Assembly: GCA_010093815.1 (NCBI GenBank) | Contig: ML996568.1 | DNA from: Pseudovirgaria hyperparasitica | Taxonomy: Eukaryota | DNA length: 63,891 nt | Strand: one strand, 5' to 3' | Part shown: one piece after another, positions 1-63,891 of the stretch | Layout: the number at the start of each line of letters is the position of its first letter | Numbering within the stretch: position 1 is the stretch's first letter | The notes under the pieces: generated by a model | What the model was told of the DNA's origin: nothing | Database searches by the model: none | What the model saw: the letters and a program-made list of their open reading frames with translations, nothing else | Position numbers and translations under genes: made by a program

Positions 1-1890
1 ATGCCCATCGGGGTCGAACTTAGCTAACCAAGCTTCCCAGCTTGGATGCGAATTTCTGACTTCATCATATGTCGTTATCCTAGCGTCGCGTCAGTTGCGA
101 TGCATTTGAATGTTTTATCGATAGTCCTACACTATATCGTGACTTTCGATAGTATCAATGTCGCAGCCAGATTGCAGAAGCTGCTTTGCGTACGTCATCA
201 CCCGTAAGCCGTATTTTTCAGCAAGTCGCTTAGCTTGTCGATCCATTCTGTCGAAGGCTTTATTGCTGTAGCAGTGTTCCTCGACTTGCTCGCGCCCTGG
301 ACAGTCAATAGATGTCTGCTCGTGTGCGACACGAACTCACAATTTCCCTTTAGGCTCGCTGGGCATACAACTAACGTAGATCTGGTCTGCACTCCCAACG
401 GCTTTCGCCCGTTGACAATGTTAGAAAGGGCCACGATGGTCTTACCCATCCCAGCTGCTAATGCCAGAATTCCTCCGTGCATGGCTCCTGGCTGTGTCTC
501 CCGTTCTCTCATCTCGCCTGCGGCTATCAGCTGGTAGTCTTTCAGCAGGGTCCTCATGCCTTTAATAGCAAAGACGCCACCCTCCCGCATAGAGACACAG
601 CCACGCCCAAAGAAAGATTTCTTCGCTCTCTCGATCATCGCTCTATCTGTGCTTGCTTTCTTGTGATCCTCCAAGTTGAAAGAAGCGAAATAAGCTTTCA
701 TTGACTTCTGCCATTCGATGGGGCGGTCTGTTCGCTGAACACTGTCTCCCTCATCTATCGTCGAATTTGTTATATCCTGCCTCACACGATCTGTGACAGT
801 AATCTCGTATACCTTTAGTGGATCCTGACTTGGGGACTGATGTTCTTCTGACCCCGGTGTATCCCGCCGCGAGGTGGATCCATGCTTATCTATCCAACTG
901 GCCGTGCAGTCAGGTGTAGTGTTCTTTCCCTTGCCCGCGAACATCTCGATGTTCGTTTTCATCATCGAAGGTCTTACTGTGACAGGATCTTTCCCTGCAA
1001 ACTCTCCATCATTACCAGGAGCGGACTTGTTCGTCTTGCGGCGCTTATAATCTCGGCTAGCAAGCACAGCAGTATTTAAACTATGCCACTCTATGATCCT
1101 CTTTCTATCTTGGACGCTTTTCTCGGCATGCAAAGACTGTAGCATTGCTAAGTCATTCTCTGTAAATTCCTTCACACTGCCCTCCTCTCTAGAATCCATG
1201 TGTTAGCTAAATTATGGAGATCCAAAAACAAAATGAACTGACTGTACACCATCCTCTGCGTTCCGAATGTCATTTTGTTGCTTTTTCTTGAGTAACAACA
1301 GCACTTTTCGTCTCTCACTCTCATAGGCTATGTAGTCCTCCAATGAGAGCAATTTGTTGCGCTGTTTCTCATGATAGAATTCCTGCATGACGCGGAACCT
1401 GCATCAACAATGAGACCACTCCTGTAGAATGAATATTATCAACCTTACTCTGTAAGAATCTCATCATCGTTGTCTATTTGCTCGGCATCTGCATCTACCT
1501 CACCAAAAAGCTCAATCTCTAGACTCACGTCTTTACTCTGTGAAGACGGTTCATCCGTGGGACTCTTGGAAGGGGCCTTGAATTGAGCGTGAGACCACTT
1601 ATTTTCTTCAGTAGTCAAGTTTGTATACGGCGATTCTGAAGGCTTGCGCGAAGTCATATTCATTGACCTCTGTCTAGACGAAAATGTCTTCAAGAAGGAA
1701 GAAGAATAATTAGAGTAAGGATTTCCTTGTCGTAAATGTGTAGCTAGAGCTGGTGTGGTGAACAAAGATGTTGCTGTTTGAGCGCTGAAATAGCGATAAG
1801 TTTTAGTTTCGATGTAAATTGACGCAGAGATCTAACGACGGCGAACCAAGAGCATGGGAGTAGATTATTGCGAGAAAAGGCTCACTTCAT
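1..1890 (-). CDS. SNF2-family ATP-dependent helicase (Rad5/Rad16-like), 5' part; the gene runs off the left edge of the window and the start codon is uncertain (1765-1890)
   Basis: ORF 198-1199 has the Q motif LKDYQ, motif I GGILALAAGMGKT and motif Ia TLVVCPASL. Removing GT-AG introns at ~1399-1448, 1189-1242, ~298-340 and ~80-130 gives one frame that continues ..NWREQV..HDIVITTYDEV. Confidence 0.85.
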
Positions 1891-3393
1891 CTGATGAAAG
1901 TTGACTGAACTTGAAATACAAAGCGTGTGAAAGACCCGGAGATTTGCTAATGACGGTTACGAGCAGAAAGAAAGTGGACCAAACTTCAGTCCCAGTCATC
2001 ACCCAATTCCCAAACGAGCAGTTTATAGCTTACTGAATATGTATGGGTTCATGGCTAGTCACAGACTCACCTCACATCACCTGGGTATGTGATTATGAGA
2101 TCTGCCAGGGAACCTTGTTGGTGTATCTCTTTTTAGTTGGATGTTCATGCATGAAGCAAGATATATCTCGTCGTAGACACCTGCAGATGGCCCGCTAACA
2201 TACAAATTCTAGCTTTTACGGTCGTATAACAGTATAGCACCTCTTCCAGCTTTGATCTGACGTGTGAACGCTGGTGCCCATGTAGCCTGTGGGGTGTGGT
2301 CCCTCATTGTGCGGTCTGGAGAGTGCTTCCTTTGTGTTTAACTACTTTGAATTGAGTCGTCACTTTCGCGGACCGTCTTCAATGACGAGCTTACACATGC
2401 TCATGGTGGAGGAGCATCGCGCACCGCAAATAAAGCAGAAGAGCCAGTGGATATTGCCGTAGGAATTGTATGGTCGTGAACGCGGTATTTGCCAGTATCG
2501 TCTCTCAGGCCGCTGGGAAGTCCTCTCATCATTGCTAAGCGGTGCCAATATGCGAAGGCCGTTGTAGTCTGAAGGCGTTCGGACATGTGGAAAGGCAAAA
2601 CCCATAGCACCATTGACATGTCGAGTAGTTACACTTCCGGAAGCTCGAAGAGGTGACTTTTCGTAACTAAATGATAAGAGAGACTGAACGTGATCATGGT
2701 GGCACTTCCTAGTGTATATAGGGGCCGATTATGTGATGGCGGTAGGGACACCGTGAATGTTAGATGTTGGGCACTACCACACCCGCAGGCCGTGTACTTG
2801 CAGACGCTGTTCAGTACCAATCGTCTTTCTGGGTATCAGTGAGGGAACGGGAGCAAGGCCAGTAATGAGTAAGAGCATCCCGCTGACACAGATATTACCC
2901 TGAAAGCTACACACATCTATCACAAGCAACAAGTCTGGGTGATGACGGGTGATGATGAAGAGGTGGAACGCTTGTGTAGATATTCGGCATCTTCAAAGCT
3001 AATAACAGCGCTAACTCGCGCTGAATTCTAATGTGCCATTGCCAATCTCTTTGAGAGCTTAGCTTTCGAGATTTGATTACACGGTGAATCGGATGTTAAT
3101 ATGGAAGTTCCTGAGACCCATGTCATGCTTCTGCTGCGGAGTGAAGTTGAAGTCTGTTTCGTACCGTAGAAAGACACTCTAGGTATACCGAGTGCCAAGT
3201 TTTGTTTCACTGTTGAACATATTCAGCAAACTCGCCAGGTGTTCCCCTATGTTTCTTTTTGGCCTTCGAGGCTTATGAGTTTTTCTTGAGGCTCATATGC
3301 ATGTGGGTTATAGTTCGGAATTGAGCTTGCACTGATGCAAGAACATGTATCGCGGATAAGAAAATCGATCACAGGACACTTGCGGTTGTACCT

Positions 3394-3903
3394 CGGTGAA
3401 TCTGTCTATAAGTTTTTCAGCGCGACTCTTCGCACGTGTTACGTGCATAACATATATATATCCCTATATTCTTAAAACTTATATGTTTTAATAACTCTAG
3501 AACTTAGAATATAGAAGATATTAAAAAGTCGAATATAATTATATCTATATCTTAAAATATATATTAAGTAATCTCTAAATCTTAATAGAATTTAAAGGAA
3601 ATTAAAATAATATCTAACTTAACTACTTTCTTCTTCTCTTCTCTATAGTATCTATTATTATAAATTCTTTCTATATTATTAATTTATTTACTCTTTTATT
3701 CTTCTCTTTTTTAAAACATAGAGTAAGACTTCTATATAGAAGTATATTTAGAAATAATTAAAAAAAAACTTTATAGTCTTGATTCTAGAGTTATTAATGA
3801 AGATATAGATTTTATGAAATAGGATTCTAGGTGGGAAAAAGCGTGTATTACGCACGTAACACGTACTAAGAGTCGCGCTTAAAAAGTTATAGACAAATCC
3901 GCA
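3394..3903. mobile_element. ~510-bp non-autonomous TIR element (MITE-like), RIP-mutated
   Basis: ~50-bp imperfect inverted repeats at 3401-3450 and 3848-3897 (TCTGTCTATAAGTTTTTCAGCGCGACTCTTCGCACGTGTTACGTGCATAA and its reverse complement). The interior is very AT/TpA-rich within GC-balanced DNA. Confidence 0.7.
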
Positions 3904-4193
3904 GTAGGTCTCGGAGTAAGTCCACTCCGGCATAATCGCGATGAGACTAGAGCCGGAACTCACTAACCAATGAATGCACAGTAACACGGCGTCTCCAATT
4001 TGCGCCGATTAGTCCAAGCTATGAGCATTATCTCTTATACATTGCCTTGAAGCCAAGATTTGGAGGCCCAGTCCGTGTCTCCATTGTTACTTTAGACCTT
4101 TTATATCTGTTGGTTTTTCATGTCACTTGGTGTGTATACAACTAAACCTTGCACTTTCACCGCCGCCACAGAAGTCGGTCAGCCGGCAGCGTC

Positions 4194-6991
4194 ATGTTGC
4201 GCAGGAACGGGAAACCAAGTTCTTGCGAGCCATGTCGACGCTCGAAGTTGAAGTACAACTTCCTTGACTTAAACCACTCGGCAGGCTGATCAAATGCCTA
4301 TAGATGTGATAACACTCTACCAATCTGTTTGCGGTGTGAGAGGCGTAAAATCAAAGATAGCGTCCGTTAAGTCAAATGAGCCTGCCAGGTAGGAGATGTT
4401 TAGAGTAAGAGTAGAATTTGACTATGATACAGTGCTACTATCATCCTGCACCCCTCACTAAAGGAAAAAAACCTTCAGACAAAAGCCTGCGACAGCTTAA
4501 ACCAAGGTACGTTTTATACAGTCTACCTGTGTATCTTCTCCCCCCCCCCCCCCCCCTAAAAAAATTGGGAAAAACTTTGTCAACGTCTTTTCGTAAGGTC
4601 TCAGTAAATCTTACTACTTCTGTCTCCTCATCGCTTTTTTTGCTTGTACCTGCCTTCACACATTGCGCATCGTACTTGATGTCTAATGACCGTTCTGCTC
4701 TTGAAACCGTACCAAAGTCTATCTCTTATGCGTGGAACTGTCTTAGCATACCCAGACCATCATCACCAACTTGCCCGGCTGATTATGGATCGTACTTGGC
4801 TCTTTCACCAGCCACTTCACAACGGATGCAGCTCTCCAGCTCCTGTAATTCAGCATACGGCTCCCCAGAATCAGTTTCTCTCAAGCCATTGAGCATTACA
4901 GACTGCATGCTTGGCGCCGACGTGATCCACCGCCTAGCCTGGTCGATCGATGTCATTGAACGTCTCTGTGTAGGATACTATAACTATCCGATCACTTGTT
5001 GTGTTATCAAAAGATTGTTTCTTAATACTTTGAGTGCCGTTCGCAGGGACATCGAGGGCAATTGGAGGGGCAGGAGTCGACATGAAATTGCCTTGCTGAT
5101 ATCCGAGAACACGCGAACACCGCTCCATATTTCTGCCTCGACTTCTGCTTTGGAGGCCCACGAGTTGTGGACTGGTTCCAAATTACGATGGGAGGCCATA
5201 GGTTTGTACTTGCCAATAAGCTTCCGCGGCATCATGGCCATACTAAGTTGGAGCAGGTCTGATTTTTGCTCTAGCCGGGGTGACAGTTTATCTCCTGACA
5301 CAAAAGGCAGTCATAGTGGCTCTTGAAAAGTGCAGGTTGCCCAAAAATCCTTCGTTTAAGGAATTCTCTGAGACAATGGCAACCGCGGGAAACCATTGCC
5401 AAACACTCTACCAGGAGTGCGGGACTCCTAATGACTTAAGTCTTTTGTTCAGCTACATGGACTCATTACATCTTGCCAATCTCCATGGCGATGCAGGTAA
5501 GGCTTTCGCATGGAGCTGATCTGGCGTTGCTCACATTAATAGACCCACTTCTTTGGCGACGTATGGGTGATGTCTCGACCGAGATTTTCACTCTCGGCTT
5601 TTACAATATCTCTGACGACCTTACATCTGTTCCATTTTGGTTGATTGAACAACGTAAACGTGTAATAGCGGCAGCATACAAGAGTGATAAAACTCTGAGC
5701 TCATTTCTTAACAGACCACCAAGAATACCGCGACATTTTTGCACTCCAACGCCGCCACTGGACCTCAGTGATGACGAAATCGTCCTCGAGGGACCAGCCC
5801 TGGGAGCGGCCGTGGCGAGCCTAGACGAGAACGGATGGAGCACAGACGACCGAGTCAAATCAACGTCGTGGGCGAGACTAAAGTTGATCCTGAGTCAGTC
5901 TAGAGAGGAATTGCTTGAGATTTCTTTCCAACAGACTGGTGAAGATCTATCCGATAGACTGAAGTGAGTAACGACGTGATCATCATACCCCTATCTGTTT
6001 CGGAGCCCATACATGTTTCAATCATTTCTGGGCTGTAGTATGATCCTACAGCTGCCAAGCTGTTATCTCTGTGATACTAGATCTGGTAAAGTTCAAAGGC
6101 CCAACAGGTTTAGCATATTACATCCATTGTGGGTGATCACCATGATATTCTCTGCTGGCGCCTCTTTCACTTTTAATTGGGAGCTTCTCTACCACGTACA
6201 AATTTCTCTTCATGATATAGACACTAAAACATCAACAGAACCATAGCCGATGATTTACGCTCTACATGGGAGTCATTGCCAAAGAAGCTTAAAGAGCACG
6301 ATAGCTCATCTCCGAGAAGCGTCGTATACTCCTATTCCACGTCCATCGACTATCGCCACTGCGTATTCGCCACCGAAAGACTGCAGTGCAGAACTGGAAA
6401 CTCATCTCCCTCCTTACTACGTAGTTCTCGTGATTTGCTCAATGAGGTCTTGGCTTTTGCAAAGCATGGCTGTCTAGGAGACGACTTGGAGGTAGAAATA
6501 CTCCGGGACCTGCCATGGTTTGTACGTAGCACTGCATTCATGCCTTGTCATAAACTTAGAACTAACTGATCTAGCTATTATACTTTGGCCTCCCAGCCGC
6601 CGGCGTCCTTTGTGCAGAACTACGAGCGCACACACAGGAGGGAACCCCACTACCCTCCTTCATCTCCCGTACCGAGGTCATTCGGAATCTGTACGTTTTC
6701 GTTTCAACACTGGGCTGGTTCAACAGCCCGGAATACCGCTACACAGACCTTTGCACCGCAGCCAGTGAAAAACTCGGTGACGAGATAGATGAAGTCATTA
6801 ATGCTGCTCTATGTCCTGTCTCATCGCAGGCACACTCGGTAGCATTTGGCGACATAGAAGGAACGACCGCTCTTGGGAATAATGTGCTCAGGCAACATGA
6901 ATCGCAACCTCTGGGCCCGGATGTCTCTTTTCTGGCATGGCTGGACAGCGTAGACTGGAACAATACCATGGCTATGATGCCTACATATTGA
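4194..6991 (+). CDS. Zn(II)2Cys6 fungal transcription factor, multi-exon
   Basis: The spliced N-terminus MLRRNGKPSSCEPCRRSKLKCDNTLPICLRCERRKIKDSCYYHPAP has six Cys. The middle region has ..LRWEAIGLIFALAG.. and ..DPLLWRRMGDVSTEIFTLG... The last exon reads ..FGLPAAGVLCAEL..FLAWLDSVDWNNTMAMMPTY* (TGA 6989-6991). Introns are canonical GT-AG with CTAAC-type branch sites. Confidence 0.85.
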
Positions 6992-7946
6992 AAGTCATCT
7001 TCGAAGTCATCTTCGTAGGAAGGTCTCGCTTGAATCTACGTGAGGATTACCCGCTCATGCATGCGTACATGGCTCATTGACGACTTCTCGCAAGCACGAG
7101 CTTACCGAGTGTGACATGTTATGGCTTCAAAAGTCGACCTGACGATCTAGTTGCCTGAGATGTAGCGGGTTAGGCCCGTGGTCTCTGGGTACAAAGCATG
7201 ATATTTAATAAAGCCATAAGAGGTCCAGCATGTACACCTTCAGCCAATTTCGACTTCAACACTTTACCAGGAAGCTTGGCTTTTGATTGGGCTGGAGCAT
7301 GAGTGCAGGCCATATAGCAGAGAGCCATTATCATTACGCCTGCCGAATCACCACCTACTAATGGTGGGATTTGAGACTATGTCTATGACTTGGATAATTA
7401 TATCCTGCTTCGAATGTACGGCCAATATGTTGCCAAGCTGTGAACTTCGTCAAACGGGCGTATCCAAAATAGCCAGCCACATCATTAACCTCCCACACGC
7501 ATCATTGCAATCTACTTGAGGCGCTAAATACCCGTATGATGCTCATTTTGAGAACAACGAACCTAAGCGCAAAACCTTAGCATCCAATGCGGTTTTATGC
7601 TAATAATGACGAGATTGAACGTAATCGCACGTGCCGCGCTTCCGTCACAGTCCAAGTCTAAACCATTCCGATAGCGTCTAACCGGAATACCTTTCCCTCT
7701 AGGTTTCCCATCAATTATTTTGGTGTCTATAAGATCAAGTCGTATGCGCCATAAAAAAATTTGGTTCAGGAGACGCGGTATGTATGTGTACCACCATGTT
7801 AGTTCAGGTGAACCCAAAGCAAGGTCGATAATGTAGTGCTTCTGTCCTATCGATAACATCCATCTGGATCGCCAGGAGTGAACGTAGTATAATACCACTG
7901 GTAAGAAGTTGTAGACCGGGGTTGGATGCAACTAGCCTACCACGAT

Positions 7947-10292
7947 CTACGTTTCGCAACCATCCATAAGTGTGTTCTTCGGCCATTTGTAGCTAGTCTG
8001 ACTCCAAAGCTGTATAAACATTAATACGAAGGTCATGCAAAGATAATATAGACTTACCGTCTTGTTGATATTGTTGTAGGCCTCTGGGTGATTCGCAATG
8101 TACTCTGTGGTCTCAAACCCAGGCGGATCGCAAGTCACACTTTGGCTCCCCTTTGGTTGGTACCACCGGACATAATCAACACGCATGACTGCGGGGAACA
8201 CAAGATGCTCCCAGTCAATGAAGGCCCAGTTAGTACTCATACCGAAGTTAAGGACCAAAGACATTGGCTCTTCAGCAACGATGCGCTGCCCGGAGTTTCC
8301 GTTTGGACGTACCGCATCAGCATTCATCTTGAAGGTGACGTCATCCCCGATATACCAAGCTATATACGAAGACTCTCCTGATCCTGGTACGTATTCGAAG
8401 GCATACTTCTGGTACTGTTTCCCATCATACCAGTTGTTGTTCAAATTACTTGTGGCGGATACGGCTTGCTGGAATGGACCCCCAGTCCATGTGTTTGGGA
8501 AACTAAGGCTGTAATCAGGGTATTCAAGGTAATCGTAGTCGGCGTAGTAGAAAATATCGAAAGGTGCTACCTGAAAGGACTGAGTCACGACCCCAAGGCC
8601 TCGGCCATTGGTGCTACCCTCTAAAATGTCGATTTCGGGAGCACCTCGACCAGTCCCAGGCGTAGGATGGTCTTCTCCTTTGCATGTACATGAGTTCAAG
8701 CGCTGGCCAGGAAGGCGCGAGGTTCCATCGGCCATAGACTGATTTGGGGTGATACCCGCGTCACAATCGTTGTATGTATAGGGCCACAGACCGTCAGTCG
8801 TGGCCATATACCCAGGTCGCCCAAGGTTACCCATGGCCCACGCACCTGGCCAATATCCCATGACTCCGCCCGGGCCTGGAAGTGAAATGGAGACTTCAAA
8901 AACACCACCCTTAAAGCAGAGCTGATTCCATGTGTTAAGCATTCCAGAACGCAAATTAAGGCCGTGATTCGGAAACTGGTCCATCTGCAGCTCGAGTGTA
9001 CCATCCCACGTGGTCGCCGCGTCCGGATCGTACCATTCCAGATCCATTGTTGCTCCGTACCAGAAATCTGGTGCGAAGAAATAAGGATCATCTCCAGGAT
9101 AGAAGGTACGATTCGGTTCGTTGAACTCATCACTGAACACAAGGATAAGCTCGTCTCCGTTAATATCTGTGCGGGTTTTGGCATCTTCTGGGGTATCCGG
9201 ATCGATGAGTGTGCGGCGCACATTGCTTAATATAGGGTAGGTTTTGTTGTTAACTATCGCCCAGGGTTCGGGTTTTGGATACTCCTCGCCGCGATAAGTA
9301 CTACCCCATGACCATATTCCCCTGTAACTTAAAGCAGGCATGGCAACAAAGACGAACAAGAGACCCGTCAGCATCATAGCTAAGCCTACGGTTGATGCGA
9401 TGTTCTCGCGGCTGAGATGGTCGCGCCAGCTCGGCTTTAGTCTAATATCGTCATCGGCCATGGGCATGTGCATGTCATCGTCGTCTTCCTTTTCGTCATT
9501 GAACAAAGGAAACTTGTAACCGCCGTTATCACTAAAGGGCGCAGCAAGACGATCATCCATCCACGGCGAGAACGACTTCTCATTGTAGAAATCCGTGGAT
9601 ACAAGCTTCGAGGTAGAACTCGCAGCGAGAATTCCAAGACCAGGGGTAACAAGCGGAGTACTAGAAAGAGACAGGCTGCCAGTCGACCGAGCGGCGAGAG
9701 GCGTAGATGCTCCCCCGAGCGAGACCCAGGAGCTTCTTCTGCTATCAGAAAATGGATTGAAATAGCGAGTGTAGTCAGAACCTAAATCTCTCACACTCAT
9801 CGGTGGAGTCGCTTTCAGATAGGGTGACTGTTCCTGGATCGGACCTATACCCGGTCTCCGACTTAAGGGCCTTTCGTGGTGGCCTCGTCGAGACGGTGGA
9901 AGACTGAGCTGGGCGGCTTGTGACTTTGAAATATTTATATAATCGGCAGAACTGCCATCATCGCTACTCCGACTTTCACTGCTACTTCGTACACTATTTC
10001 CAGACTCGGTAGGGCATGGATTATATGCGAACGAATTGATCGGGGGTATAGATTCGGAAGATGAGGGAGAGGAATGTTGATGATCGTGAGGCGCAAGACT
10101 GGTCGAACTTGCGCTTGGAGATGTGGAAGCTGACAGGTGGGGCCGCTGTAGTTCACTCCTGAGACGCGATGAGGCTACTTCAGCGTTCAGACTACTTGCG
10201 GATCGGCCGGATTGAGAATTTAGTCTGTCAGTCGATCGCATGTCTGCATCACTGTCCAATCGCGGAGCTGGGGGTCGCTGAAGAGGAGACAT
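7947..10292 (-). CDS. KRE6: Beta-1,6-glucan synthesis-associated type II membrane protein, KRE6/SKN1 family (GH16)
   Basis: Ser/Pro-rich N-terminus, one TM helix, then LIDPDTP, LVFSDEFN, DLEWYDP, GNLGRPGY and the catalytic GRGAPEIDILE. A 48-nt in-frame intron lies at 8010-8057. Confidence 0.92.
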   Translation of the reverse strand: MSPLQRPPAPRLDSDADMRSTDRLNSQSGRSASSLNAEVASSRLRSELQRPHLSASTSPSASSTSLAPHDHQHSSPSSSESIPPINSFAYNPCPTESGNSVRSSSESRSSDDGSSADYINISKSQAAQLSLPPSRRGHHERPLSRRPGIGPIQEQSPYLKATPPMSVRDLGSDYTRYFNPFSDSRRSSWVSLGGASTPLAARSTGSLSLSSTPLVTPGLGILAASSTSKLVSTDFYNEKSFSPWMDDRLAAPFSDNGGYKFPLFNDEKEDDDDMHMPMADDDIRLKPSWRDHLSRENIASTVGLAMMLTGLLFVFVAMPALSYRGIWSWGSTYRGEEYPKPEPWAIVNNKTYPILSNVRRTLIDPDTPEDAKTRTDINGDELILVFSDEFNEPNRTFYPGDDPYFFAPDFWYGATMDLEWYDPDAATTWDGTLELQMDQFPNHGLNLRSGMLNTWNQLCFKGGVFEVSISLPGPGGVMGYWPGAWAMGNLGRPGYMATTDGLWPYTYNDCDAGITPNQSMADGTSRLPGQRLNSCTCKGEDHPTPGTGRGAPEIDILEGSTNGRGLGVVTQSFQVAPFDIFYYADYDYLEYPDYSLSFPNTWTGGPFQQAVSATSNLNNNWYDGKQYQKYAFEYVPGSGESSYIAWYIGDDVTFKMNADAVRPNGNSGQRIVAEEPMSLVLNFGMSTNWAFIDWEHLVFPAVMRVDYVRWYQPKGSQSVTCDPPGFETTEYIANHPEAYNNINKTVSLYYLCMTFVLMFIQLWSQTSYKWPKNTLMDGCET

Positions 10293-12784
10293 ATTGTTGA
10301 AATATACGGAAAAAAATTTACGACCGGCTTTGAGGTCGCGTTGCGCGAAAATGGGTCGACGTAGTGGAGAAGGGCGAAGTTATGTATCCGGGCAGTTTCG
10401 AGGAGTCGACGGTAAGAAGGGGCGATCTCAGCTGGGTAGGACAACGATGGACAGCTGACGCGTCGAGGGTGGCGGCAGGCGAGTGGAAAAGTAGCGACAG
10501 TGGTCTGAGATGGTTGGGATGGAGTAGGAGATATGTACGCCGATGAGGAAGATTGATGAATTGTAAAGCATGTGTAGGAGCGAAAGACACTGGCATAGTC
10601 GAGAGATAACAAAGAACAGAACGAACGGCACTGATCAGGACACGATCATGGATGAGCGAGGTGGGTGTGGAGGGAGGAGAAGTGGAGGGTGGAGGGTGGA
10701 GGTGGAGAAGGCTATGATGATGAAAGAGAACTGCCACCACAATTAATTAATTATTAGGTAGCTATCTTTTCTCCCCTGCGTGAGATGCCGGTGCCGTCGA
10801 CTCTCATAGGCTACTAGGCCCAACTCAGACTAACGGGCTATCGGCAATACCTGGTCTGTCTTAGCCAGGGAAGGTACGATGGAGCATGGAACCTAGGTAG
10901 CGGTATAAATCGGTCTGAGTAACACCAATTACTTATATCAGGATAGAAGCCATATCATGAAGACTTGAAAAGTGATACAAGCAAGCCATTACGATTGGTG
11001 TAATCAGCAGATATTAGATGATATAAGCAATTTGGAGTTTTGATGTTCTCCGCACGGACCTCGACTTCTTCTTATCGACCTCCATTCCTGGAAAGGCGCA
11101 TCCTGTAGCGCCGTAACAATGTCAACGGTATCGCGGCAAGAAAACGGAAATCGGAAATCGGGAGCCCAGTGCGACCACCCACGCCACCGCAGCGCTCACC
11201 TCACCATCGCAATGATATATATAGGACGCTACTTCAATACATCGTATAGCTCGTTCTCTCCTTCGCAACAGCACGGCTTCTAGGGTCGTCTATGGTCTGT
11301 TTGAGCAGAAGGCCTCTGACTAAAAAAATTGAGCCTAAAGTCGGACGAGAGCGTGGAGAGACTAACGAATCGGGCGGAAGAGCGGGCAGCATAAACGGCA
11401 GACTGGAGTGAGAGCGCAAGAAACTTCGATCGCTCTGTGATAGATTGTATGAATACGATATATAGTCTTCAATATAGATAGATTACGTCGGTCGACTTTT
11501 CAGCTAGCTACCTATTCCCAGGTAGAACCATCCCCAATGGGCAAAAAATCAATATATCGCCCGTAATGGGCGGCTAGAGTGGACCCTCACAATCGTCCAC
11601 ACTAGGAATCACTGTTCAGTCCTGATACCCAAGATAAGTTAACACTTCATCAGGTCAACTGTTATTATCTATTAATTATCATAATGTCCCTCTCGCTTCT
11701 TTCCATCAAATCCTTTCCATCTCTCTCTACGTCTTTAGCTTATACACTCCTATACCTCTATTATACACGTCGACTAATAACACATCATTCATTATCGAAT
11801 GATTGATATTCGTCTCGTTTGAGCTCCAGCTCGAGCTCTGTATCTTCTTACTCACTCTCTCCGACCTAGCGCACATTCATATATGCACCGTGACGGTCCT
11901 AATCTTTAGTCATCAAAAAAGCTCGCTACCTGCTCCTAGGGAAGCCTTACGAGGGTCTAATGCTAATAGGCGGTGTGGCAAGCATTCTTGCTCACCAGAC
12001 ATAGATGCACGCGTCCATCTCCTGACATCTTCTTGATATCCTGCGGGGCCCACTATGTACGTAGTAAAAACAATACTGCGGGTGTCGCGGGCGGCGTGTG
12101 TTGCGCTATAGTGTGGTTCTACCCGGCGTCAAGGATGGAAATTTACTACCTAAGACACACTCAAAATACTCCAACTGGAAGGTACGTACATAGAATACAT
12201 CAAGACCCATCAAGCCAGTCCCAACATCACCATCGCCCATACTGTACTAAGTCAATGAATCAACTGTAGTCTGTTCGTCTGGGCCAGTGTGAGCATAGAT
12301 TATGACGTATCAACGTTTTGAGGTGGATCTTGGTGATTTTATCGCTGCATCTGTTCTCGTTTTCGTCTTCCCAGCAATCTGATTCATGCCTTGTTCCAGT
12401 TCAGGCAGGGGTCGTATGAACAAACGAAACAAAATAAAACTTAGGCAAATGCCGTACCCACTAAGCCAATTTGCCTGATGGATCAGATCATTGTCAAGCC
12501 CAACAAAGTGCGGGAAGGAGTTGACTATCTCACGTGATTAGTTCCACCTCTGGCCCAACGTCACAAGTTTCGTCACAAGTTTCATCAAAGGTCGAGAACG
12601 CGGCGGGTGCTTGATATACCCAGGCGTAGCGCCAAATTTCTTTACCTCAAACACATTAGCATTGCCATATATACTCCAATATGTAAGTAAACCCGGTGAT
12701 ATGACCATCGTCCAGCGAAATGACTTGCAGTAACAACAGTTTCGCTGCTTGCTCTGAAGGTCTCATCAGGCAGTCGATGCATCA

Positions 12785-13602
12785 TCAACGCATCATTCCA
12801 TCGCGTCGTTCTATGGTGAAAAGCACGCAGGCGTCACTATCAACAGTAATTGAGTCTTCAACAACATGATTGCTCGTGCTAACTTGACCGCCCATGGAAG
12901 TCTCCCATCCAGTGACATTCCATTCCAGGCCCCGCGTGGAGATCTTAGCTGGACCATATAATGGGAGAATACCCACGTTTGGAGTGAAACAGATATGGTT
13001 TTGCGGCAGCAGAATCCTGTTAACTCCAGCTTTCAGGATAAAGGATATGCTAATGTCCGAGAATAGCCATATACGAAGCTCCGGGGTTCGCATGGCTTCT
13101 CGCATCATCTCATGCAACAATCCTATTGCATGATCCAGTCTTCCAGATAGTGAGCCCAGTAGGATGACCTCTTCTGTAGGACTTTGCCATGGCGACGAAA
13201 GGGCAAATCTCATACACTTGGCCAAGTCTGTGCTGTACTGATCTGCGTCTTCATGGATCTGCACGCCTTTCGTTGCGTAGAACTGTCGAACATCCTGTCG
13301 AAGAGAATCCAGATCCCCTACAATGGCAGTGGGTAACTATGCATTCGATTAATGCACGCGCTACGGAGAACGGGTCCATTTTGACGTACAAAGTCGGAGC
13401 GACGCCCCTGACATGCGCCTTCGAATAGATCGTGCAGGCGATTTGCCCCACCGTCAGCGCAAATCCAGGTTGATGCGTGTGTCCAGATCGCTTCAAAGGT
13501 ATCGCGCTGCTGGAGGGGCTGATTCAGAATGACGAGGCATCGATTTTCGATCTTGGAGTCTACAGATACCGGTTCGAGCAGTACGCCGGGTGTGTGGTCC
13601 AT
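12785..13602 (-). CDS. THI80: Thiamine pyrophosphokinase
   Basis: Exon 1 has LVILNQP and ICADGGANRL. After the intron (13337-13389), exon 2 has GDLDSL, DQYSTDLAK, GSLSGRLDH, TRGLEWN and VSTSN. Confidence 0.93.
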
Positions 13603-16119
13603 CGCATTCTGCTTTCAGATGCAAGAGCGAGGGCGTGCCAGTCGGTGTGGTTGGTGTGGTAATTGATTTATCCAAAAATCGCGATGGTAGTAGGGTGGGT
13701 TTAGTGAGTTATGCTAGCGTGCGGGAAGCTGGAGCAGCTCCCGTGGACACAGATGAGGCGAGGTGAGCAACGAGTGAAGGATTTTCGGGGAGACCGGATG
13801 AGCTGGAGGCGGCGGCGGCGACAAAAGGACAAGGACAAAAAAGCTTTGGGCTTCTTCTTCGACCCGCCCACCACCACACGAGAGGTACGAGATACCTAAC
13901 TGAATACGGGGCTGCATCTTCACCTGCACCTCATCTGCCAACCACTTGTAACATCTCAGGTGGATTCGAATATCCTGACATCACTTGTCGACAGGAGGGT
14001 CCGCGGGTATAGATGATCACGCCACCCCTTGTGCCAAGACTTTGACATCTCGTCTGCCCATCTATCTGGGGCAGTGGACCTACACATCTACCTCTGCCTC
14101 TGCTACCTACCAACATACTGTAATTACCATAGGCATAGGATAGGTACTCTACTAAAAGGTACACCCGTGCGTAGTATGGTACCTAATATGGGCTTCATGC
14201 ATCTGCCATGCATCTGCCCTCTGCGTGTACCTTTTGGATGCCCAGCCTCGGTCTAAGATCACCCGAGGTCGTCCCGGCATCGGTGAACGCTCGGTAGTAT
14301 CTAGGTAGGTTTGGACGTCAACAGTCAGTCAGCGGCACGGTTTGTTAGTAGTACCAAGTAGACATCATCGCCCTATGTTTCACTTTTGCGTTTGGGAGCT
14401 TTCGTCGTTTCTACCATCTTGTCCATCGTCGTCATCCGTGTTCTTGCTTGCAGGGAATCTTTTCCTGTGCAAGCAAGCAGGATCGCCAAAGCTCAATCCA
14501 GGTCCGATCTCTGCAGGCCAGCATTTGTCATTTCACCTGCAGTTTTATCTGCCACCAATGTACCCAGGAAGATCGACCTGTCTATCACTCACACATGCAG
14601 CCTTATGCTGATTCTGGAATGAGAGTCTGCACCCAGCCACTAAAGGAGCCTAGCTTGCCTTGCTTGCTGCGGCTATCTATCAACACTATACCATCGACCT
14701 ACTCCCCCGGCTTGGCCTTGTCTGCTACCTGTGTGTGCTGAGGTGTCTGGCACCAGCCGCTTGGCTCAGAATGTGGAGGAGTACTATGCTCTCACTGCTT
14801 CGATGCATCTGGTGGCTGATGGGGTTGCTGATGTCCCAATAACTCAAACTCTTCAGTGTCTTCGCCTATCAATCTTGCTGTCAGCATCGTTGCCGTATAG
14901 ATCGAACTGCAAGAGATGGTTTCGTAGTTTACTACAAGACTATCCGATACAGTCATAGGAGCACCTCTCCCTAGTCGAGACGTCTCTCTTTCCTTCCTTT
15001 TCAATCTCATGTGGCATAGGTACGAACGAGGTGCACCCATATATTTCACGCTACCTCATACTGCAAGAAAATTTCCGTATCACACACTATCGTCTCAAGC
15101 GTTTCTAGTCTTGTCGCCGCGGAAGCAGGTCGTAGAGAGCTGGTTCTTGTTCACCTATATCATCAACCTCCAGTGAGTCGTATGAACTTGCCAGCAGCGT
15201 TGTTGGCCTCGTCAGACCTATCATTCTGACGCAGGCACAGATCTAATATCACACCTTGTTACATTATCCCTATCCCTGTTCTCATCTCGTCTATTCGTTC
15301 GCCAACGAATACACGTCAATGTTAGGTCAGGTCTCTTGCTTCTTCTCGACATGGCGGGCCCACAGATCTGACTTGCATTTCCGCCACCTGGTCGATCGTG
15401 GCTTGGAGGACTAGCCTCTATACCCATGTAACGGTTCAGCTGCTAAGTAGCGAGCTTTGTGACGGCTGGGCGGAGTCATTCTGATTAAGTTCCCTGTTTA
15501 GGCGTAAAAAGAAAGCTGGCCGGGGGAATGAGACCGACATGCTGGAACTCGCACGATCTTCAATGCAGCTCACCAACGGCCCACCCGCTGTCAAGATGCT
15601 CCTCCCCTGCCCTTTAGCTGATTGGTGAGAGCTAGGTCATACCAGCCATGCATAAGTCTGAGTAGAAGCATCATTGCATAATGGTTTGCAGCAGGATGAG
15701 CTTGCGGATGTACAAATTCTCCAGCCCCGTGAGATCGTGCGACATTCCCTGCAGTATCTCCACGAACCCTGATAGAAGCTGCACCAGGCCTGCGTGCTGG
15801 ACCACTGCCAGCCAGCGTATACCGCGCCAGACGCCTAGTATGTTATTCAGGATATATATACGGCTCAACGACACGGATCCCCTCCCAGGGACGCTAGTTC
15901 ATCGTCTCCTCACGGGAAAAGCTGTTCATATACAATCTGTGCCTCCAATTCGTGCCCCTTTGACTTGACCCAGTACCTAGCCAAAGGCGAGAAGCATCTT
16001 GCGTGCTTTATTTGACACGCTGCTTACAGTGGACAGTACGTTGATTCATACAACTTCTCTTTATACTCTACTAATAGGTCAATAGCAACCTGAGCCAATA
16101 TAACCATATTGAATTTATC

Positions 16120-19100
16120 ATGGATCGCATTCGTAACGGCCGTATCGTCAAGGACAACGGCCTCATAGCCTGTCAACAATGTGCCACGGCAAAAGCGGGG
16201 TGTAACAAAGATCCTGTCAGTATTGTTACCATAGATTTAACTAATTCGGTGGCTCACCTCTCACCAGGAACAATGCTCAAGATGCAAAGCAAAAGGATAC
16301 GTGTGTCAGGTGCGACTAAGAAACGTTCGCGGGAACGGGTCGAAGAAAACTACAATCAACGATAAGGCCGCCAAAGCTCGCTATAATTGCGAGGCCACTA
16401 AGTCTCGCTTGTAAATAACACCGCACATATATTTAACGGAGTGTTGGCTGATTGTCCCAGTCACGAGACCTCACATATTCCTCGCCACGTTTCTACTCCA
16501 TTTCCCACTTCCTCGCCGTCGAGCAACTATAACTCGACACCTATGCACGATTCACCACAACTGGCCTGGACTGGACAATACTCACAACAGAGTGACGCTC
16601 AGATAGGCTCATTGGGTATGAGACAGGAATATGGATATCAAGTTGGGACTTTTGACGTCGGTCGCGAGCCCGAGCCCTATCCATCAAATCAGCAAGACTT
16701 AGCATCCTCATGGATTTCACAGGGTTCCTGGCCCATGGAAAGCTCTCCCACCACTCCATCGGACGCGTTCCCGGCCTACTATAACTATGGCTTGCAGCAC
16801 ACGCCTGTCACAATGAACGTAAGACTCGAGGGGCAAGGACAACCTGGAGTCTACGATGAAGCCCTGAGAGCACAAGGCGGGATATACGAGGGTCACAATA
16901 CTTCACCACCACCTGATTATACTATGGAATACGGGAACAACCAAAATATACAGATGAATGGAGCGTACCAAGATCTCACTGGCTTCGATCAGGGTCAATG
17001 CGGAACCTACATAGAACTTGATACTCCTCTCTTTGATACGCATACCCTCGGAAGTACTCCTCTGTCCACCTCGTCGTCATTTGGGACCACTTTTGCTGGA
17101 ACTACAGCATCACCGGGATCCACCCCTGAATTGTACCATCCGCATAACTTCTTCGACCAAAATTGGCAACATCCTTCTACTGTATACAGTCAGTTTCCCA
17201 CACCATTGTCATCGAGTGAAGAAGCCGCGGGCGCTGATGATACGCAGATGTATCAGCCGATGGACTCTATCTCCAGACTAGCGTCAGCAATGAAAGGTCT
17301 TCATGCATTACATGGCCTGGTCCCTATACCATCCTGCCGACTGCCTGTGTCCCTACGAATTGATGATCATATGCGATCTCAGTTGACTTGCACGCTCCAG
17401 AAGATGGCGCACACCATAACAAATAGAAAGCGTCTGCAAGGTCTCTTCAGCTACGACAATAGTGGTCTGATCCTACCCCCGTTGGACGTGCTTTCTCATC
17501 TACTGGACGGATATATGGCCAATTTTGAATTGTATTATCACATACAACCTTCGGAAATCATCAACACCGGCGAAAACGTTGCAGACGAGAATGACGCAGC
17601 CAGTCTCTTCTTGCTTTGTATGACCGTCGGTGCACTGGCTTCTAATGCATCTAATGTTGATACTATTGGGTTGGTAGATGGTATAGTGGAAGCTTGTCGA
17701 ACAGCGTTGTTCGAGACAAGAAGTACTTATTCATGTGACCTTACCCGACTACGAGCCGTGTTCTTGTTTTTGAGCCTGGCAGCCTGGGGAGCAGACAAGC
17801 AACAGAGAAAGGTACAACCAGGCACTCCATCACAACCGAAGTCCGATGTGTTTCTTGATGCTAATATGAGTACAGTACGCACGAGGTCAGCATGAGATTT
17901 ACCTGAACGTGAGCAAGCCTCAATCACATACGCATGAGCCATCTGCTAACTATATAAAAGTCTTTGCACAGAACTGGTCGCCTTGGAAAGGGGCAATTCG
18001 ATTATGCAACGGAGAGTCTCACAGACGTCGAAAGTGCCTACCGTCGCTGGCGAGAGCACGAAAGTAATAACAGGTAAGGTTCCATACTATTTTTAGGCTC
18101 CTAGGAGAGCTATGCTGATCACTACAACAGACTGGTGTACTCATGGATCGCCCTAGACCAAGAGCTCAACATGTTCCACGAGATCCCGACCACCAATGGT
18201 AAACCACCTGGTATGGGGATCCACGACATAAATGCCGCATTACCCCTATCAGACGAGTTCTGGAACGCCACAACACCCGAAGAATGGGCAACTCATATCT
18301 CTGGGAGACCGCATTCAGTTCACAGCTTGCACAGTTTATACATACAATTCAAACGAAATGGCCTCAGCCAGGAAGGACTCACACCGCTCCATCTTCGATT
18401 ACTCCTCTACCCATTACATCAGCAGGTCCAGTCGCTTTTGGAGACCATCGATCCGTTGAAAACGCGCCCCAAGTCACTAGGTGATAACCTCACGTCATTG
18501 CAAGCACAACGTCGCTTCCTCTCACAATGGTACGACCACGCCCAAAATCTACTTCAGTCACTCCACCGACAGGATCTCTGTGATGCTGTCCACGCAAGCG
18601 AAATCATGTACCATTTGATTACAATTAAAACCATCGCCCGGTTTGCGGATGCTAAGCGGCTTGCTAGCGGTGAAATACATGTTGAGCAGTTTATGCAGAC
18701 GTTCTGCATTTTTCCAGAAAAGCTTATGGCACTATACTATCACAGTGGGCAAGTACTGCGGATCTCGCGTACCATACAACCTCAGTATCGACCATTGTGG
18801 CTATCTGAAGCTGTTTATCGAGCGGGTTTGGTGTTATGGGCTGCCAGCATTTACACCAGCCGCGCCCAAAACCCGATTATCAGAACCGCAATGACTGACG
18901 AACCGATATATCTCAATGTGCTTCGCCCGGGGAGTGCGCAAGCCAGCGCCTACGAAAAATTCTGGCTCCATGGAGAAGGTCTTCAGAAGGGAGCTCCGAT
19001 GCTCCAAGTGGATGATGGCACGTCCTCTATCACAGTTGATGACCCAGCCCGTATCGTGAGTTACTGTGCCAACCTGGTTAGTAGTAGCTGTGGTCCCGGG

Positions 19101-19151
19101 TCACGGAGAATTGGGAAAGACTTAATGGCCTTAGCGGTCATGCATTTTTAA
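16120..19151 (+). CDS. Zn(II)2Cys6 fungal transcription factor, multi-exon
   Basis: The spliced cluster reads CQQCATAKAGCNKDP|EQCSRCKAKGYVC, followed by a long S/P/Q-rich linker and a fungal TF middle region (..RLVYSWIALDQELNMFHE..LPLSDEFWNA..). ORFs 16441-17895 and 18135-19151 join through GT-AG introns. Additional upstream exons are not excluded. Confidence 0.8.
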
Positions 19152-20642
19152 GCACTCATGTTCTGAAGGCATGCTGACACGCTGGGATGCATTGATGCCA
19201 TCTGCAACGTTATTCTCATCTGTAATATTATGATATCCAACCCTTTCGAAAGATTATGGCCATGGGTAGCGGTCGAAAATAATGAGGTAGCAAGAAAGTA
19301 ATCACATTGGCGTTATCGACACGATGACTCGTACGTGTCAAGCATATGTACGGATAGCCTGCCAAAAACCTGCCGTTCACATTCAAGACGTTGATATTGT
19401 CCAATAAGGTTCTCGCCCAAGTGATCTGCCGTCTGCCAGAGTGGCCTGTGTCATGACTTTCTGGGACATGGAATCGCAGCGCATGCTTGTATCTATTCGG
19501 ACCGATCGCTACAATAGCGCTATTTTCGGAAGTGAGAACTTGATCCGCAGATCTTGTGGTTGGCTAGTAAGAAACGGGCCGTTCCATAGCGCTGCCTGTG
19601 CATGTATGTCTGATGTACCTATCTATATAGTACCGTTATTGCGACGAGGCGACAGGCATTATTGGTCTGAGACCACAACCGGTGCATGGAACTATGTAAG
19701 ACATTGAGATGATGTGCAGATTCTGCTGCCTTTATTGGGTCCACCCAGAACGCCACTGGGAAAAGACAGGCACGGAAGATTTACTCATTTCAAATCAGGC
19801 CTTGCATATGCACGCCCATTCGCACACACATCGTGACACCATCCGGTGGCTAGATTGCCAGTGGCGGGTATAGGTGCAGGGAACTCGCGTGGCGACCATG
19901 TCATTGTGACTTATGGTCTGCATAGCAGTGTCTTTCCTAGCCGCTGGAAGCGCATGCATACCCCTGCTCCTAGACCATATTCAAACCCCACGGAAACAAA
20001 GTGCGAAGTTGTCATATGCATATGATCGGTGATTTTATTTTATTATGTGTACCATGCAGGGGGATGGATACGAGTCTTCTCTCTCTACTGACCGCCCCTA
20101 TACACACTACAAAACGTTGAAAAAGCATACATATGCTTGCGAAGCGGTTACAACGCAGTAGTAGTAGGCTGGCGGCTGTCCCGGCTTCGATTTGTGGCTG
20201 CGGATCGCACTCTTTCCGTCGTAAACCATACGCAGCTCTCGCCAGCAGGGGATCATATACTATGTACTATACATCAAAGAACTCGTTTCACAGTTGGGCA
20301 CAGTTCCAACCCAAAATGTGAAGAGAAACAACGGAATGCACAGTTGTGGTACGCACGCCAATTGGGTTTTCGTCCAGACGCGACAGCTCAGAGCAGCGGT
20401 CCGCGACCTCGGTAAACGCGGCGCGGGGTACCCAGGCCGTAGCATACATACTCTTCTTCTTTGACCATTCTGAGGAATTTACAATGTAGGTATATGAATG
20501 CAACATCGTCGTCGACAGATCACAACTATCTACTTCGTATCTGATTCGTTCCGCGATTCACATCCATTCTAAATCTAGTGAACGTGCTCCTGGAAGTAGT
20601 GCACATCTGATTATCCCTATCCTCACTGCAAAGTACGTTACC

Positions 20643-21782
20643 ATGCCTACCGCTCTATCTATCCGCCGGGTCGAAGGCAAGCCAGGCGAGGTTTACTACC
20701 CACTCGAGAAGGTCGCTCTGCCAGAACCAAACCCTTCAGACAGCGAAGTTGTCGTGCAACTCACTGCTGCAGCTCTGAATCATCGCGACCTCTTCATCAG
20801 GCAGCATCTCTACCCTGCCATCAGCTTTGGCACACCGCTTCTTGCCGATGGGTGCGGCGTGGTCGTCAAAGCCGGTCCTTCCCCTGAAGCACAGGGTTGG
20901 CTTCACAAGCGTGTGATTATCAATCCTGGGACGGGGTGGAAGGATGACCCAGACGGACCGGAAAGTCAAAAGGGTTATGCTATTTTAGGAGGCACGAAAC
21001 TAAACAATAAAGGTACTCTCGCGGAATGCATCACCATCGATGCTAGTGAGTTGGAAGAAGTACCTAGTCACCTGAGTGATGTTGAGGCTGCTGCACTTCC
21101 TCTTGCAGGTTTAACTGCATGGAGGGCCTTTGCGTCCAAAAGTGGAAACGCAGAGGCTGGGCGTAATATCCTGGTGACAGGTATCGGTGGAGGTGTAGCA
21201 TTGATGGTACTCATGTTCGCGAGCGCCGCTGGTTGCAACGTTTATGTCAGTAGTGGCGACGAAGCAAAGTTGACCAAGGCCAAAGATATTGGTGCTCAAG
21301 GGGGTGTGAATTATCGTGAAGATGGCTGGGAGAAGAAGCTCGTTGCGCAGCTGCCTCAACCCCGGAAATACCTAGACGCAATCATTGATGGTGCTGGTGG
21401 CAATATAGTCGAGAAGGGCATGCGTCTATTGAAGGTACGTACCTACATGGTTGGTTATTATGTTAGTGAGCTAATTTCAGTGTAGCCAGGTGGTATCATC
21501 TCCATGTATGGCATGACCACTGGTCCGAAGATGCCATGGGTGATGGGTGCGGTAATGAGAAATATCGAGCTTCGTGGTTCAACGATGGGGTCGCGCAAGG
21601 AGTTCGGCGATATGGTAGCATTCGTGAATAAGAAGAAGCTACATCCAATCGTGTCGCGCACTGTTCAAGGTCTGGATAATCTAGACGGCATCAATACACT
21701 ATTCGAGGATATGAAAAATGGAACACAGTTTGGGAAACTTGTAGTAGAAATCAGTACTTTAGAAATAGATAGTAAGCTATAA
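20643..21782 (+). CDS. Medium-chain dehydrogenase/reductase (zinc-binding ADH / quinone oxidoreductase-like) with C-terminal PTS1 (SKL)
   Basis: Motifs AAALNHRD, AAALPLAGLTAWRA, ILVTGIGGGVA, GSTMGS and QFGKLV are present. One intron at 21435-21485. The protein ends ..IDSKL*. Confidence 0.9.
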
Positions 21783-22013
21783 TATAGTATTCTTATAATA
21801 AGAGCTATATAGATAATAATAAAAGATATAGTACTCTTTAAAGATAGCTATTCTAAATATCTAGAGGTAGATATTATAAATAATAGAGATAAGAACTTCT
21901 TAATTATAGAGATAAGAGTATACCTTAGAAGAAGATAGTAGTATAGAAGGTATCTTAAATAAATAAAGACTAGGGGTATAATATATAGTATATAAAGTAT
22001 ATTTAATTAAAAG

Positions 22014-22072
<59 letters not shown>
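22014..22072. repeat. (AAT)n run, interpreted as the 3' tail of a minus-strand LINE (L0)
   Basis: Every other LINE or SINE 3' end in this window carries the same (AAT)n/(TTA)n tail. The run continues into the assembly gap. Confidence 0.75.
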
Positions 22073-22506
22073 NNNNNNNNNNNNNNNNNNNNNNNNNNNN
22101 NNNNNNNNNNNNNNNNNNNNNNNNNNNNNNNNNNNNNNNNNNNNNNNNNNNNNNNNNNNNNNNNNNNNNNNNNNNNNNNNNNNNNNNNNNNNNNNNNNNN
22201 NNNNNNNNNNNNNNNNNNNNNNNNNNNNNNNNNNNNNNNNNNNNNNNNNNNNNNNNNNNNNNNNNNNNNNNNNNNNNNNNNNNNNNNNNNNNNNNNNNNN
22301 NNNNNNNNNNNNNNNNNNNNNNNNNNNNNNNNNNNNNNNNNNNNNNNNNNNNNNNNNNNNNNNNNNNNNNNNNNNNNNNNNNNNNNNNNNNNNNNNNNNN
22401 NNNNNNNNNNNNNNNNNNNNNNNNNNNNNNNNNNNNNNNNNNNNNNNNNNNNNNNNNNNNNNNNNNNNNNNNNNNNNNNNNNNNNNNNNNNNNNNNNNNN
22501 NNNNNN
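22073..22506. other. Assembly gap (~434 N); a second 10-N gap lies at ~46867-46876
   Basis: Run of N characters. Confidence 1.
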
Positions 22507-23542
22507 NCTAGATTATTATCTATCTCTATATCTCTATTCTAAGTCTTATAAGACCTTAGTTATTCTCTATACTTTATCTTAGATATTTACTAATATTTAC
22601 TAATCTAAGATTTATATAAGCGTTTTTCTAATAAACTAGATTTATCTATTCTAAATTCTTATATAGGTAAGATTATCTAATTAGGCCTAGCGTATCACGT
22701 AGTATAATTAGATAAGCCTAGGTACTATCTATATTAAAATCTTTTCTTAGAAATATTCCTTTCCTTAAAAAACTTCTTAACTCTTTATAGAGTTTTTTAG
22801 ATTATTAGATATATTATCTAATTCTTATAGATATAGATTTATATAGATTTACTATAATTTAGTATAATTTATATAATTTACTAATTTTTATACCGTATTT
22901 AGCTAGTAATAGTAATAATTTATAATAATCTATATAAATTAGTAATAATTATAATATAGTTTCCTAAAATCTCGACGCTCTAAAGTAATTAGTATAGAAA
23001 TAGGCGCCTTTAAATAATCCCTATCTTATATACATTACTAATATATTAAAAGCTATTAATCTACTCTAACCTAGGCCGGGCTCTAATAATCTAGCTATAT
23101 ATTATTATAGTTATTACTTTCTATTATATATTACTTACGGTAGTACTAAATCTATAATATATAGTACTTATATAACTAAGAAGTATTATTACTTATAGGT
23201 ATTTAAATAAGTTCGAAGAACTTTATATAGATTTACTTATATTAGTATAGATTACTACTAGGCCTCTAGTAACCTCTACTAATAAGAAGTATAGTACTAC
23301 TAATTATAACGCCTTAGAGAAGGCTTTCTATAAGCTATATATCTAAGGTAAGAGTTACGCCTAGGAGTATAATTCTAATAAGATTTATAAGAATTTATTA
23401 GAATCTACTATAGCTATTATTACCGCGATTACTAGGTAATATTATTATTCTTAAATTATTATAGATTCTTACTAATATATATTAATCTCTATAATAGTAC
23501 TAAAATCTCTACTACTTTGGACTTCTTTCTATATACTAGTAA

Positions 23543-26500
23543 TGTTAGGACTTAGCCTTAGGCAGGACCCGACCTATATATACCTTAGCTAACAGGGTTA
23601 GGAGGTGACGTGAAGGGCGGTAAACAGTCACGTGCTAGATAGATCGGCGTCCCTTTATATATATACTCTCGGATTCCTACTAAAAGGGTTCGGTAGTAAT
23701 TCGTTCTATAATAGAATACACCCTATTATTCTATCTAGCTACACTACTATCTAACTACCCTATTCTTACATTCGAATTACTCCCTATATAGTACTATAGT
23801 TAAGATAGTCTAACTAGAACTAAGAAGGTCGACACGATCCACTATAGGGATAAGTAACACTACATTAAATAATAGGGATCCTCCATAATTGGTATTAAAT
23901 CCGGCCGTTCTTAATAGAGAAGTAGAGATATCCGACCGAATCACGGAACTTTCTAATAAGGAAATAGTAGATATACTAAGTAACTTTCTATAATAGGAAG
24001 CTGGACAACGAGTCGTGGTAGAGCTATACGAGGAATCGCAACCATTAATCGCCGAACTATAGGAGCATATTACTAATCAAGCCCGAGAGATATAGATCCT
24101 TAAAGAATAGACTAAACATACGAAACTCCTCGCAAAACGACGAGAACTTAACGAGTCTCTTAAAAGACTACGCGGAACGATAGTAGGTAGACGACTTCCT
24201 ACACTAATTTAGGCGGAATTAGTTCACCTACTATTAGAGTTACGATAATCCACCGTATACCCGGCCGCTTCGTTACCGATTTACCCTACTCCTTCCTTAG
24301 GTATACCAAAACCTAAAGATCCGACTATATTTATAGGGAAGAACTAAAAGGAGTAGAAAGATTAGAAGAGAGACTACGAGAAGTACTTCCTTAATAACCC
24401 TATGCTCTTTTCTACCGAAGTATAATGCATTTTATTCGGAGAACGTTACTTAGGTTTATAATCCCGCGATTAATAGGATAGATAGAAGGAAGTTAAGCTA
24501 CTATCGGCGACAACCTAGGAGCATTTAGCTATATTTATACTAAATACCCTCGGAACTAACGGAGAACGCGAAAGAAAGGCACTATCTAAGTTAAGAAGCG
24601 TGGCATAACGACCGAACTAGACACCTACTTAACTACTATAATACCTATAAAACCTCTAGGATAATATCCCTATACTATAGGAAAATATTCGTATATTCTA
24701 GTTTCGCGAAGTACTACTCCCGTTAATCCGCGAAAGATTAGGAATAGTATTATTAAGTTTTAACTATCTACACGAATTAGAGGAGAAAGCTAACGAATAC
24801 TACTATATCCTTAAGAAACGCGGCTCTCTAGGTAAAACCGACGAACCCTATACGGGTTAGAAACGAGGTCGATCGAATACGTTCGATTAAGAGTAACCTT
24901 ACCACGATTAACGCTAGAAGAGCGTAAATCGGGGTAGAAACGCGTTAAGAGGACACCGAAACAATTAAGGTGGTGGTTCCTAACGCGGAAAAGGATAAGG
25001 CACAGGCTTAAATATAACGCCTATCGTAAAATAGTAGGATCATAGCGCACTTTATTACTATAAGTGTAGAGAAAAGGGATATATTTCGCCTAACTATAAG
25101 AATCCGAAAAAAGAATAGGCTAGTACGCGAGATCTAACCGCGTTCTTAGCTAAATCATATATACTTAGAAGGAGCCGCAGCGCCTTCCGGCGAGTAAAGA
25201 CCTAATATTACTAAAAGTATCGTTACCTATAGTAAATGGTAATAAAACTATATAGGCCCTCGTGGATACTAGTATAGAAGATAACTATATTTCGTCGATT
25301 CTTGCTAAGGAGTGTAGATTATTATACGATCTCGGTAAAGTTGGCCGAACTATCGTAGTTAATGGATATAAAGTTAGAACTTTAGGTAAAACTATAACGA
25401 ATTACGAAGTTCATAACTTAAAGATAATAAAATAGTAGATATCTAATAAATTTATCGTGGCTAATATTAGCTAATAGAATATAATTCTAGGGATGCCTTA
25501 GCTTAAACGCCTAAACCTAATTCTCGATTTTTAGAAGGAGATATTAACGTTCCGTCGACATCGCGGTAAATTATACTAGTAAGTCGCAACCATTAGTAAG
25601 GAGGCATAGAACCTTGCCGTGCGGACCTAATCGTCGCTAATCTACCTTATATCCCTATCGATTATCGACGAAGACGAAGAGAATAGTAATAATCGGGGTA
25701 AAGACACGCTACCCGACGTATATTCGTAGTACACGGATATGTTTTCGGTAGGAGACGCGTTACTCCTCCCCGACCATAGGCCGTATAAGCTAAAGATTAA
25801 GCTCGAAGAGGGAGTAGACGTCCCTTATAGTCTACTTTATCTACTTTCGAGACTAGAACTTAAAGTTCTTTATAAATATATTAAAGAATATCTCGGAAGA
25901 GGCTAGATACGTTATAGTATGTTATTAGCCGGCGTACCTATTCTCTTCGTGAAGAAGAAAGACGGAAGTTTACGTCTATGCGTCGACTATCGAGCACTAA
26001 ATACGGTGACTAAGAAGAATCGTTACCTATTACCGTTAGTTAGTAAATCTTTAGACTAATTAACGAAGGTAAAGTACTTTACGAAGCTAGATTTACGAGA
26101 TATATATTACCGGCTTCGAATCCGTCGTGGAGATAAGTGGAAAACCGCATTTCGGACTAGATATAGTTATTTTAAGTATACTATTATGCCGTTTGGGCTA
26201 ATAAATACGCCAGGAGCGTTCTAAGGATACATTAATACTATACTTATAGGATTACTTAATGTAATCTACGTAGTTTACCTCGATAACATACTAATTTACT
26301 CCGATAGTATGTAGGATCATAAAGAATACGTGAAATCGGTACTAAATCGTTTAAGATAGTATAAACTCTACGTAAAGTTATCTAAATGTAAGTTTTACTA
26401 ATAAGAAGTTGGGTTTCTCGGCTTCATTGTAATACACGGCGGCCTTAAAATGGAGCTAGAGCGTGTTAAGACCATTATGGAATGGCTAGAACCTACTACT

Positions 26501-29500
26501 ATACATTAAATTAGGACGTTCATAGGTTTCGTAAACTATTATCGTAAATTTATTATAGGTTTCTCACGAATTACGGCGCCGCTTAATAAACTCATAGAGA
26601 ATGGCGGTAAAATCCCTATAGGTGGGCGAGTATAGCGCAAAGCTAAGTTGGTCGAGATATAGTTAACGCCGGAAGCGCGAGATACGTTCCGATCGTTAAA
26701 GAATTACTTTATAACTACGCCGATTCTTAGGTATTTCGATCCCGAGAAGTATATTCGGGTTAAAATAGACGCATCTAGATTCGTAATTACTAGAATTATT
26801 AGTTAACCGTATAAAGATGTAAAAGATAAGGTGTAATAGTACCCGGTCGCCTTCTTTTCCTATAAAATGACGGATATAGAGACGCGTTATAATACGCACG
26901 ACTAGGAACTACTTATAATTATTAAGAGTTTTAAGCAATGGCGACATTATTTAGAAGGCTCTATATATTAGATTAAATTATTATCGGATCACGTAAATCT
27001 ACGTTACTTTATATCGACCAAGGTCCTTAATCGCCGATAAGTATATTAGGCTAAGTAGATGTTAATATTTAACTTTAAAATCTCATATAAAGCTAGAAGA
27101 GAGAATAAAGTAGATCCTCTATCATAGCGTGAAGATTACAAGAAATCGTCATAGAATAACGTAGATAGTCGGTGTAATTCAGACTATGCTATACTATAGA
27201 TACTAAAAGACTAGTTATCTAATAGAGTGCTAGAAGCTAGGACACTTTCGGCGACTCTCCGCGGGAATTAGAGCGGGCATTAAGTAATCTAAACTAACAT
27301 CTAAGAAACAGAGTAAATCCTTAAAGACTTGATTAAATCTACCTAGAATTCCGATATATTAGTAAAGAAAGTCATAAGCATAAAGGGAATAGCTATAGAA
27401 CCGCCGTGGTTGTTAAGGTGGGAACGACGATCGGACGCGATCTACTTCTAAGGCCGACTCTACGTGCCGGAGGGCGGCTTATAAATCGATGTTTTAAGGG
27501 AATAGCACGATTACGCATTAGTAGGATACTTTAGCGTTATAAGGATAGTCGATTTAATCCGAAGGACGTACGACTAGCTAGGTCTTTATAAGTATATAAA
27601 GGACTACGTAAAAACGTATAACGTTTGCTAGTATACGAAAGTATATAGACACTTACCATATAGCGAATTAAGGCCATTGCCTATGCCAAATAAGGCATGG
27701 AAAGAATTATCGATGGATTTTATCATAGATCTACCCCTAAGTAAGTGTCTTAGATATATTTATAATAGTTTACTCGTAGTTCTAGATAGATTTATAAAGA
27801 TATTATACTATATCCCTATAAGGAAGATAATCTAAGCACCGGATCTTATAGATATACTACTTCGTGACGTAGTTCGGCTCTACAGTATACCGAACGGTAT
27901 AGTTTCGGATAGAGGTCCGTAGATAACGTCCAAGTTTTAGAAGGATTTCTACTATACACTAGGAATTAAGCGGAAACTTAGTACCGTGTTCTACCTATAA
28001 ATAGATAGGTAGATAGAGCGGTAGAATTAGATAGTTAAGGCGTATTTACGCGTATATTACAACTATAAGTAAGATAACTAGGTAAGGTTGGTCTATGTCG
28101 CGGAATTCGCGTATAATAACAGCCGATATACGTTAACCCACGTAAGTCCGTTCGAAGTAAACTTTGGTCGAAACTATAAAGCGTAGTTTATGGGAACTTA
28201 GTGCAAATTAGAGTAGCCTAACGTTAAGGCGACGGAGATTACGATAGAACTATTCTAAACGTAAAGAAGCGTTATAAAGTTATTATAAGATACTATAGAT
28301 TATAGTAAATTGCACTATGATAAGGGTAGAAAGCCCATGATCTTTAATGTTAGAGACAAAGTTTTACTAAATAGTAAGAATATTCGTAGTATTAGGCCGA
28401 AGAAGAAGCTTAACTATACGATAATAGGTCTATTTAAGGTTACTCGTGTAATTAATAACCAGGCGTATAAGTTAAAACTCCCTCCCACGTTAAAGATATA
28501 TAATATATTCCATATCACGCTTCTCGAGCCATTCTATGTCTTATCGTTACCGGATCGTTCTAAATAGATATTATATAAAGTAGTTACGTAAGGAGGTGCG
28601 GATATCTACGAAGTTAAGTAGATACTAGGCTAATAACGTACCGAAGATGGCACGTAGCTATATAAAATTCGTTAGAAAGGGTATAGTCCTAACGAAGATA
28701 CTTAGGAACCCGTAATATACATTAGTAAAGCAGCGATATTAGCGTATAAGTAGCGATTAGTAAAGGAAGCCGCGGAATCGTAGAGAATTATACTAAAGTA
28801 CGGCGATTCGATATTTTTTAGTATAGTTTGGCGCTGAGGACGGCCGCCTAAAAGGAAGAAGGTGAAAGAGATATAGATCTTTAAAACATTCTAAGGAATT
28901 AAGGAACTTCCTTAGAAAGTTCGAACTTAGAACTTTAAAAAAAATTAACTAAAAAAGAGACTTAGAAAAGTGATTTACTAAGAGAAATGGACATCGAAAA
29001 TCGGTGCCAATCGGTATAGATCGGTATAGATTACTAAAGAGATTAAAGAAGTTATTATTAAAGAAAGATAAAATTAAGAAAGCTAAAATAAAATACGAAG
29101 ATCTATATAGATCTATACGAACTCGTACTAATCTATCTAGAAGAAGTAAGATTACTTTAAAATTAAAACTAAAAAAACTAAAACGCTAGATAAAAGAGAT
29201 ATATTAGTACCGATCGGTATAGATCTAAACCGATTAAGTCGGAGTAGGAGTAGAAGTACTAATTACCGCGATGGTTATATCTAATTCCTTCTACTAGTTC
29301 TTATTTAGTATAGTATAGAGCTTTATAATATAAGTCTCCAGCCTTTCATTCCGATACTATAAATTCTATATAGCGCGCCTTATAGCTATAAACTCCTCTA
29401 TAGAAACCTATAGAGCGGCGGAACCCGGGATAGAGAGGGACGGACCGGCGCGGGCACGCTAAGAATTATATAAATCAGCGAAAAGATTTAACGATCGGTA

Positions 29501-30928
29501 TAGAACCACATACCGTTAGTATAGAAACTTCTAGATTAGAGCTATCTTCCCTAAATTTACGGCTCTTTAGCACGCGCGAGGAAGGAACCTTAGCCTTTTT
29601 ACTAGAACCTTTTCTAGGAATTCTAATATCACCAGTATATAGAAAGAAGTCCGAAGGAGCAGAGATTTTAGCACTATTATAGAGATTAATATATATTAGT
29701 AAGAATCTATAACGATTTAAGAAAAACGATATTACCTAGTAATCGCGGTAATAATAGCTATAGTAGATTCCGATAAACCCTTACGGATCTTATTAGAATC
29801 GTACTCCTAGGCGTAACCCTTACCTTAGGTATATAGCTCGTAGAAAGCCTTCTCTAAGGTGTTGCGATCGGTAGTACCACGCTCCTTATTAGTAGGGGTC
29901 ACTAGAGGCCTAGTAGTAATCTATACCGATATAAGTAAATCTATATAAAGTTCTTCGAACTTACTTAAATACCTATAAGTAATAACGCTTCTTAGTTATA
30001 TAAGTGCCGTATATTATAGATTTAGTACTGCCGTGAGTAATATACGACGGAAAGCGATAACCATAATAATATATAGCTAGATTATTAGAGCCCGGCCTAG
30101 GTTAGGGTAGATCGATAGCTTTCGACATGTCGGTAACGTATACGAGATAGGGATTATTCGAAGGCGCCTATTTCCGCGCTAATTACTTTAGAGCGTTAAG
30201 ATTTCGGGAAACTATATTACGATTATTATTGATTTATGCGGATTATTACGAATTATATTATTACTAGCTAAGGACGGTATAAAAATTAGTAAATTACGCT
30301 AAATCGTACTAAATAGTAGTAAATCTATATAAATCTATGTCTATAAGGATCGGGTAATATATCTAATAATCTAAAAAACTCTATAAAGAGTTGAGAAGTT
30401 TTTTAAAGAAAGGAATATTTCTAAGAAAAGATTTTAATATAGGTAGTACCCGGGCTTACCTAATTACATTACGTGATACGCTAGGCCTAATTAGGTAATC
30501 TTACCTATATAAGAAGTTAAGATGGATAAAATCTAGTTTATTAGAAAAACGCTTGTATGAATCTTAGATCGGCGAATATCGGTAAGTATCTAAGACGAAG
30601 CGTAGAGAACGACTAAGGTCTTACGAGACTTAGGATGGGGATATAGGGATAGGTAACGATCTAGGTCGCTAAGGGCAGCTTCCTAGAGGGAAGGGATAAT
30701 TATTAGGACTTAGCCTTAGGTAGGACCCGACCTACACGTACCTTAGCTAATAGGGTTAGGAGGTGACGTAAAGGGCGGTAAATAGTTACGTGCTAGATAG
30801 ATCGGCGTCCCTTTATATATATACTCTCGGATTCCTACCGAAAGGGTTCGGTAGTAATTCGTTCTATGATAGAATACACCCTATTGTTCTATCTAGCTAT
30901 ACTACTATCTAACTACCCTATTCTTATA
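23543..30928 (+). mobile_element. Ty3/Gypsy chromovirus copy A, full length (7386 bp), RIP-inactivated
   Basis: 228-bp LTRs at 23543-23770 (TG..CA) and 30701-30928, TSD AGTAA, PPT AGAGGGAAGGG. Domains: gag zinc knuckle ~25057, protease ALVDT ~25256, [24 protein letters not shown] ~25937 and YLDN(D) ~26276, RNase H, integrase HHCC ~27507, GPY/F ~28400, chromodomain YEVK..KGYSPNEDT(W)EP ~28607-28712. Stops are TAA/TAG, as expected from RIP. Confidence 0.95.
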
Positions 30929-31181
30929 AGTAATATTAAAATTTCTAAAAAAGGTTCTAGTAAAAAGGCTAAGGTTCCTTCCTTACGTATACTAAAGAGC
31001 TATAAATTTAGAAAAGATAGCTCTAATCTAGAAGTTTCTATACTAAAGATATATAGTTCTATACTAATTATTAAATCTTTTTACTAATTTATATAATTCT
31101 TAGCGTACCTACGCTAGTCTATCTCTCTCTATTCCGGGTTCTACCGCTCTATAGGTTTCTATAGAGAAGTTTATAGCTATA

Positions 31182-34100
31182 ATAATAATAATAATAATAA
31201 TATTAGTAAACTAGGTAGAGTACCACTCTATAGGCGCATGCCTCCTCTAGTCTAAGCTACTATATAAGAAGAAACCTACGAATAGGAAAAACTCCCTTAT
31301 ATCCATAACTACGCTCTATCTATCCTCTCGTTCTTTATATATATATAGCCCTAGGGGCTACCTATAGGCCTATAGTCTATATTATAATAGTTTACCCTTA
31401 GGTAGCACGTATAGATATGGAGATTATTAGTTAAGGGCTACCCTTAACTAATAATCGCGGTTCTCCTAGGGTTCTTCCGACGTATACCGGGGTTCTTCTA
31501 GTATATATTAGGCTTCTTCTAGTATATATACGCGGGTCTACTAGAACTAGGGGAGAGAAAGATATATAAGTATCTATCGGGCGACGTCCTTAGAGTACTT
31601 ATTAAGCTATCGCGTAATATTAGAGGTCCTCGTTATACGGACGAGGGCTTATCTTAGGGTATAGAGGCTAGAGTACGTCACGAGGTAGTAGTATATTATA
31701 CCTCTCCGGCCGTAGTCCTCGTACTAGGGAGATATATCTAGGACGCCTCTCTAGTAGAGGTAATATAGGAGACCTATAGCGCCTATTCGGGCTTAGAGGA
31801 GTATAGATACTTAGGCCTTCGTTAGCCCTTTATATATCTATTTACTTAGTTCCTTCTAAGGCCCTCGGATCTATTCTAGATATCTATTCTATTAGAAGGC
31901 CTACTAGGCTTTAAGTATCTCCCTCTATTTATTCTAGATCTACGACTATATAACGCGGCTAAGCTTCTTAGGGCTCTATTAGCTCGGGACGGTATCCGGG
32001 TTATTTTAAACCTTCTATATAGTCTAGCTCGAGTCCGCCTCTATATAGTATTTATATTATACTTAAGTTTATTCTATAGTAGGGAGGGCCTAGTAATATA
32101 CGCGGATACGTGTACGTAGTATAGCGAAGGTATATACCCTATCTTCTCCACGTTCTTATACTTATTATTTAGTAAAGTATATAAGTCTCTATATCTAGTA
32201 GAAGTTCTATATACTTATTACATTTATCTCGCGTTAGAGAAGTATCGTGTTAGTAGCTTTATATATACCGGAGATAAGGCGGAGTATATAGTTTTATATA
32301 GACTTAAGCTTTACCTACTAAGCTTATATAAGGGCCGTATACTAGTACTCGTATCTATATATAAAGGCTAGGCGTGCTAGGGAGACGTATAGCTATCTCG
32401 CCTTATCCCGGGCTATTCCCTATATAGATACCGTAATCTAGCGTATAGCGGTTTCTACCTAGAGGGCTCTAGAGATAGCGTATGCTACCTATGGTCTCTA
32501 TTTTAGCTTATTATTAATTATAACGCTAAGTGCGCGTATACTCTATACTAGTAGTTCTATAAAGGCGTTGATTTAGGGGCGACGTGCCCCCTCCCTAGTA
32601 GTCTATCCTCTATAGTAGTTAATAAAGTATATAAGCTAGTATTTTTTAGGTGTGAATTTTACTCCGTGGCGCTTTATCTACTAGATGCATTTCTCGTGGT
32701 CTCGTTCGAGTCGTGTATATATTCTACTAGTACTACTATCGACTATAAGGAGGTATATATTATCCGCGTATCCGACTATCTCTATATATTCTATTCTCTA
32801 AAGAAGGTCTACTATAAAGAAGAGGAAGAGGATTAGGGAGATAGTACTCCCTTACGGGATACCGTATACCGTCTCCTTATATTTACTTTAGTATCTAGAG
32901 ATATATATTTAAGTAGTCCTTTACGCGAGGAAGGACTATATAAATTATATAATCTACTTAGGTATTCGCCTTATCCGGAGGTTATAGATAAGTCTTATAT
33001 AGTTTACCTTATTAAACGCCTCTACTATGTCTAGGGAGAGTAGCGTAACGACTCGTCCTTATTTCTATATAGTCTAGATAACCTTAAGGATATATTAAAT
33101 AGCTATAATTAGGGAGCTTCCTACCTTCGCCTTCTAGTTTACTAGGAGAAGGCCGTGTACCTATACTACTATACTTATCTTCTTAGTAATTATAGCTTCT
33201 AGTACCTTACTAAGGTAGGAGAGGAGGGCGATCGGCCTCTATCCCTTTAGCGTATTTAGGCTCTTCCCTAGTTTTAGAAGTATAACTATATATATAGTTC
33301 GGAAGCTCTATAGATAGTATCCTATACGGGCGCACGCTCGGAATATATAGCCTATAATTAGTAAGGTCGCCTATATAGTCCTCTTAAGGCATCGATTCGG
33401 AATTCTATCTAGCCCGGGCGCTTTATTATTTAGGAGTGTCTTAATAGCGCCGAGTATATTATTATCCGTGATTTCCCTAGGGATACTTACGGCTTCCGGG
33501 TATTCCGTACTATTAATATCTAATAGATCTATAAGTTCTAGGAGAGGGAATATAACCTCTTATAGAATCTCTATTTTCTCGAGGCTTATAGAGTATATCT
33601 TTTCTTAATATATAAGAGGGGGTATAAGTGGTATAGGTATCGGGGAGGCGGTACTTTTAGCCTATTTTACTATATACTATAGTCTAGTAGTATTACGTAT
33701 ATATCTATCCGTAACTATACACTACTATTTACGTTACTTATTACGGAGGACTTTATCTTATTATCTTCTTACCTCTCTCTATTTATCCCACGCTTTAGAT
33801 ATACGGTTATAGTATACGCGTCTATATAATCTCCGGACTTCTCGCCTATACTCTTATACTTAAGATATACTTTTCGGGTCTAGGGGTCTATATATTTAGT
33901 ACGGCATATATTTATCTCTTACTTCCTAGTACGCCTATAGGAGTATATTCACGGCCTAGTTAATAGCCGGGCCATTAGATACGTTAACTATAGACGGGTC
34001 TAGGATCATTAATTCTAGGTCCTTTAGGTACTTTTCCTAGTTAGTATTCTTCTATAGCTATCGCCCTCATTAGTCTTAAGGGGTAGATATATCTATTACG

Positions 34101-36486
34101 GTCTCTATATATTCATGGTCGGAGTCTATCTATATAAGGCTTAGGCGGTAGTATTAAGTCCTATTATAAATATATCTAGTGGCTAGGGTAAGGTCGAGTG
34201 TAGATCCGCCCTTATCTTATTTATATTTTCGCTAGGTAATCTATTCTACTAGTATAAGAAGATATAGAAAGCCGTAGTATTAGGTACGTAGTTCTCTAGC
34301 TCGAAGCTCTTCGCGGGTAACGGTTAGTCTACCCTACTAGCTATAATAGAGGTTAAAGTCTCCTAGAAGGATATATTATTCTAGCTCGGTGGTACCCTTA
34401 AGTATATTATCCGCCTAAAGTAATCGGTTCTAATTATATATATTATATATATAGAGGGGTCCGATATTCGTCTAGAGGTATAGTATTATCCGGAGGTTAT
34501 CCCGTTTAGTATACGACTATAATAAGAGTAGAATAGACTTATAGACATAGAAGAGGACTCTCCTCTCCGGTCCTAGGGGGTGTATTATATAATATTCTAG
34601 GTGTGTTATTAGTTTATTCGTCTAGTAGTATTTATATAGCTCCTATATAGCGAGTATTATAGCTTCGGTCTCCTCGAGGAGTATCGCCTAGTTCTTACGT
34701 TTATACTATACGTTTATCTATATAATTAGAAGTACGTCTTAGTCTCTCATTAGGTACTAGAGAATATATAGGCCTATATATTCGTTCTACTAAGACGCGA
34801 CTATCCTTATACGGCGGCGGCCTTAGTAATTTCTTAGGGCCGTTCTATTATTAGCTTTCTCGGGATGGTTTACTATTCCTAACCGCTTCCTTATAAGGAG
34901 GTAGTCTATAGTAGTAGTATTATAGTAAAGAGAGGAACGGTAGTAGGTCGTATAGTTTATAGCTACCTTACTCCCTTTATCCGGATTAAGTAGATATATT
35001 TAGTAATCTATTTACGTTTCGCGCACGTAGCCGACTACGATAGGTACTTACCGTCGTAGTTAGAGTACTTTACCATGTCCCTATCTCTTTAGCTCTCTCC
35101 TCGTATCCCGTAGGGGCACTCCTAGGTACTATATTCTTATTAATACTACCTATATCTAGTCTTTTAGAAGTACCGCTATGCCGTATACCTATATCTCTAA
35201 TAGTTAAAGTACTATATTATCGCCTATGCTCTATCCCATGGTTCCGCTATAAGAAGCTCCCCTTCTACTAGGAATCCCTCTTATATAATTTAATACGCGA
35301 GGGTAGGGTCTTTAAGCTCCACTATTATAGTAGAGTATACCTTTAATCTAGTTTTAATCCCTTATATATTCTTCTACCATGCTCTTATAATCTTAATCCC
35401 TAGGTATTTTCGCTCGTTTAACTATTCTATCCGTGTAATATCCTCTTCTCCGATAACCTATCCGCTTATAGATATAGAGTATATCTATATTAGGTATATG
35501 GCCGCCCTAATAGAGGCGCCTAGAAAGATACTACTAATCGCGTTTAGATCGCGCGAGATAGTCTACTACACGATATTCGTTATTATAGTAAGTACTACTC
35601 CTTCTAGTATAAGTTTAGCGGCGATAATATTTAACTATATTCCCTTTTATTCGTTAATCTTACTTACTATATTCTTTAGGGATACTTACTAGACCTATAC
35701 TAGGGTATCCTTATCCTAGATTATAACGTGTATACTATATACCGTGTCGCCGGTCTAGGGGGCCCGTAGTATAGCCTCCGGTATTACTACTATTTATACC
35801 TATATACTAGGGCGCTTACCTTAAGTAAGTTCCTCCTAGATTCTACGTAGGCTAGCCTCTATTTAGTTAAGCCTACCCTCCGGTCCTTCTAGTTATATCT
35901 TCTTCTTCTCCTCTATAATTCCCTTTAGATTCCGGATAAGGTCCTAGAATATATATAGGAGGGTCTTCTAGCCCTCTCTAGCTTCCTTCTCTATATATAC
36001 TATCTAGTAGTTAATATAATCTAGGAGGGTTTCCCCTCTTAGGGTCCCCTTTATTCCGTCTATCTATAGCGGCGTGCGCCTTTAGGTATATTCTACGTTT
36101 TAGATAGATATATAGTTACCCTTAGTAATATTACTATATAGCCTTTTCTATCGTACTAGTAGGGGTATATCCGGTATATACTAGGGTATATTAGTACCTA
36201 AGGCCGCTATATTTATTAGTTAAGGGCTACCCTTAACTAATAAAAGGGGGTCGGTATATTAGCGTTCTAGTAGCGTGGTCCGTGCCTCTATCTCTGTAAG
36301 GATTTTAAGAGGGTATATATATATCTTTATACGGCGATAACGTCTTAGTTTCGACGCTACACGTACGTGCGTATAGTAGTAGTTAGTGTACTCGGTATAC
36401 TCTATTAATTAAGGTATATATCTCGCTATATTACCCCGAATAGACTAAGTTAGCCTCTTAGGGATGTAAAAGTTATAGTATCGTCT
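31182..36486 (-). mobile_element. Full-length Tad1-like LINE L1 (subfamily 1), RIP-inactivated
   Basis: (AAT)n tail at the left end; 15-bp TSD AAGTTTATAGCTATA (31167-31181 / 36487-36501). ORF1 and the APE-RT ORF2 are colinear with L2. Confidence 0.9.
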
Positions 36487-37419
36487 AAGTTTATAGCTAT
36501 ATAATATACTATATAGAATTTATAGTATTAGAATAAAAGGCTAGAGACTTATATTATAAAGCTCTATACTATACTAAATAAGAACTAGTAGAAGGAATTA
36601 GATATAATTATCGCGGTAATTAGTACTTCTACTTCTACTCCGACTTAATTAGTTTAGATCTATACTAATTAGTACTAATATATCTCTTTTATCTAGTATT
36701 TTTAGTTTTTTAGTTTTAATTTTAAAGTAATCTTACTTCTTCTAGATAGATTAGTATAAGTTTATATAGATTTATATAGATCTTTATATTTTCTTTTAGC
36801 TTTCTTAATTTTATCTTTCTTTAATAATAACTTCTTTAGTCTCTTTAGTAATCTATACGAATCTATACCGATTAGTACCGATTTTTAATATCTATTTCTC
36901 TTAGTAAATTATTTTTCTAAGTCTCTTTTTTAGTTAAATTTTTAAAGTTCTAAGTTTAAACTTTCTAAGGGAGTTCTAAGTTCGAACTTTCTAAGGAAGT
37001 TTCTTAATTTCTTAGAATATTTTAAAGATCTATATCTCTTTTACCTTCTTCCTTTTAGATAGCTATCCTTAGTACTAAACTATACTAAAAAAATATTAAA
37101 TTACTATACTTTAGTATAATTCTCTATAATTCCGCGGCTTTCTTTACTAATTACTACTTATATACTAATATCGCTACTTTACTAATATTTATTATAGGTT
37201 TCTAAGTATCTTTATTAGAATTATATTCTTTCTAATAAATTTTATATAGCTATATACTATCTTTAGCGCGTTACTAGCTAAGTATCTACTTAACTTTATA
37301 GATATCTATATCTTCTTATATAACTACTTTATATAGTATCTATTTAGAATAATCTAGTAATAATAAGATATAAAATAGCTCGAGAAGCGTAATATAGAAT
37401 ATATTATATATCTTTAATA

Positions 37420-40400
37420 AAACTTAAACTTCTTATACTCTAACGGACTAAACTAGTTAATTCGGGGTAAAACAGCGATTTATATACATTAAACGATAGA
37501 GTATACCGAGTATAACAACCTCCGACATATATATATACGTGTAGTATATAATACGCGACGATACCGACGTATAGAGATACTATATATATACGCTTAAAGA
37601 TTCTTCGATAATATAAGCATAGACTATATCTAATAAATACTAACACGCTAACCCCCTTTTATTAGTTAAGGGCTACCCTTAACTAATAATTATAGCGGCC
37701 TTAGATACTAACGTACCCCGGCTTCCACCGGGTATATCCCTAATACTAGTACGGTAGAAACGGCCATATAGCGGTATATCCTAGAATAATTAAACCCCCG
37801 TCTAATAAACGACGAATAACTAAGGGCGTATAACGCTATAGATAATAGAGATAGAGGGGACCCTACCCGGGGAGACCCTCCTAGATAAGATTAACTACTA
37901 GATAGTATATATAGAGAGGGAAGTCGAGAAGAGAGAAATAGCCCTCCTTAGTATCTTTCGGAACCTTATCTAGAATATTAGAGAGCTTACCGTAGGAGTA
38001 AAATAGGCGCTAGAATTAGACCTAGAATCTAGACTAGATTATATAGAGGCTAGCCTATAGAGGATCTAGGAGGGCCTTACCTAGGGAAAACGCCCTAGCA
38101 CGTAGGTATAGGTCGCCGCATCTATAAACGGAATAGCTATGTTAGCTAAAATACTAAGGGCACCTATAGACGGGGTATATAGTATATAAGTTACTATCTA
38201 GGATAAAGAAGTACTTATATAAGTCTAGTAAGCGTCCCTAAAGGATATTATAAATAAGATTAATAAATAGAAAGGGATATAGTTAAATATAGTAGCCGCT
38301 AAACTTACCCTAGAAGATATAGTACTAACTACTACTACTAACACGGCCTAGTAGACTATCTCGCGTAACCCGAACGCGATTAACGATATCTTCCCTAGCG
38401 CGTCCGTCCGCGTAACCACGTACCCGATATAGATATATACTATCCCCGTCTAAGGACACGTTATTAGAGAAGATAATATTAAGCGAATAGAGTAATCTAA
38501 CGAACCGAAGTACCCTAGAATTAAGATCGTGAAGGCGTGGTAGAAGAACGTCTAAGGGATTAAGATAAAATTAAAAAAGTACTCTACTATAATAGTAGAG
38601 CTTAGGGACCCCGCTCTCGTCTATAGAATAATATAGGAGGGCTTCCTAGCCGAAGAAGAGCTACTTATAGCGGAACTATAGGATAGAGCATAGATAATAA
38701 CGTAATACTTTAACTATTAGGGATATAGATATACTAGATAGAGATACTCTTAGAAGACCGCCTATAGATAGTATAAATAGGGCTATAATACTAAGGAATA
38801 CCCTTATAAGACGTAGAGCGACGAGACGCGAGATAGGGATACTACTAAGTACTCTAACTACGACGGGAAACATCTATCCTAGTCAATAACATATACGAAA
38901 CATAAGTAGGTCGTAGAATATATTAACGCGATAAAGATAAGAGAAGTAAGGTAGATATACTAAGCTATAAGGCCCTCGCTGCCCTCGCCGCTATCCCTAA
39001 CTTTACTTATAAATCTAGTAACCACCCCCTAAAGGGGAGAGGATAACGTGTAATAGTATACTATATAGAGAAAGATAGGCCGACCCTAGAGTATACTTAA
39101 AGCCGCTACCGCGCGAGAATAATCACGCCTTAGCGCCACTAATATATAGACTCGAACTTTCCCTAGCACCTAATAAGGGTATAAGATATACTTATTATTA
39201 TATAGGCGAACGTATAATATAAATAAGAAAACTAAGCGACGCTTCTAGAAGAAATAGGAGCCGTAATAATAGCTATCTAGGAACTATATAAACACTACTA
39301 AACTAATAAGCTAATAATACACCTAGAATACTATACCATCTACCCTATAGGCCCGGATAGGAGAGTTATATTTTATATATATAAGTTGATCCCGCTCTTA
39401 GAATAGTCTTATACCGAATCTAATAACCTCTAGATAACACTATATCTCTAGATAAGTATAGGGCCTATCCATATCTATAATATCTATAATTAATAGCGAT
39501 CGCTTACGCTAGATAATATACTAGAGGGTACTATAACGCCGGGATAATATATCCTCCTAGGCGACTTTAATCTCTACTATAGGTAGTAGAGAGGCCTAGC
39601 TATCGCGAGAGAAGAACTTAGAGTAAGGGAACTATATATACGGTGCCACGACTTCCTATACCTCCTTATATCTATAGGGTAGATTATCTAGAGGAAATAT
39701 AAATAGGATAAGGACGGGTCTACGCTCGACCTTACCCTTACTACCGAGTATATTAGCTATAGAGTATAGTACTACCGCCCGAGCCGGATATAGACGGACT
39801 CCGACCATAAATATATAGAAACCGTAATAGATATCTCTACTCTTAACGAATAATATAGAAAATAGCTATAGAAGGATACTAATTAGGATAAATACCTAGA
39901 GGACCTAGAATCGGCGATTCTAGACCCCTCTATAGTTAACGTATCTAACGGCCTAGCTATAGATAAGGCCGTGTAAGTCCTCCTTTAAGTATACTAAGCC
40001 ACGAGAGATAAATATATACTATACCGAATATATAGACCCCTAGAAGCGAGGGGTATACCTTAAATACGAGAGTATAGAAGAGACGCCCGTAGACTATATA
40101 CACGTATATACTATATCCGGATAACTAAGGCGTAGGAAGAGTAGAAGGAAGTAGTACGATATCGTAATAGGGCCCTCCGTAATAAATAATAAAAGTAATA
40201 GTATATAATTACTAATAAATACACACGGTAAGCCGTAGAGCTATAGTATATAGTAAAGTAGGCTAAGGGTATAGACGCGCCGATACCGCCACCACTAATA
40301 CCTCCCCTAATATACTAAGAGAGAATATACTCTATAAGCCCGGAGAAGACGGAGATCTTATATAAAGTTATATTCCCCCTTCTAGAGCTAGTAGACCTAT

Positions 40401-42731
40401 TAGATATTAATAATACTAAATACCTAGATATAATTAATATCCCCTAAGAGGTTACTAAGGAGGATATACTCGACGCTATTAAAGTACTCCCGAATAATAA
40501 GGCACCTAGACCGGATAGAATACCGAATAGATACCTTAAATATACTATACTAGCTACCCTACCGCTTATTAGTTATATATTTTAAGTATATATTAAGAAC
40601 GGATACTACCCCTAAAGCTTCCGGGCCGTCTATACTATTATACTCCCGAAACTAGAGAAGAACTCTAACTCCCCGAAAGGATAGAGGCTAATTACCCTCC
40701 TCTTCTATCTTAGAAAGATACTAGAGGCTATAATCGCGAAGAAGATAAGCGCCATAGTATAGAAATATAACCTCCTTCTAGTAAACTAGAAGGCGAAGGC
40801 TAGAAGCTCCCTAATTACCGCTATCTAATATATTCTCGAAGTTATCTAGACCGTATAGAAGTAGAGACGTATAGTAACGCTACTCTCCCTTAATATGGCC
40901 GGCGCATTTAATAAAGTAAACTATATAAGACTTATCTATAACTTACAGAAGAGGCGTATACCCGTATAGATTACGCGGTTTATATAGTTCTTTCTTACTA
41001 AAAGAGTTACCTAGATATATATTCCTAGATATCGAAGTAAGTATAAGAAGACGGCTTACGGCATCCTATAAGAAAGTACTATCTCCCTAATTCTATTTCT
41101 CTTCTTTACTATAGACCTTCTCTAGAGAATATAACGTATAGAGGTAGTAGGGTACGTAGATAATATATACCTTCTAGCTATCGATAATAATACTAGCTAA
41201 ACATATAGACGACTCGAATAAGACTATAGAAGATACATCTAATAGATAAAGCGCTATAGAGTAAAGTTCGCCCCCGAAAAGTACTAACTTATATACTTTA
41301 TTAACCGCTATAGGAAATGGGCTACTAGGGAAGGCGAGCGACGCTCTAGAATAGACGCCTTTAACGAACTACCGATATAAAGTATACGCGTACTTAGTAT
41401 TATAATCGATAATAAGCTTAAATAGAGACCATAGGTAGCATACGCCGTTTCTAGGGCCCTCTAGATAGAAGCCGCTATATAATAGATTATAGCCTCTACG
41501 TAGGGAACCGCCCGGGATAAGATATACTAGCTATATATATCTATAGTACGACCCGCCTTTACGTACGGATACGAGTACTAGTACACGGCCCTTATATAGA
41601 CTAGGCGAATAAAGCTCGAATCTATATAGAACCGTATACTCCGTCTTATATTAGGCGTATATAAAGCTACTAACACGGTACTACTATAACGCGAGATAGA
41701 CGTTATAAGTATATATAACTTCTACTAGATATAGAGGGTAGTATACTTTACTAAATAATAAGCATAGAAATATATAGAAAATATAGAATATACCTTTACC
41801 GCGCTACGCGCGCGAGTTAGTATATACTACTAAGTACTCTTATATATAGACCGGACTCGACTATAGTATAAGTACCCGATAGAAATAGACTCGAACTAAG
41901 TAGTATAAGAGATTAAGGATAACCTAGATACCCTTCTAGACTAATAGAGCCTTTAAGAGCTCGGACGAAGTATATAGTCGTGGATCTAAGATAAGTAGAA
42001 AGAGATACTCTAGGCCTAGTAGGCCTTCTAGTAGAATAGATATCTAGAGTAGATCTAAGAACTATAGAAGGAGCCGAGTAAATAGATATATAAAGGGCTT
42101 ATAAAGGCCTAGGTATCTATACTCCTCTAAGCCCGAACGGGCGCTATAGAACTTCTATACTATCTCTATAAGAGAGGCGTCCCTAATGTATCTCTATAGT
42201 ATAAGGCGTGTAGCTAGAGAGATATAATACGCTACTATCTTATAATATACCCTAATCTTTATACGTAAAGATAGAAGCTTATCTATATAATAAGAACCTC
42301 TAATATTATACGATAGCTTAATAAGTACCCTAAGGACGTTACCTAGTAGATAATTATATATCTACTACTCCTCTAATTCTAGTAGACCTAGAAATATATA
42401 CTAGAAGAGACCCGGCACACGCTAGTAGTAACCCGATATATACTAGAAGAACTCCGGGAGAACCCTAATTATTAGTTAAGGGTAGCCCTTAACTAATAAC
42501 CTCCGTATCTATACGTGCTACCTAAGGGTAAAATAATAGTAATATAGGCTATAGGCTAATAGGCGTACTCTATAGCTATATACTTAAGACGAAATAGAGG
42601 TTTAACGAGATATAGTTATAGATATAAGGAAGTTTTTCTCTATAGGGTTTCTTCTTATATAATAGCTTAGACTAGAGGAGACATAGGCCTATAGAGTACT
42701 ACTCTACCTAGTTATATAATATTATTATTAT
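37420..42731 (+). mobile_element. Full-length Tad1-like LINE L2 (subfamily 2), RIP-inactivated
   Basis: ~18-bp TSD TATTATATATCTTTAATA (37402-37419 / 42732-42749). Endonuclease motifs LLGDFN ~39553, STLDL and DSDH; RT motifs KAP.PD.IPN ~40499, MAGAFN.V, G.(PQG)ST.S.ILF ~41060, GYVD(D) ~41150 and KFAPEK. (TTA)n tail. Confidence 0.92.
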
Positions 42732-43113
42732 TATTATATATCTTTAATATAGAAGGGAGTTATAACTTATACGCCTAGTTATTAGTTACATAAGTAATCT
42801 TATATAGATCTATTATTATATAGTTAAGCTTCTTCTTTAGTCTAATACTATAAATATTCTTATTATTTAGTAAAACTTTATCCCTAATATTAAAGATTAT
42901 AGGTTTTCTACCCTTATTATAGTATGATTTACTATAATCCATAGTATCTTATAGTAACTTTATAATACTTCTTTATATTTAGAATAGTTCTATAGTAATT
43001 TCTATTACTTTAACATTAGGTTATTCTACTTTAAACTAAGTCTCTAAGAACTATATATTATAGTTTTAACTAAAGTTTACTTTAAATGGACTTATGTAGG
43101 TTAACGTATATTA

Positions 43114-46100
43114 TATAAGAATAGGGTTATTGGATAGTAGTATAGTTAGATAGAATAATAGGGTGTATTCTATTATAGAACGAATTACTACTAAACCCTT
43201 TTAGTAGGAATCTAAGAGTATATATATAAAGAGACGCCGATCTATCTAGTATATAACTATTTACTACCCTTCACGTTACCTTCTAACCCTATTAGCTAAG
43301 GTATATATAGGTCGGGTCCTACCTAAGGCTAAGTCCTAATAATTATCCCTTCCCTCTAGGAAGCTACCCTTAGTAACCTAGATTATTACCTATCTCTATA
43401 TCTCTATCCTAAGTCTTATAAGACCTTAGTTATTCTCTACGCTTCGTCTTAGATACTTACCGATATTTACTAATCTAAGATTTATATAAGCGTTTTCCTA
43501 ATAAACTAGATTTTATCTATCTTAACTTCTTATATAGGTAAGATTATCTAATTAGGCCTAGCGTATCACGTAATATAATTAGGTAAGCCTAGGTACTACC
43601 TATATTAAAATCTTTTCTTAGAAATATTCCTTTCTTTAAAAAACTTCTTAACTCTTTATAGAGTTTTTTAGATTATTAGATATATTACCCGATCCTTATA
43701 GACATAGATTTATATAGATTTACTATAATTTAGTACGATTTACGCAATTTACTAATTTTCGTACTATCCTTAGCTAGTAATAATATAATTCGTAATAATC
43801 CGTATAAATTAATAATAATCTTAATATAGTTTTCTAAAATCTTAATACTCTAAAGTAATTAGTACGGAAATAGACGTCTTCGAATAATCTCTATCTCGTA
43901 TATATTACCGATATATCGAAAGCTATTAATCTACCCCGACCTAGGCCGGGCTCTAATAATCTAGCTATATATTATTATAGTTATCGCTTTCCGTCGTATA
44001 TTACTTACGGTAGTACTAAATCTATAATATACGGTACTTATATAACTAAGAAGCGTTATTACTTATAGGTATTTAAGTAAGTTCGAAGAACTTTACGTAG
44101 ATTTACTTATATCAGTATAGATTACTACTAGGCCTCTAGTAACCCCTACTAATAAGAAGCGTGGTACTACCGATCGTAACGCCTTAGAGAAGGCTTTCTA
44201 TATACTATATATCTAAGGTAAGGGTTACGCCTAGGAGTACGATTCTAATAAGATCTGTAAGGATTTATTAGAATCTACTATAGCTATTATTACCGCGATT
44301 ACTAGGTAATATCGTTTTTCTTAAATTATTATAGATTCTTACTAATATATATTAATCTCTATAATAGTACTAAAATCTCTACTACTTCGGATTTCTTTCT
44401 ATATACCGGCGATATTAGAATTCCTAGAAAAGGTTCTAGTAAAAAGGCTAAGGTTCCTTCCTCACGCGTGCTAAAGAGCTATAAATTTAGGGAAGATAGC
44501 TCTAATCTAGAAGTTTCTATACTAAAGGTATATGGTTCTATACTAATCGTTAAATCTTTTCGCTAATTTATATAATTCTTAGCGTGCCCGCGCCGGTCCG
44601 TCTCTCTCTATCCCGGGTCCCGCCGCTCCATAGATTTCTATAGAGAAGTTTATAGCTATAAGGCGTGCTATATAGAATTTATAGCGTCGGAATAAAAGGC
44701 TAGAGACTTATATTATAAAGCTCTATACTATGCTAAATAAGAACTAGCGGAAGGAATTAGATATAACTATCGCGGTAATTAGTACTTCTACTCCTACTCC
44801 AACTTAATCGGTTTAGATCTATACTAATTAGTACTAATATATCTCTTTTATCTAGTGTTTTTAGTTTTTTAGTTTTAATTTTAAAGCGATCTTACTTCTT
44901 CTAGATAGATTAGTACGAGTTTATATAGATCTATATAGATCTTTATATTTTCTTTTAGCTTTCTTAATTTTATCTTTCTTTAATAATAACTTCTTTAATC
45001 TCTTTAGTAATCTATACCGATCTATACCGATCGGCACCGATTTTTAATGTCCATTTCTCTTAGTAAATTATTTTTCTAAGTCTCTTTTTTAGTTAAATTT
45101 TTTTAAAGTTCTAAGTTCGAACTTTCTAAGGAAGTTCCTTAATTCCTTAGAATGTTTTAAAGATCTATATCTCTTTTACCTTCTTTCTTTTAGGCGGCCG
45201 TTCTTAGTACCGAACTATACTAAAAAACGTTAAATCGCTATACTTTAGTATAATTCTCTACGATTCCGCGGCTTCCTTTACTAATTACTACTTATATACT
45301 AATATCGCTACTTTACTAATATTTATTATAGGTTTCTAAGTATCTTCGTTAGAATTATATCCTTTCTAACGAATTTTATATAGCCACGTACTATCTTCGG
45401 CGTGTTACTAGCTAAGTATCTACTTAACTTCGTAGATATTTATACCTTCTTACGTAACTACTTTATATAGTATCTATTCGGAATGATCCGGTAATAATAA
45501 GGCATGAAATAGCTCAAGAAGTATAATATAGAATATATTATATATCTTTAACGTGGGAGGGAGTTTTAACTTATACGCCTAGTTATTAATTACACGAGTA
45601 ATCTTAAATAGATCTATCATCGTATAGTTAAGCTTCTTCTTCGGCCTAATACTACGAATATTCTTACTATTTAGTAAAACTTTATCCCTAACATTAAAGA
45701 TTATAGGTTTTCTACCCTTATTATAGTATGATTTACTATAATTCGTAGTATCTTATAGTAACTTTATAATACTTCTTTACGTTTAGAATAGTTCTATAGT
45801 AATTTCTATTACTTTGATATTAGGTCGTTCTACTTTAAACTAAGTCCCTAAGAACTACGTATTATAGTTCCGACCGAAGTTTACTTCGAACGGACTTACG
45901 TAGGTTAACGTATATCGGCTATTATTATATGCGAATTCCGCGATATAGACTAACCTTACCTAGTTATTCTACTTATAGTTATAATATACGCGTAAATACG
46001 CCTCGACTATCTAATTCTACCGCTCCGTCTATCTATCTATTTATAGATAGAACGTAGTACTAAGTTTCTACTTAATTCCTAGTATATAGTAGAAATCCTT

Positions 46101-49100
46101 CTAAAATTTAGACGTTATCTACGGACCTCTATCCGAAACTATACCATTCAGTATACTATAGAGCCAGACTACGTTACGGAGTAGTATATCTATAAGATCC
46201 AGTACTTAGATCGTCTTCCTTATAGGGATATAGTATAATATCTTTATAAATCTATCTAGAACTACGAGTAAACTATTATAAATATACCTAGAATACTTAC
46301 TTAGGGGTAGATCTATAATGAAATCCATCGATAATTCCTTCCATGCCTTCTTTAGCATAGGTAATAGCCTTAATTTACTATATGGTAAGTATCTATATAC
46401 TTTCGTATGCTGGTAAACGTTACACATTTTTACGTAGTCTTTTATATATTTATAAAGACCCGGCCAGTCGTACGTCCTTCGGATTAAATCGACCGTCCTT
46501 ATAACGCCGAAGTGCCCTACTAACGCGTAATTATACTATTCCCTTAAAATATCGATTTATAAGCCGCCTTCCGGCACGTAGAGTCGGCCTTAGAAGTAGA
46601 TTATATCTAATTATCGTTCCTACCTTAATAACTACGGCGGATCTATAGCGCTTCCTTTTATACTTATAACTTTCTTTACTAATATATCGGAATTCTAGGT
46701 AGATTTAATTAAGTCTTTAAGGGTTTTCTTAGTTTCTTAGACGTTTATTTAGATTACTTAATACCTACTCTAATTCCCGCGGAGAATCGCCGAAAGTATC
46801 CTAGCTTCTAGTATTCTATTAGATAACTAGTCTTATAGTATCTAAAGTATAGTATAGTCTAACTTANNNNNNNNNNATAACGATTTCTTATAATCTTTAC
46901 GCCGCGATAGAGGATTAGCTTTATTCTCTCTTCTAGCTTTATATAAGATTTTAAAGTTAAATATTAATATCCACTTAGCCTAACGTACTTATCGACGGTT
47001 AAGGACCTTAGTTAATATAAAGTAACGTAGATTTACGTAATCCGATAATAATTCGATCTAATATACGGAGCCTTCTAAATAATATTACTATTACTTAAAA
47101 CTCTTAACGATTACGAGTAGTTCCTAGTCGTGTATATTATAACGCGTCTCTATATCCGCCATTTTATAGGAAAAGAAAGCGACCGGGTACTATTATACCT
47201 TATCTTTCGTATCTTTATACGGTTAACTAATAATTCTAGTAATTATAAATCCTAACGCGTTAGTTTCGACCCGAATATACTTCTTAGAATTAAAATGCCT
47301 AAGAATTAGCGTAGTTATAAAGTAATTCTTTAACGATCGGAATATATCTCGCGCTTCCGGCGTTAACTATATCTCGACCGACTTAGCTTTACGCTATACT
47401 CGCCTACCTATAGAGATTTTACCGCTATTCTCTATAAGTTTATTAAGCGGCGCCGTAATTCGTAAGAAGTCTATAATAAATTTACGATAATAGTTCACGA
47501 AACCTATAAATATTCTAATTTAACGTATAGTAGTAGGTTCTAGCTATTCTATGATGGTCTTTACACGCTCTAGCTCTATTTTTAGGCCGCTATATATTAT
47601 AATAAAGCCGAGAAACCTAACTTCTTATTAGTGAAACTTGCATTTAGATAATTTTACGTAGAGTTTATACTACCTTAGATGATTTAGTACCGATTTCACG
47701 TATTCTTTATGATTCTATATACTATCGGAGTAAATTAGTATATTATTAAGATAAACTATATAAATCACGTTAAGTAATCCTACGAGTATAGTATTAATAT
47801 ATTCTTAAAACGCTCCTAGTATATTTATTAGCCCGAATGGTATAATAGTATACTTAAAATAACTATATCTAGTCCGAAATGCGGTTTTCTACTTATCTCT
47901 ATAATGAATTCGAAGCTAGTAATATATATCTCGTAAATCTAGCTTCGTAAAGTACTTTACCTTTATTAATTAGTCTAAAGATTTACTAACTAGCGGTAAT
48001 AGATAACGATTCTTCTTAGTTACTATATTTAGTACCTAATAGTCGACGTATAGATATAAACTTCCGTCTTTCTTCTTTATAAAGAGAATAGATATACCGG
48101 CTAATGACGTACTATAACGTATCTAGCCTCTTTCGAGGTATTCTCTAATATATTTACGAAGAACTTTAAGTTCTAGTCTTAAAAGTAGGTAAAGTAGACT
48201 ATAAGGGACGTCTACTCCCTCTTCGAGCTTAATCTTTAGCTTATATAGCCCGTGATTAGGGAGAAGTAACGTATCTCCTACTGAAAATACATCTATATAC
48301 TATGAATATACGTTAGGTAGCGTGTCTTCGCCCTAATTATTACTATTATCCTTATCTTTATTAATGATTAATAAGGACGTAAGATAGATTAACGATAATT
48401 AGGTCCGTATAGCGAGGTTCTATATCTCCTTACTAATAGTTATAACTTACTAGTATAATTTACTACGGTGTCGTTAGAATATTAATATCTTCTTCTAAAA
48501 ATCAAGGATAGGGTTTAGGCGTCTAAGCTAAGGCATCCCTAGAATTATATTCTATTAGCTAATATTAGCCACGATAAATTTATTAGATATCTACTATTTT
48601 ATTATCTTCAAGTTATGAACTTTATAATTCGTTATAGCTTTATCTAAAGTTCTAACTTTATATCTATTAACTACGATAGTTCGGCTAACTTTACCGAGAT
48701 TATACGATAATCTATACTCCTTTACGAGAATCGATAAAATATAGTTATCTTCTATACTAGTATCCACGAGGGCCTATATAGTTTTATTACTATTTACTAT
48801 AGGTAACGATACTTTTAGTAATATTAGATCTTTACTTACTAGAAGGCGCTATAGCTTCTTCTAAGTATATATAATTTAGCTAAGAACGCGGTTAGGTCTC
48901 GTGTACTAGCCTATTCTTTTTTTAGATTCTTATAGTTAGGCGAAATATATTCTATTTCTCTATACTTATAGTAACGAAGTATACTATAATCCTACTATTT
49001 TATAATAGGCGTTATATTTAAGCCTATACCTTATCCTTTTCCGCGTTAAGAAGTACCGCCTTAATTATTTTAGTATCCTCTTAACGCGTTTCTACCCCGA

Positions 49101-50486
49101 TTTACGCTCTTCTAGCGCTAATTATAGTAAGGTTACTCTTAATCGAACGTATTTAATCGACCTCGTTTCTAACCCGTGTAGAGTTCGTCGGTTTTATCTA
49201 GAGAGCCGCGTTCCTTAAGAATGCGGTAGTATTTATTAGCTTTCTCCTCTAATTTATATAGATAGTTAAAACTTAATAATACTATTTCTAGTCTTTCGCG
49301 GATTAACGGAAGTAGTACTTTACGAAACTAGAATATATGAATATTTTTCTATAGCGTAGGGATATTATTCTATAGGTTTTAGAGGTATTATAGTAGTTAA
49401 GTAGATGTCTAGTTTAGTCGTTATACTACGCTTCTTAACTTAGATAGTGCCTTTCTTTTACGTTCTCTATCTGTTCTAAGGGTATTTAGTATAAATATAG
49501 CTAAATATTCCTAGGTTATCGTAGATAGTGGCTGTACTTCCTTCTATCTATCCTATTAATCGCGGGATTATAAGTCTAGGTATCGTTCTCTAAATAAAAT
49601 ACGTTATACTTTAGTAGAAAAGAGTAGAGGGTTATTAAGGAAGTACTTTTCGTAGTCTCTCTTCTAGTCTTTCTACTTCTTTTAGTTCTTCCCTATAAAT
49701 ATAGTCGGGTCTTTAGATTTTAGTATACCTAGGGAAGGAGTAGAGTAAATCGGTAACGAAGCGGCTGGGTATATAGTAGATTATCGCAACTCTAATGGTA
49801 GGTAAACTAATTCCGCCTAAATTAGTATAGGAAGTCGTCCATCTACTATCGTTCGGCGTAGTTCTTTAAGAGACTCCTTAAGTTCTTATCTCTTTATGAG
49901 GAGTTTCGCGCGTTCTACCTATTCTTTAAGGGTTTAAATCTCTCGAGCCTAATTCGCGACGTATTTCTAAAGTTCGGCGATGGTTTATTATAATACCTTA
50001 CGTGGCTCCGCCACGACTCATTATCTAGCTTTATATTATTAGAAGTTACTTCGCGTATCTACTATTTCTTCGTCTAAAAGCTCCGTAATTCGGTCTAATA
50101 TTTCTACTTCTTAGTTAGAAACGGCTAGGATTAATACTAATTATAGAGGATCCCTATTATTTAATATAGTATTACTTATCTCTATAGTAGATCGTGTCGA
50201 CCTTCTCGGTTCTAGTTAGACTATCTTAACTATAGTACTATATAGGGAGTAATTCGAATATAAGAATAGGGTTATTAGATAGTAGTATAGTTAGATAGAA
50301 TAATAGGGTGTATTCTATTATAGAACGAATTACTACCGAACCCTTTCGGTAGAAATCTAAGAGTATATATATAAAGGGACGCCGATCTATCTAGCACGTG
50401 ACTATTTACCGCCCTTCACGTCACCTTCTAACCCTATTAGCTAAGGTACGTATAGGTCGGGTCCTACCTAAGGCTAAGTTCTAACA
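43114..50486 (-). mobile_element. Ty3/Gypsy chromovirus copy B, full length (~7.37 kb), RIP-inactivated
   Basis: 228-bp LTRs at 43114-43341 and 50259-50486, TSD TATTA. The internal region is the reverse complement of copy A. Confidence 0.95.
43398..44850 (+). pseudogene. Putative spliced antisense accessory gene inside the Gypsy 3' region (RIP-mutated; homologous to ~29190-30644 minus in copy A)
   Basis: The frames contain only RIP-type stops. A phase-preserving intron lies at 44306-44367, with further candidate introns at 44010-44068 and from the donor at 43538. Boundaries are approximate. Confidence 0.5.
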
Positions 50487-50992
50487 TATTAGCTATTATT
50501 ATATATAAATTCCGCGATATAGACTAACCTTACCTAGTTATTCTACTTATAGTTATAATATACGCGTAAATATACCTCGACTATCTAATTCTACTACTCC
50601 GTCTATCTATCTATTTATAGATAGAATATAGTACTAAGTTTCCGCTTAATTCCTAGTGTATAGTAGAAATCCTTCTAAAATTTAGACGTTATCTACGGAC
50701 CTCTATCTAAAACTATACTATTTAGTATACTATAGAGCCGAACTACGTTACGGAGTAGTATATCTATAAGATCTAGTACTTAGATTATCTTTCTTATAGA
50801 AATATAGTATAATATCTTTATAAATCTATCTAGAACTATAAGTAAACTATTATAAATATACCTAGAATATTTACTTAGGGGTAGATCTATAATAAAATCT
50901 ATTAATAATTCCTTCTATACCTCCTTTAGTATAGATAATAGCCTTAATTTACTATATAGTAAGTGTCTATATACTTTCGTATACTAGTAAAC

Positions 50993-51573
50993 TATTAGGC
51001 ACGTGCCTACTAGTTAATTATATATGTATATAGTAGTCGTATATAAGTAGTATACTCCACCCTTAAAGTAGTAGCTTTAAGATTCGGTCCTTTTAGTATA
51101 GTTAGTTAGTACGTGGAGCCCGCCTCCTTATATAATCTTAAAGCTACTACGGGGTTACGGGTTCAACTCTCGGTCTAGTTAACCGTTATTGAATTTCGCA
51201 CGATTCCGTTTAGCTTACTACGTTACGTATACTTTGTACACGTAACGGATAACATGGTGGTAACGTTACTACGGTAAGTTAGCGTGTCTAGTGCTAGAGG
51301 CGGCATTGCGAGTATTAATTAGGTGTACACATGATTCGTTTATACTAGGCCTATTATAGCTAGTTTAGTTTATCTTTCGTAAGGTAGATACCTACAACGC
51401 GTAAGGGCACGCGCCTTTAAAAAAGGGAGATATTATTAGGTACGTGCCTGCCAGTTAATTATACATGTATGTAGTAGTCGTATATAAGTAGTGTGCTCTA
51501 CCCTTGAAGTAGTAGCTTCAAGATTCGGTCCTTTTAGTATAGTTGGTTGGTACGTAGAGCCCGCCTCCTTATA
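50993..51573 (+). mobile_element. TRIM (terminal-repeat retrotransposon in miniature), 581 bp, non-coding
   Basis: 140-bp direct LTRs at 50993-51132 and 51434-51573, 5-bp TSD TAAAC, PPT AAAAAAGGGAGA before the 3' LTR, 301-bp non-coding interior. Confidence 0.9.
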
Positions 51574-53850
51574 TAAACGTTATATATTTTTATATAGTTC
51601 TTTATATATTTATAAAGACCTAGCTAGTTATATATCCTTCGGATTAAATTAACTATTCTTATAATGCTAAAGTACTCTACTAACGCGTAATTATACTATT
51701 CCCTTAAAATATTAATTTATAAGCCGTCTTCTAGTATATAGAGTCAGTCTTAGAAGTAGATTGTATCTAATCGTCGTTTCTACCTTAATAACTATAGTAG
51801 ATCTATAGCGCTTCCTTTTATACTTATAACTTTCTTTACTAATATATTAGAATTCTAGGTAGATTTAATTAAGTCTTTAAGGGTTTTCTTAGTTTCTTAG
51901 ATATTTATTTAGATTACTTAATACCCGCTCTAATTCCCGCGGAGAATCGCTAAAAGTATCCTAGCTTCTAGTATTCTATTAGATAACTAGTCTTATAGTA
52001 TCTAAAGTATAGTATAGTCTAAATTATACTAACTATCTATATTATTCTATAACGATTTCTTATAATCTTTATACCGCGATAGAGGATTAGCTTTATTCTC
52101 TCTTCTAGCTTTATATAAGATTCTAAAGTTCAATATTAATATCTACTTAGCCTAATATACTTATTAGCGATTAAGGACCTTAGTTAATATAAAGTAATAT
52201 AGATTTACGTAATCCGATAATAATTCAATCTAATATATAGAGCCTTCTAAATAATATCGCTATTACTTAAAACTCTTAATAATTATAAGTAGTTTCTAGT
52301 TATACGTGTTATAACACGTCTCTATATCTACTATTTTATAGAAAAAGAAGGTAACTAGGTACTATTATACCTTATCTTTCGTATCTTTATACGGTTAACT
52401 AATAATTCTAGTAATTATAAATTCTAACGTGTTAGTTTCGACCTAAATATACTTCTTAGAATTAAAATACCTAAGAATCGGCGTAGTTATAAAGTAATTC
52501 TTTAACGATCGAAACGTATCTTATACTTCCGGTATTAACTATATCTCGACTAACTTAGCTTTACGCTATACTTATCTATCTATAAGGATTTTACCGCTAT
52601 TCTCTATAAGTTTATTAAGTAATACCGTAATTTATAAGAAGTCTATAATAAATTTATAATAATAGTTTATAAAATCTATAAACGTTCTAATTTAACGTAT
52701 AGTAGTAGGTTCTAGCTATTCTATAATAGTCTTTACACGCTCTAGCTTCATTTTTAGGCCGCTATATATTATAATAAAGCCGAGAAACCTAACTTCTTAT
52801 TAGTAAAACTCGTATTTAGATAATTTTATATAGAGTTTATACTACCTTAGATAATTTAGTACTAATTTCACGTATTCCTTATAATTCTATATACTATTAG
52901 AGTAAATTAGTATATTATTAAGATAAACTATATAAATCACGTTAAGTAATTCTATAAGTATAGTATTAATATATCCTTAAAACGCTTCTAGTGTATTTAT
53001 TAGCCTAAATAGCATAATAGTATACTTAAAATAACTATATCTAGTCCAAAATACAGTTTTCTACTTATCTCCATAACAAATTTAAAGCCAGTAATATATA
53101 TCTTATAAATCTAGCTTTATAAAGTACTTTACCTTTATTAATTAGTCTAAAGATTTACTAACTAGCGGTAATAGATAATAATTCTTCTTAGTTACTATAT
53201 TTAGTATCTAATAGTTAATATATAGATATAAACTTCTATCTTTCTTCTTTATAAAGAGAATAGGTATACTAGCTAATAATATACTATAACGTATCTAGTC
53301 TCTTCTAAGGTATTCTTTAATATATTTATAAAGAACTTAGAGTTCTAGTCTTAAAAGTAGATAAAGTAGGCTATAAGGGACGTCTACTCCCTCTTTAAGC
53401 TTAATCTTTAGCTTATATAGTCTATAATTAGGGAGAAGTAACGTATCTCCTACTAAAAACATATCTATATACTATAAATATACGTTAGATAGCGTGTCTT
53501 TACCCTAATTATTACTATTATTCTTATCTTTATTAATAATTAATAAGGACGTAAGATAGATTAGCGATAATTAGGTCTATACGGTAAGGTTCTATACCTT
53601 CTTACTAATAGTTATAACTTACTAGTATAATTTACTATAGTATTATTAAAATATTAATATCTCCTTCTAAAAATTAAGGATAGGGTTTAGGCGTCTAAGC
53701 TAAGGTATCCCTAGAATTATATTCTATTAGCTAATATTAGCTACGATAAATTTATTAGATATCTACTATTTTATTATCTTTAAGTTATGAACTTTATAAT
53801 TCGTTATAGCTTTACCTAAAGTTCTAACTTTATATCTATTAACTATAATA

Positions 53851-54786
53851 ATAATAATATTAGTGTTTAACTAGGAAGAACTATATATATAGCCATATAT
53901 ATGCTCCACAGGCTTAGGCCTCCTCTAGTATTGGCTGCTATGTATATAAGAAAACCTCCTGTGATTGGCTCCCTAACTAGACCCTGTTACTAACCTAACC
54001 TGGCCTAGTCTAAGTCCTTGAATCCCATTGGGTGACAAACTTACTTTCTTATCCTTATATTAGGCTTTTATTACTATATTGGTACCGGCTCTTAATAACG
54101 CCCTAACCAACTATAGTAGATATTACCTTTCTTGTGATTGGGCAGGTCGCTAGGCTAGGCCTAGTCTTTTATTCCTGTGTTACCGTGTTTTTCCTATCCA
54201 TGGGAATATAGCTTTGCGCCGGGTAGTAGTCATTGATTAAGATAACTAATACCGGAGGGGGTGTATATCTAATAGGTCCATGCCTTAGCACTAACCCTAG
54301 CTAGGCCGAATTCGGAAATTGTTCTTCGGGGCTATGTAATCGTCTATAGGTAGGCGGGATACTTAATTGGGTATTGCTGTCTATTTCGTGGTTGCCGAGC
54401 CGGAGTAAGCGCGAGCTAAGCCGGATTAGGGTGGACAAGGCCCCGGTATATGGTGAAAATTCTATGATTCGAGCTAAGCTAGTTGTGGGTCTAGCCGCTC
54501 TAGGCGTCGCTCTACCACTCAAGGTGGCTTGGCAGGTGGCTATATTAGGTAATTCTCATCATGTGATGACGGTATAGTCATTTTTCACATTACCTAATGG
54601 TCGCTCAGGACTAAGTAGTTATGTGACGGCAACCTTCACGTCACGTGCTCGCTTAGCCCCGCACACTTTTGATAGAGCGTGCGAAAACTAGTGTATGAAA
54701 AGGTGGCCGTTGTAGGATTCGAACCCACGACGTTGGATGACAAACGCTTCTAGTAACGTAGCATACTACCACTACGCCACCTGGCC
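53851..54786 (-). mobile_element. tRNA-derived SINE, 936 bp, with LINE-like 3' end
   Basis: ~18-bp TSD TATCTATTAACTATAATA (53833-53850 / 54787-54804). The head carries Pol III boxes A and B. The last ~100 nt resemble the LINE 3' ends, followed by a (TTA)n tail. Confidence 0.88.
54704..54786 (-). promoter_or_regulatory. tRNA-like SINE head with internal Pol III promoter (not a functional tRNA gene)
   Basis: GGCCAGG-TGGCGTAGTGG (box A) ... GTGGG-TTCGAAT-CCTAC (T arm, box B) -AACGGCCA. The long variable region is Leu/Ser-like, and only 4 of 7 acceptor-stem positions pair. Confidence 0.8.
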
Positions 54787-56294
54787 TATCTATTAACTAT
54801 AATAGTTCGACTAACTTTACTAAGATTATATAATAATCTATACTCCTTTACGAGAATCGACGAAATATAGTTATCTTCTATACTAGTATCTATAAGGGCC
54901 TATATAGTTTTATTACCATTTACTATAGATAATAATACTTTTAGTAATATTAGATCTTTACTCGCTAGAAGGCGCTATAGCTCCTCCTAAGTATATATAA
55001 TTTAGCTAAGAATATGGTTAGGTCTTATATACTAGCCTATTCTTTTTTTAGATTCTTATAGTTAGGTAAAATATATTCTATTTCTCTATACTTATAGTAA
55101 CGAAGTGCGCTATAATCCTACTATTTTATAATAGGTATTATATTTAAGCCTATGCCTTATTCTTTTCCGTGTTAAGAAGTACTACCCTAATTATTTTAGT
55201 ATCCTCTTAACACGTTTCTACCCCGATTTATACTCTTCTAGCGCTAATTACGGTAAGATTACTCTTAATCGAACGTATTTAATCGACCTCGTTTCTAACC
55301 TATATAGGGTTCGTTAGTTTTACCTAGAGAGCCATATTCCTTAAGGATATAGTAGTATTTATTAGCTTTCTCCTCTAATTTATATAGATAGTTAAAACTT
55401 AATAATACTATTTCTAGTCTTTTATAGATTAACGGAAGTAGTACTTTACGAAACTAGAATATATAAATATTTTTCTATAGCGTAGGGATATTATTCTATA
55501 GGTTTTAGAGGTATTATAGTAGTTAAGTAGATATCTAGTTTAGTCGTTATACTACGCTTCTTAACTTAGATAGTACCTTTCTTTTACGTTCTCTATCCGT
55601 TCTAAGAGTGTTTAGTATAAATATAGCTAAATATTTCTAGGTTATCATAGATAGTAGCTATACTTCCTTCTATCTATTCTATTAATTTTAGAATTATAAG
55701 TCTAGGTATTATTCTCCGAACGAAATATATTATACTTTAGTAGAAAAGAGTAGAGGGTTATTAAGGAAGTACTTTTTATAGTCTCTCTTCTAGTCTTTCT
55801 ACTTCTTTTAGTTCTTCTCTATAAATATAGTTAGGTCTTTAGATTTTAGTATACCTAGGAAAGAAGTAGAGTAAATTAGTAATAAAGCGGCCTAGTATAT
55901 AGTAGATTATTATAACTCTAATAGTAGGTAAACTAATTCCGCCTAAATTAGTATAGAAAGTCGTCTATCTACTATCGTTCGGCGTAGTTCTTTAAGAGAC
56001 TCCTTAAGTTCTTATTTCTTTATAAGGAGTTTCGCGCGTTCTATCTATTCTTTAAGAGTTTAAATCTCTTAAGCCTAATTCACGACGTATTCCTAAAGTT
56101 TAGTAATAGTTTATTATAATACCTTATGTAGCTCCGCCACGACTCGTTATCTAGCTTTATATTATTAGAAGTTACTTAGTATATCTACTATTTCTTTATC
56201 TAAAAGCTCTATGATTTAGTCTAATATCTCTACTTCTCGGTTAGAAATAGCTAGAATTAATACTAATTATAGAGGATCCCTATTATTTAATATA

Positions 56295-59200
56295 ATAATA
56301 ATAATAATAATATTATATAACTAGGTAGAGTAGTACTCTACAGGCCTATGCCTCCTCTAGTCTAAGCTATTATATAAGAAGAAACCCTATAGGGAAAAAC
56401 TTCCTTATATCTATAACTATATCTCGTTAAACCTCTATTTTATCTTAAGTATATAGCTATAGAGTACGCCTATTAGCCTATAGCCTATATTACCGTTATT
56501 TTACCCTTAGGTAGCACGTGTAGGTACGGAGGTTATTAGTTAAGGGCTACCCTTAACTAATAATCGGGGTTCTCCCGGGGTTCTTCCGGTATATATTAGG
56601 TTACTACTAGCGTATACCGGGTCTCTTCCGGTATATATTTCCGGGTCTACTAGAATTAGAGGAGTAGTAGATATATAATTATCTACTAGGCGACGTCCTT
56701 AGGGTACTTATTAAGCTATTATATAATATTAGAGATTCTTATTATATAGATAAGCTTCTACCTTTACGTGTAAAGATCGGGGTATATTATAAGATAGTAG
56801 CGTATTATACCTCTCTAGCCGCACGCCTTATACCATAGAGATATATTAGGGACGCCTCTCTTATAGAGGTAGTATAGAAGTTCTATAGCGCCCGTTCGGG
56901 CTTAGAGGAGTATAGATGCCTAGGCCTTTATAAGCTCTTTATATATCTATTTACTCGGCTCCTTCTATAGTCCTTAGATCTACTCTAGATATCTATTCTA
57001 CTAGAAGGCCTACTAGGCCTAGAGTATCTCTTTCTACTTATCTTAGATCTATAACTATATACTTCATCTAAGCTCTTAAAGGCTCTATTAGTCTAGAAGG
57101 GTATCTAGATTATCCTTAATCTCTTATACTACTTAGTTTAAGTCTATTTCTATTAGGTACTTATACCGTAGTCGAGTCCGGCCTATATATAAGAGTACTT
57201 AGTAGTATATACTAACTCGCGCGCGTAGCGCGGTAAAGGTATATTCTATATTTCCTATATATTCCTATGCTTATTATTTAGTAAAGTATACTACCCTCTA
57301 TATCTAGTAGAAGTTATATATACTTATAACGTCTATCTCGCGTCGTAGTAGCACCGTGTTAGTAGCTTTATATACGCCTAATATAAGACGGAGTATATAG
57401 TTCTATATGGATTCAAGCTTTATTCGCCTAGTCTATATAAGAGCTATATACTAGTACTCGTGTCCGTACGTGAAGGCGGGTCGTGCTATAGATATATATA
57501 GCTAGCGTGTCTTATCCCGGGCGGTTCCCTACGTAGAGGCTATAATCTATTATATAGCGGCTTCTATCTAGAGGGCTCTAGAAACGGTATATGCTATCTA
57601 TGGTCCCTATTTAAGCTTATTATCGATCATGACGCCAAGTACGCGTATACTTTATATCGGCGGTTCATTAAAGGCGTCTATTCTAGGGCGTTACTCGCCT
57701 TCCCTAGTAGCCTATTTTCTATAGCGGTTAATAAAGTATATAAGTTAGTACTTTTCGGGGGCGAACTTTACTCTATGGCGCTTTATCTATTAGATATATC
57801 TCCCGTGGTCTTATTTAAGTCGTCTATATATTTAGCTAGTATTATTATTAATAGCTAGAAGGTATATATCGTCTACGTACCCTACTACCTCTATACGTTA
57901 TATTCCCTAGAGAAGGTCTATAGTAAAGAAGAGAAATAGAATTAGGGAGATAGTACTTCCTTATAGAATGCCGTAAGCCGTCTTCTTATACTTACTTCGA
58001 TATCCGGGGATATATATCTAGGTAACTCTTTCGGCGAGGAAGGACTATATAAACTACGTAATCCACGCGGGTATACGCCTCTTCTATAAGTTATAGATAA
58101 GTCTTATATAGTTTACTTTATTAAATACGCCGGCTATATTAAGAGAGAGTAGTGTTACTATACGTCCCTACTTCTATATAGTCTAGACGACTTTAAGGAT
58201 ATATTAGATAGCGGTAATTAGGGAGCTTCTAGCCTTCGCCTTCTAGTTTACTAGAAGAAGGTTATATTTCTATACTACGGCGCTTATCTTCTTCGCGATT
58301 ATAGTCTCTAGTATCTTCCTAAGATAGAAGAGGAGGGCGATTAGTCTCTATCCTTTCGGGGAGTTAGAGTTCTTCCCTAGTTTTAGAAGTATAATAGTAT
58401 AGATAGCCCGGAAGCTTTAGAGGTAGTATCCGTTCTTAATATATACTTAAAATATATAACTAATAAGTAGTAGGGTAGCTAGTATAGTACGTTTAAGGCA
58501 TCTATTTAGTATTCTATCTAGTCCGGGTACCTTATTATTCGGGAGTACTTTAACGGCGTTAAGTATATCCTTCTTAGTAACCTCTTAGGGAATATCGATT
58601 ATATCTAGATATTTAGTATTATTAATATCTAATAGATCTACTAGCTCCGGGAGGGAGAATATAACTTTATATAAGATCTCCGTCTTCTCCGGGCTTATAG
58701 AGTATATTCTCTTTTAGTATATTAAAGGAGGTATTAGTAGCGGCGGTATCGGCGCGTCTACACCCTTAGCCTACTTTACTATACGCTATAGCCCTATAGC
58801 TTACCGTGTGTGTTTATTAGTAATTATATACTATTACTTTCGTCGTTTATTACGGAGGGCCCTATCACGATATTATACTACTTCCTTCTACTCTTCCCAC
58901 GCCTCGGTCGTCTAGATATAGTATATATATATATATAGTCTACGGGCGTCTCTTCTATACTCTCATATTTAAGATATACCCCTCGCTTCTAGGGGTCTAG
59001 GGGTCTATATATTCGGTATAGTACGTGTTTATCTCTTATAGCTTAGTATACTTAAAGGAGGACTTACACGGCCTTATCTATAGCTAGGCCGTTAGATACG
59101 TCGACTATAGAGGGGTCTAGAATCGCCGATTCTAGGTCCTCTAGGTATTTATCCTAATTAGTATCCTTCTATAGCTATTTTCTATATTATTCGTTAAGAG

Positions 59201-61615
59201 TAGAGACGTCTATTACGGTTTCTATATATTCGTGGTCGGAGTCCGTCTATATCCGGCTCGGGTAGTAGTACTATACTCTATGGCTAATATGCTCGGTGGT
59301 AAGGGTAAGGTCGAGTATAGACCCGTCCTTATCCTATTTATATTTCCTCTAGGTAATCTACCCTATAGATATAAGAAGGTATAGAAAGTCGTGGCACCGT
59401 GTATATAGTTCCCTTACTCTAAGTTCTTCTCTCGCGATGGCTAGGCCTCCCTACTATCTATAGTAGAGATTAAAGTCGCCTAGGAGGATGTATTATCCCG
59501 GTGTCGTAGTGCCCTCTAGTATATTATCTAGCGTAAGCGATCGCTATTAATTATAGATATTATAGATATAGATAGGCCCTATACTTATCTAGAGATATAG
59601 CGTTATCCGGAGGTTATTACGTTCGGTATAAGACTATTCTAAGAGCGGGATCGACTTATATATATAAAATATAACTCTCCTATCTAGGCCCGTAGGGTAG
59701 ATAGTATAGTATCCTAGGTGTGTTATTAGCTTATTAGTTTAGTAGTATTTATATAGTTCCTAGATAGCTATTATTACGGCTTCTATTTCTTCTAGGAGCG
59801 TCGCTTGGTTTTCTCGTTTATATTATACGTTCGCCTAATAATAATAAGTATATCTTATACCCTTATTAGGTACTAGGGAAAGTTCGAGTCTATATATTAG
59901 TAGCGCTAAGGCGTAATTATTCTCGCGCGGTAGCGGCTTTAAGTATACCCCGGGGTCGGCCTATCTTTCTCTATATAGTATACTATTACGCGTTATTCTC
60001 TCCCCTTCGGGGGGTGGTTACTAGATTTATAAGTAAAGTTAGGGATAGCGGCGAGGGTAGCGAGGGCCTTATAGCTTAGTATATCTACCTTACTCCTCTT
60101 ATCTTTATCGCGTTAATATATTCTATAACCTACTTACGTTTCGTACACGTTACTGACTAGGATAGGTGTTTCCCGTTATAGTTAGAGTACTTAGCGGTGT
60201 CCCTATCTCGCGTCTCGTCGCTCTACGTCTTATAAGGGCATGCCTTAGTATTATGGCCCTATTTATACCACCTATAGGCGGTCTTCTAAGAGTACCTCTG
60301 CCTAGTATACCTATATCCCTAATAGTTAAAGTATTATATTATTACCTATGCTCTATCCCATGGTTCCGCCGTAAGTAGCTCTCCTTTAGCTAGGAAGCCC
60401 TTCTACGTTATTCTATAGGCGAGAGCGGGGTCCCTAAGCTCTACTATTATAGTAGAGTACTTTTTCGATTTTATCTTAATCCCTTAGACATTCTTCTACC
60501 ACGCCTTTATAATCTTAATTCTAGGGTACTTTAGTTCGTTAGATTACTCTATTCGCTTAATATTATCTTCTCTAATAACGTGTCCTTAGATAGGGATAGT
60601 ATATATCTATATCGGGTACGTGGTTACGTAGACGGACGCGCTAGGGAAGATATCGTTAATCGCGTTTAGGTCGCGCGAGATAGTCTACTAGGCCGTATTA
60701 GTAGTAGTAGTTAGTACTATACCTCCTAGAGTAAGTTTAGTAGCTACTATATTTAACTATATCCCTTTCTATTTATTAATCTTATTTATAATATCCTTTA
60801 GGGACGCTTACTAGACTTATATAAGTACTTCTTTATCCTAGATAGCGACTTATATACTATATACCCCGTCTATAGATACCCTTAGTATTTTAGCTAATAT
60901 AGCTGTTCCATTTATAGGTGCGGCGACCTATGCCTACGTACTAGGGCGTTTTCCCTAGGTAAGGCCCTCCTAGATCCTCTATAGGCTGGCCTCTATATAA
61001 TCTAGTCTAGATTCTAGGTCTAATTCCGGCGCCTATTTTACTTCTATAGTAAGCTCCCTAATATTCTAGACGAGGTTCCGGAAGATACTAAGGAGGGCCG
61101 TTTCTCCCTTCTCGACTTCCCTCTCTATACGTACTATCTAGTAGTTAATCTTATCTAGGAGGGTCTCCCCGGGTAGGGTCCCCTCTATCTCTATTATCTA
61201 TAGTATTATACGCTCTTAGTTATTCGTCGTTTATTAGACGGGGGTTTAATTATTCTAGGATATACCGCTATATGGCCGTTTCTACCGTACTAGTATTAGG
61301 GGTATACCCGGTAGAAGCCGGGGTACGTTAGTACCTAAGGCCGCTATAATTATTAGTTAAGGGTAGCCCTTAACTAATAAAAGGGGGTCGGCGTATCGGC
61401 GTTTATTAGATATAGTCTATACTTATATTATCGAAGAGTCTTCGAGCGTATATATATAGTATCTCTATATATTAGTATCGTCGCGTATTATACGCTATAC
61501 GTACGCACGTATGTCGGAGGTTATTATACTCGGTGTACTCTATCGTTTAATGTATGTAAATCGCTGTTTTACCCCGAATTAACTAGTTTAGTCCGTTAGG
61601 GTGTAAGAAGTTTTT
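56295..61615 (-). mobile_element. Full-length Tad1-like LINE L3 (subfamily 2, sister of L2)
   Basis: 15-bp TSD CTATTATTTAATATA (56280-56294 / 61616-61630) and (AAT)n tail. It is the reverse complement of L2, differing mostly by C/T and G/A transitions. Confidence 0.92.
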
Positions 61616-61948
61616 CTATTATTTAATATAGTATTACTTATCCCTATAGTAGATTATATTAATCTTCTTAGTTCTAGTTAGACTATCTTAACTATAGTAC
61701 TATATAGGGAGTAATTCGAATATAAGAATAGAGTTATTAGATAGTAGTATAGTTAAATAGAATAATAGAGTGTATTCTATTATAGGACGAATTACTACTA
61801 AACCCTTTTAGTAGAAATCCGAGAGTATATATATAAAGAGACGCTAATCTATCTAGTACGTAACTATTTACCGCCCTTCACGCTACCTTCTAACTCTATT
61901 AGCTAAGGTATATACGGATCGGGTTATACCTAAGGCTAAGTCCTAATA

Positions 61949-62308
61949 AAGAAACCTTTATAAAAGAAAAAACTCCCTTCTCTCTATAATTATATCTTAT
62001 TAAACCTTTATATTATCTTAAGTATATAGCTATTAGAAATATCTATAGTCTATAATCTATAGTACTATTATTTTACCCTTAGATAGTATATATAGAGTAT
62101 AGGGGTTATTAGTTAAGGGTTACCCTTAACTAATAATTAGAGTTCTTCTAGGGTTCTTCTAGTATATACTAGAGTCTATCTAGTATATATCTAGTTACTT
62201 CTAGTATATATATCTAGATCTATTAGTATTAAGGAAGAGAGAGATATATAAGTATCTACTAGGTAATCTCCTTAGAGTACTTATTAAGCTACTATATAAT
62301 ATTAGAGG
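61949..62308 (-). mobile_element. 5'-truncated old LINE L0 (3' region), split by Gypsy C; its tail is the (AAT)n at 22014-22072
   Basis: Colinear with the L1 3' region (~31268-31626), including the palindrome at 62106-62136. It is flanked by ATATTTAATTAA at 62309-62320, which matches 21999-22010. Confidence 0.7.
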
Positions 62309-62320
62309 ATATTTAATTAA

Positions 62321-63055
62321 TACTCTAAGAGACTAAACTAGTTAACTTAGAGTAATATAATAATTTATATATATTAATTAATAGAGTATACTAAGTATAA
62401 TAACCTCTAATATATATATATATATATATATAGTATATAAGATATAATAATACTAATATATAGAGATACTATATATATATACTTAAAAACTCTTTAAAGA
62501 TATAAGTATAGACTACTACTACTAAATACTAATATACTAACTCCCTTTTATTAATTAAGGGTAGCCCTTAACTAATACTATAGAGGCCTTAGATACTAAT
62601 ATACCCTAGCTTCTACTAGGTATATCTCTAACTCTAGTATAGTAGAAATAGCTATATAGTAGAATATTCTAGAATAATTAAACCTCTATCTAAAAAGTAA
62701 TATATAATTAAGAATATAGAGTACTATAGATAAAGAAGAAAGAGGGGACCCTATCTAGAGATACCCTTCTAGATAAAATTAACTACTAGATAGTATATAT
62801 AGAGAGAGAGATTAAGAAAGGTAAGACTACTCTTCTTAGTATCTTCTAGAGCCTAGTCTAGAATATTAAGAAACTTATTATAGAAGTAAAATAAATACTA
62901 GAAATAAGTCTAGAATTAAGGTTAGACTAAATTAAGGCTAGCCTACTAAGAATCTAGAAAGGCCTTACCTAGAAAAAATATCTATCTATCTAGGCCTAGA
63001 TTATAGTACTACTAGATAGTATAACTAGAATAATCTAAATACTAAGAATATCTAT
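62321..63055 (+). mobile_element. 5' portion (5' UTR and ORF1 start) of an old, heavily RIPed LINE L4, interrupted by L5
   Basis: Colinear with L2 37436-38170, including the 5' palindrome at 62548-62577. Confidence 0.8.
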
Positions 63056-63527
63056 AATAATAATAATAATATTAGTAAACTAGGTAGAGTACCACTCTAT
63101 AGGCGTATACCTCCTCTAGTCTAAGCTACTATATAAGAAGAAACCTACGAATAGGAAAAACTCCCTTATATCCATGACTACGCTCTATCTATCCTCTTAT
63201 TCTTTATATATATATAGCCCTAGGGGCTACCTATAGGCCTATAGCCTATATTATAATAGTTTACCCTTAGATAGCACGTATAGGTGCGGAGATTATTAGT
63301 TAAGGGCTGCCCTTAACTAATAATCGCGGTTCTCCCGGGGTTCTTCCGACGTATACCGGGGTTCTTCTAGTATATATTAGGCTTCTTCCGGCATATATAC
63401 GCGGGTCTACTAGAACTAGAGGAGAGAAAGGTATATAAGTATCTATCGGGCGATATCCTTAGGGTACTTATTAAGCTATTGCGTAATGTTAGAGGTCCTT
63501 GTTATACGGACGAGGGCTTATCTTAGG
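63056..63527 (-). mobile_element. 3' end of LINE L5 (subfamily 1, near-identical to L1)
   Basis: (AAT)n tail followed by a near-identical match to 31182-31657. The match stops abruptly at 63527. Confidence 0.85.
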
Positions 63528-63891
63528 TCTCTAGTTCGGAGTTAGATAACTCCTATAGGTTCGACGTGCCCTATACCATTAGGCCCTACTCCTATTTTCG
63601 CCTTATCTTATCCCCTCTAGGCTTATACCTCCGGCTCTACTAGGAGAGGTAACCGAAGCCTCTCCTAGCTAGATAACTATAAGATTTACTCCTTAAACTT
63701 ATAATACTAGCGTATATACCTTATAGGCGACACGTTCTATCTCTTTATAACTCGATACACGTATCCGTTCTCTCGGGCTATATAGTAGTCTCTCTAGCTA
63801 GGACGTAATCCTATCTACTTCTAGATATACTAAGGGTTAGAGCCTATTAAAGGGGTAAGGTCCTTAGAGCTAGTAGTTACTACTATATACC
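63528..63891. repeat. Unidentified RIP-mutated repeat running off the window edge
   Basis: TpA-rich and CpA/TpG-poor, with no match I could see to other elements in the window. A 10-bp-stem hairpin lies at ~63640-63669. Confidence 0.45.

What the first reader, a model, noticed from the sequence alone, without database searches (positions are those of the whole stretch)
37659..42499. One palindrome brackets the LINE coding region at the ORF1 start and the ORF2 stop
Seen: TTATTAGTTAAGGG-NNN-CCCTTAACTAATAA (14-16 bp arms, 3-nt loop) occurs nine times, near both ends of each full-length LINE in two diverged subfamilies: 31422-31456, 36212-36244, 37659-37689, 42469-42499, 56533-56563, 61350-61380, 62106-62136, 62548-62577 (slightly decayed) and 63291-63325. 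The 5' copy ends 2-3 nt before the probable ORF1 start (ATA GCG GCC, a RIPed ATG). The 3' copy encodes the ORF2 end, ..GAG AAC CCC GAT TAT TAG TTA AGG GTA GCC CTT AAC TAA TAA, which I de-RIP to ENPDYQSRAALD**. It is better conserved than the flanking UTRs and is absent from the SINE that shares the LINE tail. Inference: it is not the RT-recognition signal. It could be a translation start/stop hairpin, a 5'-3' pairing element that circularises the RNA (the two copies can also pair with each other), or a symmetric binding/recombination site able to excise or invert the ORF cassette. I know of no such twin terminal palindrome described for Tad1 LINEs.
Basis: partly seen in the sequence, partly recalled or inferred. 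Interest (0 to 1): 0.72.

Follow-up and report, generated by a model that had tools for sequence, protein, structure and literature searches.

The report
Palindrome shared by two fungal retrotransposons
A perfect 31-base DNA palindrome sits at both edges of the coding region of a fungal jumping gene and at three more places in an unrelated jumping gene of the same fungus, which points to a shared docking signal whose binding partner is still unknown.

Summary
The palindrome is real: 9 copies in the window, 469 exact copies in the genome. Unmutated copies read TTATTAGTCAAGGG-CWG-CCCTTGACTAATAA. In this Tad-like LINE it ends 2 nt before the ORF1 ATG. It is not LINE-specific. An unrelated 11.4-kb Gypsy carries it three times: early in gag (a variant), in frame between protease and RT, and at the end of an extra PhyH-like dioxygenase ORF. 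All 50 sites classified lie in these two families. None of 24 intact LINE relatives from other hosts has a twin motif. No excised or inverted cassettes were found. The arms show no compensatory change, while the loop flips between CAG and CTG. Best reading (about 45%): a sequence-specific, orientation-free cis site read by a dimeric factor, each arm holding a Yap1-type TGACTAA, and spread between elements by capture. Its own stop codons and survival in tolerant places explain part of the ORF-edge placement. Rivals: neutral hitch-hiker (30%), RNA hairpin (20%). Function is untested. This scan noted the same motif before on other pieces of this genome.

The parts
37659..37689 (.). 5' palindrome of the focal LINE (subfamily B); loop CTA (CTG type on the sense strand); ends 2 nt before the ORF1 start
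42469..42499 (.). 3' palindrome of the focal LINE; loop TAG (CAG type); ORF2 stop TAG at 42473-42475 in the left arm
37426..42738 (+). Full-length RIP-mutated Tad-like LINE, subfamily B (ends approximate); (TAT)n tail
37692..39176 (+). ORF1 (gag-like, zinc knuckle), broken by RIP; start codon now ATA; its stop overlaps the ORF2 start
39173..42475 (+). ORF2 (AP endonuclease and reverse transcriptase), broken by RIP; ends inside the 3' palindrome
31182..36474 (-). Full-length LINE, subfamily A (about 73% identical to B)
36213..36243 (.). 5' palindrome of the subfamily A copy (loop in the same orientation as its 3' copy)
31424..31454 (.). 3' palindrome of the subfamily A copy
56292..61615 (-). 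Second full-length subfamily B LINE
61350..61380 (.). 5' palindrome of the second B copy
56533..56563 (.). 3' palindrome of the second B copy
62106..62136 (.). 3'-type palindrome in a LINE 3' fragment (61949-62308, minus strand)
62548..62578 (.). Decayed 5'-type palindrome in an older LINE 5' fragment (62320-62978, plus strand)
63293..63323 (.). 3'-type palindrome in a subfamily A 3' fragment (63051-63527, minus strand)
53845..54787 (-). SINE with a tRNA-like head and a target duplication, sharing the last ~95 nt of the LINE; no palindrome (a control, not part of the motif)

Best explanation
The 31-mer is a sequence-specific, orientation-independent cis site of two unrelated retroelements of one fungus. 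It is most likely read as symmetrical double-stranded DNA (or as the hairpin stem) by a dimeric protein that helps these elements be transcribed or escape silencing. A host bZIP of the Yap1/AP-1 type is the first candidate, because each arm contains TGACTAA/TTAGTCA. The motif is old in the LINE lineage. It reached the other positions by capture of short fragments during reverse transcription or repair, and it persisted only where it did not break a protein: UTR edges, ORF tails, inter-domain linkers. Its own stop codons, in two of three frames, make an ORF end inside it whenever it lands in a dispensable tail. SHOWN: sequence, positions, sharing, restriction to these elements, loop flips, lack of covariation. 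INFERRED: selection, the protein partner, the capture route, any regulatory effect.
For: (1) The same sequence is at four non-homologous sites (LINE 5', LINE 3', Gypsy G2 and G3) and a variant at a fifth, G1. Changes in the arms are single-sided (two A>G, one bulge, one T>C-type mismatch in a diverged subfamily, a shortened G1); none is compensatory. So sequence, not only shape, is kept. (2) It is kept across LINE lineages whose flanks are 69-75% identical or barely alignable; arms 0 of 56 transversions against 20 of 150 in the UTR, p about 3e-4. (3) It follows the host, not the element tree: 0 of 24 intact Tad relatives share more than 13 nt between the ORF1 start and the ORF2 stop; no exact match in metagenome, viral or prokaryote collections. 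(4) It is confined to these elements: 50 of 50 listed exact sites are LINE (30) or Gypsy (20); 8 of 8 exact unmutated cores lie in retroelement sequence; 6 of 6 one-mismatch hits with other spacers have no extended arms and no match to these elements. (5) Orientation does not matter: homologous sites carry CAG or CTG in different subfamilies; 4 of 135 B/C-type 3' sites are flipped, none has a central C or G, and the four lie on two haplotype backgrounds. (6) A 55-nt LINE piece ending exactly at the palindrome edge is joined to a third element at G000:C47, so short motif-bearing pieces do move. (7) TGACTAA and TTAGTCA are listed Yap1 elements (PMC6545440, passages).
Against: No binding, expression or chromatin data were obtained. 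A bZIP needs 7 nt, so the constant AGGG-CWG-CCCT spacer is not explained by it. The two A>G arm changes keep G-U pairing on the sense strand, which fits an RNA hairpin (2 of 2, weak). One of them alters the heptamer of the left arm in recently mobile copies. Self-templated repair and gene conversion could keep the sites identical without selection. Flank tests did not show that the Gypsy sites came from the LINE (best z about 3 among roughly 200 comparisons), so the capture route is unproven. The LINE relatives tested are distant (about 28-37% ORF2 identity) and some lack much of the 5' UTR. No flip was found at G3-type (and part of the G2) Gypsy sites, though 4 of 135 against 0 of an assumed 60 is not a significant difference.
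Confidence: 0.45

Rival explanations
1. Neutral or selfish hitch-hiker: an ultra-short insert (for example a TA-duplicating Tc1/mariner-type remnant, 25 nt plus TA, or a product of RT template switching) entered both elements several times, was amplified with them, and is kept perfect by arm-to-arm repair. The ORF-edge placement is survival bias plus its own stop codons.
For: The motif reads T-TA-[25 nt]-TA-A, and a net 27-nt insert would keep the frame, as seen in gag and pol. Two of three frames stop inside it. Loop flips far above the background (4 of 135 against about 8 of 25,000 cells) show that the hairpin rearranges itself. The C47 chimera and a fragment truncated inside the left arm show breakpoints at the motif.
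Against: No copy in ordinary host DNA, although five entries into about 17 kb of element would predict thousands elsewhere (my estimate). No parent transposon: 22 of 22 lone right-arm hits are decayed or deleted LINE palindromes. G1 lacks the left TA duplication. No empty pre-insertion version could be aligned. 25 nt is probably too short for transposase synapsis (own knowledge). An ATG fixed at +2 in three subfamilies is not explained.
Confidence: 0.3
2. RNA element: local 14-bp hairpins that damp ORF1 initiation and mark termination, or 5'-3' pairing that circularises or dimerises the RNA.
For: Hairpin -18.1 kcal/mol; 5'-3' duplex -53.9 (inverted) or -49.3 (direct), against -36.2 for two hairpins. 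Both UTR regions fold better than shuffles, z -5.9 and -4.3 (driven largely by the palindrome itself). 2 of 2 arm transitions keep G-U on the sense strand. It lies just before an ATG in the LINE, and 10 nt before an in-frame ATG at G2 in less-mutated copies.
Against: No compensatory change at any of five sites. Pairing of the two ends needs neither the same sequence in a Gypsy nor a third, internal copy. One LINE subfamily appears to read through it. The SINE is mobilised without it. No Rfam match in 5 loci. 0 of 24 relatives have such twin hairpins.
Confidence: 0.2
3. Site for site-specific recombination that excises or inverts the ORF cassette (lox-like 14-3-14).
For: The architecture resembles recombinase sites (own knowledge). 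Subfamilies B and C share UTRs, but their coding regions diverge from about 20 nt after the 5' palindrome. The one aberrant junction ends exactly at the arm.
Against: No empty or inverted cassette in the genome-wide search (1 hit, the chimera). No such joint in 4 runs of 2 samples (contigs drop rare forms). Other subfamily recombinants break far from the motif. No recombinase domain found in either element.
Confidence: 0.05

Closest known systems
[quoted passage not shown]
   Same: A short conserved palindrome or hairpin in fungal retroelements; the 'extended CHS' (33-62 bp) is shared by distant families within one host species.
   Different: CHS is one site right after the 5' LTR, replaces the primer-binding site, has a 9-bp core CTGATCAGT/CTAATTAGT with a variable loop, and is confined to one Copia clade. 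Here a perfect 14-3-14 palindrome occurs 2-3 times per element, away from the LTR, in a LINE and a Gypsy.
VANC target motifs of Arabidopsis VANDAL transposons (PMC5735166; abstract read)
   Same: Repeated sequence-specific sites inside a transposon that serve a trans-acting anti-silencing protein.
   Different: VANC is element-encoded, its targets often form tandem repeats and differ between related families. Here one long palindrome is shared across classes and no reader has been identified.
3' stem-loops of stringent-type LINEs shared with their SINEs (PMC5135761; start of abstract in a search listing)
   Same: A stem-loop near the 3' end of a LINE.
   Different: The motif is about 240 nt from the end, is absent from the cognate SINE, and has a twin at the 5' end.
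Perfect non-terminal repeats of Drosophila TART (PMC5537684; one figure legend read; length and mechanism recalled)
   Same: A non-LTR element with a matching pair of internal repeats near both ends.
   Different: TART repeats are long direct repeats; these are 31 nt, self-complementary, in either orientation, and also in an LTR element.
Yap1 response element TGACTAA/TTAGTCA (PMC6545440; passages read)
   Same: Each arm contains this heptamer; the two are inverted and 11 nt apart.
   Different: A 7-nt match does not show binding, and the constant spacer is not part of a known Yap1 site.
Tad-clade fungal LINE (host element)
   Same: ORF1 with a zinc knuckle, ORF2 with endonuclease and RT, short-repeat tail, target duplication; named nearest hits are fungal.
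   Different: The twin palindrome was not seen in 24 intact relatives.

Membership tests
Tad-like fungal LINE (carrier element) | ORF1 with zinc knuckle plus ORF2 with AP endonuclease and RT | tested here: met
   PF00098 (weak, below cut-off), PF14529 and PF00078 in the unmutated copy
Tad-like fungal LINE (carrier element) | No LTRs; short-repeat 3' tail; target-site duplication | tested here: met
   (TAT)n tail and a 14-bp duplication around the C52 copy, read from the sequence
Tad-like fungal LINE (carrier element) | Placement in the Tad clade by an RT tree | not tested
   Only nearest hits were seen: unnamed, then Podosphaera, Aspergillus, Fusarium
GalEa Conserved Hairpin Site | Directly after the 5' LTR of a Copia element, in place of the primer-binding site | tested here: not met
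   Sites are in a LINE and a Gypsy; the nearest, G1, is roughly 0.4-0.5 kb past the LTR
GalEa Conserved Hairpin Site | CHSeq1 CTGATCAGT/CTAATTAGT with complementary CHSeq2 12-41 bp away | tested here: not met
   Different sequence and a 3-nt loop
Stringent-LINE 3' stem-loop (RT recognition) | Shared with the cognate SINE tail | tested here: not met
   The SINE shares only the last ~95 nt
Tc1/mariner-type MITE | TA target duplication around the unit | tested here: inconclusive
   TA on both sides of a 25-nt core at 4 of 5 site classes; absent on the left at G1; no empty site found
Tc1/mariner-type MITE | Dispersed copies in unrelated host DNA and a parent with the same ends | tested here: not met
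   0 of 50 and 0 of 8 sites outside retroelement sequence; 22 of 22 half-site hits are LINE palindromes
Site-specific recombination site | Excised or inverted products between sites | tested here: not met
Site-specific recombination site | Linked recombinase gene | tested here: not met
   None detected in either element; the rest of the genome was not searched for one
VANC-type anti-silencing target | Element-encoded protein binds the motif and removes silencing marks | not testable with these tools
   A homolog of the Gypsy extra ORF folds as a PhyH/YbiU-type dioxygenase; no TET/JBP among the hits shown
Yap1/AP-1 response element | Heptamer TGACTAA or TTAGTCA | tested here: met
   Right-arm heptamer present in every unmutated full or right-arm copy seen; left-arm one altered in the C52/C39/C22 3' copies and in L006
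Yap1/AP-1 response element | Bound by the factor and drives stress-induced transcription | not testable with these tools
   No binding or RNA data available

The most novel reading that the evidence does not exclude
The palindrome is the docking site of a sequence-specific anti-silencing system in a RIP-active fungus. The Gypsy's extra ORF (a 2-oxoglutarate/Fe dioxygenase with a putative zinc-binding motif), or a host dimer, is recruited to it, and an unrelated LINE has pirated the site at both ends of its coding region. That would be a cross-class shared cis code among retroelements of one host.
Probability: 0.12. Interest if true: 0.85.

Novelty: new variant of a known kind. Interest (0 to 1): 0.55.

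Why it matters
Cis signals of retrotransposons are normally family-specific. One exact 31-mer kept at several non-homologous positions in a LINE and an LTR element of one host, and absent from the relatives examined in other hosts, implies either a common host or element factor that both exploit, or an undescribed way of moving very short DNA between retroelement classes. Either bears on how fungal transposons are switched on or avoid silencing. A natural unmutated copy makes the question directly testable by binding and reporter assays. If it is neutral, it is still a clean case of how survival bias makes an insert look like an ORF boundary signal.

Tried and rejected
De-RIP guess with TCAGTC in the left arm: 1 hit in the genome, in a diverged subfamily; the unmutated main form is TTAGTC. 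Shared-stop scan for open frames in the Gypsy: uninformative because RIP is saturated. The same saturation leaves the true stop of the Gypsy extra ORF uncertain: in-frame stops at codons -43, -20, -11 and -9 are in 18 of 18 copies, as are 6 stops inside the conserved domain. Aligning Gypsy relatives across the protease-RT linker to find an empty site: the linker does not align. LINE relatives in viral contigs: none. Peptide trace of the motif in 275 stored proteins: 1 internal match, taken as chance. A 7-nt microhomology at the C47 junction: I first assumed it and rejected it on comparison. Borrowed-flank origin of the Gypsy sites: not significant. ORF3 as TET/JBP: not supported by the fold search of a homolog; sequence search of the PDB gave nothing relevant. 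Rfam: 0 matches in 5 loci. Sequencing runs: no RNA holder listed. Literature: 0 papers; 4 listings, none on this motif; 2 unrelated listings for the 11-mer; passages of PMC4595289 were irrelevant. Supplements (including the CHS sequence tables of PMC5445492) and Repbase-type libraries were not seen, so an entry there is not excluded.
Full report
Observation. The pattern occurs nine times in the window at the stated places, with none expected by chance, and 469 times exactly in the 35.4-Mb genome. The region is a cluster of RIP-mutated repeats. The copies flank the coding region of three full-length LINEs and lie in three LINE fragments.

The unmutated form. A nearly intact LINE on contig C52 has ORF1 (weak zinc knuckle hit) and ORF2 (endonuclease, RT), a (TAT)n tail and a 14-bp target duplication. 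There the motif is TTATTAGTCAAGGG-CWG-CCCTTGACTAATAA, and the ORF1 ATG follows 2 nt after the 5' copy, with no ATG upstream in the UTR. This copy lacks 272 nt near the end of ORF2, so I took the ORF2 end from an unmutated 3' fragment on C26. Its frame ends ...RENSDY* at the TAG in nt 5-7 of the palindrome. That TAG is in frame with the RT motif in 22 of 25 copies; the three exceptions carry deletions. In the focal copy ORF1 is 37692-39176 and ORF2 39173-42475.

It is not only in the LINE. Many genome hits come in pairs 7.3 kb apart. These belong to an 11.4-kb Gypsy with LTRs of about 380 nt and no nucleotide similarity to the LINE. It carries the motif three times. G1 is a variant with a 10-bp stem, in the open frame near the start of gag. 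G2 is exact and in frame between protease and RT. G3 is exact, about 140 nt before the 3' LTR, with its left-arm TAG in frame with an extra ORF of about 1000 codons in 18 of 19 copies. RIP saturation leaves open whether that ORF really stops there or up to 43 codons earlier. The extra ORF has 781 homologs, keeps an HxD...H...R motif and a Cys/His motif, and a homolog folds like PhyH/YbiU dioxygenases; 67 matches exist in the genome, all with stops. Of the first 50 listed sites, 30 are LINE (15 at the 5' end, 15 at the 3' end), 20 are Gypsy (11 G2, 9 G3) and none is elsewhere. All 8 exact unmutated cores are in retroelement sequence. Six one-mismatch hits with other spacers look like chance.

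How it varies. Between subfamilies A and B/C the arms show 0 of 56 transversions against 20 of 150 in the 5' UTR, though the 20-45 nt beside each copy are conserved too. More distant LINE remnants keep it: C26 exactly, C45 with a bulge and an apparently read-through frame, C19 with loop ATT and one A>G. No change is compensatory. The loop is CAG or CTG at homologous sites of different subfamilies. Among 135 B/C-type 3' sites, 4 are flipped and none has a central C or G. In an alignment of 18 subfamily C copies the four lie on two haplotype backgrounds, against about 8 private transversions in about 25,000 cells; I left out flanking columns, one copy's unrelated upstream part and three linked haplotype columns from that count. 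That fits repeated micro-inversion of the hairpin, though recombination between copies could also spread a single flip. No flip was found at G3-type and part of the G2 sites.

Tests of the proposed mechanisms. Excision or inversion: a search for 5' sites with a non-standard right flank returned one site, on C47, where 24 nt of LINE UTR plus the palindrome are joined, exactly at the arm edge, to a piece of a third element. Four DNA runs show no joint between the palindromes. Micro-transposon: 22 of 22 lone right-arm hits are decayed or deleted LINE palindromes, and there are no copies in host DNA. RT recognition: the SINE at 53845-54787 shares only the last ~95 nt of the LINE. RNA structure: each hairpin is -18.1 kcal/mol and a 5'-3' duplex -49 to -54; two of two arm transitions keep G-U pairs on the sense strand. 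Family trait: among 80 related LINE loci from metagenomes none has the motif, and in the 24 that hold both the ORF1 start and the ORF2 stop the longest word shared by the two ends is 13 nt. These relatives are distant and some have short 5' flanks. The motif has no exact match in three public collections. Origin of the Gypsy sites from LINE flanks was not significant.

Interpretation. The sequence is held constant across several unrelated positions and two element classes, follows the host and not the element tree, tolerates either orientation, and is absent from ordinary host DNA. This is what a symmetrical, sequence-specific docking site under selection in retroelements would look like, so I rank it first (0.45). 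Each arm holds TGACTAA/TTAGTCA, listed as Yap1 elements (PMC6545440, passages), which makes a stress-responsive host bZIP the first candidate; the constant spacer is not explained by that. Part of the ORF-edge pattern needs no function: the motif stops two of three frames, and only inserts in tolerant places survive to be amplified. A neutral hitch-hiker kept perfect by self-repair (0.3) and an RNA hairpin or end-pairing role (0.2) remain open. A recombination site is unlikely (0.05). Nothing here shows binding or regulation.

Relation to known systems. The nearest is the Conserved Hairpin Site of fungal GalEa Copia elements, whose extended form is shared by distant families within a host (PMC5445492, passages), but position, sequence and element class differ. 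VANC targets give a functional model (PMC5735166, abstract). [quoted passage not shown] Searches found no description of this motif; subscription papers, supplements and repeat libraries were not seen. The scan had noted the same motif on other pieces of this genome. Those notes gave me the CHS and VANC leads and are not counted as support.

Verdict. Real, confined to two unrelated retroelement families of one fungus, function untested. New variant of a known kind; interest 0.55.

Noticed in passing
L023:5300-8278 (G000:C4 near 406800-409800); 67 matches genome-wide: The 11.4-kb Gypsy carries a sense-strand extra ORF of about 1000 codons after integrase, from a family of 781 homologs (the one with a named source is fungal) with a PhyH/YbiU-type 2OG-Fe dioxygenase fold and a Cys/His motif. 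Substrate unknown.
   Followed up: partly
L039:4390-9421 (G000:C52) and L064 (C39): The unmutated LINE copies share a 272-nt deletion that removes the ORF2 C-terminal Cys/His region, plus one A>G in the 3' palindrome. An empty-site joint for the whole element appears in 2 of 4 runs, which suggests a recently mobile deletion derivative.
   Followed up: partly
window 39173-39176; L039:7693-7699: The ORF1 stop and the ORF2 start overlap as ATGA, a stop-start arrangement suited to translational coupling.
   Followed up: no
window 53845-54787 (minus strand): A ~940-nt SINE with a tRNA-like head and a target duplication, sharing the last ~95 nt of the LINE, inserted in an LTR element.
   Followed up: partly
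L061:7770-9884 (G000:C47): Unmutated chimera: a host-like reading frame, 24 nt of LINE 5' UTR plus the palindrome, then an inverted piece of the pol gene of a third LTR element, next to a dynamin-like gene (judged by eye).
   Followed up: partly
window 23542-30936, and 43108-56300 with inserts: A 7.4-kb LTR element with 226-nt LTRs and no palindrome, nested with LINE and SINE copies.
   Followed up: no
LINE subfamilies A, B, C (L025-L033, L067, L071): Frequent recombinants: B and C share both UTRs but differ in the coding region; L067 is A at the 5' end and C at the 3' end, switching near nt 1000-1100.
   Followed up: partly
L166:4075-4103, L169:4042-4070, L193:8550-8578: A different near-perfect 29-nt palindrome with a central W lies in a repeat next to related LINEs in one metagenome series; its relation to those LINEs is unclear.
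   Followed up: no
L039:9068-9427 (minus strand): A 119-codon stop-free frame without ATG runs through the LINE 5' UTR and the palindrome's open frame.
   Followed up: no
L007 (G000:C105): A second, unmutated LINE family on a 1.8-kb contig; its ends are not held, so it could not be checked for the motif.
   Followed up: no

Follow-up and report, generated by a model that had tools for sequence, protein, structure and literature searches.

Extra genes are rare in LTR retrotransposons, and a function is known for almost none of them. One such gene, brtn, was reportedly described by Zhao et al. in 2011 (Virology 417:248). As outlined in passages of several articles (PMC8365987, PMC7264820, PMC4227169, PMC5987419), brtn is an antisense gene of the Boty-like (BcGypsy1) retrotransposons of Botrytis cinerea and Sclerotinia, and in the passages of the literature searched it is the only fungal extra gene of an LTR retrotransposon that is cited. 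Antisense additional ORFs are also described, again in a passage (PMC7264820), for the plant LTR retrotransposons RIRE2, Grande, Retand and PvRetro13, where they lie between pol and the 3′ LTR, are conserved within families and have an unknown function.

The window analysed here, a 63,891-nt stretch of the Pseudovirgaria hyperparasitica contig ML996568.1, contains three nested, RIP-mutated copies (A, B and C) of one Ty3/Gypsy chromovirus, all with additional DNA separating pol from the 3′ LTR, as in brtn-type elements. The likeness to brtn, as far as the available descriptions of that gene go, is that of a fungal Gypsy element with a chromodomain (a probable one in the window) and an extra antisense gene (a candidate in the window) between pol and the 3′ LTR; the difference is that the stretch in the window is known from sequence alone. 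Even its best pol relatives share only 32-48% identity with the window, and among the 120 matches listed none is named Boty or Botrytis. The plant ORFs, which the passage cited allows to be likened by position and orientation, belong to another kingdom and to other Gypsy lineages. The dead remnant of an antisense accessory gene is the likeliest, although unproven, reading of the stretch.

Three dead chromovirus copies and the region beyond pol

All three copies are dead, and copy C is split by nested insertions of copies B and A and of other repeats (Table 1). Copy A retains the direct LTRs around an internal region that characterize a chromovirus. A single frame of copy B encodes, in order, the Pfam families gag-asp_proteas, RVT_1 (E 9.1e-30), RT_RNaseH_2, Integrase_H2C2, rve and SH3_Tf2-1, and so has the PR-RT-RNase H-IN order of a chromovirus pol. 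SH3_Tf2-1 (E 2.8e-14) is immediately upstream of the probable chromodomain, which in the mutated copy scores 13.8 bits with Pfam Chromo (E 0.055; under the curated cut-off of 25.1 bits) and can be aligned with the chromodomains of relatives, most of which have PF00385. The probable end of pol in copy A was placed by a conserved C-terminal RGRP-type motif. A neighbouring repeat, at 31183-36486, has no Pfam family on its + strand.

In all three copies, ~1.8 kb separate the end of pol, and 1.95-1.97 kb the chromodomain, from the 3′ LTR. The initial annotation of this DNA had reported such a long stretch in every Gypsy copy and had translated it on the antisense (+) strand; the length is as reported, and the translations closely match copy B. 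Pfam searches of the six frames of this spacer found no family, pol-related or other. Six-frame tblastn searches with the spacer found only its own copies in the rest of the window, and nothing better than E 2.7 in 79 related loci, and a search for internal and tandem repeats revealed nothing structural. Searches of large protein collections covered the first and last of the exons initially proposed: the last exon (138 aa) had nine candidate matches, none significant, and the 653-aa read-through of copy B frame 1 had no match among 1.84 billion representatives. Candidate exon 1 (see below) and the frame of the third proposed exon were searched for homology with Pfam.

Table 1. Positions in the window of the chromovirus copies, the spacer and the candidate antisense exons and introns
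Feature	Position	Strand	Description
Copy A	43113-50484	-	LTRs (227 bp each): 43113-43339, 50258-50484
Copy B	23545-30928	+	fewest mutations of the three copies
Copy C	22508-23536, 30933-31182, 36487-37417, 42732-43111, 50486-56300		in pieces
3′ LTR, copy A	43113-43339	-	227 bp, 92.5% identity to 50258-50484
Purine-rich, polypurine-tract-like stretch, copy A	43341-43358	-	beside 3′ LTR; read from the sequence, putative function
Probable chromodomain, end of pol, copy A	45309-45434 (approx.)	-	equivalent to copy B residues 1612-1653
Spacer, copy A	43340-45165	none	probable end of pol (~45165) to 3′ LTR, ~1.8 kb
Spacer equivalent, copy B	28901-30701		from three-copy alignment
Spacer equivalent, copy C	22508-23536, 30933-31182, 36487-37417		from three-copy alignment
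Exon 1 of initial annotation	43398-43537	+	unsupported; ATA start in all copies, frame 1 read-through without homologue
Candidate exon 1	43913-44076	+	putative; frame 0; ATG in copy B only, ATA in copies A and C
Six-tyrosine motif	43973-44062	+	spacing 2-4-10-2-5/6; possible RIP-converted (TGY to TAY) cysteine cluster
Candidate intron 1	44077-44131	+	putative; 55 nt, GTAAGT...TAG, no clear branch site
Candidate exon 2	44132-44305	+	exon 3 of initial annotation; frame 1
Candidate intron 2	44306-44367	+	62-nt intron of initial annotation; in all three copies; donor non-consensus at +5
Candidate exon 3	44368-44527	+	first part of exon 4 of initial annotation; frame 0; stop-free in copies A and B
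Candidate intron 3	44528-44582	+	55 nt; GTATGT...GCTGAT...TAG in copy B; takes out two in-frame stops
Candidate exon 4	44583-44810 (end uncertain)	+	frame 1; five stops; weakest part of the chain

Candidate exons on the antisense strand

The stop codons of the antisense frames had been taken as a sign of a RIP-damaged gene, as all were thought to be TAA or TAG. This is correct for the copy A spacer (164 TAA/TAG and no TGA in the three antisense frames), but its three sense frames are nearly the same (190 TAA/TAG, three TGA), and of the 152 antisense-frame stops of copy B four are TGA, two lying within the last proposed exon. TAA and TAG prevail in every frame because RIP has depleted TpG and CpA (observed/expected 0.09-0.19 in the spacer), and so do not mark one coding frame. 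A de-RIPed consensus had been suggested as a check; the three-copy consensus does retain stops in every frame, yet this is uninformative because CpA/TpG is close to saturation in all copies. Taken over whole frames, the spacer has 6.0-11.2 stops per 100 codons, which is in the range of non-coding frames (6.8-11.4 for the off-frames of pol, with 5.8 for the true pol frame of copy B). In conserved columns of pol, RIP has converted Trp to a stop in 10 of 16 cases and Gln to a stop in 8 of 12, Cys to Tyr in 3 of 6 and Met to Ile in 2 of 5. Stops, ATA 'starts' and tyrosines are therefore all to be expected in a genuine exon that has been hit by RIP.

Pol-trained codon-usage log-likelihood scores are highest for sense frames at several places in the spacer, but this measure recovered the true frame at only 13 of 19 places in pol and is underpowered, and the preference for sense frames results largely from strand composition. 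Three-base periodicity is weak even in pol; one spacer interval, 44035-44334, has a weak periodicity of RNY sense in the frame of candidate exon 2 (p 0.018, uncorrected). The density of strict canonical intron motifs is 1.1 per kb for the antisense strand of the spacer and 0.8-1.3 per kb for pol controls. The arguments initially made for a gene do not discriminate: the stop types are shared by all frames, the donors put forward are poor and intron motifs are at the level of the controls.

Introns of filamentous fungi have a GT donor with G at +5, a CTRAY branch site and a YAG acceptor, and are ~40-120 nt long. The initial annotation had placed a 62-nt intron in the spacer, and its elements, GTAATA, TTACTAAT and ATAG, are indeed present in all three copies, with removal joining frame 1 to frame 0 exactly; the T at +5 of the donor is not derivable from G by RIP. 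The GTAAGA donor noted at 43538 is also there. The start proposed ~57 nt from the LTR is, in contrast, ATA in all three copies, and the 59-nt intron proposed at 44010-44068, which falls within the best candidate first exon, has a GC donor in the de-RIPed consensus and GT only in copy A. Of the initial model, exons 3 and 4 together with the 62-nt intron can be placed in a chain with few stops, whereas the start, exons 1 and 2 and the 59-nt intron are unsupported. The observation initially reported is thus partly confirmed, and its interpretation partly supported.

Every frame of the spacer is interrupted in the window. The best spliced antisense chain, defined post hoc after inspection of the data, has four candidate exons (Table 1) with 242 codons and 8, 10 and 8 stops in copy A, copy B and the de-RIPed consensus, respectively; this density, 3.3-4.1 per 100 codons, is below that of the true pol frame of copy B. 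In copy A, the spliced-ORF chain score is 231 for the antisense strand versus 135 for the sense strand; of 400 simulated sequences, 2.2-2.8% attain the antisense score, which is also above the 147-218 of the coding-strand chunks of copy A pol. Copy B gives 248 for the antisense and 181 for the sense strand, with the former reached by 6-11% of simulations, so that p ranges from 0.02 to 0.11 over the two copies. The chain search selects different introns in copies A and B, with the 62-nt intron picked in copy B. Two of the three chain introns are weak in signal; intron 3 is canonical in copy B, and candidate exon 1 ends at a perfect GTAAGT donor (44077). We infer that the spacer was once coding, along this exon chain.

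Zn(2)Cys(6) domains (PF00172) have the spacing C-x2-C-x6-C-x5-12-C-x2-C-x6-8-C. Candidate exon 1 has six tyrosines, the last of them five codons before the GTAAGT donor, in a pattern that was set post hoc. The pattern matches nowhere else in any of the six frames of the complete element, against 0.08 matches expected in a simulated one, and has two unrelated matches elsewhere in the window. The motif departs from the Zn(2)Cys(6) definition: every copy has Tyr in place of each of the six Cys, and a first gap of x4. Pfam finds no PF00172 match in the window, and a Zn-cluster profile built from relatives scores -1.2 bits, below the null mean of 0.7, against window translations in which Tyr is read as Cys. 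It is possible that the six tyrosines descended from cysteines by RIP.

Predicted antisense genes in intact relatives

The two closest intact pol relatives found, L001 and L002, are from metagenomes. In a maximum-likelihood tree of 36 pol sequences, from a quick search and with a long, compositionally odd window branch, the window groups with L001 and L002 (SH-aLRT 90) within a clade of six rows (99). Modelling from ORFs and splice motifs predicts in both, between pol and the LTR, a four-exon antisense gene with textbook fungal introns. In the L001 gene (286 aa), the introns, with predicted junctions at 4481/4403, 4205/4134 and 3922/3865, are 79, 72 and 58 nt long and each has a GTAAGT donor; those of the L002 gene (266 aa), at 6550/6507, 6342/6296 and 6153/6103, are 44, 47 and 51 nt long, with GTAGGT, GTATGT and GTACGT donors, CTGAC or CTAAT branch sites and YAG acceptors. 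The two genes match the window chain in position, orientation and number of exons, the introns (44-79 nt) are similar in size and, as in candidate exon 1, a first exon, here Cys-rich, stops just ahead of its donor (GTAAGT or GTAGGT). The relatives differ in being intact, without RIP mutation, and their antisense genes have no detectable similarity to the window or to each other. The two first exons are not alignable (E 33), L002 ORFs have no match in the window, and L002 exon 1 retrieves from a collection of 5.8 billion proteins only the unspliced ORF of a sister copy (P0123). AT skew is reversed in the L002 spacer and not in the window spacer, whose sense strand remains A-rich. Pol ends at the RGRP-type motif in relatives of the window, with no conserved sense ORF beyond. 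Antisense, intron-bearing accessory genes of the kind initially proposed are therefore predicted in intact L001 and L002, whereas the window candidate yielded no homologue in the searches made and has weak statistics.

Two other chromovirus lineages, AS-1 and AS-2, carry what appear from sequence to be antisense genes for small Gal4-like proteins. A Zn2Cys6-like regular expression matched 14 times in the 79 loci, with 12 matches antisense and just downstream of pol, and Pfam Zn_clus was found in eight of nine of the relatives' segments (E 0.002-0.77, all under the 21-bit cut-off). The AS-1 and AS-2 products combine a Zn2Cys6-like cluster with a coiled coil. Foldseek gave Gal4-type domains in 16 of the 17 matches listed, and weak Pfam and PDB profile matches also point towards this type; all of these matches fall below the curated or significance threshold. 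Compared with Gal4, Lac9, Leu3, Hap1, Put3, Ppr1, Pho7 and AlcR, the AS-1 and AS-2 proteins have the six invariant cysteines (C-x2-C-x6-C-x8-11-C-x2-C-x6-7-C) followed by a long helix, but they are very short (~150-200 aa), and the middle homology region typical of such factors is missing. One of the two lineages is under purifying selection: dN/dS is 0.10-0.89 among the seven AS-1 loci and, in 12 of 15 pairs, the antisense frame has the lowest value of the six frames. Searched with the AS-1 profile, the window yields nothing better than E 2.4; its resemblance to Gal4-type factors is limited to the tyrosine pattern, which failed the profile test.

The antisense products of the relatives thus look like small Gal4-type DNA-binding regulators, and the initial suggestion that the gene encodes a silencing suppressor or host-interaction factor has no support. 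HBZ, a bZIP factor of HTLV-1, is encoded antisense and spliced, with transcription from the 3′ LTR. As an element-encoded, antisense, spliced and dimerising DNA-binding regulator it would be the best functional analogue of the relatives' genes, although only by analogy, as it belongs to a vertebrate retrovirus and has a different DNA-binding fold.

Origin of the spacer

The likeliest reading, to which we assign a probability of about 0.5, is that the spacer is what RIP has left of an antisense multi-exon accessory gene, a reading supported by the spliced antisense gene predicted at the same place in L001 and L002. In the ancestor of the family, this gene would have occupied the stretch from pol to the 3′ LTR. 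The introns, being on the wrong strand for splicing, would have stayed in the genomic sense RNA of an active element, and a separate antisense transcript, from in or near the 3′ LTR or the spacer, would have been spliced and translated. By analogy with the relatives, the product may have been small and nuclear and have combined a Zn-binding N-terminal part, rich in Cys, with a basic stretch and a coiled coil, an architecture that suggests an element-encoded DNA-binding regulator. RIP would later have destroyed the gene in all three copies. More tentatively, several fungal chromovirus lineages, including the ancestor of the window family, may encode an antisense small Gal4-like regulator, with the window spacer a RIP-killed remnant in which cysteines are now tyrosines. 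That such a regulator would combine a Zn2Cys6-type cluster, a basic stretch, a coiled coil and an acidic tail is a similarly doubtful proposal, and it is with the same reserve that we view it as a possible retrotransposon counterpart of HBZ-like retroviral antisense regulators. If such regulators are widespread in chromoviruses, these elements would control transcription, their own or that of the host, in a manner much like that of complex retroviruses, and the long pol-to-LTR region retained in some families would also be explained. A full-text literature search found no paper linking Zn2Cys6 or zinc clusters to the antisense additional ORFs of retrotransposons; such a link may still be published. 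Having dead copies only, the window is of value as a pointer to the intact L001, L002, AS-1 and AS-2 loci.

An antisense gene remnant competes most directly with a non-coding spacer, be it an extended 3′ untranslated or regulatory region or old, unrelated filler DNA that became fixed in the family ancestor, in which the 'exons' are chance open stretches of TA-rich, RIP-mutated DNA. By simple arithmetic, with 8 stops per 100 codons the six frames of a 1.9-kb sequence should contain about one run of 66 open codons, and 44400-44640 is open on both strands. Per-frame stop densities within the off-frame range, a background density of intron motifs, the lack of homologues in Pfam, protein, tblastn and AS-1 profile searches, the negative Zn-cluster profile test and the frequency with which simulations reach the copy B chain score all fit such DNA. 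We nevertheless consider it somewhat improbable, as the closest intact relatives have what looks like a real gene at this position, stops are rarer in the antisense chain than in the true pol frame, and the copy A antisense score exceeds ~97% of simulations, the sense strand of the same spacer and the coding-strand chunks of copy A pol.

The sense strand of the same interval (~44400-44640) has an open run of 83 codons and, with the Lys/Arg-rich sense stretch after the chromodomain, the A-richness of this strand and the codon-usage scores, could point to a former extra sense ORF, a C-terminal extension of pol or an env-like or other third ORF. This is very improbable: the codon score largely follows strand composition, continuation of the pol frame has ~9 stops per 100 codons, sense chain scores are below the antisense scores in both copies, and the relatives end pol without a conserved sense ORF to follow. 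The sense strand of the spacer also lacks a canonical intron motif, although none would be expected there. If an antisense gene was present, it could also have been a lineage-specific capture, unrelated to those of L001 and L002 and to the Zn2Cys6 families, and with another function. In the searches made, no relative's antisense protein resembled it in sequence, and as the first exons of L001 and L002 are themselves not mutually alignable, turnover or independent capture is possible. We regard a separate capture as unlikely, since the candidate shares its position, orientation and exon count with the genes of the sister elements, and RIP damage together with fast evolution would suffice to account for the missing similarity.

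Chromovirus copies and their decay

Ordinary fungal genes (GC about 48-50%) occupy the first 21.5 kb of the window, and repeat DNA of 25-40% GC extends from about 22 kb on; the 10% GC value of 22001-23000 results from a run of Ns, located where the 3′ LTR of copy C is expected. Self-comparison identified one LTR element present three times, designated copies A, B and C. A single frame of copy B has Pfam matches to a protease, RVT_1 (E 9.1e-30), RNase H, an integrase zinc finger and core, a Tf2-type SH3 domain (E 2.8e-14) and, weakly, a chromodomain (E 0.055), a domain set that identifies the element as a chromovirus. Copy C, the oldest, is in pieces because B, A and two other repeats have inserted. 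Copies A and B both sit within C, with junctions at 23536/23545, 30928/30933, 43111/43113 and 50484/50486, and B is inserted in the spacer of C, the stretch from the probable end of pol to the 3′ LTR, with about 5 bp equivalent to 44407-44411 of copy A at the junction, resembling a target-site duplication. This nesting fits chromodomain-guided insertion into already silenced repeats. A second repeat family, interleaved with the chromovirus copies, has no match to chromovirus pol or, on the + strand of 31183-36486, to any Pfam family.

When the three copies are aligned over the pol-distal 2.26 kb, C/T (170) and G/A (153) differences account for 323 of the 340 variable columns. Copy B is the least mutated, with 42 derived sites; A has 146 and C 283. 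All copies show strong depletion of CpA and TpG: the observed/expected ratio, 1.1 in host genes, is 0.33 for pol and 0.19 for the spacer of B, and 0.09 for the spacer of A. TpA is about 1.5-fold over-represented. These values indicate that classical RIP has come close to saturation, and most sites are therefore beyond recovery by a de-RIP consensus of three copies. In the stretch 43340-45600 and its equivalents, most of the differences from copy to copy are CpG to TpA double changes, with 99 of the 170 C/T columns in CpG context. Two layers of C-to-T decay are suggested, saturated classical RIP and a later or slower CpG-directed process.

To calibrate what this decay does to a genuine coding frame, pol columns on which at least 8 of 10 relatives agree were used. 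Copy B has a stop at 10 of 16 conserved Trp and 8 of 12 Gln positions, Tyr at 11 of 18 His and 3 of 6 Cys positions, and Ile at 2 of 5 Met positions. Its true pol frame contains 5.8 stops per 100 codons, the pol off-frames 6.8-11.4.

Features of the window and of related chromovirus loci (L numbers; metagenome contigs, locus coordinates)
Feature	Position or loci	Strand	Remarks
Copy A	43113-50484	-	227-bp LTRs 43113-43339 and 50258-50484, identity 92.5%
Copy B	23545-30928	+	88.7% identical to copy A across 7395 columns
Copy C	22508-23536, 30933-31182, 36487-37417, 42732-43111, 50486-56300	as A	oldest
Second repeat family	31182-36487, 37417-42732, 56292-63891		73-93% identity between copies
N run	at least 22401-22507		masked or unresolved; adjoins first copy C piece
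Candidate exon 1	43913-44076	+	ATG in copy B only
Candidate intron 1	44077-44131	+	GTAAGT donor
Candidate exon 2	44132-44305	+	exon 3 of the initial annotation
Candidate intron 2	44306-44367	+	62-nt intron of the initial annotation
Candidate exon 3	44368-44527	+	
Candidate intron 3	44528-44582	+	canonical in copy B; removes two stops
Candidate exon 4	from 44583	+	
L002 antisense gene	5903-6844	-	ATG 6844; between pol stop (5681) and LTR; predicted 266-aa ORF, 4 exons
L001 antisense gene	about 3690-4748	-	ATG 4748; layout as L002; predicted 286 aa, 4 exons
AS-1	L011, L017, L022, L025, L027, L056, L071	antisense	downstream of pol; 7 loci
AS-2	L030, L039, L040, L059, L061, L070, L072, L079	antisense	downstream of pol

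Antisense genes in the closest intact relatives

Searching metagenome contigs with a pol profile gave 79 chromovirus loci, 596 kb in total. In a quick maximum-likelihood tree of 36 pol sequences, in which the branch of the window is long and deviates in composition, the window groups with L001 and L002 (SH-aLRT 90) within a six-row clade (99). L002 is intact, without RIP mutation, and its pol is 41% identical to that of the window. Both loci have a predicted antisense gene, and the introns of both are textbook fungal introns with branch-to-acceptor sequences that are alike within each gene. Those of L002 (44, 47 and 51 nt; donors GTAGGT, GTATGT and GTACGT; branch CTGAC or CTAAT; YAG acceptors) join four frames, the tail of the predicted product is coiled-coil-like, and the AT skew is locally reversed at the gene. 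Those of L001 (79, 72 and 58 nt) all have a GTAAGT donor. Exon 1 is Cys-rich in both, with C-x2-C-x5/6-C-L at its end, close to the donor. The first exons of the two genes cannot be aligned with each other (E 33), and L002 exon 1 found only a sister copy in a large protein collection; such antisense genes are therefore either fast-evolving or subject to replacement. In another related locus, an ORF adjoining the chromovirus (L004:6544-7056, - strand) has a DDE_Tnp_1_7 match (E 1.1e-08) to the end of a piggyBac-type transposase and is probably part of a neighbouring element.

Antisense frames of the spacer

The initial annotation proposed a spliced accessory gene antisense to the element, which in copy A places it on the + strand of the window. 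The sequence observation is sound: the long stretch between chromodomain and LTR exists, measuring about 1.97 kb when counted from the chromodomain (about 45309-45434 in A) and about 1.8 kb when counted from the probable end of pol near 45165, the site of the RGRP-type motif with which pol terminates in relatives, and the antisense translations and motif coordinates are correct. The arguments drawn from it are mostly properties of RIP-mutated DNA. All antisense stops were said to be TAA or TAG, which holds for copy A (164 of 164 in three antisense frames) and fails for copy B, where TGA stops fall within the proposed last exon; the sense frames of A have 190 such stops of 193, so the pattern does not discriminate frames. 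A short motif, ATCGGTATAG or GATCGGTATAGATC, recurs in direct and inverted orientation in the B spacer (28992-29036, 29207-29236, 29476-29504, 29914-29933).

With L001 and L002 as guides, a four-exon antisense chain was drawn. The proposed exons 3 and 4 fit the best chain, as does the 62-nt intron, although its donor, GTAATA, carries T at +5. The proposed start, ATA rather than ATG in every copy, and exons 1 and 2 do not fit it, nor does the 59-nt intron, whose donor at 44010 is GC in the consensus and which falls within candidate exon 1. The 242-codon chain is interrupted by 8 stops in both A and the de-RIP consensus and by 10 in B, a density (3.3-4.1 per 100 codons) below that of the true pol frame. 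By dynamic programming, the best spliced open chain scores 231 antisense versus 135 sense in A and 248 versus 181 in B, the antisense scores being reached in 2.2-2.8% (A) and 6-11% (B) of simulated sequences (n = 400). Chunks of the A pol coding strand score 147-218, some non-coding strands of other repeats up to 236-273, and different introns are selected in A and B. Candidate exon 1 has six Tyr codons (43973-44062; spacing 2-4-10-2-5/6), Tyr being the expected product of RIP at Cys. This pattern, set after the motif had been seen, is the sole match in the six frames of the element, versus 0.08 expected per simulated element; the rest of the window has two further matches, both unrelated.

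Of the readings of the spacer, that of a dead antisense accessory gene is the single likeliest, at a probability of about one half, because of the position, orientation and exon count of the genes in L001 and L002, the nearest intact relatives, and of these modest statistics. That the spacer is simply non-coding ranks second, a somewhat less probable reading. Per-frame stop densities are non-coding-like (6.0-11.2 per 100 codons), and strict canonical intron motifs occur at 1.1 per kb antisense versus 0.8-1.3 per kb in pol controls. A codon-usage model trained on pol prefers the sense frames of the spacer, although it recognized the true frame in just 13 of 19 pol windows. Window translations in which Tyr was taken as Cys score -1.2 bits, below the null mean, against a profile of 13 relatives' zinc clusters. 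Searches with the spacer were also negative: six frames matched no Pfam family, no frame resembled the 79 loci (best E 2.7), and the profile of AS-1, a family of antisense ORFs in other chromovirus lineages, had no match in the window (best E 2.4). The proposed last exon, entered as 138 aa with X for each stop, gave nine word-sharing candidates and no significant match among 5.8 billion proteins, and a read-through of frame 1 in copy B (653 aa, including proposed exons 1 and 4) no hit among 1.84 billion representatives. These negatives have limited force because the collections contain no close unmutated relative of the family, the best pol relatives being 32-48% identical to the window pol (8000 proteins scored, of which 5808 reach E 1e-20 or better).

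Zinc-cluster-like antisense products in other lineages

Of greater interest than the window itself are the intact fungal chromoviruses whose antisense genes are spliced and in several cases encode predicted Gal4-like zinc-cluster proteins. Clustering of antisense Met-started ORFs downstream of pol gave families including AS-1 and AS-2. Pairwise dN/dS in the AS-1 antisense frame is 0.10-0.89, the lowest of the six frames in 12 of 15 pairs, the exceptions being the most divergent or shortest pairs; judged by these ratios, AS-1 is under purifying selection. A Zn2Cys6-like regular expression gave 14 matches in six frames of the 79 loci, 12 of them antisense and just downstream of pol (L011, L017, L030, L039, L040, L059, L061, L070, L071, L072 twice, L079); the others are on the + strand of L022, in the same family, and in low-complexity sequence of L016. 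In AS-2, six Cys in the N-terminal region are invariant and are followed by a long helix.

Pfam Zn_clus is weak in eight of nine segments (E 0.002-0.77, all under the 21-bit cut-off), and a profile search of PDB sequences gave 17 weak hits, including Lac9 (E 0.013), Leu3 (0.03), Gal4 (0.17-0.37) and six eS27 zinc ribbons. As modelled by AlphaFold (mean pLDDT 71.8), the L059 protein has a small cluster domain and a 77-residue helix. Foldseek with this model gave no match at E 0.001 or better; among the 17 rows shown, 16 are Zn2Cys6 DNA-binding domains (Pho7, Lac9, Gal4, Hap1, Leu3, AlcR, Put3, Ppr1, Cep3), the best with rmsd 1.3-2.7 Å over about 30 aligned residues. The likeness to Gal4-type proteins follows from these profile and Foldseek results: a Zn2Cys6-like cluster and a helix are shared, with all matches below the significance threshold, and the antisense products look, as modelled, like miniature Gal4-type dimeric DNA-binding proteins. 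Full-text literature searches, which did not extend to the original paper on brtn, the antisense gene of Botrytis Boty-like elements, listed no paper linking Zn2Cys6 clusters to retrotransposon antisense ORFs. The conserved AS-1 and AS-2 ORFs encode a Zn2Cys6-like cluster and then a coiled coil, with an acidic tail in AS-1. In L011, the cluster is apparently in the second exon, the first being rich in Glu, Arg and Lys.
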